Of a DNA stretch of 64,000 nucleotides, positions 1 through 64,000 are shown piece by piece. The stretch is from the IMG/VR virus record IMGVR_UViG_3300032007_000001. One strand, 5' to 3'. The translations under genes were made by a program, and so were the position numbers. Position 1 is the stretch's first letter; each line of letters starts with the position of its first letter. The stretch is from a virus. Lineage: Duplodnaviria > Caudoviricetes. The notes beneath the pieces were generated by a model, which ran no database searches, was not told the DNA's origin, and saw nothing but the letters and a program-made list of their open reading frames with translations.

Positions 1-284
1 ACAAATAGATTGGACTATGGGTAGTGGGAGATAAAAAATAAAGAAGGTTTTTACATGGAAAATTTATTTGATACATTAGTCGGATTTATAGTCGGCGCGA
101 TGATGGCATTTACATATAGAGACAGAATAGAATTTTTTATGAAAATGATGATAAATAAAAGAGAGGATTAATTCCTCTCTTTTTGTTTGATTATATAAAT
201 TATTTTTTTGTTTTTAAGTGAGAATCTTGTGATATTTTGTTAAAAATAGGAGAAGTAGTTTTAAGGTTTCGCAATTAAAGGAGA

Positions 285-887
285 GTGTTTAACATGGATG
301 TTAAAGCAATTTCTAGTATCAATCTTTATGCAAATTATGAACAAAAGTACACAAAACAATCGAAACAAGAAGAGAAAAAAGACGAAGCGTTTGAAGTAGA
401 AATATCTGAAGAAGCCAAAGAAATACAAAAAGGATTGTCTACTGATGAAGTAAATGCTTTACAGGATAGTATAGCAAAAAGCCAAGAAGTAATGATTCAA
501 GTATTGACTGAACAAAATGCAAAAATTCAAGGTTGGCTGGATGAAGGAATTACAAAATTTAATTTTGAAGGTCTTCAAATAGACGTATCTAGATTTGATT
601 TTCCAGAGATAGCCACAACACCAGAAGAAGCGCAAAAAGCAATTTCAGAAGGTGGAGAATGGTCTGTTAATGCTGTAAGTGATAGGATTTTTGGATTAGC
701 AGAAGCATTAGCTGGTGGAGATAAAAACAAATTGGAAGAAATGAGAGCAGCTGTTGAAGAAGGATTTAAGCAAGCTGGAATTTCATGGAAAAATATTACA
801 GACCAAAATGATATGCCACAAATAACAAAAGATACTCATGATGAAATAATGAAACGATTTGATAATGCTTTGCAAGGGGATGACTAG
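285..887 (+). CDS. Conserved host-like hypothetical protein (TPEEA...SDRIF..AEALAGGD...VEEGFKQA family)
   Basis: ORF with RBS AAGGAGAG. The C-terminal motif resembles a hypothetical family I recall from motile Firmicutes. Confidence 0.6.
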   Translation: MFNMDVKAISSINLYANYEQKYTKQSKQEEKKDEAFEVEISEEAKEIQKGLSTDEVNALQDSIAKSQEVMIQVLTEQNAKIQGWLDEGITKFNFEGLQIDVSRFDFPEIATTPEEAQKAISEGGEWSVNAVSDRIFGLAEALAGGDKNKLEEMRAAVEEGFKQAGISWKNITDQNDMPQITKDTHDEIMKRFDNALQGDD

Positions 888-888
888 A

Positions 889-1626
889 ATGTACAACGTT
901 TCTTCGTTATCAAAAACTTTAATTTCAATGAATAGTCTTCCTTTCAAAAATTCTGTCATAAAAAACAATATTCCATCGGATTCATTTTTTGAAGTTAATA
1001 CTAACTTTAAGAATATTGAAAGCGATTATAATAAAGCAAAAGAAACATTCAATAAAGAATTAAATTCCAATATTGATAGTCTTAAAAAATCTTCAAAAGA
1101 CTTAAAGAAAACAGATTTCAATTTTTCAAAAGATGATTTAACTGAAGAGAAAAAAGATGGAAAAACAGTTACTAAAAAAAGTGATAAATTAAAAGATACG
1201 CTTAAGAAAATTGGAAATTTTTTAAGCGATAGAAATGACATTAATGATTTTTTGAAAGAAAATAAAGAAATATCAAAAAGAGTTTCAAATCTACATAATT
1301 CTTTTTCCGATACTATATATAAATCAAAACAATTGTCAGAAATCGGAATTCATGTTGATAGAGATGGCAATATGAAAGTCGATGAAGATAAATTGGCTGA
1401 TAGTTTAGTAAAGGATTCAAAAAAGACAGAAGATATTATCAAAAATCTTGTGGATAAGACAATTGATAAAACTACGTCTTTGGAATCACAAAAGGAAAAG
1501 TTATTCCCAAATATATCGGCAATGATGGGAAAGGATTATGATAGAGCTAAAACATACACAGGACAATCTTTACTCAATATCGCTTCATACTCTTATCTCG
1601 GAAATATGTTTGAAATGTATGCTTAA
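889..1626 (+). CDS. FliD (flagellar cap) C-terminal-like protein
   Basis: LSEIGIHVDRDGNMKVDEDKLADSL matches the FliD_C L..IGI....DG.L.VD..KL motif. Start moved to ATG 889 behind AAGGGG. Confidence 0.55.
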   Translation: MYNVSSLSKTLISMNSLPFKNSVIKNNIPSDSFFEVNTNFKNIESDYNKAKETFNKELNSNIDSLKKSSKDLKKTDFNFSKDDLTEEKKDGKTVTKKSDKLKDTLKKIGNFLSDRNDINDFLKENKEISKRVSNLHNSFSDTIYKSKQLSEIGIHVDRDGNMKVDEDKLADSLVKDSKKTEDIIKNLVDKTIDKTTSLESQKEKLFPNISAMMGKDYDRAKTYTGQSLLNIASYSYLGNMFEMYA

Positions 1627-1627
1627 A

Positions 1628-1655
1628 AAAGAGAGGATTCAATCCTCTCTTTTAT
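1628..1655. terminator. Bidirectional intrinsic terminator
   Basis: AAAAGAGAGGATT-C-AATCCTCTCTTTT hairpin between convergent genes. Near-identical copy at ~159-183. Confidence 0.8.
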
Positions 1656-2740
1656 ATTTTTAATTCCAATTTATATGGCTTAAAATTTTCTTTTTCAACG
1701 GTCATTGTATAAATGCCTTCATCTAAATTTAATGTAAATGTTCCGTCAATTCCAGTATACGTTTCACCAATCATTTGATTGTCTTTATATACTACTAAAT
1801 GAGCATTTGCTATTCCATTCCCATGAGCATCTTGTACTACATCACTAATAGATTTATTTCCGACAGTGGTATTAATACCAGAGAGTACAGTAGAAGATGA
1901 TGAAGAAAACTCTTCAATGGTCTTTTCTCCATTGTTAGAAATATTCATCTTGAACTTCTTTTGTGTTCCTGATGGTAATTCTATTTTAACGATATAAGCT
2001 CCTTCATCTAAAAATGCTTTCCATTTACCTTTTTCTCCAGTTTTTACAGAAAGCAATAAATTATCTGGCTCATCTAATTTATAAAAATCTATTTTTACAT
2101 TTTCCAATCCTAACCCAGTTTTATCTGTAAAAGTATCTTCTATTTGGAAAAATCCTACGCCAAGTTTTTTATCGTTTTTATGTTCCAACGAAATAGTATT
2201 AAATTGTACTTCGCTATTTTCGTCTCCAATTTGGACTCTTACATTTTTAGTTTCGTAATTGTCTAATGAAAAAACAAATTCAAATTCTCCAGGATATGCA
2301 TATGCTTCCCATCCACCAGAATAATCTGTTTGCGTTGTATAAACAATATTATTGTCTATAAGATTAACAATTTTTATATTAACGTGTTCAAGTAATTTAT
2401 TACTTGTCATATCATCAACGATACCATATATTTTTATAGCATCGTTTGCGATTTCGTTTTTATTTGTTAATGTAATCGTTACTATATTATTTATTTTTTC
2501 ATTATTATATGTTCCTTCATATACAACTACATAATCTCCAGTTGATTCACATATGTTAGAGTCAAATTGATAGATATATCCATCATCCATTGGAGACATT
2601 TCTTTCCATGGCATATCTTCATATACTTTTCCATCTTTTTCGTGTAATACTCTAACTCTTGGCCCATCAACTAAAACAACGTTATCTTCTGACTTAAATT
2701 CTATATATAAAGGTATTTGGTCGCCTTTGAAGTGTTTCAA
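1652..2740 (-). CDS. Repeated beta-sandwich (carboxypeptidase-regulatory/prealbumin-like) protein, probably virion-associated
   Basis: Three repeats of ..T...G.W/F...L.(P/E)G.Y. Confidence 0.55.
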   Translation of the reverse strand: MKHFKGDQIPLYIEFKSEDNVVLVDGPRVRVLHEKDGKVYEDMPWKEMSPMDDGYIYQFDSNICESTGDYVVVYEGTYNNEKINNIVTITLTNKNEIANDAIKIYGIVDDMTSNKLLEHVNIKIVNLIDNNIVYTTQTDYSGGWEAYAYPGEFEFVFSLDNYETKNVRVQIGDENSEVQFNTISLEHKNDKKLGVGFFQIEDTFTDKTGLGLENVKIDFYKLDEPDNLLLSVKTGEKGKWKAFLDEGAYIVKIELPSGTQKKFKMNISNNGEKTIEEFSSSSSTVLSGINTTVGNKSISDVVQDAHGNGIANAHLVVYKDNQMIGETYTGIDGTFTLNLDEGIYTMTVEKENFKPYKLELKI

Positions 2741-2799
2741 GGTCTATCTCTCCTTAAAATTAAAAAAGTGGAAGCATTATGCTTCCACTTTTAATTATC

Positions 2800-4191
2800 T
2801 TAGAACTTGAATTGCAGACCTTCAGCACCGAGTCTGGAAGCTACACGACGCTGAATACGACGAGTAGCAACTTTGCTACCAGATTCGAATTCCTTAGAAG
2901 CAATTACATCAATTGCTTTCTTGCACTGTTCGATTGTATCTTCGGTTTCGTCAACAACAGCTTCTGCAATCTTTCTAATAGCTTCATCACATTCTGCTTT
3001 TGTAATATCACTTGAAGCTGTCTTGCGAATAGCTTCACGGCTTACTTTCTTATCAAATGTGCATTCAATACCTTCCTTGCAGAGGATATTGGAAAGACGA
3101 GTAAGTGAAGCAGAAACGTACTTAGCTGGGAATTCAGCCTTTACTAATTCTTCCGCATCCGAGAGGATTTTTTCCATCTGATTGTCAAGCTTTTCAGCTA
3201 CACGAGCTGAAATCTTTGCAATCTTTTCAGAATTAGCTGTATGAACAGCAGCTGCTTTCTTTATCTGTTCTTCTTTTTCTTTCTTTTTGCCAAGGATAGA
3301 AGCAATAATTGGATTTTCTCTCTTCATTGGCTTCTTTTCAACTTCGGCAGTTTTTTCTTTAACCTTTTCTACCTTTTCAGCAATCTTTTCTTCTTTTTCA
3401 GCAACCTTTTCAGAACACTGGTCGCCGCATTCTTTTTCAGCTTCCATATCATGTTCTGCTGGAACTTCTTCAGTTTCAGCCGTAACTTCTTCTACTGGAG
3501 TTTCTTCAACTTCGGCAGTAACTTCTTCAGCGGCTGCTTCTTTAACTTCTTCTTCTTTTTCCTCTTCAACAGGAGCCTCTTCAGCAGGAACTTCCTCTAC
3601 AGGTGCTTCTTCAGTAACTTCTTCAACTGGAGCTTCTTCTTCAGCTGGTACTTCTTCGGCAGGAGCTTCCTCAACTGGAGCTTCTTCAACGATTTCATTG
3701 AAGACACCAAGTTCTTCTGCTTTATAAGGATTTGTAGCGCGACCAGCTGGTGTTGTGCGGTCTACTGCATTTTCCTGTGCAATCTTTTCTTCTGTTTCTG
3801 TTGCGGTTTGCTGCATTTCGGGAACTTCATATGAATCACGAACTTCGTAATCATAAACGTTACCAGGGTCAACACAAGCCTTTTCAGCTGGGTCAGTTAC
3901 CTTCTTATCTGAAATCTCAGCAATCTTTTGAAGGACAATACCCTCACCCTTCTTATCTTTGTAAGAAGCATTTACAACCTTCCAACCAAAACCTTTATAG
4001 GCAACAGTGTTGCCATTCTGAGCCTTTGGAACGAGGTCTTTGCGAATAATAACTCTCTTTGCGAGCTTAACTTTTTCGCTAGCGGTTTTTTCTTCGACTT
4101 TCTTAGCAGAAGCTGTCTTCTGAAGTTTTTGTTCCTGTTTCTTCTTCAGGTCTTCTGCAACTTTGTCGAGCCACGAAATCTTACGATTCAT
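2800..4191 (-). CDS. Acidic/charged scaffold- or prohead-core-like protein with EEAPVEE repeats
   Basis: Glu/Ala/Lys-rich, tandem EE(A/V)P(V/A)EE repeats, many K-x-A-(S/E) motifs, codon bias like the capsid gene. Confidence 0.5.
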   Translation of the reverse strand: MNRKISWLDKVAEDLKKKQEQKLQKTASAKKVEEKTASEKVKLAKRVIIRKDLVPKAQNGNTVAYKGFGWKVVNASYKDKKGEGIVLQKIAEISDKKVTDPAEKACVDPGNVYDYEVRDSYEVPEMQQTATETEEKIAQENAVDRTTPAGRATNPYKAEELGVFNEIVEEAPVEEAPAEEVPAEEEAPVEEVTEEAPVEEVPAEEAPVEEEKEEEVKEAAAEEVTAEVEETPVEEVTAETEEVPAEHDMEAEKECGDQCSEKVAEKEEKIAEKVEKVKEKTAEVEKKPMKRENPIIASILGKKKEKEEQIKKAAAVHTANSEKIAKISARVAEKLDNQMEKILSDAEELVKAEFPAKYVSASLTRLSNILCKEGIECTFDKKVSREAIRKTASSDITKAECDEAIRKIAEAVVDETEDTIEQCKKAIDVIASKEFESGSKVATRRIQRRVASRLGAEGLQFKF

Positions 4192-4754
4192 TTATGTTCA
4201 ACTCCATTGTTATCTTTTTTAGAACCTTTTTTGTTCTTTTTGGGTTTCTCTTCTTTTTGTTCTTCCTTAGCTGTTTCTTTTTCAGCTTTTGGCAGAACAT
4301 CTTGTACGACGTTTCCGTTATTGTCAACACGTACGGATTTTTTATCTTCTTCTGAAATAACATTCTTTTCAGAAGAAGCACCATCTGCAACTACAATATC
4401 GTCGTCTTTCTTAACTTCATCTTTTGTTTTTTTGATAACATCTTCTGTACGAATAATATCATCTGTTTTGGGATGTTCTTTGTTTTCAATGATAACGCGG
4501 TCTTTCCCACCAACATCTTCAATTTTCGTTTTTACAGCTTCTTTTTCTTGAGGCTTTTCAACAGAAGCCTGTTTCTTTGGAAGTTTAACATCTACATGTT
4601 CAGCTTCCAAAAATTGTCCAAGATACTTCTTGATATCTTCTGATTTTTCAAAATCTTCATCAGAAATCATTCGTTCGGGACGATTATGTGCAAAAACTAA
4701 AGATAAGTCATTAACAATGACATTATAATTACCTGTCACTTTAATCTTATACAT
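4188..4754 (-). CDS. Hypothetical protein with charged low-complexity C-terminus
   Basis: ORF with RBS, overlaps the start of the scaffold-like gene. Confidence 0.7.
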   Translation of the reverse strand: MYKIKVTGNYNVIVNDLSLVFAHNRPERMISDEDFEKSEDIKKYLGQFLEAEHVDVKLPKKQASVEKPQEKEAVKTKIEDVGGKDRVIIENKEHPKTDDIIRTEDVIKKTKDEVKKDDDIVVADGASSEKNVISEEDKKSVRVDNNGNVVQDVLPKAEKETAKEEQKEEKPKKNKKGSKKDNNGVEHK

Positions 4755-4874
4755 TAATTTTCCCCTTCAATCTATAAAATAATATTAGGAACACTTTTTA
4801 ACTCTATCAAGTTTATATTTCAAAATGATGATAGAACCTTTCATTAAAAAAAATAAGTTAAGTGTGCTTTTTTA

Positions 4875-5255
4875 TTATAACTTTTCAACAGTTTTGAATA
4901 TTTTTATATTCAAGATATCATTTTGAACGTTGTCAAGATGTTCATCCACAGCACTTAAAGAACTTTTAATGTCGTCTATATCGTTTTGAATTCCGCTAAT
5001 CAAAATAGCAGAATCTTTCACATAAGCTTGATTTTTTTGTAAATCACTTTGAAGTTGTAAAAATTTGTTATTTATATTTGACTGATTTTTTATTATTTCT
5101 CGTAATGTATTAACAACACCCTCTAGAATCAAATCGTTTTTTTTAGATAATGATTCTAATTTAGAATTTATTTCTTTTGATAAAGATTCTAATTTAGAGT
5201 TTATTTCTTTAATGAAATTTTTTGTATTGTTATCATCAAAATTTTCCAATCCCAT
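4875..5255 (-). CDS. Coiled-coil hypothetical protein
   Basis: Heptad pattern; internal tandem duplication KEINSKLESLS x2. Confidence 0.65.
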   Translation of the reverse strand: MGLENFDDNNTKNFIKEINSKLESLSKEINSKLESLSKKNDLILEGVVNTLREIIKNQSNINNKFLQLQSDLQKNQAYVKDSAILISGIQNDIDDIKSSLSAVDEHLDNVQNDILNIKIFKTVEKL

Positions 5256-5446
5256 TACATTCTTTCAGTCGCAGAATAACTAACTACAACTTCTCCCTTG
5301 CTGTTGATTTTGGCCGAAGCTTTCTTACTCGCACCGTCATCGACAGAAATCTTCTGGAGATTATTGCCAACAAGGAAATTAATAAGTTCACCCTTGGCAA
5401 ACTTCTCCCATTCTACATTTGACATTACAGTTGAATTATCAGACAT
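5255..5446 (-). CDS. Small hypothetical protein
   Basis: RBS AAGGAG, translationally coupled to the next gene. Confidence 0.65.
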   Translation of the reverse strand: MSDNSTVMSNVEWEKFAKGELINFLVGNNLQKISVDDGASKKASAKINSKGEVVVSYSATERM

Positions 5447-5480
5447 AAATTTGTCTCCTTTCTCTTTTTGTTTATTTTAT

Positions 5481-7976
5481 TCATTGTAAACTAACTTCCA
5501 TTTCTTGTAAGAAAGAATTTCTGTTTTTGATATTTAATGGATATTGTGTATTATAAGAACATGTAAAAGAATTAATATCTTTATCAAAATTTGCATTTAT
5601 AGGAATAACTTTTTCCATTGGAAAACTATTTGTACTTGATTCATGAACAAACAGATTTTCATAATCACTCAATGAATAGAAATACATTGTTCTATCAACA
5701 AACTCATTTTGTTTTGCAATGCTTAATATGTTTGAGAATTTTTCAAGTTGTTCATCATTTAATTGATATAAATATTGACAAATGATTTTCGAATCAAAAA
5801 TATATTGATGCAATCTTTGAGCAGTTGATGTTCTTATTTCATTACAAATAATTTGATTATCTTTCATAACAAAAACAAAATGAACATCTGACGACAATTC
5901 TACAACTCTCATTCTCGCGACATCGTTATATCCAAATGAATTTTCCAAAAGGAAATCATTTGGAGTAAATCTATAAATCAATCCGGTTTGTTTATACAAT
6001 TCGCAAGATGTATATTTACCATAATCATTTTTATTTGATGTTTTCAATGAATTGCTTAACTTAATGAAATAATTTTCATTTAATTGTTCCATTATGTTCA
6101 TTGGTTTTTGATTATATGCTTCGTTTTCTGTTTGTTTATCACCAATTTTATAATTCATATCTATTTTTTCAATAGAATATGCATCCTTTGTCATATTAAC
6201 CGTACAATTTATTGACAATATACAATCTGTTTCCTCATCATTTATTACAGTTGTAGTCGATATTGCAACTTTGAACTGATACATGAAAAATCCTTGCACA
6301 AAATTATCAAAATTCATACTTTCGAATAGCTGTTCTTGAATTAGATAATTTCTGTTAAATGAAATTACAGTTCCATCTTCCAATTCATACGTTTCATTTA
6401 GTTTATTTAGCAGTTTCGTTCTTAAATAATTGAATATTTCCGAAACATGAGAATTGCATGATTCTATTGTCAAATTATTATCTTTTACAGTTATGATTTC
6501 TAGATTTTTTGTTAAATCATAATTAATGAAATTAAATTCCAATTGGCTCAACGAATCAAATCTGAAAAATACGTTGTTTTTTATATTTGTTAATGTTGGT
6601 TCATAAATATCCAATTTGAAAGTAAAAGTATCATAATTGATTCCATCAAAAACTATGACGTTAATTCCTTGACTTGTATATGTTATGAAATAAAAATTAT
6701 ATTGATTGTACGTTACGAAATCGCAAGACTTAAATAATGAATCTATCATACTTAAATCAATTGGGACTATAACATTACTATTTGTTTGTTTGAAATATCT
6801 TAAATCATTTTTATATATTAAAAATCCAGGATATCTAACATTTGATATTGTTTTGTCTTCAAAATCTTCCGTTGCATCCATAAACATGTTCTTAAATCTA
6901 ACAACATTATTATACGTTTTTTCTGTTGACAATGCTAAATCACTATCATTCTCAGGAACTATATTGAATGTTATATATATGTCATTACCACAAACCAACG
7001 ACAAATTAAAATTAGCTACGTCTTGTTTTGTTTCGCCTGTAATAGCATCAACAAGTTTTGTTATAATTCCAACACCAGAAATTTCAAATTTGTTAGGATA
7101 TGCATTTGTTTGCGCAGAAACAAAATTATTTGGAAGAACCAATTTATATTTTTCGGCATAAAATTTATAATTTTTTTCTTTCAATTCAATGCTTAAATAT
7201 TTATTGTTAGACGTATCAAAAATAAGTTCGAATACATCATTGTGATATTGTGTTAAATTCGCTATGATATGTCCAACAATTCCGCCACGGATATTATAAT
7301 TTTTTGTTCTAGTATCTCCAATATAGGCAATTGAATTAATAGAAAAAGAATTTGTATAGATTGGAACTTCTATCGTTTCTTCTTTTTTCAATCCATTGCT
7401 TGTTAAAATAGATACTTTATATAATACATTACTTTCTTTATTCAAAGATATGTCAAATGGCATATCTTTATATATATATCCATAAATCGATTGAGACATT
7501 TCACCAAGATATTCCCAATCTTTATTTACAAATTTTCTATATAATTTCACAGAATGAATATTATATTCCGTTTCAACTTTTAATAAAACATTTAAGTAAT
7601 TGAAATTTTCATGTAATCCTTGCGTTGAAAAATGAACGATTTTAATATCGTTTTTTATGTAATTATTTTGAATTTTTAAGTAAAAACCATTCTTAAATAC
7701 GCTACCATCATTTATAGTAACTTTTACACCATAATGATAGTTACCTTTATTTATAATCTCAAGGTCTCTTACAAAGTATGTATTTGCATCTGTATTATTA
7801 ACAATTACATTTTCGTATGGTTCACCATTTTTGAATATTTCAATGTTTCTTATTGAATCGGTCGTATTAATGTATACCTTAAAAGAAAAATCATAAATGT
7901 ATTCTCTTTTTGAAAAGACATTTCCAATGTTTTCATAATCATTCGATAAAATGAATGTTATATCTTTGTTATTCAA
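5481..7976 (-). CDS. Large hypothetical protein, possible N-terminal beta-sandwich domains
   Basis: 831-aa uninterrupted ORF. Confidence 0.7.
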   Translation of the reverse strand: MNNKDITFILSNDYENIGNVFSKREYIYDFSFKVYINTTDSIRNIEIFKNGEPYENVIVNNTDANTYFVRDLEIINKGNYHYGVKVTINDGSVFKNGFYLKIQNNYIKNDIKIVHFSTQGLHENFNYLNVLLKVETEYNIHSVKLYRKFVNKDWEYLGEMSQSIYGYIYKDMPFDISLNKESNVLYKVSILTSNGLKKEETIEVPIYTNSFSINSIAYIGDTRTKNYNIRGGIVGHIIANLTQYHNDVFELIFDTSNNKYLSIELKEKNYKFYAEKYKLVLPNNFVSAQTNAYPNKFEISGVGIITKLVDAITGETKQDVANFNLSLVCGNDIYITFNIVPENDSDLALSTEKTYNNVVRFKNMFMDATEDFEDKTISNVRYPGFLIYKNDLRYFKQTNSNVIVPIDLSMIDSLFKSCDFVTYNQYNFYFITYTSQGINVIVFDGINYDTFTFKLDIYEPTLTNIKNNVFFRFDSLSQLEFNFINYDLTKNLEIITVKDNNLTIESCNSHVSEIFNYLRTKLLNKLNETYELEDGTVISFNRNYLIQEQLFESMNFDNFVQGFFMYQFKVAISTTTVINDEETDCILSINCTVNMTKDAYSIEKIDMNYKIGDKQTENEAYNQKPMNIMEQLNENYFIKLSNSLKTSNKNDYGKYTSCELYKQTGLIYRFTPNDFLLENSFGYNDVARMRVVELSSDVHFVFVMKDNQIICNEIRTSTAQRLHQYIFDSKIICQYLYQLNDEQLEKFSNILSIAKQNEFVDRTMYFYSLSDYENLFVHESSTNSFPMEKVIPINANFDKDINSFTCSYNTQYPLNIKNRNSFLQEMEVSLQ

Positions 7977-7981
7977 TCATA

Positions 7982-8284
7982 TCACCTTGCCAAAAAGAGT
8001 TTATTTTCTTTTAATCCTCTTGGAATTATATTACGCAATTCTTCTACCAATTTATTTGCTTTTTCATAAGTTTGAAAATGCATTATATTATTCTTTGATT
8101 TTTCATCACTTTCAAATTCATAAATAAGCCAATCTTTATAGTCTTTTTCTAAAAAATTTAGGATATTGGAAATTGCTTTATTTGTAACATATTCCGTTTC
8201 TATTCCATCTATTATTCTATAAAGAACAACGTAATATCCAAAACAATCTTTTTTTATTTTAGCATCTAATGTCATATCTTTCAC
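7982..8284 (-). CDS. Hypothetical protein
   Basis: ORF in a minus-strand run. Confidence 0.6.
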   Translation of the reverse strand: MKDMTLDAKIKKDCFGYYVVLYRIIDGIETEYVTNKAISNILNFLEKDYKDWLIYEFESDEKSKNNIMHFQTYEKANKLVEELRNIIPRGLKENKLFLAR

Positions 8285-8319
8285 CTAATTAAAAAATAGG
8301 TAGTGTAGGCACTACCTAT

Positions 8320-8568
8320 TTATACCATTTGCGCCAACATCCAAGCGTAAACAAACTTATCCGTCAATAAATTGGGTTGTTTTGCCACTAATGACCAATT
8401 GCTTCCTATTTTTCTGTTTTTATAGCATGTGAAAGTTGGACCGGTGTACATAACGCTAATGCGAATGTCACCCTTATTAAAATATAGTCCAAGGTCATCA
8501 CTTGAAAAAACCCAACCTAATTTTTTGAAATGATTTATAATTTCATGACCAAATTTCAATTTTGCCAT
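8320..8568 (-). CDS. Hypothetical protein
   Basis: ORF with RBS AAGGA. Confidence 0.6.
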   Translation of the reverse strand: MAKLKFGHEIINHFKKLGWVFSSDDLGLYFNKGDIRISVMYTGPTFTCYKNRKIGSNWSLVAKQPNLLTDKFVYAWMLAQMV

Positions 8569-8571
8569 AAT

Positions 8572-9102
8572 TTATTCCTTTCCTTTGTAAACGTCTAATA
8601 AATCCTTGTTGTTGGTGAACATTTTTGAAAAATTCATCATTAATTTTTTAGGGAAAATTTTATCGCTATGTTTTCTTAATTCTGCTAATGACTTGTCATG
8701 CGTCAATCCTTTTATTCTATTCGTATCATATATGTCACAAATACGAACTATCATTGGAAACAAATGCATATTTTCATCTGTCATTTTTAATGGGCCAGAA
8801 CCATCTATATTTTCAGAACATTGCATAATGAAATCTGCTATTTTATGATATTCTTCGTGAGAACGTACAATAGCTGCAGAAACAAGAGAACATTCTTCTA
8901 TATTCGTTTTATATTTTCCAATATCATGAAATAATGCTACAAAATATAGCCTATTCATTAAATTATTTGAAACTTCCAAATGTTTTCCCAATGCCATAGA
9001 AAGCATTGCTACTCTTTCGCAATGGTCAATTAATTGTGGTTCTTCTTTGGTTATTTCATCTAATAAGTTTTTCATTGGTTGTATATTCAAAAGAATCACC
9101 AT
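8572..9102 (-). CDS. HD-domain (degenerate HD-GYP-like) protein
   Basis: DHCERVA, LFHDIGK, ENIDGSGP, ICDIYD motifs; the HHE motif is lost (QCSE) and GYP is reduced to GP. Confidence 0.7.
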   Translation of the reverse strand: MVILLNIQPMKNLLDEITKEEPQLIDHCERVAMLSMALGKHLEVSNNLMNRLYFVALFHDIGKYKTNIEECSLVSAAIVRSHEEYHKIADFIMQCSENIDGSGPLKMTDENMHLFPMIVRICDIYDTNRIKGLTHDKSLAELRKHSDKIFPKKLMMNFSKMFTNNKDLLDVYKGKE

Positions 9103-9205
9103 ATTATATAAATTTGATTTCTAATATAAAATATGAAAACATTACACATTAAAAACAGTTTTCTAAAAATTTTTTACAATAACTTAGAAAATCGAGGAGA
9201 AAAAT

Positions 9206-9889
9206 ATGCCAAAGATAATTTTAGACAAGGACTATGACGGTTATGCAAAAGATTTAGCTGATATACAAAGACTCACTGATATATGCAGAAAAAAATTAGA
9301 AGAATATCAAAAGTCCATAAAAATCAATATCAATCGGTTGACAATATATGTAAGAAATCAATTCAAAAGTGATTATTTAATAGAAAAACATGTAATGTTA
9401 TTCAGAAGAGACGATAAAATAGAAATAAGAACAGCCGAAGAAGTCGAATTGGCAAAGAAAAAATATGATGAATATAAAGATGCAGAAGACGATTCATGGC
9501 TTTTAAAAGAATTAGAAATGGTAAATAGTGAATTCGATATCATACCATTAGTTATGATGAACGATGGAGATGATTTTGAAGAATTTTATAATACATATGA
9601 TAAAATAAAGCAATATCTTCCTGAAACAAAAGACGTTTATGAAGTAACTAAAGACCAAAAAGAAAAATTAAAAGAATTGATAAAATCTTGTGATAGTCCG
9701 CAATATCATTTTTTAATAGAAAAAATGGAAGCATTACAAGAATCTTATATGGATATTGTTGATGAAGTTTTAGATAATCTAAATGAGAGTGAGTACGATT
9801 TTGATATATCAACAGATGAATTGAGCACAGTTAGAAACGAAAAGGATTTAACTTGGAGACTTGTCATAGAAAAGAACAAAGAAAAATGA
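9206..9889 (+). CDS. Hypothetical acidic protein
   Basis: ORF with RBS GAGGAG. Confidence 0.7.
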   Translation: MPKIILDKDYDGYAKDLADIQRLTDICRKKLEEYQKSIKININRLTIYVRNQFKSDYLIEKHVMLFRRDDKIEIRTAEEVELAKKKYDEYKDAEDDSWLLKELEMVNSEFDIIPLVMMNDGDDFEEFYNTYDKIKQYLPETKDVYEVTKDQKEKLKELIKSCDSPQYHFLIEKMEALQESYMDIVDEVLDNLNESEYDFDISTDELSTVRNEKDLTWRLVIEKNKEK

Positions 9890-9906
9890 GCTGTAAACAA
9901 AACAGC

Positions 9907-10272
9907 TCATTTTTTATATGTTTTTATTAAATTTTCAGTTTCTTGTCTAGAAAGTAATCTTAAATATTTTTGATTTATATTTTTCATTACTACGAGTTGC
10001 CATCTTTTTTCTAATGGTTCTTCAGATGTTCCAAATGGCCAACCAGCATCTTCCCAACTTAATTCAGATAAATCAACAGCAAATGTTGAAAAATCTTTTT
10101 CTAAAGTAAACGGTAAAGTGCTTACATATATCCTATCTTCAGATGATGTTTGAAATGTTGGTATACTGAATATTTTTAATCCTTCTTTTGAAATTTTATC
10201 TACCAACCCATTAAGTGTAGAATGGTACCAAATGTAAGACTTTGTCTTGTGATTCCAAATTCCTTTTTTCAA
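9907..10272 (-). CDS. Putative ADP-ribosyltransferase-fold (Tpt1/KptA-like) protein
   Basis: WYHST.....I.KEGL and IYVS motifs; TTG start with RBS AAGAAGGA. Confidence 0.45.
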   Translation of the reverse strand: MKKGIWNHKTKSYIWYHSTLNGLVDKISKEGLKIFSIPTFQTSSEDRIYVSTLPFTLEKDFSTFAVDLSELSWEDAGWPFGTSEEPLEKRWQLVVMKNINQKYLRLLSRQETENLIKTYKK

Positions 10273-10528
10273 CGCAATTTCCTTCTTTACGTTGATTTCT
10301 TATGTTTTCAACGAATTCTCTAATATGTTGTGGGAGAAAAACATCGAAATCATAATTATCAACCATTTGATGAGATAATTTTTCAAGGAAATCGTCTCCA
10401 ACTTTTACATTATAAATATCGGCAATGTCCAACAATTCATCATCGCTGATGTGTTTTTCCAAATATTCGAAAAATTGGTTTTCCCATGAAAAGTTACTTT
10501 TAACTAATTTAGAAAAATTCTTCTTCAT
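10211..10528 (-). CDS. Hypothetical protein (basic N-terminus, acidic body)
   Basis: Start at ATG 10528 with RBS AAGGAG. Confidence 0.55.
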   Translation of the reverse strand: MKKNFSKLVKSNFSWENQFFEYLEKHISDDELLDIADIYNVKVGDDFLEKLSHQMVDNYDFDVFLPQHIREFVENIRNQRKEGNCVEKRNLESQDKVLHLVPFYT

Positions 10529-12197
10529 TGTTTTTCTCCTTATCCATAGCTTTGATTCCATTCATAAATTTATTCAAATCGAAATTATCATAAGAAATAA
10601 GGCGTTGTGCAAAATAAGGGAGATATCTCTTAAAATTATTCCAAATACGAATGAATCCTTTGTCAAGAACATATGTAACAGACCAATCATCTTCCGAACG
10701 AGTGCTCCTACCGCAGGCCTGAACAAATTCTCTAAGCATTTTAATAGCGTAGAAAGTAAAATTTGTTTTGGAAATGTACTGAATACGCGGGTCAGAAAGG
10801 CTTGCATAAGGAAGTTTCATAATGATTTGAAACCGAGACAAGTCCTCCTTTAAATCAACGCCGCTCATCATAGAAGGAGAAACCAAAATAGAAGCAACTT
10901 TTGCTTTTTCATGTACTTTAACAAGATATTCATTACTAGCATTATTTTGTTTGTAAATAAAACGTTTTGAAGGAATACGATTTACAAGGAAATTCATTAC
11001 TTTATAATTTCCAGTGTGAATGATTCCTTTTGAATTTTTATGAGTAGCAATAATATCTTTTACAATATTTTTTGCTTTATCAACGGTTTTATCATATTCT
11101 CCCATTTTGAAAGAAAGAATGGGATTGAGCACAACTGGCGAACGATGTGGGTCGAAAGTACTTTGTTCTGAAATGTACATCGTTTTATCTGGGTCAATAC
11201 CAAGTTCTTGGCAGAAGTTATTTTTGCCAAAAATCGTAGCAGACATAAAAAGTACTTTTTTAATTGCTTTTCTATCAATGAATTCCTTAAACATTGTTTT
11301 AGAAGCAATAGGAAGACAAAGAATGGAAGTACCTTCACATTTAGTAATCCAATTACCAGAATCGTATGTTTCTACATAATTAAAAATGCGACGAGTATAC
11401 TCTTCCATTTCTTCTTTTTCTTTATATTTTTCAAACAATTCTTTTTTAAGTTCTTTATCTTCTGTACCAATCAGATTGGAAATACGTATTTTGTTTTCCT
11501 GAATGCGTTTTTCCAACATTTCATTGATAGTACGAAGTATTTCAATGTTTTTTTCATCATCATTGGAAAAAGTTTTATGAAAATAGCATTCTTCTCTAAA
11601 AGACAAGTTAGCTTCTGCAAAGAATTTCTTTTCAATATCTTCCAAGTCAACATCTACTTTTGCCAAATCAACGAGAGTGTCATCAAGAAGATGACATTCA
11701 TCAATAACAATAATATCTCTCGGCACAAGCGTATCTTTCGTTTTTTTATGAGAAGCAAATGAAAGGAACAATGCATAAGAACTAATGAACATTTCCGAAC
11801 GCATTGCTTGGTCAAAAGCATTTGAATATGGGCAACGATTGAATTTATTGCAAGTTGCTTTCGTTCCAGCTGTTTCAAGGCATTTACCATGAGCACAAGA
11901 CATCTTGGGGTCAAGAGCACAAGCATAATTGCCTTTTCCTTTCAAAAGAGAAACATCAAAATTTTTGAATTCATTTTCATATTGTTCTTGAAGCATTTTT
12001 GTGGAAGTTAAAACGTAGCTATTGCCAAAATAACCGGAAAGAGTTTTGGCAATAGCAGATTTGCCAATACCAGTACCAGCTTCAAGCACAATGTAACGAA
12101 TATTATTGTTGTCAACACATTCTTCAATTTTATTCAAAATTTTATCTTGAACCGGACGGATTTCTTTATGAGGAAAAAATCGTGTAAGTTTATTCAT
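10509..12197 (-). CDS. DinG/Rad3(XPD)-like SF2 helicase with Fe-S cysteines
   Basis: AGTGIGKS Walker A, DECH, MSAT, QACGRSTR. KGKGNYAC...C...C...CPY cluster. Confidence 0.85.
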   Translation of the reverse strand: MNKLTRFFPHKEIRPVQDKILNKIEECVDNNNIRYIVLEAGTGIGKSAIAKTLSGYFGNSYVLTSTKMLQEQYENEFKNFDVSLLKGKGNYACALDPKMSCAHGKCLETAGTKATCNKFNRCPYSNAFDQAMRSEMFISSYALFLSFASHKKTKDTLVPRDIIVIDECHLLDDTLVDLAKVDVDLEDIEKKFFAEANLSFREECYFHKTFSNDDEKNIEILRTINEMLEKRIQENKIRISNLIGTEDKELKKELFEKYKEKEEMEEYTRRIFNYVETYDSGNWITKCEGTSILCLPIASKTMFKEFIDRKAIKKVLFMSATIFGKNNFCQELGIDPDKTMYISEQSTFDPHRSPVVLNPILSFKMGEYDKTVDKAKNIVKDIIATHKNSKGIIHTGNYKVMNFLVNRIPSKRFIYKQNNASNEYLVKVHEKAKVASILVSPSMMSGVDLKEDLSRFQIIMKLPYASLSDPRIQYISKTNFTFYAIKMLREFVQACGRSTRSEDDWSVTYVLDKGFIRIWNNFKRYLPYFAQRLISYDNFDLNKFMNGIKAMDKEKNNEEEFF

Positions 12198-12227
12198 GAT
12201 ATTCTCTCCTTTTCCGATCTTTTCCAT

Positions 12228-12256
12228 ATTATACCACAAGTTGATATAATTGTAAA
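12228..12256 (-). promoter_or_regulatory. Sigma-A-type early promoter (TTTACA-17-TATAAT, extended -10 TG)
   Basis: Minus strand TTTACA attatatcaacttgtgg TATAAT just upstream of the helicase. Confidence 0.7.
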
Positions 12257-12293
12257 TAGAAAAGAGAACGTTTTTTCGTTCTCTTTTAAGTAA

Positions 12294-13076
12294 TCAATAA
12301 CCATAGAATTGCCTTTGAATATTCTCAACATTTTTTGTAATATATATATCTTTAATTTCTGTTTTGTCCATTGTGAGAATACAAAGATTCATAAAAGCAA
12401 AGAACACACCAGCAAATGCATGATAAAGTTTTCCCATATCTATCTTATCATTTGGTTTCTTCCAATGTTTCCAAGAAATTTGTTGTCTTACTAGAGCACA
12501 CATATCGGATAAACTACATACTGCTTTTAAGATAGATAAATCATAATTGTTATCTAATTTAAGAAAATTTTTAATACCATAGTGTTGGAATTCGTACGAA
12601 ATGTCCAACAAATCTCCTTTGTCTGTTATTTCAAAACGTTTGCGATAAGCTTGCTCTATTTCTTTCGCAGACGCATTACCACAAATGAACATATCCATAA
12701 CAAAATGAAGAATGTCAATAACTTCTTTTTTAAGTTCTTCTTTATTATTTACTTTTGGTTCTGCATAAATATTTAAGTATTCTCTAATTTCTCTTATTTC
12801 ATCTTCTATGCATACAAGATATCTATCAATCCAATGGTCCATTTCTTCTTTATTGATATTGTTTATATCGTGAAAACGAGATTCAAATTTTTGTTGCATT
12901 GAAAAAATAAGTTCCCATGCAGGAAGAGATGTATTGAAATGATTTGATGTTAAAATTTCATTGACTTTTCTTGGGTCGCTGGCATCTTTATAAGCAAAGA
13001 ATTTTGGACACGGACATTTGATATCTTCACATTTCTTTTCAAGATACGGACAATCTTTTTTGTTGAAATCACTCAT
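12294..13076 (-). CDS. Dimeric all-alpha dUTPase-like (MazG/dUTPase_2 superfamily)
   Basis: Q..F, EDEIRE, EVIDILHF, SWKHWK, K.VEN.QRQ..GY motifs. Confidence 0.75.
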   Translation of the reverse strand: MSDFNKKDCPYLEKKCEDIKCPCPKFFAYKDASDPRKVNEILTSNHFNTSLPAWELIFSMQQKFESRFHDINNINKEEMDHWIDRYLVCIEDEIREIREYLNIYAEPKVNNKEELKKEVIDILHFVMDMFICGNASAKEIEQAYRKRFEITDKGDLLDISYEFQHYGIKNFLKLDNNYDLSILKAVCSLSDMCALVRQQISWKHWKKPNDKIDMGKLYHAFAGVFFAFMNLCILTMDKTEIKDIYITKNVENIQRQFYGY

Positions 13077-13174
13077 TGTTTTTCTTCCTTTCCAATGTTT
13101 TAAGCAACAAGTTATTTTATTATTTTTTTGATTAACTATATCTTATACAAAATTTTTGTTTAAAATAAATTTGG

Positions 13175-13612
13175 GTGATATTTATGGTAATACCAAATGA
13201 AATAATGGATAAAGCAATTAGAACATTAGATAGAATGTTTGATTATATTAACAATCAAGATGTTTCTTTCCTTGTATATATGAATAAAGATTTTCCATTA
13301 AGTAAGGTTTTTGTTAAAGGAATCAATGAATTGAAAAATTATAAAATTCCATTTCATTTTCGTTGTGTAGATGATATAAAGGGTTATACAAAAGATTCTA
13401 AAATGATTGTATTTACGATACTTATAAATGATTTTGGAATTAATGATGTTATATATAAACACAATGATATTTCAAATTTATATGAAACGAAATATAAAAA
13501 AGAAATTTTTCAAATTTTTGTAAATTGCCAATATACTAATTATAGATTAATGATGCAAATGTTTGAAGACGCTATTCATAGAGTTATTGAAAAAAGATTT
13601 ATCAAGCTATAA
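13175..13612 (+). CDS. Hypothetical protein
   Basis: ORF. Confidence 0.6.
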   Translation: MIFMVIPNEIMDKAIRTLDRMFDYINNQDVSFLVYMNKDFPLSKVFVKGINELKNYKIPFHFRCVDDIKGYTKDSKMIVFTILINDFGINDVIYKHNDISNLYETKYKKEIFQIFVNCQYTNYRLMMQMFEDAIHRVIEKRFIKL

Positions 13613-13673
13613 ACTTTTTTGCATATTAAAATTATTTATTTTAAGAGAACAATGACGCAATGGAGTGATATAG

Positions 13674-15686
13674 ATGAAATATCTTGACTTGGAACATCTA
13701 ACAATGAAATTAGATGGCCAAGCTGTAGCGTTGTCAAACTATAAAATTTTTGTTAATGGAAAAATAAATAATTTAGATTCTTTTAAGTCAAGTAATGAAT
13801 CAAATTTAAATAAATTAAATTCTATTATTACAAATGGTATTTCTATTTCTGATTTTGAAAGTGAATTAAGAACAAACCTTGAATCAGCTATAAACGTTGA
13901 AACAGATTTGACTGAATTGGTTAATAGAGATACATACCTTGACAACATAAAGGCAAATAAAAGTAATGTATATACAAAAACAGAGTCAGACAATAAATTA
14001 TCTGATTTTTACACAAAAACAGAAATTGATGAAAAAGTTGATTCTGTAAGAGAAAATATTAATGACAACAATTTATTAGGTGAATTACAGGCAACATTTG
14101 ATGCATATAGAAGAGATGCTGAATTGGCAATCAATTCATTACAACAACAAATTAATGAATTAAAAGCATTGAACGTAGCAGAAGGTTTTAATATTGAAAG
14201 TATTGAAATTATAGAAGATATGTCAGTTGAAATTGGAACCGATGCATTAGAAAATTTACCTGAAACAATTAATGTTACTTTAGCAAATGGTAATGTTGTA
14301 AGTGTTCCAATTACATGGAAAACAAATACTTATGATAAAGATACTGAAGGAACATATGTTGTTGAAGGTATATTAAATTTACCAGCAAATATATCAAACT
14401 CAAATAATTTATATCCTGTATTTAATGTAATTGTTAATGATTCATCTCTTAAAATTGTTAGTGTAGATGATATAGAAGATGTTTACGTTGAATATATGGC
14501 ATCGGTTTCTGAAATTTTAGCAAAACTTCCCAATGTTGTTAACGTTACATTGAGTGATAATTCAACTGCACAAGCAACAATCAATTGGGATGCAAGATAT
14601 TATTCAGAAACTTCAATTAATGACCAAACAATTACAGGTTCATTAAATATTGAAAACGTTAAAAATCCGAATAAATTAAAGGCTCAAGTTGTTGTTAAAA
14701 CGATTATTCATGATATTTCAACTTCAACGTTAGCTGAACAAACATATGAAAGAGATTATAGTATAAATTTTGTTTTACCAGAAACAGTTAACGTTACATT
14801 GGATAACGATTCTGTAATATCACTTCCAGTTAATTGGAATACAACGGAATCAATTGATACAAAAACAATTGGGGAAGTAAGTGTTACTGGTGAATTTACA
14901 GATTTGCCAGTAAATGTTAAAAATACTAATAATATAAATACTTCCTGCACAATTAATTTGATTGAAAATCAAAACAATATATCATCTGTTATAAATGCTG
15001 ACGGCGTTACGATTCCATTAAATATAACATTTGAAAATGTTAAATTAGACAAACAAGCAACTGTTACTTTAGTAAGTGGTGAAGTTAAAAAATGTGATAT
15101 CGTATGGGATGGAACTGGATATGATAGAACAACACCAGGGTCCTATACAGTATATGGTGATTTAGTATTAGGAAACTTAAAGAATTTCAATAACTTAAGA
15201 ATTTCTAGTGTTATTGTTATAAGTGAAGACGCAACAGATAATTATGAATGGAGTTATAAATTTATAGTTCCAAATGGTGCATCTCAAATAGAAAATTTTG
15301 CACAAAAACTTGGAGTAACAATTACAGAAGATGAATTCTATGGTCCATGGAGTAATGAATTAGATGACTATGATTATGCTGGACGTAAAATAGAACTTCG
15401 TTATCTTGGTTCAACGCTTCAAGATGTTGATGATTTATCTACTGATATTGATAAAACACAAATTAAGAAAACTGGTATAATAGATGCATATGGAAATGAA
15501 GGATTATTGATTCCATATATGTCACAAGAAGAATCAATGAAAGACGAATTTGACAATAACGTTGTTAATGCTGGAGAACCAAACAGTAATAGAGCCGTCG
15601 ATTATTATGACGACAGCGATATTTTATTATTTGAAAGCAAAGCATTGTCAAATCAAATTTATTTAATTAGAAAAATTGGCGAGTGA
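13674..15686 (+). CDS. Virion protein with N-terminal fibre-like YTK.E.D repeats and four Ig-like (Big_4-type) domains
   Basis: Repeated LPETV.VTL.....V.W....G.Y.V.G.L; YTKTESD/YTKTEID. Confidence 0.7.
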   Translation: MKYLDLEHLTMKLDGQAVALSNYKIFVNGKINNLDSFKSSNESNLNKLNSIITNGISISDFESELRTNLESAINVETDLTELVNRDTYLDNIKANKSNVYTKTESDNKLSDFYTKTEIDEKVDSVRENINDNNLLGELQATFDAYRRDAELAINSLQQQINELKALNVAEGFNIESIEIIEDMSVEIGTDALENLPETINVTLANGNVVSVPITWKTNTYDKDTEGTYVVEGILNLPANISNSNNLYPVFNVIVNDSSLKIVSVDDIEDVYVEYMASVSEILAKLPNVVNVTLSDNSTAQATINWDARYYSETSINDQTITGSLNIENVKNPNKLKAQVVVKTIIHDISTSTLAEQTYERDYSINFVLPETVNVTLDNDSVISLPVNWNTTESIDTKTIGEVSVTGEFTDLPVNVKNTNNINTSCTINLIENQNNISSVINADGVTIPLNITFENVKLDKQATVTLVSGEVKKCDIVWDGTGYDRTTPGSYTVYGDLVLGNLKNFNNLRISSVIVISEDATDNYEWSYKFIVPNGASQIENFAQKLGVTITEDEFYGPWSNELDDYDYAGRKIELRYLGSTLQDVDDLSTDIDKTQIKKTGIIDAYGNEGLLIPYMSQEESMKDEFDNNVVNAGEPNSNRAVDYYDDSDILLFESKALSNQIYLIRKIGE

Positions 15687-15700
15687 GAGGTGAGTAACAT

Positions 15701-16321
15701 ATGCCAACATTTGATACAGACACAATGAATGAAATACAAGACAAAGTATTAACTAATAATGTTACTGACAACCCATTAATGCCATATAGTAAAGTTGCCA
15801 GAAAAAATAAGCAGCTAAATACAAACAATAAAGCAGTTGTATCAGCTGTTAACGAATTGTTTTCAAAAAGTACTCAGGTTGAAAAATATACAACTGATTC
15901 TGTAATAGCTCAAAATAAAATTATTGGTGACGCTATAAATGACCCAGATATGTTAAATAAATTAAAAAGCGTTGCACCAACAATTATTGATGCACTAGTA
16001 GATACAAAAAATAAAATAGATGATTTACTCAATTTCATATTGGATGATTATGAAGATGTATTTACTGTAACAACCAAGGTTTCAAATTTTCCATTGACTC
16101 ATACTCCAATTGGAAAAATTAAAATGTTTATAAATGGAATGCGTCAATTTAGAACGACGTTTGAATATGATAAAGATACCAATTCTATTAATTGGTTATT
16201 TGTTCCTGATAAAGGCGGATTTGATATAGAAGATTCGGAAGTTGTATTCGAATATGATTACAATAGAGAATTGGAACAGGAACAAGAACAAGAAGAGGAA
16301 GAGGTAGAAAACAATGGCTGA
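15701..16321 (+). CDS. Tail/appendage-associated protein
   Basis: L.T..K.VV.AVNEL fibre motif; C-terminal LT.TP...KMFING domain shared with 19237..21186. Confidence 0.55.
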   Translation: MPTFDTDTMNEIQDKVLTNNVTDNPLMPYSKVARKNKQLNTNNKAVVSAVNELFSKSTQVEKYTTDSVIAQNKIIGDAINDPDMLNKLKSVAPTIIDALVDTKNKIDDLLNFILDDYEDVFTVTTKVSNFPLTHTPIGKIKMFINGMRQFRTTFEYDKDTNSINWLFVPDKGGFDIEDSEVVFEYDYNRELEQEQEQEEEEVENNG

Positions 16322-17456
16322 TGTATTAAATCAATTGCCAGGCGTAAAATCGAGAGTAGTAAATTTACAATCGAAAGTATCTGCGCTTCAAACACAATCT
16401 GGCCAAATGGGATTGTTTGTTTGGGAAACAGACGAAAATGGAGACTTAATGCCTCCAAGAAAATTAACAAATAAAAAAATAGCTTCGCATGTAATGGGTA
16501 TGGTGTTAACTCAAGAAGGTGGAGGAAATGGTACATGGGTAAGAATAAACGAAAATTATGAGACAGTACCATTTGATTTTAACCATGGAACCTGGACTAA
16601 CATGAAATCAATTACAACTGATAGAGGAGCCTTTGTAGAAATACCAATTACATATGTAAAAACAGAAACAATAACGAGTGGTATTTATTCTGGTAAAAAA
16701 TGTTGGTGGATAGCAGACGGTTATGCAGAAGGTTTTCATATTCATCCAGTATTTATTGGAAGCGATGGACAACCACATAATTTACAAATAGCTTCTTATA
16801 TTGCATCAAAAGACAATGAAAATTTACCATGTTCTGCTGATGTTGCCAATGAAAGTGATTATTGGACAGATATTGAATATAGTGATGTTCGTTCAACCGC
16901 ATTAACAGCAAATTCAATAACTGAAAATGGATATAGAGCATATAACATCTATGACCATCATTTTCTCGCCAGAATGATGTTAACTGAATTCGGAACACCA
17001 AATGTTCAATCACTTACAATAAATAACGTTGCTTGGACTGGTACAAATAGAATTAATTATCATGGAATTTATGATTTGTTTGGTACACCAAACTATGGAA
17101 CTTATTGTTGGATAGATGGTTTTTCAACGATTGATGGAACGTATCAAGTTATGTCTGCTACTGGTTCTGGTTTGATTATTGAAACAGAAATCGATTGCGT
17201 CAATGCAAGCGTTTGGCCAATTACATGTAGAATTGATAAAGTAAATGGAATCGATTTTGGTGATTTATTTATAGCAAGCGCATCAAATGCAACTGAAAAC
17301 AATGGTAGTTTTTCAGATTATCAATACTTAAATTCTGGCAAAGCATTTGTTGTATCTTGGGGCACAGAATCAAATCAAGGCGCATTTTGTTTGTTGGATA
17401 GTTTACCAACAACAAGTGCTCCAACAGTTGGTTGGAGATTGGTAAAATGCAGTTAA
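16314..17456 (+). CDS. Receptor-binding protein, Mtd/FGE-type C-type-lectin-like fold
   Basis: FVEIP, GF.IHP.F, YIAS, E.GT.N.Q, HGIYDLFG, GAF.L, VGWRL motifs. Confidence 0.6.
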   Translation: MADVLNQLPGVKSRVVNLQSKVSALQTQSGQMGLFVWETDENGDLMPPRKLTNKKIASHVMGMVLTQEGGGNGTWVRINENYETVPFDFNHGTWTNMKSITTDRGAFVEIPITYVKTETITSGIYSGKKCWWIADGYAEGFHIHPVFIGSDGQPHNLQIASYIASKDNENLPCSADVANESDYWTDIEYSDVRSTALTANSITENGYRAYNIYDHHFLARMMLTEFGTPNVQSLTINNVAWTGTNRINYHGIYDLFGTPNYGTYCWIDGFSTIDGTYQVMSATGSGLIIETEIDCVNASVWPITCRIDKVNGIDFGDLFIASASNATENNGSFSDYQYLNSGKAFVVSWGTESNQGAFCLLDSLPTTSAPTVGWRLVKCS

Positions 17457-17487
17457 AAAAAGAGCACTTAATTGTGCTCTTTTTATT

Positions 17488-17952
17488 TTAGAATTCTATA
17501 CTATGCGTTAATCTTCCATCTGTATATATTCTAGCAGTATTGCTTGTTAAAATAGTACCATCATCCAATGTAATTTGTGGAGTTGAATCTTCGGCTGGCA
17601 CATCTCCATCAGAAGAAATCCATACAGAATCAGCAACGCTTGGTTGCGTTTGAGAATAACTAGATGTTGTAATATTTTGTGTTTGTATACTTTCTGATGG
17701 TCCACCAAAATTTGAATCAATGTTATCTGTAACACCAGATGAAATACATAACAATCTGTAGAAAAATGGTAATTTATCAGAATATACCAATTCATCTTCT
17801 TCATATAACATATTTCTTTCTAATAATTTAGCGCCGTATCTTGTATGAAGAACGAAATTGTTTACAGATTGTTCTGTGAGGAAAAAATTTTTCATTTCCT
17901 CTATATATGCAATTAATGTTTCTCTTTGTATTGCTTGTATATCTTCGGCCAT
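17488..17952 (-). CDS. Tail-fibre module protein
   Basis: LERN..YE..E.VYS..LP....L.C..SG module shared with 18294, 39121 and 52957. Confidence 0.55.
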   Translation of the reverse strand: MAEDIQAIQRETLIAYIEEMKNFFLTEQSVNNFVLHTRYGAKLLERNMLYEEDELVYSDKLPFFYRLLCISSGVTDNIDSNFGGPSESIQTQNITTSSYSQTQPSVADSVWISSDGDVPAEDSTPQITLDDGTILTSNTARIYTDGRLTHSIEF

Positions 17953-17965
17953 TTATGTGCACCTC

Positions 17966-18280
17966 TCAAGCATTTCTAAAAATTTCTCTTGCTTCATCAG
18001 AACTCATAACGTCCGTTACGCGCAAAGAAATATTTATATCTTGCGTTCCGTCAAAATCAACGCCATTTATTTTTACAGGTGTTGCTAATTTTGACGCCGT
18101 CGCTGCGTTTCCAGCTATTCCATTTTCATGAGCAGTAGCCAATTCATTATGTTCATTAATTTTATTATCTACTAATGGTATGTGATTTACATATAAATGA
18201 CCCCAAGGTTTTTCTGGTATTCCTAATGAACCTTCGCCAGCTGCTCTTGGTACTATATTTTTTGTTGCCAAATTAATCAC
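17966..18280 (-). CDS. Short tail-fibre-like protein
   Basis: NIVPR..GEG.LG...KPW and GNAATASKL.TP..INGV.FDGT.DI fibre repeat. Confidence 0.65.
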   Translation of the reverse strand: MINLATKNIVPRAAGEGSLGIPEKPWGHLYVNHIPLVDNKINEHNELATAHENGIAGNAATASKLATPVKINGVDFDGTQDINISLRVTDVMSSDEAREIFRNA

Positions 18281-18293
18281 TTCCTAAAAATTT

Positions 18294-18542
18294 TTAACGA
18301 AGTTCAACTGGTTCTTGCATTCCAGAAACACCAGATTGTACACAAATCAATTTATATCCTTCTGGAATTAATTCAGAATAAACAGTTTCTCCTTCTTCAT
18401 ATTGTGTATTTCTTTCCAATACTTTAGTACCTTGTCTAGTTTTATAATATATTTTTCTCACCAAACTTTCAGTAATGAAATAATCTTTCATTTCTTTAGT
18501 AAATCCATCTAAAGCTACTTCTGTTACTGGTGTTTCAAACAT
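18294..18542 (-). CDS. Small tail-fibre module protein (paralogue of the 17488 N-terminus)
   Basis: EMK..F.TE..V......TR.G.K.LERN similarity. Confidence 0.6.
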   Translation of the reverse strand: MFETPVTEVALDGFTKEMKDYFITESLVRKIYYKTRQGTKVLERNTQYEEGETVYSELIPEGYKLICVQSGVSGMQEPVELR

Positions 18543-18702
18543 ATTTACACCTCTCTAATTACAATGTCATATTTTTACTCAAATTCAAAATAAAAGAATT
18601 TGATAAATGAATTACATGAAAATAAAAAAACTTTTTTGGGTGTATATTTCGCTTAAAAAATATTATTTTATTTTTGAGTTCAATAAAAGAGGTGATTATG
18701 TT

Positions 18703-19212
18703 TTGCCTACTAAAAATATAGTTCCTCGCGCTGATGGTGAGGGAGGATTTGGAAGAGTAGATAAACCATGGGGAAGTATTTATGCAAATGATATTCCTTA
18801 TATGAGTGAGCATGTAAATATTCATAATTCAACTCCCGAATCAACACATATTGAAGGTATTAGTGGAAACGCCGCGTCGGCATCTGGGTTCTATAATCCA
18901 GTTAGAATTAATACAATTTTGTTTAGAGGGGACGAGGATATAAGCATTCCATTAGCAAATGAAAATTTTATGGATGCACAAGATGTTATAGATGCATGGA
19001 ATACTGTATGGGAAGCAAATATCGAAACTGTATCATTAATACAATCTCCAACCGTAACAGATACAAACAATGCTATTGTTGTATCTGATGTTGATGCGAC
19101 ATCAGATGTTCAACATGCAGATGTAGTTATTACAGATAGCGGAACTACACTAACAGATTGTATTGGTAGAGTATCTTTAAGCGATGGTTCAACAATACAA
19201 ATTAATTTATAA
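18703..19212 (+). CDS. Tail-fibre-like protein (paralogue of 17966)
   Basis: TTG start after RBS GAGGTGA; TKNIVPRADGEG, GISGNAASAS. Confidence 0.6.
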   Translation: MPTKNIVPRADGEGGFGRVDKPWGSIYANDIPYMSEHVNIHNSTPESTHIEGISGNAASASGFYNPVRINTILFRGDEDISIPLANENFMDAQDVIDAWNTVWEANIETVSLIQSPTVTDTNNAIVVSDVDATSDVQHADVVITDSGTTLTDCIGRVSLSDGSTIQINL

Positions 19213-19236
19213 AAAATTATAAAGGGTGATAAATAA

Positions 19237-21186
19237 ATGTTAGCGAATCTTGCTCAAATTAAAGGCGGTTTGAAATTACGCGAAGATGTTGATTCTTTAC
19301 TTAATTTTCAACGTCAATTAAGTGCAACTCAGATTATTACAACGATTGTAAAGGATGATACTACAAATCCTGTTACAAATTGGAACGTTGATGATATCTT
19401 AAAAGCTATTATCGATAGTTCAGAAATTGATGGTGCTAATAAGGTTACTCTTGCAACATTAAATACTGCTTTAAGCAATTTCAAGGATAAGCAAATTAAA
19501 GACGTTGTTAGAGTACAACTTGCTGCCGTAAAAGAAGAAGAACCTAATGAAGGTTTTACTGTAGATGTAACCGGTGTTGATTCCGGATTAAAGGTGGCAG
19601 CAAACGATGCACTCCCAGTTTATACTACAGACGGTAGAGTTGTTTATGCTGATGCTGGTATTACTCAATTAACCATTAACCTTTCAACTGGCGCATTCCC
19701 AGTTGGTGCCGTTCCTCAGGTTATGGTTGATAATACAGCCGATAGAACACAAAATGAAACCGAAGTTGGTGTTACTCATTATACAGCTTTAGATGATGAC
19801 TTCAATTTCAAGGTTTTCGCAACTGGTACATTTACATTAAATACATTACCAACAGACGCATTACTTGATAATCAGGAAATGCAGTCACTCGCTTATGACC
19901 AAGCAATTGATAAGATTGTATTGAAGTTGGCTTCTGACGAAGATATTATTGCTTCAATTTCAGCTTTGGTTGGTCAAACAGCCGTTCAACAACAGATTGA
20001 AAGTGTAACAAATACATTATATAGATATTCCGCTATTCAAGGTACTCCTGCAGTTGAAGAAAGCGGCACTGAAGGAGAAGACGATTACGTTGCTCCAGTT
20101 GCTGCTGAAACGATTACAGCTAATACTCATGTTTATTCAGCAAATAGAGTTGACCAGTTAATTACTGCGGCAACTGCTCATTCAAATGCCGAAATTGATA
20201 AAAAGCATAATTTCGCAGCAATTAATACGGCTGTTGCAGCTGAAGAAATTGCAGTTGTAAGCACGATTGGTCAAGTTGATTATGTTGCTCCTCAGGCTGC
20301 CGTTGTACAAGAAGCTCCAGCAAATGCAAACACTCCGGTAGATTCAAGTGCAGTCGTAACTTCTAAGATTAATGCTGCTATTAAAGCATCTCTTGAAGAT
20401 GTATCTGCTGCTATTTACGCTGTTGATGCAAAAACTTATGATTTTGCACACATTGTTGGCGCGCAGTCTGTAGCTGCTGTTGGCGAAGAAGGACAACCTG
20501 GTTATGTAGCCGCCGTTCCAGCAGAAACAGTAACAGAGACTACAGCGGTATATTCAAAAGCAGCTGTTGACCAGTTATTCTCTGGCGTTGCTGGTCAAAT
20601 TTCGGATGCATTAACTACTACAGTTAAACTGACACAATTAGTTGGTGGCGCACAACAACTTGGCGAAGATGGCGTAACCGTAACGCGTGCAGCAGAACAA
20701 ATTTCTCAGAGCACACAGGTTTATACGAAACAGGCCGTTGATGACGCAATCGAAGCCGCAACTGGCGATATGCTTACAAATGCTCTTGCATATTCGCAGG
20801 AAAATGCTGCTCGTATTGATGCGGTACAAACTGCATGTGTACCTGTTATTGATGAAATTGCAATTTCTAGTGCAAGCGCTGTAACTTCATTTAACTTAAC
20901 GGCTACTCCAAATGCTACAAAAGTTAAGATGTTCATCAATGGTGCAACGTATTGGGAAGGCGAGGAATTTACAGTTGACCGCACAAACAATACCGTTGCT
21001 TGGACATTCACTGCTCAAACAAATCTTGACGGCACTCCAGTTAGCGGACATGAAGAAGGCGTTGATGGATTTACGATTACAAATGCTCTTACAAATAAGG
21101 TTCGTTTCGAATATTACACCGGTACATTTGTAACACGTACAGTTCCAGTTCCAACACCAGCTTCTCCAGAACCGTCCGGAGACTAA
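19237..21186 (+). CDS. Large Ala/Val/Thr-rich virion fibre/appendage protein
   Basis: Repeats G.EG...YVA.V.AE and VYS..AVD; C-terminal KMFING domain. Confidence 0.6.
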   Translation: MLANLAQIKGGLKLREDVDSLLNFQRQLSATQIITTIVKDDTTNPVTNWNVDDILKAIIDSSEIDGANKVTLATLNTALSNFKDKQIKDVVRVQLAAVKEEEPNEGFTVDVTGVDSGLKVAANDALPVYTTDGRVVYADAGITQLTINLSTGAFPVGAVPQVMVDNTADRTQNETEVGVTHYTALDDDFNFKVFATGTFTLNTLPTDALLDNQEMQSLAYDQAIDKIVLKLASDEDIIASISALVGQTAVQQQIESVTNTLYRYSAIQGTPAVEESGTEGEDDYVAPVAAETITANTHVYSANRVDQLITAATAHSNAEIDKKHNFAAINTAVAAEEIAVVSTIGQVDYVAPQAAVVQEAPANANTPVDSSAVVTSKINAAIKASLEDVSAAIYAVDAKTYDFAHIVGAQSVAAVGEEGQPGYVAAVPAETVTETTAVYSKAAVDQLFSGVAGQISDALTTTVKLTQLVGGAQQLGEDGVTVTRAAEQISQSTQVYTKQAVDDAIEAATGDMLTNALAYSQENAARIDAVQTACVPVIDEIAISSASAVTSFNLTATPNATKVKMFINGATYWEGEEFTVDRTNNTVAWTFTAQTNLDGTPVSGHEEGVDGFTITNALTNKVRFEYYTGTFVTRTVPVPTPASPEPSGD

Positions 21187-21238
21187 TATAAATAACAAAG
21201 GAGGTTCTTTTATGAACCTCCTTTAATTATATAAAAAG

Positions 21239-21502
21239 GTGATTAGTTTGAACGTTTCGTTTAGTAAAAAAACGTATTTTATAATTGGATTTTTAGTAAC
21301 AATAATTGGAACAATGATATTCCAAAATTTATTATTAGGAATAGCCATAGGTTTTGTTATTGGTGCTATAAAAGTAATTAAAGATAAGATGTTATATAAT
21401 TTCTTTGATATAAAAATTATGTTGACAACTTTGTTAGGCAGTTTATTTGCTATAGTAATTATGTATTTATGTATTGTATCAACGTTAATTAACTTTGGAT
21501 AA
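21239..21502 (+). CDS. Small membrane protein
   Basis: 2-3 hydrophobic segments. Confidence 0.55.
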   Translation: MISLNVSFSKKTYFIIGFLVTIIGTMIFQNLLLGIAIGFVIGAIKVIKDKMLYNFFDIKIMLTTLLGSLFAIVIMYLCIVSTLINFG

Positions 21503-21534
21503 GAGAAAATATTAAAGAGCTAAGATAAAAAGTC

Positions 21535-22026
21535 TTAGCTCTTTATTTCATATAAAACGATTTTATTGTTTTTTAATGATTCTTGTACATTTATTATTCT
21601 TTGATTTTTTGACCCTTTAAATTGAAGTGATATATCTCTTTGTTCTACAATAAATTTTCCATCTACTAATACATCAATATATTTTAGCATTTCATATTTG
21701 TCTTTATCTTTTAAGAGTTCTTCAAAATCATATCCAGTATAAGCCCATATATTATATTTCTCGTGTACTTTTTTTACTAATGAAAGTAATTCTATAGATT
21801 GTTCAAATGGGTCTCCTCCTGAAAGTGTCAGACCATCTAAAAGAGGATTTTGTTCCATTAATGTATAAATGCTTTCTGGTGAATATAAATGATTATATTC
21901 AAAACTCCAGGTTTCTAGATTTTGGCATTCTTTACAATGATGCTTGCATCCTTGACAAAATATTACTAATCTGATACCTTCACCATCGACTATTGATTCT
22001 TCTACTATATCATATACATTAATCAT
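21535..22026 (-). CDS. nrdG: Anaerobic ribonucleotide reductase activating radical-SAM enzyme
   Basis: ESIVDGEGIR...QGCKHHCKECQN..TW, GLTLSGGDP, DVLVDG.F, GS.NQR. Confidence 0.92.
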   Translation of the reverse strand: MINVYDIVEESIVDGEGIRLVIFCQGCKHHCKECQNLETWSFEYNHLYSPESIYTLMEQNPLLDGLTLSGGDPFEQSIELLSLVKKVHEKYNIWAYTGYDFEELLKDKDKYEMLKYIDVLVDGKFIVEQRDISLQFKGSKNQRIINVQESLKNNKIVLYEIKS

Positions 22027-22535
22027 TTAATTGTCACCTGACAACTTTTCATCACTTTTAATGCTGCATTATGATTTGGTTTTGTTGTTCCAGCACAACA
22101 TTTTTTGTCAATAATAATTTCTTTTTCTGGATAAAACATCTTAAGCATCAATGCATTTGCTATTACGCAAATATCAGTACATACTCCAATTAATTCGATG
22201 CTATCATAATCTTTTGTAAGAGTAACAAGAGAAAATCCACCAAAAGTATCTTTCTCTGCTATATATTTTGCTTTTCCTAAGAATTCTGCCAATTGCGGAA
22301 TGATATGCCAACCTTTTGTGTCTTTAATACAATGCTCAATTGGAAGATTTTTTCCTTCTTGTGTTTTAAGATAATCTTTATCGTGTGTGTCCATTGTAAA
22401 AATTAAATCTTTTTTATTTTTCTTTAATTTTATTATAATCTTTGGTACAATTAATTCAGCGTCTTTATTTGCTAATGAACCAGTAACAAAATCATTTTGC
22501 ATATCAACAATAATAAGTACTTCTTTTTTCCCCAT
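22023..22535 (-). CDS. pncA: Nicotinamidase/isochorismatase-family cysteine hydrolase
   Basis: VDMQNDF..GSL, DTH, HC...T.GW, K.TFG, GVCTDICV. Confidence 0.85.
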   Translation of the reverse strand: MGKKEVLIIVDMQNDFVTGSLANKDAELIVPKIIIKLKKNKKDLIFTMDTHDKDYLKTQEGKNLPIEHCIKDTKGWHIIPQLAEFLGKAKYIAEKDTFGGFSLVTLTKDYDSIELIGVCTDICVIANALMLKMFYPEKEIIIDKKCCAGTTKPNHNAALKVMKSCQVTIK

Positions 22536-22536
22536 T

Positions 22537-22869
22537 TTATTCTCCCCATTCCAAAATAAATTTTTCTACAAACAAATCAAATAATATTTCATATTTTTTC
22601 ATATCAAAATTAAAATCTTTTCCAGTAAGACATCTATTTGACTTTATTTCAAAAATAAAGTCTCTTTTTTTATAAATGCATATATCAAATATATATATTT
22701 TTTCTTTTTCTAAAAAAATAAATGGTTTTATTTCTCTATTAAAAGAGAAACCGAAACTATCCTTAAATGCTTCTGCTAACCAAGTAGCTTCTGATTCTTT
22801 ATCAAATTTATTAAATAATACCATCATTTCTATTGAATCATTATGTGATTCACACATTTTTATTTTCAT
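22537..22869 (-). CDS. Hypothetical protein
   Basis: ORF in operon. Confidence 0.6.
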   Translation of the reverse strand: MKIKMCESHNDSIEMMVLFNKFDKESEATWLAEAFKDSFGFSFNREIKPFIFLEKEKIYIFDICIYKKRDFIFEIKSNRCLTGKDFNFDMKKYEILFDLFVEKFILEWGE

Positions 22870-22871
22870 GG

Positions 22872-23339
22872 TTAATGATTGTTTTGATAAATGATAATTG
22901 TGCCATTTTCATATTCGTTTTTTATAAAAACAGAATCTCTATCCATTTCGGCTTCTAAAATTCCGCCATCATCTCCAAATTCACCTTGGAAAAAATGTTT
23001 GCCTTTAAGTTTTTCAAATAATTCTTTGCTTTTTTTCTCTGCATATTTTAATGATTCTTCTTCTTTTTCTTCGTAACTTAATGGAACATCATAATCCCAA
23101 ACTGGAGAACTATATTTACGATGTTCAATAATTTCTTTTTTAGCCGTTTCTTCATCTATTTCGCTTAAATAATTTTTTAATAAATTTTTTAAGCATTCAA
23201 ATTCATTGTCTACTTGCGTATATCGTGGATAAACATCGTCCTTTAATTCATTTTCAATAAAATCGTCAAAATTATTATTTGTAGCAATAATATAAGAACT
23301 AGAACTTGAATTTGTAACAAAATCTTTTCTAATTTTCAT
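22872..23339 (-). CDS. MKIR.DFVTNSSSSS-family hypothetical protein
   Basis: Characteristic N-terminal motif recurrent in Firmicute phages and hosts. Confidence 0.7.
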   Translation of the reverse strand: MKIRKDFVTNSSSSSYIIATNNNFDDFIENELKDDVYPRYTQVDNEFECLKNLLKNYLSEIDEETAKKEIIEHRKYSSPVWDYDVPLSYEEKEEESLKYAEKKSKELFEKLKGKHFFQGEFGDDGGILEAEMDRDSVFIKNEYENGTIIIYQNNH

Positions 23340-23353
23340 TGTTTACACTCCAA

Positions 23354-23668
23354 TCAATTTACAATTACTGGCCTTGGCATTTTCGCTGGAATTTCAACGT
23401 TTTGCGTAAAAGTATTTTTCGTTACTTTACCTTTGAATTCTTTATTTGGCGCTGGAGAAATTGAAGTAATTCCAGACTTGAATGCCAAACTAACTCCATT
23501 TTTCCCAAGCAATTGAATTGTAAACTGGTCAAATGATACTATCTTTCCAATTAAGTATCTTCCATCTGTAAAATTAATTTGTACTTTTTCATTTTTTGTT
23601 CTTAAATCATTTAAAAATTTGTCTTGCGAACGATGACCTTGATTAGCGACTTCTACTTGTACTGCCAT
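23354..23668 (-). CDS. hfq: Hfq-like Sm RNA chaperone
   Basis: QD.FLN.LR.....V.....G..L.G.I.SFDQF Sm1 motif; Sm2 degenerate (FKSGITS for YKHAIST). Confidence 0.8.
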   Translation of the reverse strand: MAVQVEVANQGHRSQDKFLNDLRTKNEKVQINFTDGRYLIGKIVSFDQFTIQLLGKNGVSLAFKSGITSISPAPNKEFKGKVTKNTFTQNVEIPAKMPRPVIVN

Positions 23669-23683
23669 AACTTTCTTCCTTTC

Positions 23684-23857
23684 TTACAAACCATACTTTA
23701 AGTAAAAGCGTTTTCTTATAGATTTATTGAAAAATTTTTTAATGAAGCTATAAGATTCTTTTTTACATGATAAAAATTGATTTTCAAATTTTTCTTTTCC
23801 ATGAGATTCTATTAAATGTAAAACAGCAATGTGAGTACTATTAAATCCATCTTCCAT
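23684..23857 (-). CDS. Small hypothetical protein (57 aa, not in ORF track)
   Basis: ATG 23857 to TAA 23684; MEDGFNSTH...YLKYGL; fills the gap in the operon. Confidence 0.5.
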   Translation of the reverse strand: MEDGFNSTHIAVLHLIESHGKEKFENQFLSCKKESYSFIKKFFNKSIRKRFYLKYGL

Positions 23858-23859
23858 AA

Positions 23860-24129
23860 TTAATATCCTAAATTAATAACGAATGTTTCAACTTTTGTTT
23901 GTTTCTTAAAAAAGAAATTAGATAATTTTTCCAATAAACTTTTCTTTTTATTTATTTCGGTTATTACTTCATCAAACATTATTTCTATAATAGACCGTTT
24001 ATCCATCAATATATCCCATGAATTCCTATCAAAATCAAAATTAATATCAAACATATTCCTCACCCTACATTTACCAATTGTGAATATTTCATAATCCATA
24101 TCTCTTGGAATTCTCATAGTTTTTCCCAT
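23860..24129 (-). CDS. Hypothetical protein
   Basis: ORF in operon. Confidence 0.55.
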   Translation of the reverse strand: MGKTMRIPRDMDYEIFTIGKCRVRNMFDINFDFDRNSWDILMDKRSIIEIMFDEVITEINKKKSLLEKLSNFFFKKQTKVETFVINLGY

Positions 24130-25010
24130 ATCTCCATATAATTACTTTTATATTTATCTTTTATTATTGAATCAAAACTATTTGTTTTTATAAATCCTTT
24201 TTCTGTAAAAGAACCAATGTGTTTTATTCTATTTGTTTCAATACTTTTCATAATCAGAAGTTCGTCCAATCCATAATTTCTTTGAGATTTTTCAACTTCT
24301 TTTTCAAAATCTTTACTATAATATTGGTTTTTCATATAAAAATGTTTCCAATACATTGAAGAATATTTCTTCAAATCTTCAGAATTTATCCATCGATTAT
24401 ATTCTTCTTCATTTTCTGCTACACACATACAAAATCCGCTAAGACCTTCACTTCCAATTCCCCAATTCAAATCTTTAATATCAATAGCATATAATTCGTT
24501 ATCTTTTCTATCGCATTCATCTTTATGTAAATTAATTTCATGAAAAGAAAAAAATGGATATGTATATACACATGCAGTACGAAAAAATTCTTTTGGTATT
24601 TTTCTTGCTTTATGACTATCCAAATATAAACTAGCAAACATAACATCAAAATTGACATCACCATTTGCTATTAACCCATTTTTCATGATATTTTTATGAT
24701 TATCTTTATGAGATATATGATAAACAATATTTTCATCCAGGTTCTTTAAGAAATTTTCATGATTATAGAATATGCTATCATATCGTTTGTTTTGTTTAAT
24801 TACATTTTCATCAATAAATTCTTTTAACGTATCATAAGGTCTATTCGTTGTAAAATGAATAAGCTTTTCGTTTATTACATCATCTTCTATGCAAATATGT
24901 TTTCTATCATTTTTTTTATAGAAGTACGTTACGTTATAATCGTATATTTTTATTTTTTTTGACATAACATCATTTTTGAATCGCCAAAGCACTTCTTCAA
25001 ACGTTAACAT
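24114..25010 (-). CDS. Hypothetical protein with ART-like VYHIS.....I..NGL segment
   Basis: Motif resembles the ART/Tpt1 first strand; has its own promoter and RBS. Confidence 0.5.
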   Translation of the reverse strand: MLTFEEVLWRFKNDVMSKKIKIYDYNVTYFYKKNDRKHICIEDDVINEKLIHFTTNRPYDTLKEFIDENVIKQNKRYDSIFYNHENFLKNLDENIVYHISHKDNHKNIMKNGLIANGDVNFDVMFASLYLDSHKARKIPKEFFRTACVYTYPFFSFHEINLHKDECDRKDNELYAIDIKDLNWGIGSEGLSGFCMCVAENEEEYNRWINSEDLKKYSSMYWKHFYMKNQYYSKDFEKEVEKSQRNYGLDELLIMKSIETNRIKHIGSFTEKGFIKTNSFDSIIKDKYKSNYMEIWEKL

Positions 25011-25015
25011 TTTTG

Positions 25016-25036
25016 CACCTCAATGTAATTATACCA
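25016..25036 (-). promoter_or_regulatory. Extended -10 promoter plus RBS, identical 21-mer to 57906..57926
   Basis: TGGTATAATTACATTGAGGTG on the minus strand at both sites. Confidence 0.65.
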
Positions 25037-25075
25037 TATTTGAAATAAAAAGAGAACAAAAATTTGTCCTCTTTG

Positions 25076-25807
25076 TTAATCACAAATACAATAACGATTT
25101 ATATAATCTTCTATCATATTCAAAACATTAAATCTATCAATATTTTTATAAGACGTTTTCAATCCCAATCCTTCACAATGCGTAATAAAATCTTTTGTCG
25201 TTGTCAATCTTTCTTTGAAAAATTCTTCTTTTTTGATTTTTATACGTTCCAATAAATTGCTTTCATTAATTATTTGTTGTTGCAATTCGTTAATAGTATT
25301 CATAATGTTTGGTTTTATTTGTTTTATGTTTTTCAATGGAGAAAAATTACATTTTGTGATTCCATACATTAGTAATTCAAAAAATATAAAAATTGTTGGT
25401 TTTGTAAGATTTTTACTCAATTCATTCATATATTTTTTCTTTTGTTCTATGCGTTCATATTTTATTGCGATTAGATTTGAATAATTTTCGTCAAATTTAT
25501 CTTTGTTAATATTATGATTAAATACAATCAATTTTTTGTATAACGGATTGATAACTCCAATCTCTGAATTTTTATATAAAATTTTATAATTAAAGTCATC
25601 CATTTTTACATATTTCATATTTTTGAATAACGAAAGAACATACTTGTTGATATATTCATCACAACATTGTCTTACATAAAAATATACTTTATTTTCAAGT
25701 TCAACTAAACATTCGTTGAATTCGTTCAATTTATTTATCTTTTCTAATGATAATACATCTATTTGCAATGATTCAAAAAAACTATTCGATATTTCCATCA
25801 TAAACAC
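25076..25807 (-). CDS. Hypothetical protein (coiled-coil, central hydrophobic stretch)
   Basis: ORF. Confidence 0.6.
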   Translation of the reverse strand: MFMMEISNSFFESLQIDVLSLEKINKLNEFNECLVELENKVYFYVRQCCDEYINKYVLSLFKNMKYVKMDDFNYKILYKNSEIGVINPLYKKLIVFNHNINKDKFDENYSNLIAIKYERIEQKKKYMNELSKNLTKPTIFIFFELLMYGITKCNFSPLKNIKQIKPNIMNTINELQQQIINESNLLERIKIKKEEFFKERLTTTKDFITHCEGLGLKTSYKNIDRFNVLNMIEDYINRYCICD

Positions 25808-26180
25808 CTTTGTTCAAAACATTTAATTGCACTTCAAATAAGCTATCTTCCATAGAAGGAATATATATATTCTTACATGTATCGCATACTTTCGCTTGGT
25901 TCAGTCTTTCTCTATTTTTAATTTGATAAGAAATTTCTCCACAATATGGACATTTCAAGATATATAAATAATTGATTATTTTTTGCATTTTTAATTTATG
26001 AATAATTCTATCTAACATGTCAGCATCTAATGATTGGCAATTTGATATTGATATTTCTCTTTTTAATAATCCACTTAATCTAACTAATTCAACACCATCT
26101 AAATTAAATATATCTATAATATCTTTCATCATAGAATCTAAATCCATTGTCTGAAAATCTTGCATAGTTTTTAACTCCAA
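25782..26180 (-). CDS. Zn-ribbon-containing hypothetical protein
   Basis: CPYC...CDTC. Confidence 0.6.
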   Translation of the reverse strand: MELKTMQDFQTMDLDSMMKDIIDIFNLDGVELVRLSGLLKREISISNCQSLDADMLDRIIHKLKMQKIINYLYILKCPYCGEISYQIKNRERLNQAKVCDTCKNIYIPSMEDSLFEVQLNVLNKGVYDGNIE

Positions 26181-26289
26181 TCGATTTTCTAATATAAATT
26201 ATTCTAATAAAAAAATAGAACGAGTGACATTATTTTTGCTTTTCGTTTTTTTATTTTGAAAATAGAAAAATTTAATTGGAAGTGAAAAA

Positions 26290-26541
26290 ATGAAAAGATT
26301 AAAAAGAGCTAATGACTCAGAATTTATAAAAAAACAATTATATGATTTTGAACAATTTTATTTTATCGCAATTACAAATTTAAATAGTGCGATAGAAGCA
26401 ATATCATATGCGTGTGATAAAGCTTATGGAAGCAAAAGTCATAACGACCCTCATTGGAAACATATAGATAATTTGAAAAAAGCAAGAGAATTATTACGAG
26501 AATCGTATCGCGAATTAAATAAAATTAGTGGTGATTATTGA
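26290..26541 (+). CDS. Hypothetical protein, MKRLKRA N-terminus (candidate head-internal protein)
   Basis: ORF; N-terminal motif shared with several other ORFs. Confidence 0.6.
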   Translation: MKRLKRANDSEFIKKQLYDFEQFYFIAITNLNSAIEAISYACDKAYGSKSHNDPHWKHIDNLKKARELLRESYRELNKISGDY

Positions 26542-27196
26542 TATTATGAAATATGAAGAATTAAATCCTAAAATACAACAAAAGGTTAAAGAAAAAATTA
26601 TAGATTGGTATTTTGATGATGAATTGTGGTATAAAGATGCTCTTATAAATTTTGTGCAAGATATGAATAATAAATATGATTTTGATTTAGAAGAAAAAAA
26701 TGTAGAATTTAATATTTCTTATAGTCAGAGCGATTATGCAATGATTCAAATAGATTCAAGCTTGAAACAAAGCATAATGATTCCATATATGAAAGAAATA
26801 GCAAATAATGTTAAAGATATGGAAAATAAAAAACTTATAGAAAAAGAACTTACTAATATAGATTGTATTAAGTGGTTAAGAATTAGTTCGAAAATTTATA
26901 ATAAACCTCGTCAAGAAGAATTTGATTATTATGATTTTGATGAAGTAAGTAATATTTTAAGTATTTTATTTGATAATGGCGATATTTCTGAACAAAGTCA
27001 CGATGAAGCTATGGATATGATTGATGAAGTTGGAGATAAAATGTCTCATGAATTGTATAAAAAAATGAGTGAAGATGTTGAAAAATTTTATCGTTCATTA
27101 CAAAATGAAATTGAATATTTTTGGGAAGAAGAACATGTTATTGAATATATAAATGATTGTGGATATGAATTTGATGAAAACGGAAATATTCTTTAA
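26528..27196 (+). CDS. Acidic hypothetical phage protein
   Basis: YEEL....Q..V, YSQ.D, YEFDENG motifs of a recurrent phage family. Confidence 0.6.
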   Translation: MVIIDIMKYEELNPKIQQKVKEKIIDWYFDDELWYKDALINFVQDMNNKYDFDLEEKNVEFNISYSQSDYAMIQIDSSLKQSIMIPYMKEIANNVKDMENKKLIEKELTNIDCIKWLRISSKIYNKPRQEEFDYYDFDEVSNILSILFDNGDISEQSHDEAMDMIDEVGDKMSHELYKKMSEDVEKFYRSLQNEIEYFWEEEHVIEYINDCGYEFDENGNIL

Positions 27197-27199
27197 GAG

Positions 27200-27604
27200 A
27201 TGGTGAAATATATGAATTGTATAAAAAAACGTTTAGAAGCTAATCTTACAAAAGAACAAACAACAGATTTTTATGAATTATGGTTTTCAAAAATAGCAGA
27301 ACAAATAAAATATACAAATAAAGCATTTAACGAAATGGTAAATGCTTATAAAAGCAACAAAGATGTTGGAGATTTAAGTAAAGGATTATCTTCTGATGAT
27401 GTTAAAAAATGCATAGAAAATGGAATGTTTACTCAGTATCTTGGTCCAAAAAATCATGGGACACATACAAATTTAAGCGCCATTGGAGATGCGATAGCAG
27501 CAAATAAAAAATTTAGTAATGAACTTTCAAATCTTTATCAAATTTATTCATCTTTTGCAAAAAATTATGAACAACTTCCAGATGACCCATATGTAGAAAA
27601 ATGA
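27200..27604 (+). CDS. Hypothetical protein (KKRLEA N-terminal motif)
   Basis: ORF; start may be 27212. Confidence 0.6.
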   Translation: MVKYMNCIKKRLEANLTKEQTTDFYELWFSKIAEQIKYTNKAFNEMVNAYKSNKDVGDLSKGLSSDDVKKCIENGMFTQYLGPKNHGTHTNLSAIGDAIAANKKFSNELSNLYQIYSSFAKNYEQLPDDPYVEK

Positions 27605-27776
27605 AAATATATAAAAAATCATTTATTTAATTATAAAAAAGACTAATTAATCAATTGGTCTTTTTATTTTTTTCTAAAATAAACAAAAATTTAAGTTTTT
27701 AGAAATAATTTACTATTTTTGTTATTATTTAATAACTGAAACAGGAAAATCGTTTTCTTGTATAACTTAGAAAACA

Positions 27777-27904
27777 ATCTACTTTTCGGCTGAGCTCGAG
27801 ACGGTGTGTAGATAATATTCGTTTACTGCAATTATACTTCTCATCGGACTGTTTTTCTGGTGACGCACCTCCGACTTAGCATTTGCCGTGCTCTTATTAG
27901 AGCA
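27777..27904 (+). ncRNA. Candidate structured RNA in the capsid-operon leader
   Basis: GC-richer intergenic island with several complementary stems (see findings). Confidence 0.45.
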
Positions 27905-27941
27905 AAAAATTTTTTATTATTCTACGGAGGTGTATCACCCA

Positions 27942-28463
27942 ATGAGCGATTATTATAACGCGCAAGCAGGTGGACATTTTGTCTTCGGCCCAACGTATAA
28001 TTCGACTAACTACGTTCGTGCCGCTATTGAAGGAAGCCTCAATGGTTTCCACGAAGTCGACGTAGAAGCTGCACAGGCCGTTAATGGCGAACTCGCTGGT
28101 AAGATTGCTGCCATCACTGCTGATGGTAAAGTTGGTCTTGCTGGTGCCGACGGTGCCGGTGCTGTTGGCCTCTTCCGTGAAGACTTAAAGGATATGGTCA
28201 ACGCTTCTAACAATGCTACTTTCTATTTCCGCGGTGGCGAATACCACATCGCAGAATCCCGCCTTGGTGAAACAATTGATAAGTTCACACTTGGCAGCTA
28301 TGTTACTACGGACGCTAATGGTGCGCTTGTTCACACAGCAGACGCAACAAAGGCTGTTGGTATTGTTATTGAAAACGAAGTTTATCCTGCCGGTAACATG
28401 TATCGCTTCGCTGGCGAACAGATGAATGGCGGTAAGATGCTCGGAATTCTGCTCAAGCTGTAA
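27942..28463 (+). CDS. Capsid decoration/cement-like protein
   Basis: Gly/Ala-rich, directly upstream of the MCP, strong RBS GGAGGTG, G.L......K.VG.V motif. Confidence 0.65.
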   Translation: MSDYYNAQAGGHFVFGPTYNSTNYVRAAIEGSLNGFHEVDVEAAQAVNGELAGKIAAITADGKVGLAGADGAGAVGLFREDLKDMVNASNNATFYFRGGEYHIAESRLGETIDKFTLGSYVTTDANGALVHTADATKAVGIVIENEVYPAGNMYRFAGEQMNGGKMLGILLKL

Positions 28464-28480
28464 TTTGGAGGGAAAATATT

Positions 28481-29323
28481 ATGATGACTCAAGAAGAAAA
28501 AGAATATTTGATCTCCAATGCACTGGAGACAGATGAGGGACGTAAGTCTCTTGCCTCAGCTATGGCTAACCCAATCCGTACTTCTCTGGATTATCAGGGT
28601 GTTGCTCGTAAGCTGTTAGTTGTTGACCCACTGCCTCAGGGCGCTCTCCCCGTTTATGACCGCGATGTTGATGCCAAGGCTTTCGTCGTTGGCAAGCGCG
28701 GTGCTGCTCCACAGCAGATTATCGAAGGCGAGAGAATTCAGGTTCCAACTTTCGAAATCGTCGCTAACCCACAGGTTCGTATGAGCCAGGTTAAGGAACG
28801 TCGTTTCAATATCATTGACCGTGCTCAGCAACGTGCTAAGAGCGATATCATGGCAGTCGAAGACTCCAACGCTTTTGCTCTTATCGATGCAGCTGCTTCC
28901 TCAGTCAATGGCGTAACTCTTTCCGGTACTTCTCTTACTCGTGATGCTCTCACAGCTGCATTCGCAGAAGTTGAAAAGCATGACCTTGCTGTTACGAAGA
29001 TCGTCATGAACGCTCAGGCATTCGCAGATATTCGTAAATGGGGCCGCAACGAGTTTGACCCAGTAACCCAGCACGAAATCTTGAACACTGGCGTATTCGG
29101 TCGTCTTTGGACAGCTGATGTTATCATCTCTAAGATGGTTCCTCTCAACACTGTCTATGTACTTGCCGACCCAGAATTCGTTGGCGTTATGCCAATCCGC
29201 ACGGACATCAACGTAATTCCAAGTGATGAGCCCAAGAATTTGCGTCTCGGATGGGTCATCTTCGAAGAAATTGGTCTCTGCGTTGTCAATGCTCTTGGCG
29301 TTGCTAAGATTACTATTCAGTAA
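28481..29323 (+). CDS. Major capsid protein (HK97-type fold)
   Basis: GR..LA..MANPIR..LDYQG.ARK.L.VD.LPQGA.P.YD.D N-terminus typical of large-phage MCPs; ED...F, IVMN, G.L.TA.V, GW...E.IG; strong codon bias; followed by a terminator. Confidence 0.85.
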   Translation: MMTQEEKEYLISNALETDEGRKSLASAMANPIRTSLDYQGVARKLLVVDPLPQGALPVYDRDVDAKAFVVGKRGAAPQQIIEGERIQVPTFEIVANPQVRMSQVKERRFNIIDRAQQRAKSDIMAVEDSNAFALIDAAASSVNGVTLSGTSLTRDALTAAFAEVEKHDLAVTKIVMNAQAFADIRKWGRNEFDPVTQHEILNTGVFGRLWTADVIISKMVPLNTVYVLADPEFVGVMPIRTDINVIPSDEPKNLRLGWVIFEEIGLCVVNALGVAKITIQ

Positions 29324-29382
29324 TATAAATATTGATATAAAACATAAAAGAAGTGCTATTTTAGCACTTCTTTTTATTTTTA

Positions 29383-29700
29383 TTAATTTTGTAATTTTCG
29401 ATACTCTTCGTCATACCATTTTTCAAGTGCAGCCATATCTATTTTATCTTTTGCTATTGCTTCGGTATCTTCATGAAGCATATCATCGGTGTACTGCTCA
29501 ATGAGCAAAGCTTTCTGCCATGTGTATTTGGCATCTAGTTCTGCAATCTTGTCCTCTTTCGACGGAGCAGGATTTTCAACCACCTCGTAGTACTCGCCTT
29601 TGTCCTCAATATGCGCGTTATTTGCATTACACCATTGAGCCGTCTCCGTGTACTGCTCCATATCATCTTTGTTATTCTTGTATAACTTATCACCTATCAT
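29383..29700 (-). CDS. Tail-fibre assembly/chaperone-like protein
   Basis: A.WCN.N.A.IEDKGEYYEVV motif; ATGA overlap with the fibre gene stop. Confidence 0.6.
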   Translation of the reverse strand: MIGDKLYKNNKDDMEQYTETAQWCNANNAHIEDKGEYYEVVENPAPSKEDKIAELDAKYTWQKALLIEQYTDDMLHEDTEAIAKDKIDMAALEKWYDEEYRKLQN

Positions 29701-31235
29701 ACACTCGCCCCCATTCCTGCAACGTACCATATCGAGTAAGCCGTATAACCTAATATAGTTACTGTCGTTGTCGTTTTGGTTTGCACGCACGGCAAATATA
29801 CACCGCCTAGTGAATATCTACGTGAAGTCAATACCATATACTTATCGTCCGCCATCGCTTTAAGTAAATTTACTGTCACAGTCTGATTGTCTGTTGTAGC
29901 AACCTCTCCTCCTTGCTCAATCCACCCGTCCGCGTACTCACGCCACCAATCGCCCGTCGCGCTGTCGTAGTAGCTATCTACAACAACGTGCGCGAAACGA
30001 GCTTCGCCAGTCGCGTTGAGATTCGACAAACTTCTGTCAGCCTTGTTGGACAAATCGCTTGCGTACTGCGAAATGTCAATCCATGCATTAGTCTGTATTA
30101 CGCCGTCGTAGGCTTTGATGATGTAGTGAATGTCGGAGGAAGCTGCATCGGAAAGGTCGGTATATACATTGGAATCGACACTATCAGAAGAACTTGGGAA
30201 ATTGAACCCACTTCCCGAAGTAGCCGATTGTGAATCAGCGATACCATATGTATTTTTAAACACGTTATAAAAAGAGCCAGATCGAGCTGGAGCAGACGCT
30301 CCAAGCTTAAACGTCATAACGGAATTGTCTTTTCCGTAAACCGATACTGCAATTCCCTTCAAAAATTTCTCGTCCGGCAGATTAAATGTCGTACTTCCAT
30401 CGCCCGGCCCGTAGGTCGTTCCAATAGCCGCAAACAAATCGGGGTACATGGTACGCGATACCGCCGAGCCGTCGCAAGCCAAGAAGCCTGTCGGGGGAGT
30501 CGTTACGTCACCAGCAAATGGGAACAGCGTACCGACAGGGATTCCCGCTGAGCCAGCGTAGGATTCGGCCGCCTGAGCCGCTGCGCGTGCTTGGCTCGCG
30601 GAGGTTGCCGCAGAAGCATCGGATTCAGACGTAGAGGCAACAAACTTGATGATGTAACGGACTGTCAAAGATTTCGGCTGAACGGTATCGCTCGCGCCGT
30701 AAATGAGGTTAGATTCAGAAGCGTCAAATGTTATTGGGTATGCCGTATTACCTCCTGGATTACCAGCTACAGACCCAACTACTGGTGTTGCTGTTGTATC
30801 TATATCAAATGCTCCAGTATGAGTGGTTGGAGCAATTTCTGTATATCCACAATGACCCTGAAATGCCCATTGCAAACTACCCTCAATATTCGGCACGCCC
30901 GCCGCTTTCGCCACGCCTGCCGTGTTCGAACCTTCGAGAAATACGCCATTCGTCAGATCAGGAAGATTAAAAGTAGTACTTCCATCTCCATCGCCATAAG
31001 TAGTTCCAATTACATTAAATAAATCACCATATGTTTCTCTAGATAGAGCACTACCATCACAAAAAAGAAAACATGATGGAGGAGTATTTCCATTATTAAT
31101 GTAAGGAACAATAGTACCGATTGGTATCCCGTTTCCATTAGAACAGCCAATATTTTTTATATCTTCTGATGTTAAATTCTTTACTACTTTGAATTTAGCA
31201 GTTCCATAATTAATTACGTCATTTAGATTTGACAT
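29697..31235 (-). CDS. Tail-fibre protein with two collar domains and a gp53-like C-terminal tip
   Basis: Two P.GT..P....P..FL.CDGSA.SR..Y.DLF..IGTTYG.GDGSTTFNLPD collars; WWREYADGWIEQGG. Confidence 0.85.
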   Translation of the reverse strand: MSNLNDVINYGTAKFKVVKNLTSEDIKNIGCSNGNGIPIGTIVPYINNGNTPPSCFLFCDGSALSRETYGDLFNVIGTTYGDGDGSTTFNLPDLTNGVFLEGSNTAGVAKAAGVPNIEGSLQWAFQGHCGYTEIAPTTHTGAFDIDTTATPVVGSVAGNPGGNTAYPITFDASESNLIYGASDTVQPKSLTVRYIIKFVASTSESDASAATSASQARAAAQAAESYAGSAGIPVGTLFPFAGDVTTPPTGFLACDGSAVSRTMYPDLFAAIGTTYGPGDGSTTFNLPDEKFLKGIAVSVYGKDNSVMTFKLGASAPARSGSFYNVFKNTYGIADSQSATSGSGFNFPSSSDSVDSNVYTDLSDAASSDIHYIIKAYDGVIQTNAWIDISQYASDLSNKADRSLSNLNATGEARFAHVVVDSYYDSATGDWWREYADGWIEQGGEVATTDNQTVTVNLLKAMADDKYMVLTSRRYSLGGVYLPCVQTKTTTTVTILGYTAYSIWYVAGMGASV

Positions 31236-31247
31236 TATATCACCTAT

Positions 31248-32324
31248 TTATAATTTTCCAATTTTCCAAACTTTTACTCTGCAAGGCAGTTGGTTGCCAA
31301 CGTTACCACCAATTCCAAACGATGAACCAGATACTTGCGAAGGAGCAATTAAACAACTATCGTTACCAGTTTGTATAACAATGTTGTTATTATCATGCAT
31401 ATATGTTTTAACACCTCTTGCATAACCAGTACCATTTAATTCAAATGTATACCAACCAGCACTTCCCCATTGATTGTTATATAAGACTTCAACATCACAT
31501 TTTACAATGTAACCAGGAAAAGGATTGGATTCAACGTAACGACTATTAATTGATATATTTACTGGATTTTGTTCTGTTCCATTATTTGGATAAATATAAC
31601 AAAAATCTCTTTCAAGAAAATGGTCTTCACCAGTTTGTGTTAAGTTATTCAATCCTTTTGAAGCTTTATTGTTTAATGTATTTACATATTGTTCAATACT
31701 AATTAAAGTACTATCAACAGTTTGACCATTAAATACTTTTATGATGTATCGTACTGTAACTGATTTCGGTTGAACAGTAGAAGAATTACCATATATAGAA
31801 GAACTTCTAGAAGCATCAAAATCTATTGAATAAACCATTTGAGAATATGACCCACTTGGATTTAATCCTCCAAATGTTTTCCCAGATGAATATCTAAATG
31901 CACCCTCTGAATTATCTAATATATAAAATGGTGCAACATAATTGTTTCCACTTTCTGTTTCTCTTGATACTTTACCTGTAATATTAGGAAGACCAGCGTT
32001 TTTAGAAGTACCAGCAGTTGAACTACCTTCTAAAAATTCTCCGCCAGTTAAGTTAGGAAGATTGAAGGTTGTTTCTCCATTGCCAATCCCATATGTTGTA
32101 CCAATAATAGAAAATAAATCACTATATGTTTTTCTAGATAGAGCGCTTCCATCACAAAAAAGAAAATTATTCGGAAGAGTATTCACATTCCCAATATATG
32201 GAACTATAGTTCCTACAGGAACACTATCTAAATTTAAGTCTTTTATGTTTTCAGTTGTTATGTTTTTTACTACCTTAAATTTGGCAGTACCATACGTTAT
32301 AATATCATCCAAATATGTTGACAT
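31248..32324 (-). CDS. Tail-fibre protein with collar domain and YPNNG...LPCRVKVWK tip
   Basis: Collar motif, AGLPNITG, FDASRSSSIYG.S.TVQP. Confidence 0.85.
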   Translation of the reverse strand: MSTYLDDIITYGTAKFKVVKNITTENIKDLNLDSVPVGTIVPYIGNVNTLPNNFLFCDGSALSRKTYSDLFSIIGTTYGIGNGETTFNLPNLTGGEFLEGSSTAGTSKNAGLPNITGKVSRETESGNNYVAPFYILDNSEGAFRYSSGKTFGGLNPSGSYSQMVYSIDFDASRSSSIYGNSSTVQPKSVTVRYIIKVFNGQTVDSTLISIEQYVNTLNNKASKGLNNLTQTGEDHFLERDFCYIYPNNGTEQNPVNISINSRYVESNPFPGYIVKCDVEVLYNNQWGSAGWYTFELNGTGYARGVKTYMHDNNNIVIQTGNDSCLIAPSQVSGSSFGIGGNVGNQLPCRVKVWKIGKL

Positions 32325-32409
32325 GCTATCACCAAAATCGTTTTAGTTATTCTAAATAAAAATAAAAAAAGCCAAACTAAAATGTTTGGCTCGAGTTTAT
32401 ACATTATTC

Positions 32410-32844
32410 TTAATATCCCATTTCTAAAAGATATTCTTTCTTTTTATACATTTTTGGATTTGAAAGAAATTGATTATATTCATTCTTAAAATCGTATTCT
32501 TGTAAGAATTTGCAAAAGTATGTAGCAGCTTTATCAACGTATAATCTATATAATAATTCTTTTATTTGTTTGTTAAATTTATTTTCATATGAGAACTTAA
32601 ATTTGTAATTATCGTCTTCATCTATAAAAATTTTAATGTTGTTCATATCATATCTGTCATAAAAAATCATTAAAAACAAAGCTGTTGGGTGTTGGTTATT
32701 AAAATTTTTAAATTCAGCATTAATGCCAAAATGATTGAATAAAATCGATTGTTTCATTTTGAATTTATCAATACGAATAATTTCTTCTTCCAATATATTT
32801 ATTAGAAATTTATGTTCAATTTTTTTCTTAAAGATTTCAAACAT
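32410..32844 (-). CDS. Hypothetical protein (ends MGY)
   Basis: ORF. Confidence 0.55.
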   Translation of the reverse strand: MFEIFKKKIEHKFLINILEEEIIRIDKFKMKQSILFNHFGINAEFKNFNNQHPTALFLMIFYDRYDMNNIKIFIDEDDNYKFKFSYENKFNKQIKELLYRLYVDKAATYFCKFLQEYDFKNEYNQFLSNPKMYKKKEYLLEMGY

Positions 32845-32845
32845 A

Positions 32846-33277
32846 TCATAACCCCATGTCAATCATAGACATTGATTGTATTTGTCGTTCATCCATGTTT
32901 TTTAATGATTCATATAATTTCAAATAAGATTTTCCTTCTATAAAGTTTTTTAATGTTTTGACTTCTTCATATGAATATTTATCGCAAACTGAAATAAAAT
33001 TTTTTAAGTCTTTATTGAAGTATTTCATAGATTCATATTGGTCTGGTCTAAAATATGTAGCAGTTGCCAATAAATTATATGTAAAATTGTATTTATTTTT
33101 CTTAAATTCCATTATGACATATATCATAAATCCAATATCTTGATTATTAATTTCAAAACTTAATTCTTTTGTTTTTACATTATAGAACATATCACATTCA
33201 AAATATTTTGGCAAATCAAAAAAGTGTTTTGAATTCAAGATATATAGCAGATTCTTTTGTCTTATGTAATTTATCAT
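32846..33277 (-). CDS. Hypothetical protein (ends MGL)
   Basis: ORF. Confidence 0.6.
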   Translation of the reverse strand: MINYIRQKNLLYILNSKHFFDLPKYFECDMFYNVKTKELSFEINNQDIGFMIYVIMEFKKNKYNFTYNLLATATYFRPDQYESMKYFNKDLKNFISVCDKYSYEEVKTLKNFIEGKSYLKLYESLKNMDERQIQSMSMIDMGL

Positions 33278-33342
33278 AGTCTTGTCCTTATTTTTAATTT
33301 AGTAGTTATTTAATTATATAAAAATCATTAGGAAGTGTACAT

Positions 33343-33831
33343 ATGAATATTGTAAAAAATCGTTTAATGAAATTAGCTTCTATAGAAGAAGTAGAAAAAT
33401 ACATGAGTGACAATGGCTATACAAAAGAGGGTCAACATTATAAACAAGAATTTAAGGGATTAGTTGCCACTCCATATGTATCTGAAGTAACAGAGGCATT
33501 AAAAACGAATGATGTAAAATTTACTATGCAAGTAGACATTCAAAATGCTGGTGAACCAAATGAAGAAATTGATGATTTGAATAAAAGTGTAATCATGCAT
33601 GTTACTCATTTGATTGATGCAAGAGTTAATAAGATACATTATTCTATGGCTATAGAAGATACTTTTAACAACATAAAAGATGCTGTAGAAGAAATTAAAA
33701 AAATCACTAAAAATACTATTGACATCAATTACGCAAAAGATGATATTATTAAGTATATGAAGCAAAAGAAAATGTTAAAAGAAGAAACAATAGATAATTG
33801 CGTCAATGATAATTTCTATGCTTATATATGA
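33343..33831 (+). CDS. Hypothetical protein, RLMKLA N-terminal motif
   Basis: Monocistronic ORF with RBS and terminator. Confidence 0.65.
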   Translation: MNIVKNRLMKLASIEEVEKYMSDNGYTKEGQHYKQEFKGLVATPYVSEVTEALKTNDVKFTMQVDIQNAGEPNEEIDDLNKSVIMHVTHLIDARVNKIHYSMAIEDTFNNIKDAVEEIKKITKNTIDINYAKDDIIKYMKQKKMLKEETIDNCVNDNFYAYI

Positions 33832-33944
33832 TTAAAAGAGACCATATTGGTCTCTTTTTTATTTCTTCATTTCCACTATCATTATTTTTTTCATCATCAA
33901 AATGAAATAAAAAAATGATAGTAAATGAATACTATCACCATTTT

Positions 33945-34340
33945 TTATAATCCGTGTGTTGTTTTTAATATTTTTTTTGTTTGCTCTAAATTTAGATTAT
34001 CAAATATTTCATACCAATGATTGAAATCAATTGCATTAAATATTTCATCAAACAAATCATCATGTGAAAATATTTTTTTTGAATCTATAGGTATATGAAA
34101 AACTCTGCATTTTCTAGTATATCCTTCATTGTAACTATACGTTATTAAAAAATATTTATATTTTTTTGTTATCATTATTTCTTTATGGTCATTATTTAAT
34201 GAACGTATAACACAATCTGTTTTGTTTGAATAAAAATCTCTCCGTATGTAAAAATAAAAGTTTTTTACTAAAAAATCAGAATTTCTTGTTTGTTTTAAGA
34301 AACACAGATTTTGTCGTATAACGATAAAATTATTTGACAT
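33945..34340 (-). CDS. Hypothetical protein (ends HGL)
   Basis: ORF. Confidence 0.55.
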   Translation of the reverse strand: MSNNFIVIRQNLCFLKQTRNSDFLVKNFYFYIRRDFYSNKTDCVIRSLNNDHKEIMITKKYKYFLITYSYNEGYTRKCRVFHIPIDSKKIFSHDDLFDEIFNAIDFNHWYEIFDNLNLEQTKKILKTTHGL

Positions 34341-34343
34341 AAT

Positions 34344-35528
34344 TTATAGTTCCTTGCTAAGAATATCTAATGGATAAATTATTTTTTTATCTTCTATAAA
34401 ATCACTTTGCATTTCTTTTAAGTTAATGATTTGGTCATCGGGGATTTGCCAGTTGCCAGTCATTTTTTTATTTGTCGTATCCCACCAAGACACAAAGTAC
34501 ATTGGCTTATCTACATTAATATCGTTTTCAATATATTTCTTAAAGTCATTTTCTGTTCTTTCTTTTAATTTATCATCCATAATACTGCAACGAATACTTC
34601 CTTGCCAATCGTTGTTTATATTCGTTGTATCAAATCTTTTTACTATCTCCATGGCTTTTTCATTGAAAGTAGCATTAAATGGGCCGGCGCCATGTTTCGT
34701 CAAATATGTTCTTGTACAATACACAGGAATAGTCTTTTCTTTTTCAAGACCATTTCTTAAAATAATATTGATTGGATTAGTAGAGTCAGTTTTTGAAGGT
34801 GTAGTATGTGGATAGGATTCTTCGTTATCTTCATCAAGCAATAATCCCTGTGCATTTTCAAAAATAAAATTATCATAATCCTTAAATAAAGATTTTTCTT
34901 CTTTTATAAGATACACTTTAGGATTATTCAACGATTTATCCAATTCTTCATAAAAGTCATCCATAGCCAAAGCCAAATTTATATCTTTGAATTGTTCAGG
35001 TATTCTTCTATTTATTTCTATCATTGCTTGTTCAAACCCATAAAAGTGTTGAATCAAACTTTTCGTAAATTCTCTTCTTTGCGAAAATGACATTTTTTGC
35101 AGTGTTCCAATACTCATAGGAAGTCTTTGACTTCTTATTTTTGTCGCAAAAATGCCCATGCCGCAAGACCCATGTCTATCTTTTGAACGTATCGTTTCAA
35201 TAAGATGATTCATAAGAATGTCTATTGGTGTAGTGATTCTACATTTTTCATTAATAAAAACGTCTGGAGAATAAGTCTTTGATTTTTTTTCGTATTCATC
35301 ATTAAAAGAGAAAGGATTGAAAATGAATGTATTTGCTAAATACGTAGGAATTGGAGCAGAACACAACGAATGATGTATAAATCCATAACTCGTATGTCCA
35401 GCTTGACAACCGCCATTGTGTTTAATTCCAAGGACGTAGTGGGCTGCAAGATTGTCTTTTATATATCTAACTGCGCGCCCTTTTCCTTCATCACCGTAGT
35501 TACTTCCAATCACTATGTAATTGCTCAT
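34344..35528 (-). CDS. Divergent adenylosuccinate synthetase-like protein
   Basis: G.NYGDEGKG, NGG.QAGHT, HGSCGMGI, FENAQGLLLD, PHTTPS, TRTYLT.HGAGP, TN...WQG..R. Confidence 0.85.
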   Translation of the reverse strand: MSNYIVIGSNYGDEGKGRAVRYIKDNLAAHYVLGIKHNGGCQAGHTSYGFIHHSLCSAPIPTYLANTFIFNPFSFNDEYEKKSKTYSPDVFINEKCRITTPIDILMNHLIETIRSKDRHGSCGMGIFATKIRSQRLPMSIGTLQKMSFSQRREFTKSLIQHFYGFEQAMIEINRRIPEQFKDINLALAMDDFYEELDKSLNNPKVYLIKEEKSLFKDYDNFIFENAQGLLLDEDNEESYPHTTPSKTDSTNPINIILRNGLEKEKTIPVYCTRTYLTKHGAGPFNATFNEKAMEIVKRFDTTNINNDWQGSIRCSIMDDKLKERTENDFKKYIENDINVDKPMYFVSWWDTTNKKMTGNWQIPDDQIINLKEMQSDFIEDKKIIYPLDILSKEL

Positions 35529-35546
35529 TTTCAATCCTTCTTCCAA

Positions 35547-36473
35547 TTAGAATTCTACTAATTCATCATTTTTTTGATTGACATTTGCAATTGATTCTTC
35601 ATTATTTGCTAAATCTTTTACAGTCTTAAGAACAGTTAATGCTGTTGACTTATCATATTTTTCGAGAATATCATCCAATTTTTTGCCCATTTTCAATTCA
35701 AGCGTCGTTTCAATGACTTGCGGAATACGTTTGATATCTGAAATGAACATTGCTCTCTCACCAATTTTTTCCTGCCACGACCTAAGTGATTCTTTTCCCC
35801 AATGTCCATCTGCTACTATATGATAGATATCATAACTTTTTGATACTTCATTGAAGATATCATTAAAGATAATGTCATGGTTTACATCATCTCCAAAAAT
35901 GGCCTTAATATGACGTTGCGGTATGACATCCAAACATGGTTCATCGCCGATAGTATAAATGACGCCTTTTTGATTACGCTTATTCATGCAATCAATGTTT
36001 GTATGCCGTGCAGCAAAATAGTATAACAACAGATAACTTTCTCCATCATTTCCGCCGCCACCACCTTCAAACCAAATTTTATTCAAGCTTTCAGCAATGC
36101 GTATATCACTTTCAAATTGAGAAACCTGAAGCGGTGCAGAATCATAATAAGAATCTCCAATAGCTGCAATCATGATTTGTGGGTCCACAAGAGATTTATT
36201 ATTGTAAATTTCAGTGATAAGAGTATTGAGTGATTCTTTTGCTATTTCTTCAGCAAGATGTCCCATTGACCCAGTTACATCTAATCCAAGAATAATAGCA
36301 TTTGAATTTGGATGTTCATCGCTGTCAAGACTATCTCTCATCTTTACTCCAAGTGGGTCCATTGATTTGTCTAAAGAAGACGAATAAATTTCATCAACTG
36401 TAGACGTACTACTAATACCTCTCGAAGACTTGTAGCTATCCCAAGAACTACTTGACCAAGAACCATAACCCAT
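35547..36473 (-). CDS. vWA-domain protein
   Basis: MG.GSWS N-terminus, LDVTGSM MIDAS, IGD...D..PLQVSQFE, GGGGGN..ESY, IGDEP. Confidence 0.8.
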   Translation of the reverse strand: MGYGSWSSSSWDSYKSSRGISSTSTVDEIYSSSLDKSMDPLGVKMRDSLDSDEHPNSNAIILGLDVTGSMGHLAEEIAKESLNTLITEIYNNKSLVDPQIMIAAIGDSYYDSAPLQVSQFESDIRIAESLNKIWFEGGGGGNDGESYLLLYYFAARHTNIDCMNKRNQKGVIYTIGDEPCLDVIPQRHIKAIFGDDVNHDIIFNDIFNEVSKSYDIYHIVADGHWGKESLRSWQEKIGERAMFISDIKRIPQVIETTLELKMGKKLDDILEKYDKSTALTVLKTVKDLANNEESIANVNQKNDELVEF

Positions 36474-36519
36474 AATAAAATCTCCTTTCTTTTATAAAAA
36501 GAAGCAATAATGCTTCAAG

Positions 36520-36885
36520 TTACCAAGTATTGCTTATGGTTTGAATTTCATTGCTTTTTGGAACGTAATTCTTTTTTGCTTCATTTTCTACTTCATCTAA
36601 ATCTATAAACAAAGCATTATTAAGATTTTTAATGTTTCTTATTGATTCATTAATATTATTTACAATAGTTAAAAATACAATATCTCTAAATTCTTTGTCT
36701 TTATAGCTTACTGATATTATATATCCATCTTCCAGGTTTTCTTTTTCTGTTAGTTTATTATAAAAATCAATGTAGCTAAGGTCTGAAAGCAATCCATCTC
36801 TTGTACCATTACGTTTTAAGAACATAAAATTATTTGTAGCATTTATGTAAATACCTCTATTTTTTGATTGAAGACCAATATCCAT
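36520..36885 (-). CDS. Hypothetical protein
   Basis: ORF with RBS GGAGGA. Confidence 0.6.
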   Translation of the reverse strand: MDIGLQSKNRGIYINATNNFMFLKRNGTRDGLLSDLSYIDFYNKLTEKENLEDGYIISVSYKDKEFRDIVFLTIVNNINESIRNIKNLNNALFIDLDEVENEAKKNYVPKSNEIQTISNTW

Positions 36886-36897
36886 TGTTTTTCCTCC

Positions 36898-37923
36898 TTA
36901 ATCAATGTATGGGTCAACATCATCAATTTTAATGAATTCTCTATTTGGAAAGGTCTTGTCTCTTACTTTTTCCCATTCTTTTAATTCATCCAATAAATCC
37001 ATTTCAACTTCATTTGCTAACATGCCATAGTTTGATGAACCAGTTTTTGTTTGTGTATGCAATAAAAATTCTGTCATATCATATCCGCATATTTTATTCA
37101 ATTGATTAAAAGTGTTTGCTTGCAAAAGATTTCTAATAATAGCTTTTGAACATTCTACATCTGTTAAATAATTTGAAATCTTTTCGTCTTTTATCAATGG
37201 AGGAAGTAGGTTGAAAATTTCTTTTGACGTTCCAATCATTTTTTCTCCAGCTTCAGTACCAAATTGCCAACCTCCATATAAGCATACTCCATGTTTTGCT
37301 AAATTGACATAACAATTATTAATGCATATTCCGTTATGTACAAATCTGCTCATCCAAAACAATACGCAAAGGTTAAGCAAACGCGTAAGTACCCAAGCGG
37401 CATGTTCTTTTTGTTTGAAAATTTCTTTCACTAACATTAATGGATATTCGTCAACTTCTTTTTCCAACACGATATAAAAAATATTGTCAGCCGATTCAAA
37501 ATTGTCTATGATTTTAGGAATGAATTTTTCAAAATATTCTTTTTGACGATTGTCTTTGAAGTCAATATTATTTACAGAATTGATGTAATTATCATAATAT
37601 TTTTTTTGATTAAAAGAGAAAACAATAATTTTATCTCCAGCATAAGCATTTCCGACTTCAGTAGAATACGAATAACGATATTTTAACTGCATTTTTTTGT
37701 TTAACTTGTTTATGATAATAGAATGTTTGCTTTCTCCCCAAGAATTATTTTCAAAATGTTGTTTTGCTTCTTGATAGAACATATTCAACTTAAACATCAA
37801 TTGTTCTGCTTCTTCAGAATGATTGACATCCGGATGATATTCTTTTGCTAAATTCAAATATTCTTTCTTGAAATTCTCTTTTGAAAATATATCGCTATAT
37901 ATCTTAGCTTTTTCAAGATTCAT
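36898..37923 (-). CDS. J-domain fused to degenerate kinase-like domain
   Basis: Y..LAKEYHPD J-domain; W...RL, VHNGI...N, LYGGW; start at ATG 37923. Confidence 0.7.
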   Translation of the reverse strand: MNLEKAKIYSDIFSKENFKKEYLNLAKEYHPDVNHSEEAEQLMFKLNMFYQEAKQHFENNSWGESKHSIIINKLNKKMQLKYRYSYSTEVGNAYAGDKIIVFSFNQKKYYDNYINSVNNIDFKDNRQKEYFEKFIPKIIDNFESADNIFYIVLEKEVDEYPLMLVKEIFKQKEHAAWVLTRLLNLCVLFWMSRFVHNGICINNCYVNLAKHGVCLYGGWQFGTEAGEKMIGTSKEIFNLLPPLIKDEKISNYLTDVECSKAIIRNLLQANTFNQLNKICGYDMTEFLLHTQTKTGSSNYGMLANEVEMDLLDELKEWEKVRDKTFPNREFIKIDDVDPYID

Positions 37924-38019
37924 TCCTTCATCTCCTTTATATAAGAAGTATTCTATATCAATGCAAATAAAAAGTAAATAATGTATTACAAATAATGAAA
38001 AAATGGGCATTATGCCCAT

Positions 38020-38232
38020 TTAACTTAAATAATTAATTACATCTTGTACTGTTATCCAATTTAAGTCATTGTCTTTTATTGTAATATCATATTTTTCTTC
38101 TATGTCCATAGCTATTTCAGCTAAATCCAAAGAATCGAATCCTAAATCATCGATAAGAGAATCTTCATTCTTTATTTCTTCAGCGCTTAATTGGCTATGA
38201 TTGGATAAAAGTTCTTTTATTTCTTGCTCCAT
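38020..38232 (-). CDS. acpP: Acyl carrier protein
   Basis: DLGFDSLDLAEI...IEE.Y.I.I.D......TVQD..NYL; Ser for phosphopantetheine retained. Confidence 0.85.
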   Translation of the reverse strand: MEQEIKELLSNHSQLSAEEIKNEDSLIDDLGFDSLDLAEIAMDIEEKYDITIKDNDLNWITVQDVINYLS

Positions 38233-38250
38233 TTATTTTCACCTATTTCA

Positions 38251-38964
38251 TTACATATGATGTACTTTAAGATTTTCTCTACTTTCTTCTGTTTCTAATT
38301 CTTTGATTTTTTTGTCTATTAATTTTTCATCTTCTTTTGTTAAATGATTGATATATCCATTCTTAAATTTTTTTAATTCATCAATTGAATAAAAATCAAT
38401 ATTTTCCATGAGTTTTTCATGTACTTTATCATTAATAGCTTTTCTTAATTTATCTATTGCTTTATCAGATAATTCAAAACGATTTTCATCTTTGAATTTT
38501 GCAATATCTTCTGGTTCTTTTGCTGTTTGGATTACATTATCAATTTCTTTCTCGTTTTCTTCAACAGCTTTTTGCCATCTTTTATCTTCTTCTATTACTA
38601 TTTGTTCTAAATAGTCCATTCTTTCTTTATAATCTTTTAAGAAAGTATCTTTTGACGATTCATCCAACTTTTCTCCTCTTGGACGAAAACCATGTGCATC
38701 TTTGTAATAATCAGAATAACAATCATAGCAACTAGATACAGTAAAACCATTGTCAATCTTTTCAATGATTTTTGGAGAAGTTACTTCTTCTTTTGACATA
38801 TTAAGTGCTTTTGAAAGAAGTTCTGCATTATCCTTGACCCATTTTTCTGTACTAAAATTTTTATCATATACGTTAGGATAATCATCCCAGCTTATTTTTC
38901 CATGCAAACAAATATACCAATCTGCGTCGGCAAATTTTTGCAATCTTTTTTCAATTATATTCAT
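38251..38964 (-). CDS. Hypothetical protein, KRLQKFA N-terminus; YSDYYKDAHGFRPR motif
   Basis: The SD.YKD..GFRPR motif is recurrent in phage proteins. Confidence 0.65.
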   Translation of the reverse strand: MNIIEKRLQKFADADWYICLHGKISWDDYPNVYDKNFSTEKWVKDNAELLSKALNMSKEEVTSPKIIEKIDNGFTVSSCYDCYSDYYKDAHGFRPRGEKLDESSKDTFLKDYKERMDYLEQIVIEEDKRWQKAVEENEKEIDNVIQTAKEPEDIAKFKDENRFELSDKAIDKLRKAINDKVHEKLMENIDFYSIDELKKFKNGYINHLTKEDEKLIDKKIKELETEESRENLKVHHM

Positions 38965-39120
38965 TATAGTATAACTCCTTGTTACATTCGTTTTTTATAA
39001 AATATTTTATTCAATAGAAAAAATTTAGTTACGATATTTTTTTTTGCATAAAATAAATTTATAAAGGTTTTTAAGCTATTAAATTTTTAGAAAAACATAC
39101 TCTTGTGAGGAATGATATAA

Positions 39121-39882
39121 ATGAGCGAATATAATATTGTACCAAGAACCAATGGTGATGGTAATATTGGTACACCAGCAAAAAAATGGAATGGAATATA
39201 TGCGAATTCAATAAATAAAGAAGCTTTGCCAAATGCAACATCAGAAAACAAGGGTGCTGTCGTAGTTGGTGACAATATAACAGTAAATAATGGAACAATT
39301 TCAATTACAGAAAGCGATGTAGTCGCTGCGCTTGGGTATTATCCAGCAACAAACAACGATATGCTTCAACCTTCTACAACTTATGCTGTTGGTGACCAAG
39401 TATATCATTCAAAATTTCAAAAAGGATTGTTATTAGAATGTATTCAAGCTGGAACTACATCAGCAGAAGAACCAGTGGAACTTGGTCATGCTCCAACATT
39501 GAATAGTAAAATGGTTGAACCTTCTACTACATATGCAGTTGGCGACCAAGTATATAGCAACCAACTTCCTTATGGAATGATGTTAGAATGTGTTCAAGCT
39601 GGGACAACTGATTCAAACGAATTGGATTTAACAGAATATATATTAACATTATCTGGAACAACAAATCAAACAATAACTTTAACATATACAGAACCTGGTG
39701 CAATGGCCGTAACTGTAACCAGCACATCTTCGGACCAAACGTTCTCTGTTCTTACTGGTACAACTTGGACGGCTAGTGTAACTGGTGCAACTGGTTATAC
39801 AGCTGGTGCGTTGTCTGCATCTTCTGGTACAGTGAGTGCAAATACCACGATTAGTGCAGAAGCAGCAACATTGAATAGTTAA
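39121..39882 (+). CDS. Tail-fibre-like modular protein
   Basis: NIVPR..G.G.IG...K.W; duplicated PSTTYAVGDQVY....LEC.QAGTT module; Thr-rich C-terminus. Confidence 0.7.
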   Translation: MSEYNIVPRTNGDGNIGTPAKKWNGIYANSINKEALPNATSENKGAVVVGDNITVNNGTISITESDVVAALGYYPATNNDMLQPSTTYAVGDQVYHSKFQKGLLLECIQAGTTSAEEPVELGHAPTLNSKMVEPSTTYAVGDQVYSNQLPYGMMLECVQAGTTDSNELDLTEYILTLSGTTNQTITLTYTEPGAMAVTVTSTSSDQTFSVLTGTTWTASVTGATGYTAGALSASSGTVSANTTISAEAATLNS

Positions 39883-39922
39883 AAAATAAGGAGCTGTTAT
39901 GCTCCTTTATTTTGGTGATTTT

Positions 39923-40282
39923 ATGAATGTAAAGGAATTATATAATCCGGAATACTTAAAATTTAAGAGTAGATATGAACAAATAAACAACAATGAAAAA
40001 TCTTTATTATGCAAGGATTGTAGATATTATAATGGAGAAATATCTATTGGAAATTTTAAGGCTTATGGTTGTAAATTAACTAATACTATTATTGTTGGTA
40101 CTGGTTGCGACTTAAAAAATAAAGATTTTTCAAATGAAAAAATATGTTATAATTGCAAACATTTTCTTGGTGGAAATGATTGGGGACTATCTTGTAAAAA
40201 AGATTATTATAAATTAGTTGGGTCGTTTGATGAAGCATGCAAAGATTTTTGTTTTGGTGATGATAAATGTCAATCAACTTAA
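39923..40282 (+). CDS. Cys-rich small protein (two C..C..Y/F...C...C units)
   Basis: CKDCRYY...C...C and CYNCKHF...C...C. Confidence 0.6.
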   Translation: MNVKELYNPEYLKFKSRYEQINNNEKSLLCKDCRYYNGEISIGNFKAYGCKLTNTIIVGTGCDLKNKDFSNEKICYNCKHFLGGNDWGLSCKKDYYKLVGSFDEACKDFCFGDDKCQST

Positions 40283-40433
40283 ATGATATAATCAATTATG
40301 GAACATGTAAGTTCAAAGTTGTAAAATATGCAACTTTAGAAGATGTTAATCGTCTTCAAAATCAATTGAATAATTTATCTACAATTCCATACTCCAATGT
40401 AGAGTCAAAGTTTGGAAAATAGAAAAAATTTGA
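40267..40433 (+). pseudogene. Internally deleted tail-fibre remnant
   Basis: MSINLNDIINYGTCKFKVVK matches the N-termini of the 31235/32324 fibres; in another frame CRVKVWKIEKI matches the fibre C-terminus. Confidence 0.7.
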
Positions 40434-40494
40434 ATATAATTTAAGCAAACATGATAAATTAAATGTTTGCTTTTATTTTTGTTTTAGAAAATTT

Positions 40495-40842
40495 ATGAAA
40501 AGGATTTTTTATATGATGAACGAAAAATTGGAAATTGCTTTAGCAACATTTGTACATGTAGCCTATTTATTTTTTGGTGTTGGTTTCATATTTGTACCAG
40601 CAATTGTATATTTATTCTTTGGAGATGAAAGTGCATATGTGAAATTTCACGCAAAACAAGCGTTGAAAGTTCAATTTGCGCTAACTTTATCCATGGTTAT
40701 TCTTATAGCCGCATCATTCTTGGTTATCCCAATTATATTGTGGCCAGTATTCTTATTGGTTATTATTTTATATATTCCAACATCTATGTATGCTGCATAT
40801 AAAGCATTTAATTATCAAGAATATAGATACCCATTTTTATGA
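40495..40842 (+). CDS. DUF4870-like membrane protein
   Basis: A...H......P.IVY......VKFHAKQAL..Q ... YRYP. Confidence 0.7.
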   Translation: MKRIFYMMNEKLEIALATFVHVAYLFFGVGFIFVPAIVYLFFGDESAYVKFHAKQALKVQFALTLSMVILIAASFLVIPIILWPVFLLVIILYIPTSMYAAYKAFNYQEYRYPFL

Positions 40843-40850
40843 GGTAATGT

Positions 40851-41237
40851 ATGAGCAGATTAAATGACTTAAAAGAATGGTGCGCCACAACAGGAGAAGA
40901 AAAATTTCTTAAATTTATAAAAGATTATGATATGCATTATTATGAAGATTTTGAACTTGCATATCTAAAAAATGTTTCTACTCCAATAGACGAAAATAAT
41001 GATGAAAGCGAAACAATTGATGTAGAAGAACACAAAGATAGTTGGGCAAAAGAAAACAAATTAACACGCAATTCTAACAATATAGTTAGGATAAATAATA
41101 GATTTTATTTTTTTGCCACTAAAAACATGGCATTGAGGTTCATGTTCGAAGAATTTGTAAAAGAATATTCTCATAATATGAGAAAACTGTTTGAAATTAG
41201 AAAAGGTAGCATAACAAAACATTTAATTAAAAAATAA
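40851..41237 (+). CDS. Hypothetical protein (ends KHLIKK)
   Basis: ORF with RBS GAGG. Confidence 0.6.
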   Translation: MSRLNDLKEWCATTGEEKFLKFIKDYDMHYYEDFELAYLKNVSTPIDENNDESETIDVEEHKDSWAKENKLTRNSNNIVRINNRFYFFATKNMALRFMFEEFVKEYSHNMRKLFEIRKGSITKHLIKK

Positions 41238-41271
41238 AGTGCTATGTTGTATAAAAAAAGAATAACTTAAG

Positions 41272-41478
41272 GCCACTAAAAATTAGTGGCTCTTGTTTAT
41301 AATCAATACGTAAACGAACGATATTTTATTATCGATATAAATTTAATTTGAAAAATGAAGCTAGAGGGGGAAATACCTTATGGCAGTTGATTTGAGACGC
41401 CTCGACGCCAATGGCCTTAATTATTATTTTAAGGAAGTTGGTTTATTATATGACCAAAAATATGTTTCCAAAGATGAA
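41272..41478 (+). repeat. Left copy of diverged direct repeat (terminator, promoter region, first 33 codons)
   Basis: Matches 52213..52411; encodes identical MAVDLRRLDANGLNYYFKEVGLLYDQKYVSKDE. Confidence 0.85.
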
Positions 41479-42333
41479 GTACGAGTAACCAATGTTACGT
41501 TAGAAGGTAATTCTTTAGTTATATATTTTAATGACGGAACAAGGAAAAAACTTGACGAATATGATGAAGAATTTGAGAACCTAAGAACATACTTAAATGA
41601 TAAATTCAGTGAAGTTGAAAATTCTGTTAATAATATAAATTTAACTGTGACAGGCAAATGTGCTAGTGATGAAATAACATTAAGCCCAAATAATAATGTA
41701 AATATTGATATTAGTTCTGTTGATGCAGATACAATCAATGTAACATCTGTAACTGATAATAATAGATATTTAGCACTCGTTGATGGCGTTGGCAATCAGG
41801 AAGTACATAATATCGAAGATTTTTATGTTAATTGTGATAATAAAAAATTATACGTTACAAATATCGAATGTTCTGGAGATATTAAAGGTAATCGTGTATT
41901 TAATGCAGTCTGGAATGACTATGCTGAATTAATGCCTCGAGGAGAAGAAACTGAACCTGGCGATATAATCATGTTAGACCTTAAAACCAAAGATGAACGT
42001 TATATTAAAGCTACAGATAAATTAGGTACAGTAGTAGCTGGTGTTCATTCGGATGAATTTGGTATGCTAATAGGCGGAGAAAAGCCAGTTGATAGTAAAG
42101 ACCTATTAGAGTATAATATAGACAAATATATTCCAATAGCTCTATCCGGCAGAGTTCACGTTAAATTTATCGGTAAAGCTAAGAAAGGAGCTAAAGTAGT
42201 TCCTTCTTCTGAACCTGGATATGGACGTTTATATAATAAAGGAGTAGATGACCCAGATACTATTATTGGGTATTTGGTTGAAGATGATGACAAAACAGAC
42301 AAGAGAAAACTTAAAATTAGAATCACGAGGTAA
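41380..42333 (+). CDS. Tail fibre/spike with C-terminal intramolecular-chaperone (peptidase G2/S74-like) domain
   Basis: NAVWNDYAE....E..PGD, GV.SD..G..IGG, PIAL.GRV.VK. Confidence 0.7.
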   Translation: MAVDLRRLDANGLNYYFKEVGLLYDQKYVSKDEVRVTNVTLEGNSLVIYFNDGTRKKLDEYDEEFENLRTYLNDKFSEVENSVNNINLTVTGKCASDEITLSPNNNVNIDISSVDADTINVTSVTDNNRYLALVDGVGNQEVHNIEDFYVNCDNKKLYVTNIECSGDIKGNRVFNAVWNDYAELMPRGEETEPGDIIMLDLKTKDERYIKATDKLGTVVAGVHSDEFGMLIGGEKPVDSKDLLEYNIDKYIPIALSGRVHVKFIGKAKKGAKVVPSSEPGYGRLYNKGVDDPDTIIGYLVEDDDKTDKRKLKIRITR

Positions 42334-43309
42334 ATTAGACTTAATTATTAAGCCTACACAAGCTTGCAATTTTGCTTGTGAATTTTGTTCTTCTAATGAT
42401 ATTAGTAATAGTAATAATAAAATATTACCATTAGATTTTCTCTGTGATTATATATTAAAAAATAATATTAATAGAATAATAGTAAACGGAGGAGACCCAT
42501 TGATGGTATCTCCCGTTTATTATTTGAAATTGTTGTCTTTCGTAGATGCTAATAAATTGGATGTCCATATATCATTTACTACTAATCTTTGGGATTTTTA
42601 TATTAATCCAAGCAAATGGGTAAATATATTTAAGAATTCTAAAGTTGGTATATGTACAAGTTTTCAATATGGAAATGAAAGAAAACTGAGAGATGGAACT
42701 ATTTTTTCGGAAAAATTATTTGTAAAAGTATTCAATAAATTCAAAGAATTAATAGGATATAATCCAATGTTTATTGTTGTTATTAATAAAAACAATGAAC
42801 ATTTGGCATTAAAACATGTGGAATTAGCCAAAAAATTAAATACAAAATGCAAAATGAATCCAGCATTGGCATCTGGACGAACAACAGAACCTTATCCTTT
42901 ATATAAAATGTACAATATATATGTGGATATTATTAAGCATGGATTATCTGATTATGAATTTAATTCTAAAGAAATAGTAAAATTATATAATAATCAACCC
43001 GCATGTTGTCCATATAGCAGAAATTGTTATAAAGGGATAAGATGCATTGACCCGGACTTAAATATATATACATGCGGAGCTTTTAACGATAATCATAACA
43101 ATAAAGATTATGCTATTCATAGTGGAAATTTTATTGCAAAAGATTATCCTTTTATAAAAAACGAGTGCTTAGCTTGTGAGTTATTCAAATTTTGCAATTC
43201 ATGCTATAAAAATATAGCCGATATTAAAAATTTTAATTTAATAGATGAGCACTGTATTGGTATGAAAAAGATAGGCAAAGAATTATGCAAAGTATGTACA
43301 TTAAATTAA
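42248..43309 (+). CDS. Radical SAM/SPASM enzyme 1 (start uncertain)
   Basis: LIIKPT..CNFACEFC, NGGDPL, TTNL; C-terminal CP...C ... C..C.....C..C......C. Confidence 0.85.
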   Translation: MTQILLLGIWLKMMTKQTRENLKLESRGKLDLIIKPTQACNFACEFCSSNDISNSNNKILPLDFLCDYILKNNINRIIVNGGDPLMVSPVYYLKLLSFVDANKLDVHISFTTNLWDFYINPSKWVNIFKNSKVGICTSFQYGNERKLRDGTIFSEKLFVKVFNKFKELIGYNPMFIVVINKNNEHLALKHVELAKKLNTKCKMNPALASGRTTEPYPLYKMYNIYVDIIKHGLSDYEFNSKEIVKLYNNQPACCPYSRNCYKGIRCIDPDLNIYTCGAFNDNHNNKDYAIHSGNFIAKDYPFIKNECLACELFKFCNSCYKNIADIKNFNLIDEHCIGMKKIGKELCKVCTLN

Positions 43310-44142
43310 CTGAATCATGCAACTTAAAATGTCCGTTTTGTTATGTTGTTCAGAATAATAATAAAATGACATTAAAAACCGCATTAGAATCAATAGATAA
43401 GTATAATCCTGAAGAAATAATATTTCATGGTGGCGAACCAACATTAGAGAAAAAATTAATATTAAATATCTTAAAAAATAGACCAAATTATAAATATTCA
43501 ATAACAACAAATCTAATGACAAATATTGATAAGGAATTGGAATATATATTAAAAAAATGTTCAGTTGCAACAAGTTATTCATATGATAGATTTATCAATA
43601 AGAATCAATTTGATAAATTTAAGAGTAATTTTAATAAGGTTATTAAAATAAATGATATTACTTTGTTAATAACATTAACACCAAAACAACTGATAAGACC
43701 AACCAAAGAATTATGTAATATTATTAAAGAATTAAATCCTACTAATGTTACATTAGAACGAGTAAGGTTAGATTATATAACTGACATAAATGAATATAAA
43801 AATTTATATAAACTTACTGACGAATATTTGTATGAAATATTTTCTAGAGGTCTAATACCAATAGAAAAGAACAATCTATACAAAATGATAGTTAAATCAA
43901 TTAAAACCAATACACCAGTTTTTAGTAATTGTAATGTAATAACTGTTAACCCAGATGGGTCTGTTATTAATTGTCCAAATGGACCATTAGAAAAGAAAAG
44001 ATTAAAGGAATGTATTACTTGTAATATATATCAATATTGCAAAAATGATTGCCAGAGTTTTTCATCATTGGCATGTAGTTTTCCTATTAAAACTGTAAGC
44101 TTTGTAAAGGAGGCGCTGTATAATGGCAGTAACGAAAGATAA
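43285..44142 (+). CDS. Radical SAM/SPASM enzyme 2
   Basis: CNLKCPFC, HGGEPT, TTNL, NPDG....CP, C..C.....C...C......C. Confidence 0.85.
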   Translation: MQSMYIKLTESCNLKCPFCYVVQNNNKMTLKTALESIDKYNPEEIIFHGGEPTLEKKLILNILKNRPNYKYSITTNLMTNIDKELEYILKKCSVATSYSYDRFINKNQFDKFKSNFNKVIKINDITLLITLTPKQLIRPTKELCNIIKELNPTNVTLERVRLDYITDINEYKNLYKLTDEYLYEIFSRGLIPIEKNNLYKMIVKSIKTNTPVFSNCNVITVNPDGSVINCPNGPLEKKRLKECITCNIYQYCKNDCQSFSSLACSFPIKTVSFVKEALYNGSNER

Positions 44143-44704
44143 TGTTATATCGTTATCAGAACTTTGTAATTACATAAATACCAATGTAGTAGATTATATA
44201 CAATCTCAAATACAATACTATAAAGAAAATCCTCCTCCGAATTTTAGTGGTAATGAAGATTATCTTCATTCTGGAACAACATTAGAAACCTTAACTCCAG
44301 ATATTATTACTAATTCAAATGATAAAATTAGTTTTAACGTATTGTATGAAAAATTGCAGCAATTATTTAAGAATTGGGCATTAGTAAGAATAATTGCTCA
44401 TACATATTATGTTGGTAATAATACAAATGGTGGAACAATAACTTATACTAGTAATGAATATTCCGGATATGCTTATTTAACAACAGACCCAAAAGATAAT
44501 TCTCTTACATTAACCAATTTGTTAAATACTAAAATAACCACAGACCATCTATCAAATATAGTATCAAAAATTAAAAATAGATGGTTTACAGTAGCGTCTG
44601 CTGACCAACAAAATACAGATACAACCAATTGTCATACGAATTGCCACAGCAGTTGTCACAGCAGCTGTCACAGTAGTTGTCATGGGAGTAGTGGTGGCTG
44701 GTGA
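44123..44704 (+). CDS. Candidate radical-SAM substrate protein with C-terminal (CHxx)5 repeat
   Basis: Ends TTNCHTNCHSSCHSSCHSSCHGSSGGW; sits among the rSAM genes. Confidence 0.7.
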   Translation: MAVTKDNVISLSELCNYINTNVVDYIQSQIQYYKENPPPNFSGNEDYLHSGTTLETLTPDIITNSNDKISFNVLYEKLQQLFKNWALVRIIAHTYYVGNNTNGGTITYTSNEYSGYAYLTTDPKDNSLTLTNLLNTKITTDHLSNIVSKIKNRWFTVASADQQNTDTTNCHTNCHSSCHSSCHSSCHGSSGGW

Positions 44705-45441
44705 TTAATATGAATGAGAATATTATTAAGACACAGATACCTTTTGATGATGAACTGCTTGACAAATGCTTAAATGATGACGATGGTTCTTTATATGTCA
44801 TTGAATTTGATAAAAGCCAATATAAAGATGTTCGTTTTTTGAACTATATATATAATTTGGAATTAAAAAATTTTATAGTAAATTTTCAAAACCTAAGTAC
44901 AGAATTGTCAGATATTTTGATTGAATATATAACTATCAACAAAATACTGAGCGTTGACATATTTAACAGAATATGGATAAATGTATTGGAAAAACATTTA
45001 TTTAATAAACATTATGATAATGAACAATATGATGCATTTTTAAGTGAATTTATCAATAAAAATCATAACATCATAGAAGAATTATCAATAATATTATGTT
45101 CTCTTAAGTCTTATTTGTTGCAATTTACTTTTAATAAAAATTTTGATATAACCAAATACTTAAATAATAGTGAAGAATTCAAACAAATAGGTATTAATTT
45201 AGTATCATTAAGAAATTCAATAACGTTTTGGAATTTATTTGAAGAACTTGATAATGCTAAAAACATAAATATCAAAAAATATAAGAATTTTTATAACAAT
45301 TCATTTGAAGGATATAATATAGATAAGTATTTTCTTAAAGAATTCAACCCATTGGGATTAATATTTACAATGTCAAATGATAATTATAAGCAACTTAATG
45401 ATTTTACAAAGGAATTAAAATGTACGTTTACATCAGATTAA
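44701..45441 (+). CDS. Hypothetical accessory protein of the rSAM operon
   Basis: Overlapping start and stop with neighbours. Confidence 0.65.
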   Translation: MINMNENIIKTQIPFDDELLDKCLNDDDGSLYVIEFDKSQYKDVRFLNYIYNLELKNFIVNFQNLSTELSDILIEYITINKILSVDIFNRIWINVLEKHLFNKHYDNEQYDAFLSEFINKNHNIIEELSIILCSLKSYLLQFTFNKNFDITKYLNNSEEFKQIGINLVSLRNSITFWNLFEELDNAKNINIKKYKNFYNNSFEGYNIDKYFLKEFNPLGLIFTMSNDNYKQLNDFTKELKCTFTSD

Positions 45442-46334
45442 CTGAAAAATGTAACTTAAATTGTGAACATTGTTTTAACAATATTAGAACTAATAAAATT
45501 ATAGATTTTGATAAATTAAAAGTTGTTCTTACCAACTTGAATAAAAGATTCAATAATAATATTTTTATAATTCATGGTGGAGAACCACTTTTGGTGAACA
45601 CAAAAGACATAATAAAATTAATCAACGATTTTCCAAATAATAAATGGCAAATTACAACGAATCTGATTTATGATTTAACAGATGATATGATAAGTTTGTT
45701 CAAACTCATAAATATATTAAGAATTTCGTTTGATATAAAAATCAGATTCAATAATTTTAGAAATTTACATACATGGGTTAAAAATATCAAAATATTGAAA
45801 CAAAATAATATTGACATTAACTTAAACTTGTGTTTAACGAAATATTTGATTAATCATAGTATTAGCAGTTTCATTAATTTTATAAATAGATTGGACACAA
45901 AAACATATAGATTAGAAATTCTTAGATATCATGGAAATGTTAATTGTAAAAGTCAATTTGTTATTAATAATAATCAAATAGACGATTGGATTTTTGATTT
46001 ATATAAATATGATAAAACTGATAATAGATGCATTAACATACAAGAAATAAAACATTGTATAAATAGTAAAAATAGTTTTTATAAAACCTGTTGTAATAAT
46101 ACATTAACTATTAATAGTGACTTAAGTATTGGTAATTGTCCAGCATATACGAGCAATAATTCAAAATTATTGTTGGATGAAATTTTACATAATCATAGAA
46201 AAATTCGTAATGAATGCTTAATATGTGATTATTACCAATATTGTCGTGGTTGGTGTAATAAAATGAATTGGACTAATAACATATGTCCTTTTCCAAAGAA
46301 ATTAGCTAATGAAATACTGGAGGGTATGAAATGA
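45420..46334 (+). CDS. Radical SAM/SPASM enzyme 3
   Basis: CNLNCEHC, HGGEPL, TTNL, CC...TIN.D....CP, C..C.....C.G.C.......CP. Confidence 0.85.
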   Translation: MYVYIRLTEKCNLNCEHCFNNIRTNKIIDFDKLKVVLTNLNKRFNNNIFIIHGGEPLLVNTKDIIKLINDFPNNKWQITTNLIYDLTDDMISLFKLINILRISFDIKIRFNNFRNLHTWVKNIKILKQNNIDINLNLCLTKYLINHSISSFINFINRLDTKTYRLEILRYHGNVNCKSQFVINNNQIDDWIFDLYKYDKTDNRCINIQEIKHCINSKNSFYKTCCNNTLTINSDLSIGNCPAYTSNNSKLLLDEILHNHRKIRNECLICDYYQYCRGWCNKMNWTNNICPFPKKLANEILEGMK

Positions 46335-47551
46335 TAATAAATATATTTGAGAAGCCATTCAGTAAAACGGAATTTAAGAAATTTGACGATAACGTTGATT
46401 TTACAAATGGCAAGATAAATAATTATAATGCTATAATCAACGATGATATGATACTTATAAATTCAGAATGGTATAATTCGGATGAAACTACAACAACGGC
46501 ATTGTATAATAAATCATCTGATATTAAAACCTCAAACAATTATATTGAAATTGATAATGTAATTTGTAAAAATATTCCTACTTTTGGTGTAACTCTTGAA
46601 GACAATTTTAATATATTGCAATTCAATTTAACTAGAGAAGAAGTTAATAATAGCAACGTAATGTCATCAATCATTAAACATAGAGGTTGTTTAATGTTTT
46701 GGGACACTAACAAAAAATATAATTATTCTAGTAAAGAAATTGATGAAAATAAATTAAAAGAATTAGTTGCTATATATAAGAAACAAGGATATATTGCACC
46801 ATTAGTTTTGTATGCAGATAAGGATTTTATTAGACCCTATTATCATGATTATATTATCTACTTGTATAAAGTACTTAATTTAGATATTCTACCAGTTCGT
46901 ATCATAACATATAAAGATATAAGATACATTAAAAATATTGATGAATTAATATATAATAAAATCAAATCGATACAAAGCAATAAATACTATGAAGCTGTTG
47001 ATAATGAAGACATGTCGCCTTACATGATATCAAATTACAGCAATAAAAGAGATATTATAAAAAAATATCTCAATGGTCAGTTTAACAACTTGCAATTCGA
47101 TGATTTGCATGAATTTTTGCCTTATGTTTTTAACGACGAAAAAGAAAACTTAAATAAAAATTTAATAACGAATGTAATGAATCATGATTTTTCTAAATAT
47201 TTCTACTTAAAAAATGGAAAACAATTTTATAGTATGTCATTGAGTGAGTCACTATTTAATTATCTTAATGGACATTTAGATACTAAAGAAATTAGTATTA
47301 CAGAAGACCAGATAATTAAAAAATTTCCAAAATTTGAAATAAAAAAAATAATTGACTTTGACCCATCTTTGCTTGCATTAGATTATTTTGATTATAATAT
47401 CAACAACGAAATAATTGGTGAGATTAGTAAACAATTTGGTAGAAATTGTTTATATGAAGAATCGCCAAATGCATTAATAGACTTTCATGTATTAAACGAT
47501 TTATTAAATGGTTCTGAAACCAAAATAAAAATTCTTAAAATAAAGAAATGA
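46331..47551 (+). CDS. Hypothetical protein of the rSAM operon
   Basis: ATGA overlap; weak ParB-like segment (L....K.QG..APLV). Confidence 0.6.
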   Translation: MIINIFEKPFSKTEFKKFDDNVDFTNGKINNYNAIINDDMILINSEWYNSDETTTTALYNKSSDIKTSNNYIEIDNVICKNIPTFGVTLEDNFNILQFNLTREEVNNSNVMSSIIKHRGCLMFWDTNKKYNYSSKEIDENKLKELVAIYKKQGYIAPLVLYADKDFIRPYYHDYIIYLYKVLNLDILPVRIITYKDIRYIKNIDELIYNKIKSIQSNKYYEAVDNEDMSPYMISNYSNKRDIIKKYLNGQFNNLQFDDLHEFLPYVFNDEKENLNKNLITNVMNHDFSKYFYLKNGKQFYSMSLSESLFNYLNGHLDTKEISITEDQIIKKFPKFEIKKIIDFDPSLLALDYFDYNINNEIIGEISKQFGRNCLYEESPNALIDFHVLNDLLNGSETKIKILKIKK

Positions 47552-47556
47552 GTTAA

Positions 47557-48378
47557 ATGTTCATAAACACATTAAGCAAAATTATATTTATTAATAAGAG
47601 TTCCGAACCAAAAATTAAAATATGTAAATTTTTGAGTTATAGTTATTTAGAAGATTATAAAAAACTAAAAAAGTCATATCCAACAATTGAATTTTTATAT
47701 AAAGATTTATTAAAGCAAAGTAGAATTTATAATAAATTCAATAACTATCACATATTCATATTTGATAATGATGATTTTATCAATGCGTTAATTGATTACT
47801 GCGTATTATTACAATTGGATAAAACTGCATTGGATAAAATGATAGAATATTCAAATGTTTGCGAAATGTATGAAGAAAATCATCAATATTTCATTTCTGT
47901 ATATGATGAAGATTTTATATTAGATACCAGTAAAATTGTACTCAATAAATCAAAGATACATATTAAAGATTTATCAATGTTTCCAGCAGAATTTTTTGTT
48001 AATTGTATGGATAATAATATTGCTATACAAAAATACTCTAGAATGAGATTATTTGATTTATACATCACTATAAAAGACTTACAATATTTATTAATAAAAG
48101 AAAATAAAAGTATTCCAAAAGAACTTCAATGTTTTGGAAACAGTGACCAAACAACCTTATTATTGGAAAATAATGATATATTTAATAATGTTATAAAAAC
48201 ATTAAACGAATACAATGTTGATACAAATAAATTTACTTGTCCAATCAATAAGTACTTGGACTTAAATCCAAATTTTGGATACGATAGGTATTTCATGACA
48301 AAATATAATTATATGTTGGCTAAATACTTAAAATCTATTAATTATAGGATAACACAATATGTTGCGAAAAGATTATGA
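47557..48378 (+). CDS. Hypothetical protein of the rSAM operon
   Basis: ORF. Confidence 0.6.
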   Translation: MFINTLSKIIFINKSSEPKIKICKFLSYSYLEDYKKLKKSYPTIEFLYKDLLKQSRIYNKFNNYHIFIFDNDDFINALIDYCVLLQLDKTALDKMIEYSNVCEMYEENHQYFISVYDEDFILDTSKIVLNKSKIHIKDLSMFPAEFFVNCMDNNIAIQKYSRMRLFDLYITIKDLQYLLIKENKSIPKELQCFGNSDQTTLLLENNDIFNNVIKTLNEYNVDTNKFTCPINKYLDLNPNFGYDRYFMTKYNYMLAKYLKSINYRITQYVAKRL

Positions 48379-49189
48379 ACATATAGAAAAAACATTTTTT
48401 TCTATTAAAAATGAACCAATAGGATATAGTTATCCAGATATGTATTCTGCTTATAAAAATTTTTCAAAAAATTTTAATATACCTATAGGCAATTTTATAT
48501 TAACAAATGGTTGCGAAAATGCCATTAGGATATTATTATCTTTATTCTCTAAAGAAATAACTACAGAAAAACCTCTTTTAATAGAAAAACCAGGGTGGGA
48601 ATTAGTATCTGTATTAGCATATGCTATGGATATACCTTATAAATTCTATTATTATGATAATGAATTTAAGACTAATTATGATAAAACTCATATAGTTTAT
48701 ACGACAGATACTTATAATAATGTAATCAAACATGAGTTTCCATCTGGTGAAGCAGATATTTATATAATAGATGAATCTTATACGATGAAACATTATTTTA
48801 ATGAAATACAAATACAAGATAATCACATAATCATTGGGTCATTTAGTAAGTTGGTTGACCCAGGTATAAGATTAGGATATATATTGTTTTCAGATAAATA
48901 TAGAGATAAAATGAATTTGTTAAGAGAGCAATATGTTAATAAAAATGCAGTAGATATATTAAAAAATTTATTTATAAAAAAGCCAGATTTTACAAAACCC
49001 AAAATTGAAAATAGCGAATTAATTGTGGCTTCACATTCTACTTATCTTACATTAAAAATTAATGATTTCCCGCTCAGTCATAAAAAATTTTCAATAAACA
49101 ATATTAATTACTGTAGAATAGGTAGACTTTCTGATAAATCTCAGGAGGTACTATTATTAAATGACATACTCAGAAACATTAAAGAATAG
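48359..49189 (+). CDS. PLP-dependent class I/II aminotransferase-like (HisC/CobD-type), compact
   Basis: YPD, LTNG.E.AI, IIDESY, SFSK...PGIRLGY. Confidence 0.75.
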   Translation: MLRKDYEHIEKTFFSIKNEPIGYSYPDMYSAYKNFSKNFNIPIGNFILTNGCENAIRILLSLFSKEITTEKPLLIEKPGWELVSVLAYAMDIPYKFYYYDNEFKTNYDKTHIVYTTDTYNNVIKHEFPSGEADIYIIDESYTMKHYFNEIQIQDNHIIIGSFSKLVDPGIRLGYILFSDKYRDKMNLLREQYVNKNAVDILKNLFIKKPDFTKPKIENSELIVASHSTYLTLKINDFPLSHKKFSINNINYCRIGRLSDKSQEVLLLNDILRNIKE

Positions 49190-49958
49190 ATATAAAATTA
49201 ATAATAATGATAATGAAATAGATTGCTTAAAAACTATATGTATTAATGTAACAGACTATTGCAACTTAAAATGTTCTTATTGCCCGCACGGGCATTCTTT
49301 TAATAGTAAAGAACATATTATGAATCTAAATACATTGGACAAATTAATAGAAAGACTTAATGAACTTAACTATAAAAATAGATTAACTATATCTGGATTT
49401 GGAGAACCAATGCTTCATCCATATATAGATATAATTATAAATAAACTGAAAAAATTTAATGTAGAAATATTAACAAATGGGTTAGTGGTTCCTAAGAATA
49501 AAACATCAATATTGAAAAACGCTAACAAAATAATTGTTAGCGTTCATAACATAAATGATTTAGATAAAATAAAAGAATTTTGGCCAAATGCAATAATAAG
49601 AAATCATGATATTGCTGATAAAAATTGCGAATTAATAGTAACGAATAGAGCTGGGTACTTAAACGATAAATATATAGATAATATATGTTCTTGCCCTTTT
49701 TACAAAATGTTTATAGATTATGACGGTTCGTATTTATTGTGTGCTGATGATTTCAAAAGAAAATCATTTCATAATCAAGTAAACATATTTAATCTATCAA
49801 TTAAAGATTATTTCATCAATTGCTTAAAAACAACCAAAATTAATATGCTTAATAGTAGAAAACTAATCGAGCCTTGTAATAAATGCAATATTAATGGAAC
49901 TGTATACGGATTAGATATAATTGAAAAATTCAAAAAAGAGGTATTAAAAATTGGATAA
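49161..49958 (+). CDS. Radical SAM enzyme 4 (twitch/SPASM)
   Basis: CNLKCSYC, SGFGEP.LHP, TNG, NRAG, C..PF....ID.DG....C, PC..C. Confidence 0.85.
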   Translation: MTYSETLKNRYKINNNDNEIDCLKTICINVTDYCNLKCSYCPHGHSFNSKEHIMNLNTLDKLIERLNELNYKNRLTISGFGEPMLHPYIDIIINKLKKFNVEILTNGLVVPKNKTSILKNANKIIVSVHNINDLDKIKEFWPNAIIRNHDIADKNCELIVTNRAGYLNDKYIDNICSCPFYKMFIDYDGSYLLCADDFKRKSFHNQVNIFNLSIKDYFINCLKTTKINMLNSRKLIEPCNKCNINGTVYGLDIIEKFKKEVLKIG

Positions 49959-50364
49959 TAGAAAAATAGGCAAATTTAAGGATATGTTTTATTTAATAGA
50001 TGAAAAAATTAGAAAGAATGTATTTAAGTTAAATCAAGCTGGATTTGTTACTTTTACAAGCAGTCAGGGAAATAATATAGAATTACCAAAAATTGGGATA
50101 GTATGTAAATCGTTATATGAAGCAAATGAAATAATAAAATTAATTGATACAAATAAAACAAATATATGGTATGAATTGTCAAATAGATGGTATAAAGAAA
50201 ATCCAATGTGTTGTAACGAAATAAATTATGATAATCAAACTAATTGTGATAATATATGTAAACCGTTCGATTTAGATTGGGACAGATGCTATTTTTTATT
50301 ATTTAAGGCTAAAACATTGAAAGAATTAGATGATTTGACCGATTTTCTAATTAAGAAGGAATAA
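49951..50364 (+). CDS. Hypothetical protein with TYW3-like N-terminal motif
   Basis: IDE.I...V..LN..G..T..S.QG. Confidence 0.45.
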   Translation: MDNRKIGKFKDMFYLIDEKIRKNVFKLNQAGFVTFTSSQGNNIELPKIGIVCKSLYEANEIIKLIDTNKTNIWYELSNRWYKENPMCCNEINYDNQTNCDNICKPFDLDWDRCYFLLFKAKTLKELDDLTDFLIKKE

Positions 50365-50366
50365 TA

Positions 50367-51269
50367 ATGAAATCAGATTGTTTATATGGTCATAAAATAA
50401 CTGTTGGATATAATTGCAAAGGTCAAGATTTTTTTGATATATTATCTTTTTATAAGAAATATATAGAAGAATTCTATTTTTCTTTTAGGCATACTATGCC
50501 CAAAACACCATTAGATTTAAGTATTATTTATAATCAATTAAAAGATTCAGAACAATATGATATTCCTTCTAATTTGTTATTAAATACAGAACAAGAAGAA
50601 TTGGAATGGGAATATCTTATTAATAAAGCTTATGAATGTACAAAATTGCAAGCTGTGTCTGTATTAAATATAAAAACTGCTAAAATTATAAAAGAAAAAT
50701 TTCCAAATATAAAAATTCACATATCTACTCATGGTGCGCAATATATTGATATTAAAGAATTAGATAAAAACTTAATTTATTGTGTTAATGTGAATGAACC
50801 GGCAATTTATACAGAACAACAACAAAATGTTATTAAAAAATGTAAAAAAATTGGAATTAAACTTAAGCATATAACTAATAGAGGCTGTATTTTTAATAAA
50901 CACGATTTTATGTCTCGTTTAACTGGGAAAAATATAATGTGTTGCAATGGATATCAATGCAAAAAAATATTGAAAGATTATCCATGGGTAGATTTAATTA
51001 GAACGAATTTATATAAAGAACAATTAAAATATCTTAATTTTGATTTTATTAAACTTTCTACTAGGGAAAGAACAAATGAAGAAATTAGTATGATGCTTAA
51101 ATATTGGACAAATCCAAAAATATCTACTGCTCATTTGTCGAATATTTATATATCAGAAAATAAATATCCAATTTTCTTAGAATGGTGTAAACAAAGATTT
51201 ATTTGTAATGGAAATTGCATAACTTGTAATATATGTAAAGAATACTATAAAAAATTAAAAGAAAATTAA
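50367..51269 (+). CDS. Peptidase U32-like Fe-S protein
   Basis: I...FP.I.IHIST, N.GC, KLSTR, C-terminal C...C..C..C. Confidence 0.65.
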   Translation: MKSDCLYGHKITVGYNCKGQDFFDILSFYKKYIEEFYFSFRHTMPKTPLDLSIIYNQLKDSEQYDIPSNLLLNTEQEELEWEYLINKAYECTKLQAVSVLNIKTAKIIKEKFPNIKIHISTHGAQYIDIKELDKNLIYCVNVNEPAIYTEQQQNVIKKCKKIGIKLKHITNRGCIFNKHDFMSRLTGKNIMCCNGYQCKKILKDYPWVDLIRTNLYKEQLKYLNFDFIKLSTRERTNEEISMMLKYWTNPKISTAHLSNIYISENKYPIFLEWCKQRFICNGNCITCNICKEYYKKLKEN

Positions 51270-51301
51270 ATCATAAATATTGTTATACGTTAAGAGGGAT
51301 T

Positions 51302-52207
51302 ATGATGTATAATTATATAAATGAAATTGATAATGATTCTATAGTAGATAGAATAATAAAAATATCAAATAATACTAATGTTCATTTGTATGATACACCA
51401 GTCACTGTTAAAATAGAGTTGACTGGTGTTTGTACTTTGGGATGCGTTTTTTGTTTTAATCAAATTATGAAGAAAAACAAAATAAGACAAAAAATGATGT
51501 CAGATAAAGAATTTGATATATGCCTTAAATATATTGGTAAAATACCAACAATAAAAGAAGTTGGATTATTTTATATGGGCGAATCGACTTTACATCCAAA
51601 ATTAGTAGAATACTATAAGAAAGTAAAAGAATTGGGATATTTTACATTTTTAACTACTAACGGAACGTATATAAAAGAATTAATAAAAGCTATCCCATAT
51701 ATAGACAGCTTAAAAGTATCTTTCAATTATATAAATGATAAAGATTTTTCAATAAAAACCGGTTTACCCAATAAGGTTTATTTTGATATAGTTGATAATA
51801 TATCAATATTAAAAAATGAATGTCATAAACAAGGCAAAAAACTATATGGTTCAACTGTGCTTGATTATAATGAACAAGACTATTTGAGTAATGAAGTTAT
51901 AAAAACTTTTGATGAACACTATTTCATTCCGTTGCAAAATCAAGGTGGACTTATAAATAAAGGAAAAGGCGGAGTTGTTGGAGAAAGTAAACATCAAGTA
52001 AAAACCATTCCATGTTGGTCTTTATTTAAGGGATTATATATAGATGTAGACTTAAATGTCAGAACATGTTGTTATGGACATACAAAAGAACATATATTAT
52101 TTAATTTAAGAGATTGTAATCGCGATTTGGAAAAATTATATAAAATCAGAAATCAACAATTATCGAAAAAAATACCAAATATTTGCAACAAATGCTTAAA
52201 AATATAA
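51302..52207 (+). CDS. Radical SAM enzyme 5 (twitch/SPASM)
   Basis: IELT..CTLGCVFC, GLFYMGES, TTNG, PCWSLF......D....CC, C..C. Confidence 0.85.
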   Translation: MMYNYINEIDNDSIVDRIIKISNNTNVHLYDTPVTVKIELTGVCTLGCVFCFNQIMKKNKIRQKMMSDKEFDICLKYIGKIPTIKEVGLFYMGESTLHPKLVEYYKKVKELGYFTFLTTNGTYIKELIKAIPYIDSLKVSFNYINDKDFSIKTGLPNKVYFDIVDNISILKNECHKQGKKLYGSTVLDYNEQDYLSNEVIKTFDEHYFIPLQNQGGLINKGKGGVVGESKHQVKTIPCWSLFKGLYIDVDLNVRTCCYGHTKEHILFNLRDCNRDLEKLYKIRNQQLSKKIPNICNKCLKI

Positions 52208-52212
52208 GCCAT

Positions 52213-52411
52213 GTCACCAAAATTAATAGTATTAGTTTATAATCAAAATGTAAATAAATGATATTTTATTATTGATATAAATTTGATTTAAAAAGCTGTA
52301 GGAGGAAACCTCATGGCAGTCGATTTAAGGCGTCTAGATGCCAATGGTCTTAATTATTATTTTAAAGAAGTTGGCTTATTATATGACCAAAAATATGTCT
52401 CTAAAGATGAA
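52213..52411 (+). repeat. Right copy of diverged direct repeat
   Basis: Matches 41272..41478, with the upstream hairpin degenerate. Confidence 0.85.
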
Positions 52412-52939
52412 AAAAGAGTAATCAATATTTATTTAAGTGGTAATACATTAATTATTCAATTTAGTGATGGTTCTACACAAGAAGTAGATGTAAAATATAG
52501 TGAAGCATCTAATGATGAATACGGACTTGTAAAATTATATTCCAGCGAAGGTAACAATACAGACGGCGCAATGTCGCAAAAAGCTATTACAGATTTGATA
52601 ACACAAAAAACATCTTCTGCTAGATATGGTGTTTGTTCAACAGCTGCTGAAACGGCAGCAAAAACAGTTGAATCGGCAGGACAATTTATTTTAGAAGCCG
52701 GTTCTAGAGTAACCATTAAATTTACAAATGTCAATACTGCAAATGCGCCAACATTAAATGTAAATAATACTGGTGCAAAATATATTTATGCTAATGGGCA
52801 TCAACTTACAGCAAATAGCAATTTGATAGTTGCTGGTGGCATATATGATTTTGTATATGATGGAACAAATTGGGAAATGCCAAATATTACAAATGTTCCA
52901 AAAGAATCTGGAATTATAGATTTCTATACAACTCCATAA
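52313..52939 (+). CDS. Tail-fibre protein (paralogous N-terminus to 41380)
   Basis: YGLVKLYS..G.NTDG.MSQKA; YG.CSTAA.TAAK.V....F.L..G..V..KFT..NTA..PTLNVN.TGAK.I ... YDGTNW. Confidence 0.75.
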   Translation: MAVDLRRLDANGLNYYFKEVGLLYDQKYVSKDEKRVINIYLSGNTLIIQFSDGSTQEVDVKYSEASNDEYGLVKLYSSEGNNTDGAMSQKAITDLITQKTSSARYGVCSTAAETAAKTVESAGQFILEAGSRVTIKFTNVNTANAPTLNVNNTGAKYIYANGHQLTANSNLIVAGGIYDFVYDGTNWEMPNITNVPKESGIIDFYTTP

Positions 52940-52956
52940 TAAAGAAGTGATAATTA

Positions 52957-53646
52957 ATGAAATTTTTAGGCACAACCGGCTTGGAAACACTTGCAAGATT
53001 GGCAAAACGAAAATTTGTTTCTGCTGATAATTTGAATATAGTATATGTTGCTATTGAAAACTCGAATTTGTTTGTTCCAAGAAATGAAAATGTATTTGTA
53101 GATGAATTATATTTTGATGAATCACTTCCAGATGAATGGTGTTTGCATTGTATAGAAAATGGCGTAACTTCTGGAGAAACAGATTCAAACGAAAGAATTT
53201 ACACAATACAATTTAGTCCAGATATAAGCGGACAATTAACGGTATCATATATTACTCCGTTCGTTCAACATTCTTATTACTATATCAAAGGTGTAAATAC
53301 TCATTATTCGATGGGTATGTCAACGTACGTTACAAATCAAGATATGGTTATTATAAGAATGTCTGTTCCAGCAAATGTTAGTTTTGAAACTGCTAAAAAA
53401 TACTTGGTAATAAGTATTTTTAACAACGAAGATAATAACAAATTGCCAGTTGAAATAAATGAATATTATGCTATTGATAGGCCAACAATAGATAGTATAA
53501 TACACAATTTATATGTCAATTCAGATTTAGATACATCTGCTGTAAATACTGGTGATATTGATGATATTATAGCAGAAACATATACAAACGGAGATATACA
53601 AACAAATATATTATCAGATGATGATGTAGATTTGATTTTGTCATAA
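52957..53646 (+). CDS. Tail-fibre-associated module protein
   Basis: MKFL...GL..L N-terminus, LP....L.C...G.TS module, IDxI repeats at the C-terminus. Confidence 0.55.
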   Translation: MKFLGTTGLETLARLAKRKFVSADNLNIVYVAIENSNLFVPRNENVFVDELYFDESLPDEWCLHCIENGVTSGETDSNERIYTIQFSPDISGQLTVSYITPFVQHSYYYIKGVNTHYSMGMSTYVTNQDMVIIRMSVPANVSFETAKKYLVISIFNNEDNNKLPVEINEYYAIDRPTIDSIIHNLYVNSDLDTSAVNTGDIDDIIAETYTNGDIQTNILSDDDVDLILS

Positions 53647-53804
53647 TTCATTATTAAAACCTCCCAAATTAAAAGAGAACTTAATTGTTCTCTTTTAATT
53701 TAGTGTGTTATCAATTTTATTTATATATTGAAACATAATAACGAAACAACAAATCAATATTATGTTTTTAGATGTTGATGTTCTATTTTATGGAAGGTGA
53801 AAAA

Positions 53805-55013
53805 ATGGAAATAATCAAAAGAGATTTTTGGATTGATGAAGATGAATTATCCGAAAGAGACGAAACAGATATGATTGTCATTCATCATACTGGTGGTGCA
53901 GATATTGACCCATCAGCAGAAGATATAAACGGCTGGCATGTAAATCAAGGTTGGGTCTGCATAGGATATCATTATGTAATATGTAAAGATGGGTCGATAG
54001 AAGAAGGAAGACCGGAATGGGCTGTCGGTAGTCACGCTTACGGAGAGAACAGTCATACTATTGGTATTCATCTTGGCGGAGATTTTAGCGAAGCTATGCC
54101 AACAGATGAGCAAATTGAGTCTTGTGCAGAACTGATTGCTCATTTATGCAAAAAATATGATATAGAAATTAATAGAGATAATATTGTTGGACATAGGGAT
54201 TTAATGTCAACTGATTGTCCTGGTGATAATTTATATGATTTAATTCCAACAATCATTCAAAAAGCAAATTGGTATAGTGGAGAAGATATTAAAGAAACAA
54301 ATGATGTTGCTGAAGCTATTGAAAAATCTCAAATCAACGTTGATGATATTGCCATTCTTACAAGAAAATACGAATCTTCAGGTAATCCAGCAACCGTTTC
54401 AACTGGTTACGGTGACCTTGGCGGTATTAGTTATGGAACATATCAATTTGCAAGCAATCTTGGGATAGTGGATAAGTTTGTAAATTGGCTTTGCAATTAT
54501 CCGGATGATGATTTTGCAAATTATGGTAGAGTATTAAAAGAACATAACGTTAATAGTGAAGAATTCATTAGTCAATGGAAAGAGCTTGGAGAAGTAGACC
54601 CTGGAAATTTTGGAATGTTGCAGGATGAATACGTTAAAAGCGTATATTTTGACAATGCAATAAATAGACTAAGAAATAATGGCTTAAATATTGAAAAACA
54701 TTCCAAGGCTTTAATGAACGTTGTAATGAGTCGCGCAATTCAAAATGGCGTTGGCGGATGTAATGAATTGTTTGCTATTGTATGCAATCAAATGGGACAC
54801 CCAAATCTTTCTTATATAGATGATGCTTATTTTGATAGAGAAATAATTGAAAAAATTTATGATTTCTTAATTGAAGAATGCGACAACGCGCAAGAAGACG
54901 ATAATGGAATTTATCGTTCGCCAAACGGGTTCTGCAATGGTTCACAAGGTGTAATTAATGGATTAAAGAATAGATTCATTAATGAAAAACAAGATGCAAT
55001 TGATTTATTGTAA
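53805..55013 (+). CDS. Endolysin: Amidase_2 domain plus lysozyme-like (YES...GG.SYG.YQ) domain
   Basis: IVIHHT, IGYHYVI..DG.IE.GR, GSHA.G.N, GHRD...TDCPG; KYESSG...VSTG.GD.GG.SYGTYQFAS. Confidence 0.85.
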   Translation: MEIIKRDFWIDEDELSERDETDMIVIHHTGGADIDPSAEDINGWHVNQGWVCIGYHYVICKDGSIEEGRPEWAVGSHAYGENSHTIGIHLGGDFSEAMPTDEQIESCAELIAHLCKKYDIEINRDNIVGHRDLMSTDCPGDNLYDLIPTIIQKANWYSGEDIKETNDVAEAIEKSQINVDDIAILTRKYESSGNPATVSTGYGDLGGISYGTYQFASNLGIVDKFVNWLCNYPDDDFANYGRVLKEHNVNSEEFISQWKELGEVDPGNFGMLQDEYVKSVYFDNAINRLRNNGLNIEKHSKALMNVVMSRAIQNGVGGCNELFAIVCNQMGHPNLSYIDDAYFDREIIEKIYDFLIEECDNAQEDDNGIYRSPNGFCNGSQGVINGLKNRFINEKQDAIDLL

Positions 55014-55047
55014 AACAAAAAGGTAGGATTTGTTCCTACCTTTTTTA

Positions 55048-55076
55048 TTTACAAATATTGAAAAACAATGTATAAT
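55048..55076 (+). promoter_or_regulatory. Sigma-A-type promoter TTTACA-17-TATAAT
   Basis: Directly after the endolysin terminator, upstream of RBS GGAGG/ATG 55096. Confidence 0.65.
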
Positions 55077-55095
55077 GTGTTCGGAGGCGACTAAC

Positions 55096-55584
55096 ATGAC
55101 ATATGACTCAGAAATAACAAGACGCAGAAATAGAGTAAATATAGATATTCTTGATAAAAAAACTGGATTAATTATATTTCGTCACAATGTATCAAAAGAA
55201 GCATTTGAAAAACACGAAAATGAAATTTTTGATACATTAAATAAAACGTTGGAAAAAAGAGAATTTTTAATTAATTCTTTAGAAAAAAAAGGTTTCAAAC
55301 GTGTAAGAAAAAATACGTATGAAATGAAAACAAAAATAAATAACAATAAATATAAAATCAATCAAAAAACAAGAATATGTTTGACAGTTATCAATCATGT
55401 AAGAAAAAAGACATCAATAAATCAGCAATATGATTATATGTTTGTTCAATTTTTGTTTGACGAAAACGTTTTATATAAAAAGACATATATATTCAAGGTA
55501 TCAGAAGAAGATATTTTAATAATGAATGAAAACGATTTATTTGAAAAATATCTTGAGATAGAAAAAATAAAAACCGGATTATGA
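55096..55584 (+). CDS. Hypothetical protein (ends TGL)
   Basis: ORF with RBS and promoter. Confidence 0.65.
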   Translation: MTYDSEITRRRNRVNIDILDKKTGLIIFRHNVSKEAFEKHENEIFDTLNKTLEKREFLINSLEKKGFKRVRKNTYEMKTKINNNKYKINQKTRICLTVINHVRKKTSINQQYDYMFVQFLFDENVLYKKTYIFKVSEEDILIMNENDLFEKYLEIEKIKTGL

Positions 55585-55595
55585 AAGTGACTCGT

Positions 55596-56582
55596 TCATT
55601 TGAGTCCCTTTTTTGATTTTTCGTACATATATAAATCTGGTCTAAATGGTCGATTGAATATTGGATATTCTTCATATAATTGATTACATATCTTACATTC
55701 ATCACAATGAAATTTATCACAATATAAAAGAGAATCTGGAATTACAGATGTATTTACGTCATAAATATTTTTATTTGCTGGGTCTATAAATAATTCGCTT
55801 AATTTGCAATCTTTTCTAGACGCATATATGTCAATAGGATGAAATATGCTTGAAATGTATTTTCTTGAACGAGTATTTAATTTATAAATATCTACATATT
55901 CATCTAAAATATTTAGCCATCTTGGCAAAACATAACATCTTTTCAAAATTTCGTTATTGTTAAGACAATTTCTTTTTGAGTAATTACATCCGCACGTCGA
56001 ATAATTTGTACATGTTATTGAACATGTTTCGTTAATTAACAATCTTATTTTGAATCCATTTTCTTTAAGCACTTTAAGAAATGGGATATTTCTGGCTGCG
56101 TCTCTTGGTGGATTTATATAATTGAATCCTTCATCATACCATTGTTTATAATGATTTAAGTTATAGTACGGTAAATTACAACTTGTAACTATTTCCAATT
56201 CCGGATAACGTTTTTTTATTGTTTTTGCAATTGTAAAATTTGTGGTTGCCATTCCATACAAATTATATTTTTCTATAGCGTTTGAAATTTTTTCAATAAT
56301 TTCTTGTAGTTCATTGTTGGTATATTTTATATAATAATCAATATCGTTACATAAAATTGTTATTCTTAAATCAGAATTTTTCGATTCTTCTAAAAAATTA
56401 ATGCAGTTTGTCTTATAATTTTCATGTTTTTGGTCATTACAGATTGTCATGAATGTATCTATTCCTGGACATTCTGTAAAAATATCGTGAATTAAGTTTT
56501 TTCTTTTTTCAGCTTCGTATAAAAAATCATTTATTTTATTTGTACCATTAAATCCTATAGCAAATTGTTTCATTGACTTCAT
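55596..56582 (-). CDS. Peptidase U32-like Fe-S protein 2
   Basis: IK..YP.LEI.TS, IN.PRD..RN...L, LL.NE.C...C, D.YKL..R, C....C..C..C. Confidence 0.7.
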   Translation of the reverse strand: MKSMKQFAIGFNGTNKINDFLYEAEKRKNLIHDIFTECPGIDTFMTICNDQKHENYKTNCINFLEESKNSDLRITILCNDIDYYIKYTNNELQEIIEKISNAIEKYNLYGMATTNFTIAKTIKKRYPELEIVTSCNLPYYNLNHYKQWYDEGFNYINPPRDAARNIPFLKVLKENGFKIRLLINETCSITCTNYSTCGCNYSKRNCLNNNEILKRCYVLPRWLNILDEYVDIYKLNTRSRKYISSIFHPIDIYASRKDCKLSELFIDPANKNIYDVNTSVIPDSLLYCDKFHCDECKICNQLYEEYPIFNRPFRPDLYMYEKSKKGLK

Positions 56583-56627
56583 CCTTTATATTCTTTGATT
56601 TATTCTATAAAAAATGAGGAGTGATTT

Positions 56628-57899
56628 TCACTCCTCATCAATGTTTTTTATGCCAAATGAATTAAAAAATGATATGTAGTTGTTTGTGCCGATTATTTCT
56701 GACAATTTCATATATTGCGGTGATTGAGTATTTTCGTATTTTTTCAATATATGAAAAGATTGACCATTGAATTTGCTAAACATAAAACGTTTCAATTCAT
56801 TTGGTACACTTTTATTGACTGCAATTGCGAACGTTTTTCTATCATTTTTAGGCATTTTTTCATACCATTCGTCAATCGCTTTTTGTGTATCGCGAACATA
56901 CTTATACACAATGTCAGCAACCTTTCTAATATTTTCTCTATATGCTTCTGGTACTTTTGATATAATATCATCAAAATAATCGTCTGCTATGGACTTCATT
57001 ATAATATTTGGTGCTGACACGAAAGAGAGAATTCTATGAACTTCTCTATATTCGTTGCATTTCATCTTATACATATTGCCGTCTACATATAATACCCAAC
57101 CTTCTTTTTCTTCGGCGTGGTAATTATCAATTGAATTTATGACTTCGTTAAACGTTCTATTTTCAACTTCTGTATGAGGAACGTTATATTTGTTTGCATA
57201 TTCAACCATTTCATTATATGTAAATTGTCTTCCAGTATATACATCTCTAATACCAATCAAACAAAGTTTTGTTTCGTTGTACTTAACAACTATTAAATTA
57301 TTTGGAGATATATATTCGAAAATGAAAGTTAGATTTGGATTTTCTTTTACCATATTTTGGTGATTAACGCTAGAATTAAAGATATCCAATCCGTCTTTTA
57401 GTTGTTGACTTTCTTTTGGGTCAATGGCTGAAGAACCAGTATAAAAAAATTGATTATTATACCAACGAGCTTGTTGCATGGACCCATCCAATTTATTTGA
57501 TATTTCAACCGTTTTTGCACATTTAATGTTATTGATTACATTTTCCATGCTCGTTTCTGGAATTTCATTTACATTAAAAAACTTTTTAAATGGACACAAT
57601 ACAATATTTTCGTTCTTTATATCAATAACCAAACTACGTAATTCACGATAAATGGAATTCGGATTTTCATATAAATCCGGTTGTTCTTTTCCGATAAGCG
57701 AATATTTAATTAAAGCAATGGAAGGAAACATTTCGTCATTTTGCGTAATCTTAACGCAATTGACAAAATGATTATATTCATCTTTATTCAATTGATGAAT
57801 CATATTCTTAAGATTATAAATTTCTTTTTCACCGAATGTATTGATATAATCTTTTTTTATTTTCATTATGAAATTGAATCCAATATTCCATTCAAACAC
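56628..57899 (-). CDS. RNA ligase, T4 Rnl1-like
   Basis: E.R.LV, PF.KFFN.NE, KLDGS, FEY, EGWV, KMK; GTG start. Confidence 0.85.
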   Translation of the reverse strand: MFEWNIGFNFIMKIKKDYINTFGEKEIYNLKNMIHQLNKDEYNHFVNCVKITQNDEMFPSIALIKYSLIGKEQPDLYENPNSIYRELRSLVIDIKNENIVLCPFKKFFNVNEIPETSMENVINNIKCAKTVEISNKLDGSMQQARWYNNQFFYTGSSAIDPKESQQLKDGLDIFNSSVNHQNMVKENPNLTFIFEYISPNNLIVVKYNETKLCLIGIRDVYTGRQFTYNEMVEYANKYNVPHTEVENRTFNEVINSIDNYHAEEKEGWVLYVDGNMYKMKCNEYREVHRILSFVSAPNIIMKSIADDYFDDIISKVPEAYRENIRKVADIVYKYVRDTQKAIDEWYEKMPKNDRKTFAIAVNKSVPNELKRFMFSKFNGQSFHILKKYENTQSPQYMKLSEIIGTNNYISFFNSFGIKNIDEE

Positions 57900-57917
57900 G
57901 TTTTTCACCTCAATGTA

Positions 57918-57946
57918 ATTATACCACAAATGAAATCATGTGTAAA
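57918..57946 (-). promoter_or_regulatory. Sigma-A-type early promoter TTTACA-17-TATAAT
   Basis: Seen directly upstream of the RNA ligase RBS. Confidence 0.7.
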
Positions 57947-57963
57947 TAAAAAAGAGAAGGTTT

Positions 57964-59124
57964 TTAAGCCTTCTCTTTGTTCATTTGAAAACCGAGCAAT
58001 GTTATTAGAAATCCAATTACTGTAAATCTAAAATCAAATGTTAAAAAATATCCAATTGGACAAATTGTACATGAAAGTAGCGTTACATAAAATAATCTTT
58101 TTTCATTAAATTTATTAAAAATAATCATTAAACTTGGCAAAACAATACATGCTCTTATTGTATTGTAAGATAAAAATGCTTGAGTAATATTAAAAATATC
58201 AAATAAGAATACAAAACATGCAAATGATAATGCTATTACCATTATAATTCTCGAAATGTTATCACTAAACTTAAATTCATTTTTTGCAAAACTCGCTATA
58301 GAAATTAAATTACTATCCAATGTAGATACCAATGCACAAAGAATAGCTACCAACATAACATGTTGTAATACGCCAGTATAATTATGCATTCCTAAAAATC
58401 CAACATATCCAAACATTAATGGTATTAACATAAATAAAAATGATGCTAACCCAAATGTTTTTACCAAATTTTCAGGTTGTATACTCCATGCGCGTTGCCA
58501 CATTGTTGAATCACTATATGGAGACGAAAGCAATCCCATTCCAGCTGTTATCCCAAACGTCATCCAAATTTCCATTGTTGATAATCCTTTATGACCAACC
58601 CAAGAAATATTTGCTAACGTTTCTGAATTTGTAGATGCAATACAAATTACAGCGGCACAAATAAATAAAATAATATATTTATATGAATCTGTAATAATAC
58701 TTGCTTTTAATCCATTTCTCCATACTAATAAAAGTGCTATTAATGAAATAAAGATACAATTGAAATATTTGTTTGGAATTAAATATTCCAATGCCGTACT
58801 AATTCCAACAATTTGAACGCATACAGACATTAATAAAATTACACAACTTACAAACAAATGAATTTTTTGTTGTCTTTGTGATGCATTTTTGAATCCGTCT
58901 ATTAATGTATATCCTTCTTTTGATTCTCTTATTCGTTTAATAACCAAACTAAATAAAAACATTGTCAATGTATTTGGAATTAAGAACATTAAAAATCCAG
59001 CAATACCATTATTATATGCCTGTGCACTAGAAATTAAAAGCGCTGGCGCCCAAATCCAAGTTGCAGCTAGACTTGATGCATATTGAAATAAATTACCGTC
59101 ATACCATCTGTAATAATTATTCAT
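57964..59124 (-). CDS. Sodium:solute symporter-like membrane transporter
   Basis: S.AATWIWAPAL..S...Y..G..G, GL.ASI.TD, WQRAWS, LVSTLDS; many TM segments. Confidence 0.75.
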   Translation of the reverse strand: MNNYYRWYDGNLFQYASSLAATWIWAPALLISSAQAYNNGIAGFLMFLIPNTLTMFLFSLVIKRIRESKEGYTLIDGFKNASQRQQKIHLFVSCVILLMSVCVQIVGISTALEYLIPNKYFNCIFISLIALLLVWRNGLKASIITDSYKYIILFICAAVICIASTNSETLANISWVGHKGLSTMEIWMTFGITAGMGLLSSPYSDSTMWQRAWSIQPENLVKTFGLASFLFMLIPLMFGYVGFLGMHNYTGVLQHVMLVAILCALVSTLDSNLISIASFAKNEFKFSDNISRIIMVIALSFACFVFLFDIFNITQAFLSYNTIRACIVLPSLMIIFNKFNEKRLFYVTLLSCTICPIGYFLTFDFRFTVIGFLITLLGFQMNKEKA

Positions 59125-60154
59125 TATTATTTTCCTTTTCTAAATCAATTTTTTCAAAATTAATATTATATAAACTAATTCCATCTGTTGCTACTATAAA
59201 TTTTTCATTGATTTGATTTTGATAATCTGATGGCGTAATATTATGAAAAGAAAACCCTTTTCCATAATTATCAAATTCATCCTTGAATACTTTTCTTAAA
59301 ACTTGCTTAAATTGTGGTTTGTATTTTTTATTATCCCATGATTCTCTTTTATGAAGAATATAATCTAAATTATTTAATGACCAATCTGTAAAATTTTGTG
59401 TTGTAAAAAATGGTTTATGTACTTTTGGTGGTAATTGATGATACATAAATATGCTGGATGTTTCCCAATCTGTCCATCTTACAGCAAAATTAAAAAACCA
59501 AGAAAGTTGTTGTAATGTTTTAATTTGGTCGCCAAAATTAAAATGTGATAACCATTCTTTCAATTTTTCATTTGTTGCCAATGTAAAAAAATTTTCATAT
59601 TGTTCGTCTAAATCGTTGAAGTTCTTTTCAGATGACATTACGCCATGGTCTATTTGGTCTCCACAATGACCATTTACTATGACATAATTTTCATTTTTCG
59701 TTGTATTAGCAAGAATGGCATCCGAAAAACCAGTTACATCTTCATCGAAAAATAATGTTTTTATATTATTTTTTTCAATCCATGGTAAAAGGATTTCTTT
59801 GTTTTCTAGAAATTTTTTGTCAGTAGCAATAATACATTTATCTATATTCCCAGTTAAATAAAAAGATGCGGCTATTGTTGATGAATCAATACCACCAGAA
59901 ACACATATGAAAATTTTATCATATTTTTTTGAAATTTCATTTGCTCTATCTATACAAATTTCTTCAAAAGATTTTTTACATTTTGCATTTAAGTTATATT
60001 TATAATCAATGATATCTTTATACAATATTAAATCTAATTTATTAAATCTATCATATGTGTCAACTTGACATTCAAACATATTAAGAGGTCTTTTAAATGA
60101 CATCCCTCTTAATTTATATAAACAAAAATTTCTAAAACCAGTAAGTTTATTCAT
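59117..60154 (-). CDS. PP-loop ATP pyrophosphatase, asparagine-synthetase C-domain-like
   Basis: SGGIDSS, V.G..GDQI, PFF....F, K..YK. Confidence 0.65.
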   Translation of the reverse strand: MNKLTGFRNFCLYKLRGMSFKRPLNMFECQVDTYDRFNKLDLILYKDIIDYKYNLNAKCKKSFEEICIDRANEISKKYDKIFICVSGGIDSSTIAASFYLTGNIDKCIIATDKKFLENKEILLPWIEKNNIKTLFFDEDVTGFSDAILANTTKNENYVIVNGHCGDQIDHGVMSSEKNFNDLDEQYENFFTLATNEKLKEWLSHFNFGDQIKTLQQLSWFFNFAVRWTDWETSSIFMYHQLPPKVHKPFFTTQNFTDWSLNNLDYILHKRESWDNKKYKPQFKQVLRKVFKDEFDNYGKGFSFHNITPSDYQNQINEKFIVATDGISLYNINFEKIDLEKENNNE

Positions 60155-60294
60155 TGCTGTTTTTCCTTTCTTTTTGAATTATAAAACATAATATCAAAAA
60201 ACATAAAAAATTAAAAATGATTCATTAAAATATTAAAATTTACAATAATTAAATTTCATTTCTATATTTATTCTTTTTTATTTTAAGTAATTTT

Positions 60295-60665
60295 TTAATT
60301 TTCTTTTCTCACAATAACAGATACTTGAATAATTCCTTTATATGCTATGGTCGTTTCTTCATTATTATCAATAATATTATTATCTTTTTCAAATTTGTTT
60401 TTATCTAATTTTGATGTATTTATAAATAATACAAATATACCAGAATCATATATATCATCGGTTACACTATCAGCAACTTCACAGAAATCTATAGCTCTAT
60501 CTTATCTGTTTCTAAATAAACACAATTATTATTTGCCATACTTTCCTAATTAGAATGTTTTCCTGGGATGATTCCTTCTGACATAATTGAATCAATATAT
60601 GCATTATATGTTGCATGATATAAAATTTTTGGTATTTCAACATTTGATTTTTTTAATCTTTTCAT
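60295..60665 (-). pseudogene. Disrupted ART-fold (Tpt1/KptA-like) gene
   Basis: MKRLKKSNVEIPKILYHAT...SIMSEGIIPG; in-frame TAG at 60548-60546 and a 1-nt frameshift near 60502; continues ...AYKGII..* to TAA 60295. Confidence 0.7.
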
Positions 60666-60736
60666 TTTTTCTCTCTATAAATCATTAAATCTTAAATAAA
60701 ATAAAAAAAGAATATATATATTTTATTATCAGGACG

Positions 60737-60937
60737 GTGATTCATTTGGGAAATTTTGATAATAATTCATTTCATAACGAAATTAAAAAAATGAAAGAAC
60801 AAAACTCTCTTATAAGAGAAGATATAAACGATTTGATATTAATGAGTAAAGAAGAAGCATTGGAATTGCTTGAAAATATAAAAACAAATCTAAAAACAAT
60901 TCATCAAAATATTAAAAGCATGAAACAGGAGGATTGA
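60737..60937 (+). CDS. Small hypothetical protein
   Basis: ORF leading the operon with rSAM 6. Confidence 0.5.
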   Translation: MIHLGNFDNNSFHNEIKKMKEQNSLIREDINDLILMSKEEALELLENIKTNLKTIHQNIKSMKQED

Positions 60938-60940
60938 AAG

Positions 60941-61141
60941 ATGAATTTAGAAGACGATAAAAATTATAATTTAGTACTTACATATAATCGTTTTTTTTCT
61001 AATCAATGCGATTTAGCATTATCATACAATTCTCCTGATGATGATAAAAATATAAACGATTTGTTAACAAAAATGGAACATTTATGTGGATATTGTATGG
61101 ATGAAATTGACAATTTGATAAAAATAGTAAAGAATGATTAA
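60941..61141 (+). CDS. Small hypothetical protein
   Basis: RBS AGGAGG. Confidence 0.55.
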   Translation: MNLEDDKNYNLVLTYNRFFSNQCDLALSYNSPDDDKNINDLLTKMEHLCGYCMDEIDNLIKIVKND

Positions 61142-61156
61142 AGAAAGGAAATATAG

Positions 61157-62182
61157 ATGAAGAAAATAAATCCAATACAATCAATATTTATAATGCTTGG
61201 AAATGAATGCAATTTAAGTTGCAAGTATTGTATTCAGCATGTTATGGTCAATGAAGTAACACCGCATGGAATCAATAAAGATATTATTAAGTTTATAAAA
61301 AATCTTTCTGATAGACAAATATTGCCATTCCAAATTTTTTTCTACGGTGGCGAACCGTTGCTTTGGTTTGAAGATATTAAAAAATATACAAAAGAATTTT
61401 ATGGATATGCTAATTTTGCAATCATTACAAATGGAAAAGCTTTGGACGAAGAAAAAGTAGAATTTATAAATGAATATAATATTGGCGTTGGTGTTAGTTA
61501 TGATGGAAGAAATTCCAATTTTACAAGAGGATACGACGTCTTAAAAGATAAATACGATATCTTATTGAATATTGTTAATTTATCTTTTTCTGGTGTTATA
61601 TCTTGTTACAATTATCCTCAAGATTGGTTGGAAGATTTGAAGTGTTTTTCAGATGATTTCTTAAAAAAATATAATCGTTACGTTGGTACTAATTTAGATT
61701 TATTAATGAATAACAATAAATTGGAAAACACAGACAATTTCGATATGTCAAAAATTAGAAAGCAAATGGAAAATTTGTGTAATGATTATTATAAAAGGAG
61801 CATATCGGAAACTAAAAAAACATTCAATGATACTTTTATAGATAGTTTATTAAATATGAGCAATAACTATCCAGATTTAGACCATTACGGAAAATGTATG
61901 AATGGTATAAATGTATTAAATATTGACGCAAATGGTGAAATGTATTTATGCCATAATTCTAGAATCAAACTTGGAAATTTAGAAACTCCAAGAAAAGAAA
62001 TGACAAAAAAATGTTTAGATATGTATACTCCAAAATTACATTGCAAAGAATGCAATGTATTAAGTTATTGTTGCGGTGGATGTATGCTAAGCACACAAGA
62101 AGACTTAGATAATTATTACTGTGAATTAGCTAGGAATATGTACGAACCCGTAAAAGAATTATATGAAAAACTAAACAACTGA
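61157..62182 (+). CDS. Radical SAM/SPASM enzyme 6 (peptide-maturase-like)
   Basis: CNLSCKYC, FYGGEPL, ITNG, SYDG, C..G.....D.NG....C, C..C.....C.GGC.........C. Confidence 0.88.
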   Translation: MKKINPIQSIFIMLGNECNLSCKYCIQHVMVNEVTPHGINKDIIKFIKNLSDRQILPFQIFFYGGEPLLWFEDIKKYTKEFYGYANFAIITNGKALDEEKVEFINEYNIGVGVSYDGRNSNFTRGYDVLKDKYDILLNIVNLSFSGVISCYNYPQDWLEDLKCFSDDFLKKYNRYVGTNLDLLMNNNKLENTDNFDMSKIRKQMENLCNDYYKRSISETKKTFNDTFIDSLLNMSNNYPDLDHYGKCMNGINVLNIDANGEMYLCHNSRIKLGNLETPRKEMTKKCLDMYTPKLHCKECNVLSYCCGGCMLSTQEDLDNYYCELARNMYEPVKELYEKLNN

Positions 62183-62192
62183 ATGGTGATAA

Positions 62193-62621
62193 AATGTAAC
62201 TGCACTTTCTACTGAAGTTACTAAAAAATTTGACTTAAATACAGATTTTTGTTATATTTATCCGAATAATGGGACAGAACAAAATCCAGCAAACGTTTCT
62301 ATAGGTACTCGGTATGTTGAAAGCAATCCATTTCCTGGTTATATTGTGAATTGCATAGCTGAGGTTTTGTTTAATAATCTTTGGTCTGAAGCAAAATATG
62401 CTAATTGGTTGTATAATTCTACTTATAAATCTTATGGTATTGTCGCTATACATCATAATAACGACAGTATTATTGTTCAAACTGGGGTTACACGTTTGTT
62501 GGAACACTCCGGTTTTACCGGTAATGCATATGGAGAAAATTTTCCATCAACTACAGATACTTCATCACTTCCATGTAGAATTAAAGTTTGGAAGATAGGA
62601 AAAATAAAAGAGACCGATTAG
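62193..62621 (+). pseudogene. Start-less tail-fibre tip cassette homologous to the C-terminus of 31248..32324
   Basis: DFCYIYPNNGTEQNP...RYVESNPFPGYIV.C...LPCRIKVWKIGK; RBS-ATG at 62194 is followed immediately by TAA. Confidence 0.75.
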
Positions 62622-62632
62622 GTCTCTTATTT

Positions 62633-62914
62633 TTATGCTTTTTTAATAAGATGTTTTGTTTTTTTAGCAGCTCTAAACGCCTTTTCGTAATTTTCATAAT
62701 CTCCACGCATGAGATATTTTTTTTCAGTATGATAATTAATTTCTGTTAAAACATCCTCTATTTTCTTAACGACTTCTTGGTTGCCATTTTCTTTTGCTTC
62801 TTGATATATATCATATAGTTCTTTTGATTCTTCTGGATAAAGTCCATAATCCAATTCTTTTGCTATTTCGTGAGCATCTCCAACACTATAAAATAATTCT
62901 TCTAAATTTGTCAT
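62633..62914 (-). CDS. Hypothetical protein (L..INYHTE motif; ends KHLIKKA)
   Basis: RBS GGAGGA. Confidence 0.65.
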   Translation of the reverse strand: MTNLEELFYSVGDAHEIAKELDYGLYPEESKELYDIYQEAKENGNQEVVKKIEDVLTEINYHTEKKYLMRGDYENYEKAFRAAKKTKHLIKKA

Positions 62915-62965
62915 ATTTGTTCCTCCAAATAATTTTTCTAATTAGAAAATACAACAAATTTAATG

Positions 62966-63289
62966 TTATAAACCATTTCGTTTGATAAGTTTTTTCTTAA
63001 AATGTCTTAAATAATCGTTTATGCAATTTCTTTCTTTCAAAATAAAATCAATTTTTCCAAAATGAAAATTTTTACATTTTTCATAATTGTGACATAAATA
63101 ATTTTCTATTTTGTTTGAATAAATAGGAACCATAAACGATAAAATTCCCTTACTGAAATTAGACTTAAAATAATTGTTTTTACTTAAGTTAATATAACTA
63201 GCATGAATTATAAAAAAATCGCCATATTTATATTCATCAACGTAAATTCTCAATGCCTTTGAAGCATTTATAAAACATTTGAGACTCAA
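62966..63289 (-). CDS. Hypothetical protein (ends NGL)
   Basis: TTG start after GAGGTG. Confidence 0.55.
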   Translation of the reverse strand: MSLKCFINASKALRIYVDEYKYGDFFIIHASYINLSKNNYFKSNFSKGILSFMVPIYSNKIENYLCHNYEKCKNFHFGKIDFILKERNCINDYLRHFKKKLIKRNGL

Positions 63290-63421
63290 AAAATTTCACC
63301 TCTCATATTTTTTCTAATATATATTAGAAATTTTTACAATTATGCTTTTTAAGCCAATTATATTAATTTTAGATATATTTTATTAAATTATAGATAGTAA
63401 ATTAAGAGATAGGTGAAGAAT

Positions 63422-64000
63422 ATGAGCGAAAGTACGCAAACTCTTCATATAAACGGAGAAACAATAAAATTATACGATAATGTCAATGATGTTGGCGCAA
63501 ATAAAACAACAGTTGGTTCTTTATTTGCAAAAATGGACACACCAGAAAACAATAATGTTAATAATAGCAAAACCGTTATTAACGGAAAAAAAATATTGGT
63601 TAGAAATTTTACAACGATTTCAACGCTTCCAAGCCAATCTGGAAGCTTAATTTATACTGGTTCGTCCAGAACACCATTATGGAACGATTATAATGCATCA
63701 AATCTATCAATTAGTGGAACAACATCTGCTGTTTCTGCCGGTTCTTATACTGCAACATTTACACCTAAATATGGTTATTCATGGAACGATTGGAGTACAG
63801 ATTCTAAATCAAATACATGGGCAATTGGAAAGGCTGGCGGGATATGTTCGCCAACTTCTACAAGTACAAGTGTAACGCATTCAAATTGCGAATGTAATCA
63901 ATGCCAACAATGTAAAGATTGCACGTATTATGAATGTAATATTGTGCAATGTAATTATTATCAATGTTCTTTTTACCAATGTACTGATTGTTCTTATTAT
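63422..64000 (+). CDS. Partial ORF (runs off window): tail-fibre-type beta repeat followed by Cys-rich periodic tail
   Basis: RBS AGGTGA, ATG 63422, open for 193 codons: ...PSQSGSLIYTGSSRTPLW...AGSYTATFTPK.GY.W.D...WAIGKA...HSNCECNQCQQCKDCTYYECNIVQCNYYQCSFYQCTDCSYY. Confidence 0.8.
   Translation, partial: MSESTQTLHINGETIKLYDNVNDVGANKTTVGSLFAKMDTPENNNVNNSKTVINGKKILVRNFTTISTLPSQSGSLIYTGSSRTPLWNDYNASNLSISGTTSAVSAGSYTATFTPKYGYSWNDWSTDSKSNTWAIGKAGGICSPTSTSTSVTHSNCECNQCQQCKDCTYYECNIVQCNYYQCSFYQCTDCSYY

Follow-up and report, generated by a model that had tools for sequence, protein, structure and literature searches.

Why would a phage carry an operon for five radical SAM (rSAM) proteins, and on what would these enzymes act? 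The operon lies at 42248-52207 of the window, i.e., the whole 64,000-nucleotide stretch of DNA analysed here, and additionally encodes a PLP-type enzyme and a 193-aa protein that ends in (CHxx)5. The source genome is a single 504,279-bp virus record (29.7% GC, 18 tRNAs and a tmRNA), in agreement with the original prediction of a phage origin. Sequence comparison places the operon in a conserved system that has not yet been described. The reading favored here is that this rSAM system probably modifies the tail of a virion protein covalently. Chemical modification of a virion protein by rSAM enzymes has not been described so far for viruses.

Operon Organization and Genomic Context

As had been predicted, the operon is co-directional: all ORFs lie on the + strand at the expected coordinates, and the majority overlap or abut. 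Domain searches likewise found neither a protease nor an ABC exporter domain in the operon, as anticipated. The features are as follows.

41271..41291, +, terminator-like hairpin just 5′ of the unit (consensus scan only)
41279..41537, +, direct repeat copy 1, covering the upstream region and the first ~54 fibA codons (repeat families D3 and D1)
41380..42333, +, fibA, fibre-like protein of 317 aa, C-terminal domain homologous to Atu_ph07 gp176
42248..43309, +, rSAM1, SPASM-type, core component (Pfam Radical_SAM, phrog_1802, motifs)
43285..44142, +, rSAM2, radical SAM/SPASM, core component (Pfam Radical_SAM), directly 5′ of the tail-protein gene
44123..44704, +, CH-tail protein, 193 aa, proposed substrate (folded domain 1-169 and disordered tail)
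44630..44701, +, tail, five C-H-x-x units followed by GSSGGW (family alignment, 78 unique tails)
44701..45441, +, hyp246, near-core companion of the tail protein (phrog_20767; homologues 3′ of the tail gene)
45420..46334, +, rSAM3, radical SAM/SPASM, core component (Pfam Radical_SAM, full SPASM Cys pattern)
46331..47551, +, hyp406, branch-specific (homologue in related locus L006; family in L014 and L015)
47557..48378, +, hyp273, branch-specific (homologues in L005, L006, L014, and L015)
48359..49189, +, short fold-type-I PLP enzyme, HisC/CobD-like, 276 aa (Pfam Aminotran_1_2)
49161..49958, +, rSAM4, partial SPASM or twitch C-terminus (Pfam Radical_SAM, SPASM at threshold)
49951..50364, +, p137 (orthologue in L005)
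50367..51269, +, p300, Cys-rich, distantly U32-like (alignment to U32-hitting proteins)
51302..52207, +, rSAM5, short C-terminal Cys set (Pfam Radical_SAM)
52219..52470, +, direct repeat copy 2, covering the upstream region and the fibB start
52313..52939, +, fibB, second fibre-like protein, N-terminus as in fibA (matches phrog_33513)

After the hairpin upstream of fibA, the next long-stem + strand hairpin in the consensus scan lies at 53666-53701. The two direct repeat copies share 81-82% identity, and the initial 33 residues of fibA and fibB are identical; phrog_33513 is a PHROG without functional annotation. The C-terminal domain of fibA has homologues in Atu_ph07 gp176, a virion protein by MS in the published proteome, and in Phosso gene 292. 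A fibA homologue is located immediately 5′ of the operon in L012, and others occur in L014 and L015. The gene had been called a tail spike; the data support a fibre-like protein only.

The Radical SAM Enzymes

All five predicted rSAM proteins pass the Pfam Radical_SAM cutoff. The GG(D/E)P cores and SPASM-like C-termini foreseen for rSAM1-3 were confirmed: these proteins carry CX3CX2C, GG(D/E)P, and a CX2CX5CX2-3C block inside a Cys-rich C-terminus, with a seven-Cys SPASM-like pattern in rSAM2 and rSAM3, which are paralogues. rSAM2 lacks an N-terminal extension, its CX3CX2C beginning at residue 12. In rSAM4 and rSAM5, the Cys set is shorter and ends in CNKC, and rSAM4 barely meets the Pfam SPASM cutoff (21.7 vs. 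21.5 bits). At about 40% identity over the full length, rSAM1 matches genes of 15 jumbo-phage records. An rSAM2 orthologue stands 5′ of the tail gene in related loci, and rSAM3 orthologues occur in L001, L002, L003, L005, L006, L007, L011, and L012. rSAM4 has three paralogues elsewhere in the genome; both rSAM4 and rSAM5 have an orthologue in L005 (E 1e-98 for rSAM5).

No rSAM protein reaches the cutoff of any curated family; thus, their chemistry cannot be read from homology. Their bacterial homologues give near-full-length matches of 60-108 bits to SPASM maturase families (DynA, anaerobic sulfatase maturase, cyclophane-forming maturases, CbpB, PapB, and HxsB), and two of them pass the SPASM-domain model. 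At E <= 1e-5, hits of these homologues include no QueE, MoaA, or tRNA-modifier family. On the question of family placement, the better-scoring bacterial homologues resemble protein- or peptide-modifying SPASM families rather than QueE/MoaA, in line with the original prediction. No RiPP recognition domain was found in the rSAM proteins, and hyp246 is not RRE-like.

The CH-Tail Protein

The predicted (CHxx)5 protein proved to be as described, with five units followed by GSSGGW. Its gene has a consensus AAGGAGG ribosome-binding site, is the sole ORF with a CHxx repeat in the 504-kb genome, and uses differing synonymous codons between the units. In an alignment of the family (32 representatives), only Met1, C170, C174, C178, and H179 are invariant, and conservation is highest in the tail. 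Statistics from 78 distinct tails give a consensus of three CHxx units and then six residues, GS(G/R)G(R/W/F/Y)R. Three units are present in 60 of the 78, exactly six residues follow the last CH in 67, and 166 of 180 units have Ser, Asn, Ala, or Asp two residues after His. In most members, basic residues end the tail.

The AF2 model of the protein (pLDDT 87) has no structural match in the PDB and matches phage proteins only, including Atu_ph07 gp170. In a 461-aa relative, a Gly_rich_2 domain is fused to the CH-tail folded domain and tail.

Conservation Across Phages and Beyond

Cultured jumbo phages with the system comprise Atu_ph07, Phosso, the RSL2/RSF1/FLC6 group, and pPa_SNUABM_DT01. Between two and six homologous SPASM-type rSAM genes lie within 7 kb of the tail gene in all 26 IMG/VR viral loci. 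An rSAM1-like gene is found in 22 of the 26, and a hyp246 homologue 3′ of the tail gene also in 22 of the 26 as well as in the majority of other loci. The gene order, rSAM and then tail protein, is the same in Atu_ph07, RSL2, Phosso, pPa_SNUABM_DT01, and the metagenomic contigs that extend upstream of the tail gene; in most of these loci, the tail gene is followed by a hyp246 homologue and further rSAMs. The synteny of the tail gene with SPASM-type rSAMs holds in every related locus examined, including very distant phages and bacteria. Homologous operons thus keep the CHxx protein, a co-occurrence on which the original prediction depended. In Pseudomonas, a short form of the system is found outside phages, on an island that carries type IV pilus and conjugation genes; therefore, the role of the system is not intrinsically virion-specific.

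Evidence From the Atu_ph07 Virion

The published virion proteome of Atu_ph07 contains gp170, detected with 8 unique peptides and 35% coverage (PMC6102473, Table S5); its listed mass, 31.89 kDa, equals that computed for the CH-tail orthologue of this phage. The virion list lacks gp164-169, 171, and 172 (PMC6102473), among which gp165, 168, and 171 are rSAM genes and gp169 is the orthologue of hyp246. The 131 listed proteins also include likely contaminants (e.g., ribonucleotide reductase, a RecA-like protein), which have about 2-3% coverage (PMC6102473). With the CH-tail counterpart built into virus particles, the enzymes probably modify a virion protein chemically. The claim of a virion appendage protein stands as far as a virion component is concerned; its place in an appendage is putative.

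The gel distribution of gp170 is also of interest. It is present in bands 1-9 with its maximum in band 1, the top band, compared with bands 7-8 for the ten other proteins of 29-32 kDa chosen for comparison (gp55-gp65) and band 2 for proteins of 117-137 kDa (PMC6102473). No reducing agent is named for the gel loading buffer (PMC6102473), and ordinary disulfides of the three tail cysteines could therefore explain the high-mass gp170.

A Proposed Route of Modification

We infer that the tail is probably the substrate, with covalent cross-linking as the putative chemistry. The substrate would combine a folded domain (~165 aa) with a flexible tail, in which three to six Cys-His-x-x units precede an ending fixed at six residues. 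A dedicated SPASM-type set, here rSAM1, rSAM2, and rSAM3, would modify the tail, candidate links being Cys thioethers and/or bonds that join His to the beta-carbon of the second residue after it. The modified protein would be kept intact and assembled into the virion. The rSAM/tail synteny, the conservation of the tail, and the orthologue in virions speak in favor of the original core idea, a putative maturation by rSAM enzymes.

The 246-aa protein hyp246 probably holds or presents the substrate. Its AF2 model (pLDDT 84) matched no known fold in structure comparison. Prediction of a complex with the CH-tail protein gave a median of 0.57 and a best control of 0.01, which is weak support: among solved complexes, 58 of 80 attained the mark, as did 2 of 110 mismatched pairs, and at <=0.60 lie only 7 of those 80 together with both passing mismatches. 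Contact agreement between runs was at least 83%, with a partner pLDDT of at least 78.

Comparison With Known Systems

In Methanococcus voltae, the SPASM rSAM CrpC acts on CrpA, a whole Cys-rich protein whose N-terminal protein domains help engagement (PMC13692751). The phage system is similar in that a SPASM-type rSAM has a whole protein encoded alongside as its proposed substrate, not a short peptide. However, Crp belongs to archaeal cells and relies on a single enzyme, the substrate of which lacks a Cys-His periodic tail, whereas the phage system has 3-7 rSAMs, the hyp246 companion, and a virion destination; no membership in Crp was found by sequence.

HXS offers a second comparison. HxsA, of ~200 aa with His-x-Ser repeats, is matured by HxsB and HxsC with the small protein HxsD, acquires a covalent change of +8 Da mapped to the His/Ser motif, and as the defence effector acts on incoming phage DNA in the periplasm (PMC13128918). 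Common to both are a ~200-aa protein with short His repeats, multiple rSAMs, and a partner protein. Unlike the phage-carried system, with its period of four, invariant Cys, and C-terminal tail, HXS is a bacterial defence whose periplasmic effector carries a peptidoglycan-binding domain and Cys-free repeats of three residues, and the phage rSAMs miss the HxsB and HxsC models by >230 bits.

The best partial matches of the rSAMs and of their bacterial homologues are ranthipeptide/sactipeptide and triceptide maturases (PapB, the SCIFF maturase, XyeB/YhhB/FxsB/GrrM, and DynA). These SPASM rSAMs act on short repeated motifs, in which they couple a Cys sulfur, an aromatic ring, or a His ring to a carbon atom of a residue close by. 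The phage rSAMs score far under the family cutoffs, and their system differs in having no RiPP recognition domain, protease, or exporter and in a folded putative substrate that is kept whole. QhpD/QhpC of quinohemoprotein amine dehydrogenase and the anaerobic sulfatase maturase are SPASM rSAMs that modify Cys of proteins that stay functional. They differ in their motifs and in using a single enzyme each; compared by NCBIfam scores only, the values are 20-107 bits against cutoffs of 349-453.

Alternative Explanations

The near-invariance of the tail (60 of 78 with three units, 67 of 78 with the six-residue ending, Cys/His invariant) is unusual for a mere cross-linked peptide, and a metal site or cofactor fits it equally well. 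The tail could be a metal or iron-sulfur site built or inserted by the rSAMs, or the precursor of a protein-derived cofactor, its three Cys and three His binding a center or becoming a redox-active group that stays on the protein. rSAM enzymes serve other metal clusters (NifB and HydG/HydE), up to seven rSAMs per locus exceed the usual need for simple cross-linking, and Fe or Zn is often held on His clusters in phage fibres and spike tips. Still, the rSAM homologues are like peptide- or protein-modifying SPASM enzymes, not NifB, HydG, or HydE, and no metal chaperone or cluster-assembly gene was recognized in the operon, so that this reading appears unlikely; it overlaps with covalent modification because a modified tail could also bind metal. 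Somewhat less plausible again is that the CH-tail protein serves as a RiPP precursor whose leader is unusually large. Cleavage would then free the modified tail as a peptide (e.g., a metallophore, toxin, or signal) and leave the N-terminal domain in virions as a by-product. rSAM/SPASM enzymes and a C-terminal core peptide form the classical RiPP layout, and the terminal basic residues could serve as a processing signal. However, protease and exporter are absent from the source operon and the related operons examined, the folded N-terminal domain is itself conserved and packaged (as the gp170 coverage indicates), and the fused form bears a fibre-type Gly_rich_2 domain. Moreover, the core sits at the extreme C-terminus with its conserved ending, which leaves no follower peptide to remove.

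Two further readings are very improbable. The tail protein might be a virion-borne, HxsA-like factor acting at DNA entry or against host defence, a view of the biological role that is compatible with the mechanism of covalent modification. The His-x-(Ser/Asn) in each unit, the basic tail end of most members, the maturation of HxsA by a pair of rSAM enzymes together with a small partner, and the presence of the orthologue in virions are all consistent with it. Yet the rSAMs score 20-32 bits against HxsB/HxsC model cutoffs of 268-370 bits, the period is four residues with invariant Cys instead of three, there is neither a peptidoglycan-binding domain nor an HxsD-like gene, and by structure comparison the CH-tail fold is unrelated to anything known. 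Alternatively, the enzymes could form a small-molecule, nucleotide, or DNA-modification pathway, with the CHxx protein as an unrelated neighbor; a guess in one phage paper was DNA repair or host metabolism, the operon includes a PLP enzyme, and MoaA, QueE, and a tungsten-cofactor maturase are among the weak best matches of rSAM4 and rSAM5. Those MoaA/QueE-type matches span only the N-terminal cluster region, far under cutoffs, and the tail gene/rSAM synteny across all viral loci, very distant phages, and bacteria argues against an unrelated neighbor, as does the position of rSAM4, rSAM5, and the PLP enzyme outside the conserved core.

Putative Branch-Specific Tailoring Genes

The second half of the operon is kept only in close relatives. 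Family searches found no match for hyp273 and, together with structure comparison, no family or fold lead for hyp406. The predicted PLP enzyme is confirmed by Aminotran_1_2 (26.8 bits vs. a cutoff of 19.7) and by retained SFSK lysine and DESY motifs; it falls far under the NCBIfam hisC cutoff and has an orthologue in L005. The label "TYW3-like" for p137 found no support in Pfam, NCBIfam, or PHROGs, and the protein shows weak structural likeness (Atlas) to aminotransferase small domains only. For p300, which has a C-terminal CX3CX2CX2C motif and 46-48% identity to two L006 proteins, the U32 assignment survives in part: it can be aligned at 18-23% identity to proteins matching U32, and three of five proteins aligned with it match Pfam Peptidase_U32 (best E 5e-6), but p300 itself does not.

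U32-family proteins are oxygen-independent hydroxylases, and JmjC-type proteins include ribosomal oxygenases. In Atu_ph07, the gene 5′ of the rSAM/tail pair passes Pfam JmjC_2 and Cupin_2; its family is that of ribosomal-protein residue hydroxylases. The RSL2 operon has two 2OG-FeII_Oxy_5 genes. The cupin is found only alongside RGRR-type tails, and p300 only in the branch of the source phage. The genes of this second half, from hyp273 to rSAM5 (including the PLP enzyme, rSAM4, p137, and p300), may represent branch-specific, oxygen-free tailoring, with the JmjC/cupin oxygenase and 2OG-Fe(II) oxygenases taking the corresponding places in phages of aerobic hosts. Activity is putative for both the JmjC gene and the distantly U32-like p300; their distribution suggests that residues are hydroxylated with oxygen in the former case and without it in the latter.

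Operon layout and genomic setting

The source record is a single virus contig of 504,279 bp with 29.7% GC, 18 tRNA genes and a tmRNA gene; on account of this size, base composition and tRNA/tmRNA set, the window is regarded as jumbo phage DNA. No Rfam family or tRNA gene was found inside the window itself. From 41380 to 52207, plus-strand ORFs follow one another without interruption, mostly overlapping or abutting, which bears out the co-directional operon of the original prediction.

Genes of the operon (coordinates, strand, product)
41380-42333, +, fibre-like protein fibA
42248-43309, +, radical SAM enzyme rSAM1
43285-44142, +, radical SAM enzyme rSAM2
44123-44704, +, tail protein with a C-terminal (CHxx)5 tail (CH-tail protein)
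44701-45441, +, hyp246, companion encoded next after the tail protein
45420-46334, +, radical SAM enzyme rSAM3
46331-47551, +, hypothetical protein hyp406
47557-48378, +, hypothetical protein hyp273
48359-49189, +, PLP-type protein (Pfam PF00155, 26.8 bits against a cutoff of 19.7; SFSK and DESY motifs kept)
49161-49958, +, radical SAM enzyme rSAM4
49951-50364, +, hypothetical protein p137
50367-51269, +, Cys-rich protein p300
51302-52207, +, radical SAM enzyme rSAM5

The PLP-type protein is short (276 aa) but satisfies the fold-type I definition, namely the PF00155 cutoff and the S-x-S-K Schiff-base lysine motif; thus, its earlier label as a PLP enzyme holds, and it reached no specific NCBIfam family. 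Domain searches with Pfam, NCBIfam and PHROGs found neither a protease nor an exporter domain in the operon, in agreement with what had been noticed from the sequence.

The product of fibB (52313-52939), a second fibre-like gene beyond the operon, shares its first 33 residues with fibA. This common N-terminus is part of a direct repeat of about 260 bp (81-82% identity) that includes the upstream region. A hairpin scan placed terminator-like hairpins before fibA and after 53646, and found no long-stem terminator-like hairpin on the plus strand within the operon; a promoter scan of the window was uninformative in such AT-rich DNA (116 sites versus 124 expected). The C-terminal domain of fibA is homologous to gp176 of phage Atu_ph07 and to a Phosso protein, each encoded a few genes upstream of its own operon, and in a metagenomic relative a fibA homologue lies directly 5' of the operon.

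Several neighbouring features were recorded in passing. Just upstream of the fibre genes, 39899-40282 encodes 127 aa, among them 10 Cys, and its product matched no family. The 253-aa product of 39121-39882 resembles fibre or decoration proteins and has a PSTTYAVGDQVY segment duplicated internally; its only PHROG match is weak (head-decoration family, E 0.001). Directly 3' of the fibre genes, the product of 53772-55013 combines an N-acetylmuramoyl-L-alanine amidase domain with a VgrG3-like C-terminal domain and is an endolysin or virion-associated lysin. Further away, 28001-32000 has a GC fraction of 0.40-0.46, against 23-36% GC in the remaining genome, and carries minus-strand ORFs of 512 and 358 aa. 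This stretch is not rRNA, since Rfam gave no match, and may be acquired or highly expressed.

The CH-tail protein family

Translation of 44123-44704 confirmed the predicted (CHxx)5 protein: 193 residues, ending in five Cys-His-x-x units and GSSGGW. The units differ in their synonymous codons, and no other such ORF occurs in the genome. The family was defined by an N-terminal domain homologous to the family alignment (A1) together with three or more CHxx units in a row at the C-terminus, the protein ending about six residues past the last CH; with its five units and GSSGGW end, the window's protein is a member. A word-based protein search with it returned nothing, and homologues emerged only with exhaustive HMMER searching, which gave 32 representatives, each some 185-195 residues long. 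Aligning them leaves only the initiator Met, C170, C174, C178 and H179 invariant. Of the 78 different C-termini collected, 60 comprise exactly three units, and 67 stop exactly six residues past the last CH; in 166 of 180 units, Ser, Asn, Ala or Asp stands two positions after the His.

An AlphaFold2 model built from the family alignment is confident (pLDDT 87, pTM 0.81) and consists of a compact alpha/beta domain (residues 1-169) followed by a disordered tail. Among solved structures, Foldseek returned nothing for this fold at E <= 0.001, and the top Z of a wide search was 4.2; the structural matches are all uncharacterised phage proteins, including the Atu_ph07 orthologue gp170. In a 461-aa relative, a Gly_rich_2 domain precedes the same domain and tail. 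Variant architectures (loci L033/L035, L016 and L038; family proteins P0022, P0031 and P0043) include two tandem tail-protein genes of 134 and 137 aa, one ORF with an internal CH motif and about 115 further residues after it, a 435-aa form with six units, tails lengthened by more Cys-rich repeats, and one Gly_rich_2 fusion.

Radical SAM enzymes

All five radical SAM assignments of the original prediction withstood scrutiny: the proteins starting at 42248, 43285, 45420, 49161 and 51302 match Pfam PF04055 at 37.9-46.7 bits, above the 29.5-bit gathering cutoff, and carry CX3CX2C near the N-terminus. The GG(D/E)P cores and SPASM-like C-termini proposed for rSAM1-3 were likewise recovered by motif scanning, alongside CX3CX2C. 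A SPASM domain is recognized by a C-terminal seven-Cys pattern, including CX2CX5CX3C, that binds two auxiliary clusters (PF13186/TIGR04085); rSAM1-3 display this pattern. The Pfam SPASM model was reached by rSAM4 only, at 21.7 versus 21.5 bits, and the Cys set of rSAM4 and rSAM5 is shorter than that of rSAM1-3. Because rSAM2 and rSAM3 begin at the cluster motif, they lack an N-terminal domain.

The best partial matches of rSAM1-3 are to peptide or protein maturases, and those of rSAM4-5 are generic N-terminal ones (MoaA, QueE, tungsten-cofactor maturase). None of the five reached a curated NCBIfam cutoff, be it for the named maturases (PapB, DynA, DarE, XyeB/YhhB/FxsB, CbpB, anSME, QhpD and HxsB/HxsC; best scores 16-46 bits against cutoffs of 225-650) or for the QueE, MoaA, TYW1, NrdG and viperin families (21-50 bits against 131-325), where matches are confined to the N-terminal cluster region.

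Companion and other operon proteins

The companion hyp246 belongs to phrog_20767 and yields a confident model (pLDDT 84). No known fold was recovered for it (best Z 4.9, over a 58-residue stretch). Nor did the model show a match resembling a PqqD-like RiPP recognition element (RRE), though all Z scores in that comparison are below 5. Several weak matches to rSAM enzyme cores, at Z 3.2-4.0, do not suffice to class it as a degenerate radical SAM protein. A tblastn search against deposited phages found no match; homologues were seen by profile and phmmer comparison. In complex prediction, hyp246 and the tail protein gave a median score of 0.57 against 0.01 for the best control, with at least 83% contact agreement between runs and a partner pLDDT of at least 78. 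Of 80 solved complexes, 58 pass the mark applied, as do 2 of 110 mismatched pairs, and passing scores of 0.60 or below came from only seven of the 80 solved complexes plus both mismatches. These models lend weak support to binding of the tail protein by hyp246.

The two remaining enzyme labels of the original prediction fared less well. For p300, the U32-like label is indirect: three of five proteins aligned with it match Pfam Peptidase_U32 (PF01136; best E 5e-6), while p300 itself does not at E <= 1. Used as profiles against PDB sequences, the p300 and hyp246 alignments gave chance-level matches only. A second U32-like protein, encoded on the minus strand at 55596-56582, aligns with p300-type proteins and has a C-terminal Cys motif in common with them. 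The TYW3-like label of p137 found no support: Pfam, NCBIfam and PHROGs gave no match, and its neighbours in the Atlas comprise unnamed phage proteins and small domains of aminotransferases (TM ~0.5). ParB-like Atlas matches of hyp406 were low-scoring and were rejected.

Conservation and synteny among phages

A near-identity DNA search with the operon gave no match in the phage collection. At the protein level, full-length homologues of rSAM1 with about 40% identity are present in 15 jumbo-phage records (Atu_ph07, Phosso, the RSL2/RSF1/FLC group, SURPRISE13, RsoM3USA and pPa_SNUABM_DT01). Cultured carriers infect Agrobacterium (Atu_ph07), Ralstonia or Burkholderia (RSL2, RSF1, FLC6) and Pseudomonas (pPa_SNUABM_DT01). 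At each phage locus inspected, an rSAM2/3-like gene is followed by one whose product ends in three CHxx units plus R(S/G)RR, with more rSAM genes downstream; a hyp246 homologue comes next after the tail gene in Atu_ph07 and Phosso. Metagenomic contigs with tail proteins have the same gene order, up to seven rSAMs in 12 kb, and clear phage contexts. A scan of IMG/VR added 26 loci, in each of which two to six homologous rSAM genes lie no more than 7 kb from the tail gene; a hyp246 homologue was found in 22, and so was an rSAM1-like gene. Homologous operons retain the CHxx protein with the rSAMs, both at these loci and in the inspected jumbo phages. A search for related loci with rSAM1 as the sole query confirmed none. 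The rSAM cluster of phages RP12 and RP31 was considered as the same system and set aside: it looks like a different cluster, in which no CH-tail orthologue was found, and their virion table was therefore not used.

The loci fall into two branches. In the first, which includes the window, tails end in GGRR, GGWR and similar, and the operons carry extra rSAMs, hyp273, hyp406, the PLP enzyme and p300. In the second, found in phages of aerobic Proteobacteria, tails end in RGRR and a cupin gene lies upstream; the RSL2 and pPa_SNUABM_DT01 operons also hold 2OG oxygenase genes. Pfam cutoffs are passed by the Atu_ph07 cupin (JmjC_2 and Cupin_2) and by two RSL2 genes (2OG-FeII_Oxy_5). The branches may represent oxygen-dependent and oxygen-independent versions of the tailoring steps. 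With oxygenases in phages of aerobic hosts and rSAM and U32-like enzymes here, they would offer a natural experiment on one modification with and without oxygen.

Detection of the orthologue in virions

Virion proteins of Atu_ph07 were identified by gel-slice mass spectrometry (PMC6102473), and the rows of Table S5 up to gp197 are considered here. They list gp170 at 31.89 kDa with 8 unique peptides and 35.16% coverage, in bands 1-9 and richest in band 1 (PMC6102473 Table S5). The computed mass of the Atu_ph07 CH-tail orthologue is also 31.89 kDa, and this agreement makes its identity with gp170 secure. Band 1 is the gel top. A 127-kDa protein is exclusive to it, proteins of 117-137 kDa peak in band 2, and band 13 contains proteins of about 9-19 kDa. 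The ten proteins between 29 and 32 kDa that were compared (gp55-gp65) peak in bands 7-8 (PMC6102473). The fibA-type protein gp176 is among the virion proteins (PMC6102473). In these rows there is no entry for gp164-169, gp171 or gp172, which include the rSAM genes gp165, gp168 and gp171 and the hyp246 orthologue gp169. Since the loading buffer is described without a reducing agent (PMC6102473), disulfides through the three tail cysteines could account for the high-mass species.

Occurrence beyond phages

Cellular genome assemblies were scanned with a degenerate DNA pattern for the tail. Of 33 contigs with the pattern, 24 encode an in-frame family member; the other nine have no in-frame motif ORF of at least 60 aa, and three of them still hold system genes. 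About a dozen contigs (L053, L054, L058-L060 and L063-L068, among others) are MAGs of predatory Bdellovibrionota, some with fibA-like neighbours; the fibA family is present in L054 as well as in the Rickettsiales MAG L048.

Isolates of Pseudomonas oleovorans, P. defluvii, Pseudomonas sp. HS-2 and Thalassospira have a shorter version (124-141 aa) in their genomes, with the tail end CHGACHGACHGSRGWR and four or five rSAMs nearby. Contig 22 of P. oleovorans DSM 1045 (L051, L074, L075) encodes a 130-aa CH-tail protein and five rSAM enzymes. The latter give near-full-length matches of 60-108 bits to DynA, the anaerobic sulfatase maturase, cyclophane-forming maturases, CbpB, PapB and HxsB, and two pass the SPASM-domain model (TIGR04085); at no more than 108 bits, the bacterial homologues reach none of the named-maturase cutoffs (300-450). 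No QueE, MoaA or tRNA-modifier family appears among their matches at E <= 1e-5, so the clustering with such families that would have told against the original prediction was not seen. One flank encodes a secretin, a T2SSE ATPase, a T2SSF protein, a prepilin and a TrwB/TraG-like protein, and the other a TnpB-like gene; downstream are five more rSAM-motif ORFs and a 1115-aa PEP-utilizers-domain protein. The type IV pilus/secretion, TrwB/TraG-like and TnpB-like neighbours point to a conjugative-island type of context rather than a prophage. This suggests that the system also serves a non-phage mobile element and, possibly, another extracellular appendage.

Interpretation and relation to known systems

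The most economical reading is a dedicated maturation system for the tail protein, in which the Cys-His tail of this small protein would undergo covalent modification by SPASM rSAM enzymes and the modified protein would then enter the virus particle. Candidate chemistries are Cys thioethers and/or bonds joining His to the beta-carbon of the second residue after it, as judged purely from the enzyme types that the homologues resemble and from the tail composition. The proposal of a virion component rather than a free peptide is supported by gp170 in the listed Atu_ph07 virion proteins and by an operon without protease or exporter. The main rival explanation, that the tail forms a metal site or protein-derived cofactor, draws on the strict constancy of the tail. 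In a less probable reading, related to this rival, the rSAM set turns the invariant Cys-His tail into a defined chemical group borne by the protein: either a metal-holding cage built of thioether and His-carbon cross-links, or a reactive group that staples the protein covalently to other virion proteins. This would explain why the 32-kDa Atu_ph07 orthologue is found at the top of the SDS gel. It would also give the first virus particle with an enzymatically installed radical-SAM modification, and mobile elements would use the same device for other extracellular appendages, given that the Pseudomonas copy adjoins type IV pilus genes.

With respect to known systems, a RiPP pathway in the strict sense has a short precursor, a leader cut by a protease, and a core that is released or exported. 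The window's operon departs from this scheme: its precursor, at about 190 aa, is a folded protein whose orthologue was detected in Atu_ph07 virions, according to the Table S5 rows considered, and the related operons examined, like that of the window, contained no protease or exporter. The HXS system combines HxsB, HxsC and HxsD with HxsA, which bears His-x-Ser tandem repeats and a peptidoglycan-binding domain; the present tail protein differs in its period of four with Cys, no peptidoglycan-binding domain was found, and the HxsB and HxsC models score 21-32 bits against cutoffs of 268-370. There are precedents for rSAM enzymes acting on whole proteins, namely CrpC on CrpA (PMC13692751) and HxsB/C on HxsA (PMC13128918), and the operon's proteins are members of neither the CrpC/CrpA nor the HxsB/C/HxsA families. 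No account of this system was found in the searchable literature. Jumbo-phage genome papers have listed rSAM genes for a decade without a role; those consulted name them or guess at DNA repair or host metabolism. The present analysis ties these genes to one highly conserved candidate substrate with an orthologue in the virion. If this link is confirmed, enzyme-installed radical chemistry would join the known ways of building virus particles, the short list of rSAM enzymes known to act on whole proteins would grow, and a SPASM family whose substrate is a very simple repeat would be newly defined.

Further radical SAM genes and Cys-rich tails

Genome-wide, 15 ORFs have an N-terminal CX3CX2C, and p300 and one other ORF carry the motif only C-terminally. 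Periodic cysteines also mark the C-termini of at least three more proteins, of which two end in CSCSCSC (genome 400966-401457 and 481488-481835) and one, starting at window position 63413, has a C-x4 repeat. The window sites listed with these observations are 61157-62182 and 63413-64000. Therefore, rSAM-linked Cys tails are a recurrent feature of this phage. Three paralogues of rSAM4, with 29-31% identity, are dispersed at genome positions 9445-10305, 69683-70549 and 239575-240444.

Follow-up and report, generated by a model that had tools for sequence, protein, structure and literature searches.

A radical SAM-associated protein with a C-terminal Cys-His repeat in large phages: a candidate cross-linked virion protein

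The 64,000-nucleotide stretch of DNA analysed in this work (the window) belongs to an IMG/VR virus record of 504,279 bp with 29.7% G+C, whose source sample was likely a bovine gut metagenome. A series of genes lying on the same strand (Table 1) includes one, designated here the CH-tail gene, whose product has a C-terminus reading CHTN CHSS CHSS CHSS CHGS SGGW, beginning at C170 (nucleotide 44630). The five Cys-His-x-x units described in a previous sequence-only reading of this DNA were confirmed, together with their codons. A strong Shine-Dalgarno sequence (AAGGAGG) was located 9 nt 5' of the ATG; the gene overlapped the upstream radical SAM (rSAM) gene by 20 nt, and its stop codon overlapped a possible GTG start of the downstream gene. 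A Shine-Dalgarno-preceded gene overlapping both of its neighbours is thus part of a tightly packed operon.

Table 1. Positions of the CH-tail gene and of the surrounding operon in the window
Feature	Position	Strand	Evidence and remarks
317-aa protein, operon head	41380-42333	+	Homologues upstream of the module in L002 and L003
rSAM A, SPASM-type C-terminal Cys motif	42248-43309	+	PF04055 38.4 bits, above cut-off
rSAM/SPASM B, directly upstream of and overlapping the CH-tail gene	43285-44142	+	PF04055 39 bits
CH-tail protein gene	44123-44704	+	ATG start; 193 aa (alpha/beta domain at residues 1-169, then the tail); ORF and translation
Tail proper: five C-H-x-x units (44630-44689), then SGGW; proposed modified core	44630-44701	+	Invariant C/H columns
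phrog_20767 protein, no assigned function	44701-45441	+	phrog_20767, E 1.7e-16
rSAM/SPASM C	45420-46334	+	PF04055 37.9 bits; CX2CX5CX3C motif
Operon accessory part	46331-52207	+	Pfam; common only to the closest relatives, L002 and L003

Three SPASM-type rSAM genes flanked the CH-tail gene (42248, 43285 and 45420) and two more were present downstream (49161 and 51302). PF04055, the radical SAM family, matched five window genes (37.9-46.7 bits vs. a gathering cut-off of 29.5), and the CX3CX2C cluster motif was found in the rSAM neighbours. rSAM A carried the motifs CNFACEFC and CLACELFKFCNSC, and its C-terminal motif, located by regular expression, was a CX2CX5CX2C variant; the CX2CX5CX3C auxiliary-cluster motif was located in the same way in rSAM B and rSAM C. 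The Pfam SPASM domain (PF13186) reached its cut-off, among the window genes, in rSAM D only. rSAM A had homologues in 23 of the 26 viral loci described below and rSAM C in 24, there mostly immediately upstream of the CH-tail gene. The accessory part of the operon encoded two unknown proteins, a PLP aminotransferase-like protein, rSAM D, a 137-aa protein, a Cys-rich 300-aa protein and rSAM E. The N-terminus of the 317-aa protein at the operon head recurred in the gene closing the operon (52313-52939; 47 of 64 residues identical, E 4e-29).

The window copy of the CH-tail protein had no match in Pfam, NCBIfam or PHROG; its relatives matched phrog_35144, to which no function is assigned. The family was reached solely by exhaustive phmmer searching, which gave 32 representatives, most of them 172-197 aa long and matching over nearly their full length. 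A word-indexed protein search and a single-sequence viral scan retrieved no relatives, and tblastn against isolate phages, using the window protein and two relatives as queries, was empty. C170, C174, C178 and H179 were invariant in the alignment of 33 sequences (alignment A1), whose consensus end was CHxNCHxxCHGSGGxR.

Motif statistics were taken over 56 unique members (about 56 are known) and 186 units. The family tail, located at the extreme C-terminus, was (C-[H>>Y]-x-[S/N/D])n-[G/R]G[R/W/F/Y]R. The Cys was invariant across the 186 units; position 2 was His in 182 and Tyr in 4, and position 4 was Ser, Asn or Asp in 175 (112, 48 and 15 respectively). The units were followed by RGRR, GGRR, GGWR or similar ends, and half of the 56 members had no further Cys. 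These counts place the tail motif far beyond chance, and indicate that the C-H-x-x motif itself is maintained by selection on the protein. Most tails had three units (46 members), the others having four (4 members), five (3 members, including the window copy) or six (3 members); the tail of L009 had about nine. In the window, the central three CHSS units formed a diverged 12-nt tandem repeat (3.5 copies with 86% matches, 44641-44682), and the growth from the usual three units to five was, from this structure, probably due to tandem duplication. The proposal that the repeat is kept at the protein level and is not slippage therefore stood for the motif, conserved in the 56 members, but not for the extra units.

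Several relatives carried additional domains. Directly after the CH tail, L004 had a Peptidase_S74 domain (“chaperone of endosialidase”, E 1.5e-11) starting SDERLK, of the kind characteristic of the oligomeric fibres and spikes of phages; it was absent from the window protein and, among the relatives, was present in L004 only. L026 had a BspA-type leucine-rich-repeat insertion, and P0035 a Gly_rich_2 domain at the N-terminus. A search of the genome containing the window found no paralogue of the CH-tail N-terminal domain elsewhere, and the other Cys-tailed proteins of this genome were unrelated in sequence. A further Cys-tail/rSAM module was observed in the same genome (G000:C1:400042-401457), so that several cassettes of this kind are present in this megaphage.

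CH-tail homologues were located at 26 loci in a scan of viral contigs, most of these records being fragments of large genomes according to CheckV. All 26 records carried PF04055 matches (2-9 each), and the CH-tail gene had a rSAM-like gene at a distance of no more than 25 nt in 19 of the loci and of no more than 3.2 kb in all of them. The SPASM-type CX2CX5CX2-3C motif was present in 66 of 88 neighbouring rSAMs. The same rSAM arrangement was found in two independent metagenome contigs from another database (P0020 and P0031). Homologues lacking nearby rSAMs, sought in these 26 viral and two metagenome loci, were not found, and the rSAM link made in the sequence-only reading was thus upheld. A cyanophage rSAM (PMC12801897) was set aside as irrelevant.

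The gene order was conserved, with a protein of about 2000 aa (DUF4815/phrog_358), a 75-aa “virion structural protein” (phrog_473) and a protein of about 430 aa, followed by a cupin, a rSAM, the CH-tail gene, phrog_20767, a protein of about 370 aa and at least two further rSAMs. The CH-tail module thus adjoined structural genes and had a fixed position after the large ones. The 430-aa protein showed weak similarity to tail fibres. phrog_20767 was present in every locus checked (BLAST or HMM), mostly directly downstream of the CH-tail gene; its replacement by the S74 domain in L004 was considered and rejected, since tblastn located phrog_20767 at L004 10972-11586. phrog_20767 matched no Pfam family, a profile search gave no PDB relative for it, and its ESM Atlas scores were under 0.9.

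A back-translated DNA pattern for CHxxCHxxCHGS[G/R]G, scanned across the GTDB genome collection, gave 35 sites, 25 of them at the C-terminus of an ORF matching the family HMM. At the other 10 the screen showed no ORF with a C-terminal tail, although family members are encoded by at least one of them (L058). Two types of match were distinguished. In phage-type matches the similarity ran deep into the N-terminal domain or right through it, and phrog_20767 was mostly present as well; their contigs, of low GC and assigned to bins of Bdellovibrionota, Flavobacteriaceae, Rickettsiales and others, may be phage DNA. Among isolate genomes, cellular-type proteins were present in Pseudomonas oleovorans, P. 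defluvii, Pseudomonas sp. HS-2 and Thalassospira xianhensis; several MAGs also encoded such proteins. They were 124-149 aa long (124-141 aa in the isolate genomes), had a signal-peptide-like N-terminus, and were encoded without phrog_20767. The family HMM matched the tail alone in the isolate cellular-type copies, the rest of the protein being unrelated. Their genes were flanked by four to five rSAM/SPASM-like genes whose products aligned over their full length with the rSAMs of the phage loci (E values down to 3e-23). No NCBIfam model reached its cut-off for the cellular-type genes, the closest approach being the sub-threshold score of the CXXX-repeat target model with the Thalassospira precursor.

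The bacterial carriers share the tail alone and have rSAMs beside it again; the rSAM set thus follows the tail and not the N-terminal domain. As judged from these comparisons, this is the strongest computational argument for the tail as rSAM substrate, and the tail with its rSAM set constitutes a module portable between phage and bacterial proteins. The CH-tail proteins, as delimited by these searches, make up a previously undescribed and widespread family with cellular counterparts.

AlphaFold2 with alignment A1 predicted the monomer with a pLDDT of 87.1 and a pTM of 0.81: residues ~1-170 formed an ordered alpha/beta domain, as had been anticipated for the first 165 or so residues, and the tail had low confidence. 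The single-sequence prediction (pLDDT only 38.5) was useless, and the three-copy (homotrimer) prediction with alignment A1 had a score of 0.00 and counts neither for nor against a trimer. The monomer model suggests a globular alpha/beta domain with a flexible tail and no obvious fibre. The structural comparison advised with the sequence-only reading gave no convincing match: Foldseek found nothing in the PDB at E<=0.001 and, in BFVD, the matches were uncharacterised phage family members only. The best Z of a wide VIA-align search was 4.2 (unconvincing), an ESM Atlas search with the model gave TM<0.4, and a profile search of PDB sequences found nothing for alignment A1.

Members of the family, all annotated only as “hypothetical protein”, were also identified in cultured jumbo phages: Ralstonia phages RSL2 (ORF068, 186 aa) and RSF1, Burkholderia phages FLC6, FLC8 and SURPRISE13 (S13), and Agrobacterium phage Atu_ph07 (AUZ94952.1, 296 aa). 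The papers describing these phages list cupin, rSAM/Fe-S and 2OG-oxygenase genes, and the CH-tail protein goes unmentioned. The Atu_ph07 homologue was 12% identical to the window protein (structural alignment), and the module of this phage comes after a 13,350-bp “T4-like structural protein” gene (CDS 180) and the baseplate wedge genes 181 and 182.

The virion proteome of Atu_ph07 lists gp170 (31.89 kDa), with 8 unique peptides and 35% coverage (PMC6102473 Table S5). gp170 was identified as AUZ94952.1 by its exact molecular weight (31.89), and the numbering was fixed by the calculated masses of AUZ94958.1 (66.07, gp176) and AUZ94959.1 (21.66, gp177). Of the gel bands 1-9 in which it was detected, band 1, the first listed, contained the most of it; the other proteins of this band were of 75-139 kDa (PMC6102473). 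Taking band 1 as the top of the gel, gp170 heated at 95 °C in SDS and EDTA runs at a much higher size than the monomer. The gel buffer as described contained no reductant (PMC6102473), so the high-mass species could be a disulfide-linked or a SDS-stable oligomer. The adjacent rSAMs gp171 and gp168 and the phrog_20767 homologue gp169 were not in the virion list (PMC6102473). The virion role of the CH-tail protein is supported indirectly, through this homologue, the S74 fusion and the structural-gene neighbours; the earlier suggestion of a rSAM-modified virion protein was partly supported, strongly in its rSAM linkage and in this indirect way in its virion part.

A rSAM-cross-linked tail on a virion protein is the best reading of these results, with the balance of probability somewhat in its favour. 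According to this reading, the CH-tail gene would encode a protein-sized RiPP-like substrate, consisting of a folded, phage-specific alpha/beta domain and a C-terminal C-H-x-[S/N/D] core. The flanking rSAM/SPASM enzymes would most likely cross-link each unit covalently during infection, with phrog_20767 probably acting as an accessory or recognition factor, and the matured protein would be incorporated into the virion, leaving the enzymes behind. The candidate links are a Cys thioether to the residue at +3 and/or a link from the His (Tyr) ring to the residue at +2. Read as C-x-x-[S/N/D], the unit fits thioethers of the CrpC type (PMC13692751); read as H/Y-x-[S/N/D], it fits cyclophanes (PMC11499958) and the HXS system (PMC13128918), and at least three paralogous rSAMs would allow both reactions. 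A plain thioether does not require the near-invariant His beside each Cys, yet this residue suits a metal site. In this reading we infer that the rSAMs act on the tail, what kind of link they form, and where in the particle the protein lies and what it does there.

A broader proposal, in which jumbo phages use RiPP-type radical chemistry for building their particles and each unit is either doubly stapled or a cofactor-like metal-binding element, is put forward tentatively and is probably too far-reaching. Double stapling would combine a Cys thioether and a His cyclophane, both made by the SPASM rSAM set, and the stapled or metal-binding units would covalently lock or anchor the virion protein, which would explain why the 32-kDa Atu_ph07 member peaks in band 1. 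The cassette formed by the tail and its enzymes would have passed between proteins secreted by bacteria and structural proteins of phages.

The alternative best able to compete with a cross-linked tail, unlikely as it is, holds that the tail is simply a site for binding Zn, Fe or Cu, which may lie on the axis of an oligomer, and that the rSAMs act on another substrate or need the tail as metal or Fe-S donor. Adjacent Cys and His are classic ligands; the only residue replacing the His of 182 of the 186 units is Tyr, likewise a ligand; and at least one member, to judge by its S74 fusion, has an oligomeric C-terminus. Metal is chelated at the oligomer axis of T4 fibre tips by His-x-His motifs. 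However, a metal site leaves unexplained both the 2-9 rSAM/SPASM genes of every locus and their co-travel with the tail onto unrelated bacterial proteins, and the gene maps revealed no other repeat-bearing candidate substrate conserved across loci. Metal binding is a serious alternative that is compatible with cross-linking, as a cross-linked tail could also bind metal.

It is quite improbable that the CH-tail protein is not structural, being instead a modified effector, a factor that is secreted or injected, or a helper (assembly or Fe-S) of the rSAMs, with an incidental presence in the Atu_ph07 virion. The bacterial counterparts, with their signal-peptide-like N-termini, look secreted, and the Atu_ph07 virion list includes some proteins of replication and nucleotide metabolism; some non-structural proteins do occur in jumbo-phage virion proteomes. 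Nevertheless, the peptide number and coverage of gp170 and its detection in nine bands are unlike those of one-peptide contaminants, S74 and Gly_rich_2 fusions exist, and the position of the gene after large structural genes is fixed. A reading of the tail as overlapping C-x3-C-H motifs like those of haem attachment, or as a Cys cluster that simply forms disulfides, in either case without rSAM chemistry, is highly improbable: C-H-x-x-C-H can be read as CX3CH and no reductant is listed for the Atu_ph07 gel, but neighbouring motifs overlap and have Cys residues in common, no signal peptide is present on the phage proteins and proteins without one do not reach haem attachment, the machinery for which is usually periplasmic, and the rSAM linkage would go unexplained.

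The maturation of peptides by rSAM enzymes is well known. That of whole proteins was shown only recently, for Crp (PMC13692751) and HXS (PMC13128918), both in 2026, and no report of rSAM chemistry on the structural proteins of a virus itself was found in the literature. In the present case, a multi-enzyme cassette and a defined four-residue target motif were kept across jumbo/mega-phages of soil, plant-associated, marine and rumen bacteria. If the tail of the virion protein is cross-linked as proposed, it would represent a new class of virion post-translational modification, would extend the known rSAM substrate motifs by one, and would offer a compact enzymatic tag with which to staple proteins. 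The unannotated members in cultured phages (RSL2, RSF1, FLC6 and Atu_ph07) make the proposal directly testable.

Comparison with the known systems placed the CH-tail system outside all of those for which curated models were available. Ranthipeptide (PapB/SCIFF type) membership, suggested by the regularly spaced Cys, was not sustained: the PapB model (NF047865) was the top NCBIfam match of rSAM B, with 46.2 bits vs. a cut-off of 340. The CXXX-repeat system (TIGR04115 maturase and TIGR04117 target, described by bioinformatics only) is similar in having a Cys at every fourth residue of a C-terminal region; TIGR04117 did not match the window CH-tail protein at E<=0.01 and gave 21.6 bits vs. 50 for the Thalassospira precursor, and TIGR04115 gave 24 bits vs. 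a cut-off of 350 for rSAM B. Triceptides share aromatic-x-x units, and the H/Y-x-[S/N/D] reading and the His-to-Tyr substitutions of the CH tail fit this pattern, the His-specific enzymes HtkB and HaaB linking the His ring carbon C2 to the beta-carbon two residues on (PMC11499958); their substrates, however, are short peptides with no Cys involved, and the XyeB, FxsB, YhhB, AmcB and GrrM models gave 17-30 bits vs. cut-offs of 310-450. S74-chaperoned fibres and spikes resemble the L004 member, with its S74 domain right after the CH tail, but the window copy and nearly all the others end at the tail, and the predicted CH-tail domain is globular, neither a beta-helix nor a coiled coil.

The resemblance to His-Xaa-Ser systems proposed from the sequence held at the level of the motif and not at that of the enzymes. 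HXS is an antiphage system (HxsA-D) in which a folded protein with tandem H-x-S triplets is matured by two rSAMs with a small partner, and the covalent change maps to the S-H-x-S-S motif (PMC13128918). The window tail contains H-T-N, H-S-S (three times) and H-G-S, a likeness in motif only, but unlike in HXS each His is preceded by an invariant Cys; HxsB (TIGR03978) and HxsC (TIGR03977) gave 21-30 bits vs. cut-offs of 370 and 267.9, and there was no match to a HxsA model. The CrpC family model (TIGR04463) scored 17.7 bits with rSAM A and 21.1 bits with a Pseudomonas rSAM, vs. a cut-off of 525. By these scores the CH-tail system fails every curated membership test for the named rSAM systems and, all of them being far below the curated cut-offs, its chemistry cannot be assigned by homology.

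In terms of organization, Crp (CrpA/CrpC of Methanococcus voltae) is similar in having a substrate of protein size whose N-terminal part resembles a leader and whose C-terminal part has periodic Cys, each with an acceptor at +3 (C-x-x-Q/D), and an adjacent SPASM rSAM, CrpC, which forms ranthionine thioethers at C-x-x-D, C-x-x-M and related motifs of the CrpA C-terminal repeats (PMC13692751). Crp differs in being archaeal and cellular, with one rSAM and 17-residue repeats without His, whereas the CH-tail system has at least three rSAMs, four-residue C-H units, a phage virion protein as putative substrate, and a phrog_20767 partner. By analogy, the CH-tail system would work most like the Crp and HXS protein-maturation systems.

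The whole 504,279-bp virus genome containing the window (G000) gave 15 matches to PF04055 (radical SAM), 13 of them above the cut-off, an unusually large radical SAM set for a virus. The highest-scoring rSAM/SPASM gene (G000 contig C1, 393008-394093) was located 6.4 kb from three tandem paralogues on the minus strand (400042-401457, lying upstream of the window at a distance of about 16 kb from its start; 129, 165 and 163 aa), which have Cys-rich tails, e.g. CSYSCSCSCSCGNCGS, and no sequence relationship to the CH-tail family, the phage proteins ending in repeated Cys-His-x-x units.

The genes opening and closing the rSAM operon encoded products with 47 of 64 N-terminal residues identical (residues 1-33 without exception), diverging beyond this near-identical N-terminus; they look like a pair of alternative proteins with an anchoring domain in common. 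Among the other window genes, two tail-fibre/tail-collar-like proteins lying side by side (29697-32324; 512 and 358 aa) had numerous PHROG tail matches, confirming this region as structural. The 413-aa product of 53772-55013 combined an N-acetylmuramoyl-L-alanine amidase domain with a C-terminal VgrG3-like domain, and is probably a tail-associated cell wall hydrolase.

Features in the window and in bacterial genome loci
Feature	Location	Strand	Remark
Adenylosuccinate-synthetase-like gene (phrog_1211), DnaJ-domain protein and 70-aa acyl-carrier-type (PP-binding) protein	34344-35546, 36898-38232	minus	Upstream of rSAM operon
Operon-opening gene	41380-42333		N-terminus shared with 52313-52939
Operon-closing gene	52313-52939		N-terminus shared with 41380-42333
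Homologue of T4 Rnl1-type RNA ligase	56628-57929		
Bacterial CH-tail protein	L041 2839-3264		
Bacterial CH-tail protein	L046 4431-4823		
Bacterial CH-tail proteins	L050, L051, L057		Bacterial genomes

Two relatives are extreme variants of the CH tail: the protein of viral-contig locus L009 (9773-10276), with about nine CH units and the terminal sequence CWCFWCA, and P0022, in which a 49-residue Cys-rich insertion separates CH units.

Signal-peptide proteins of 124-141 aa ending in ...CHGACHGACHGSRGWR were observed in Pseudomonas, Thalassospira and Oceanospirillaceae. The NCBIfam search for this bacterial tail and rSAM/SPASM system returned zero models above the cut-off. The signal-peptide protein and its rSAM/SPASM set, with four to five such genes flanking each tail-bearing protein in L041, L046, L050, L051 and L057, constitute a so far unnamed system.
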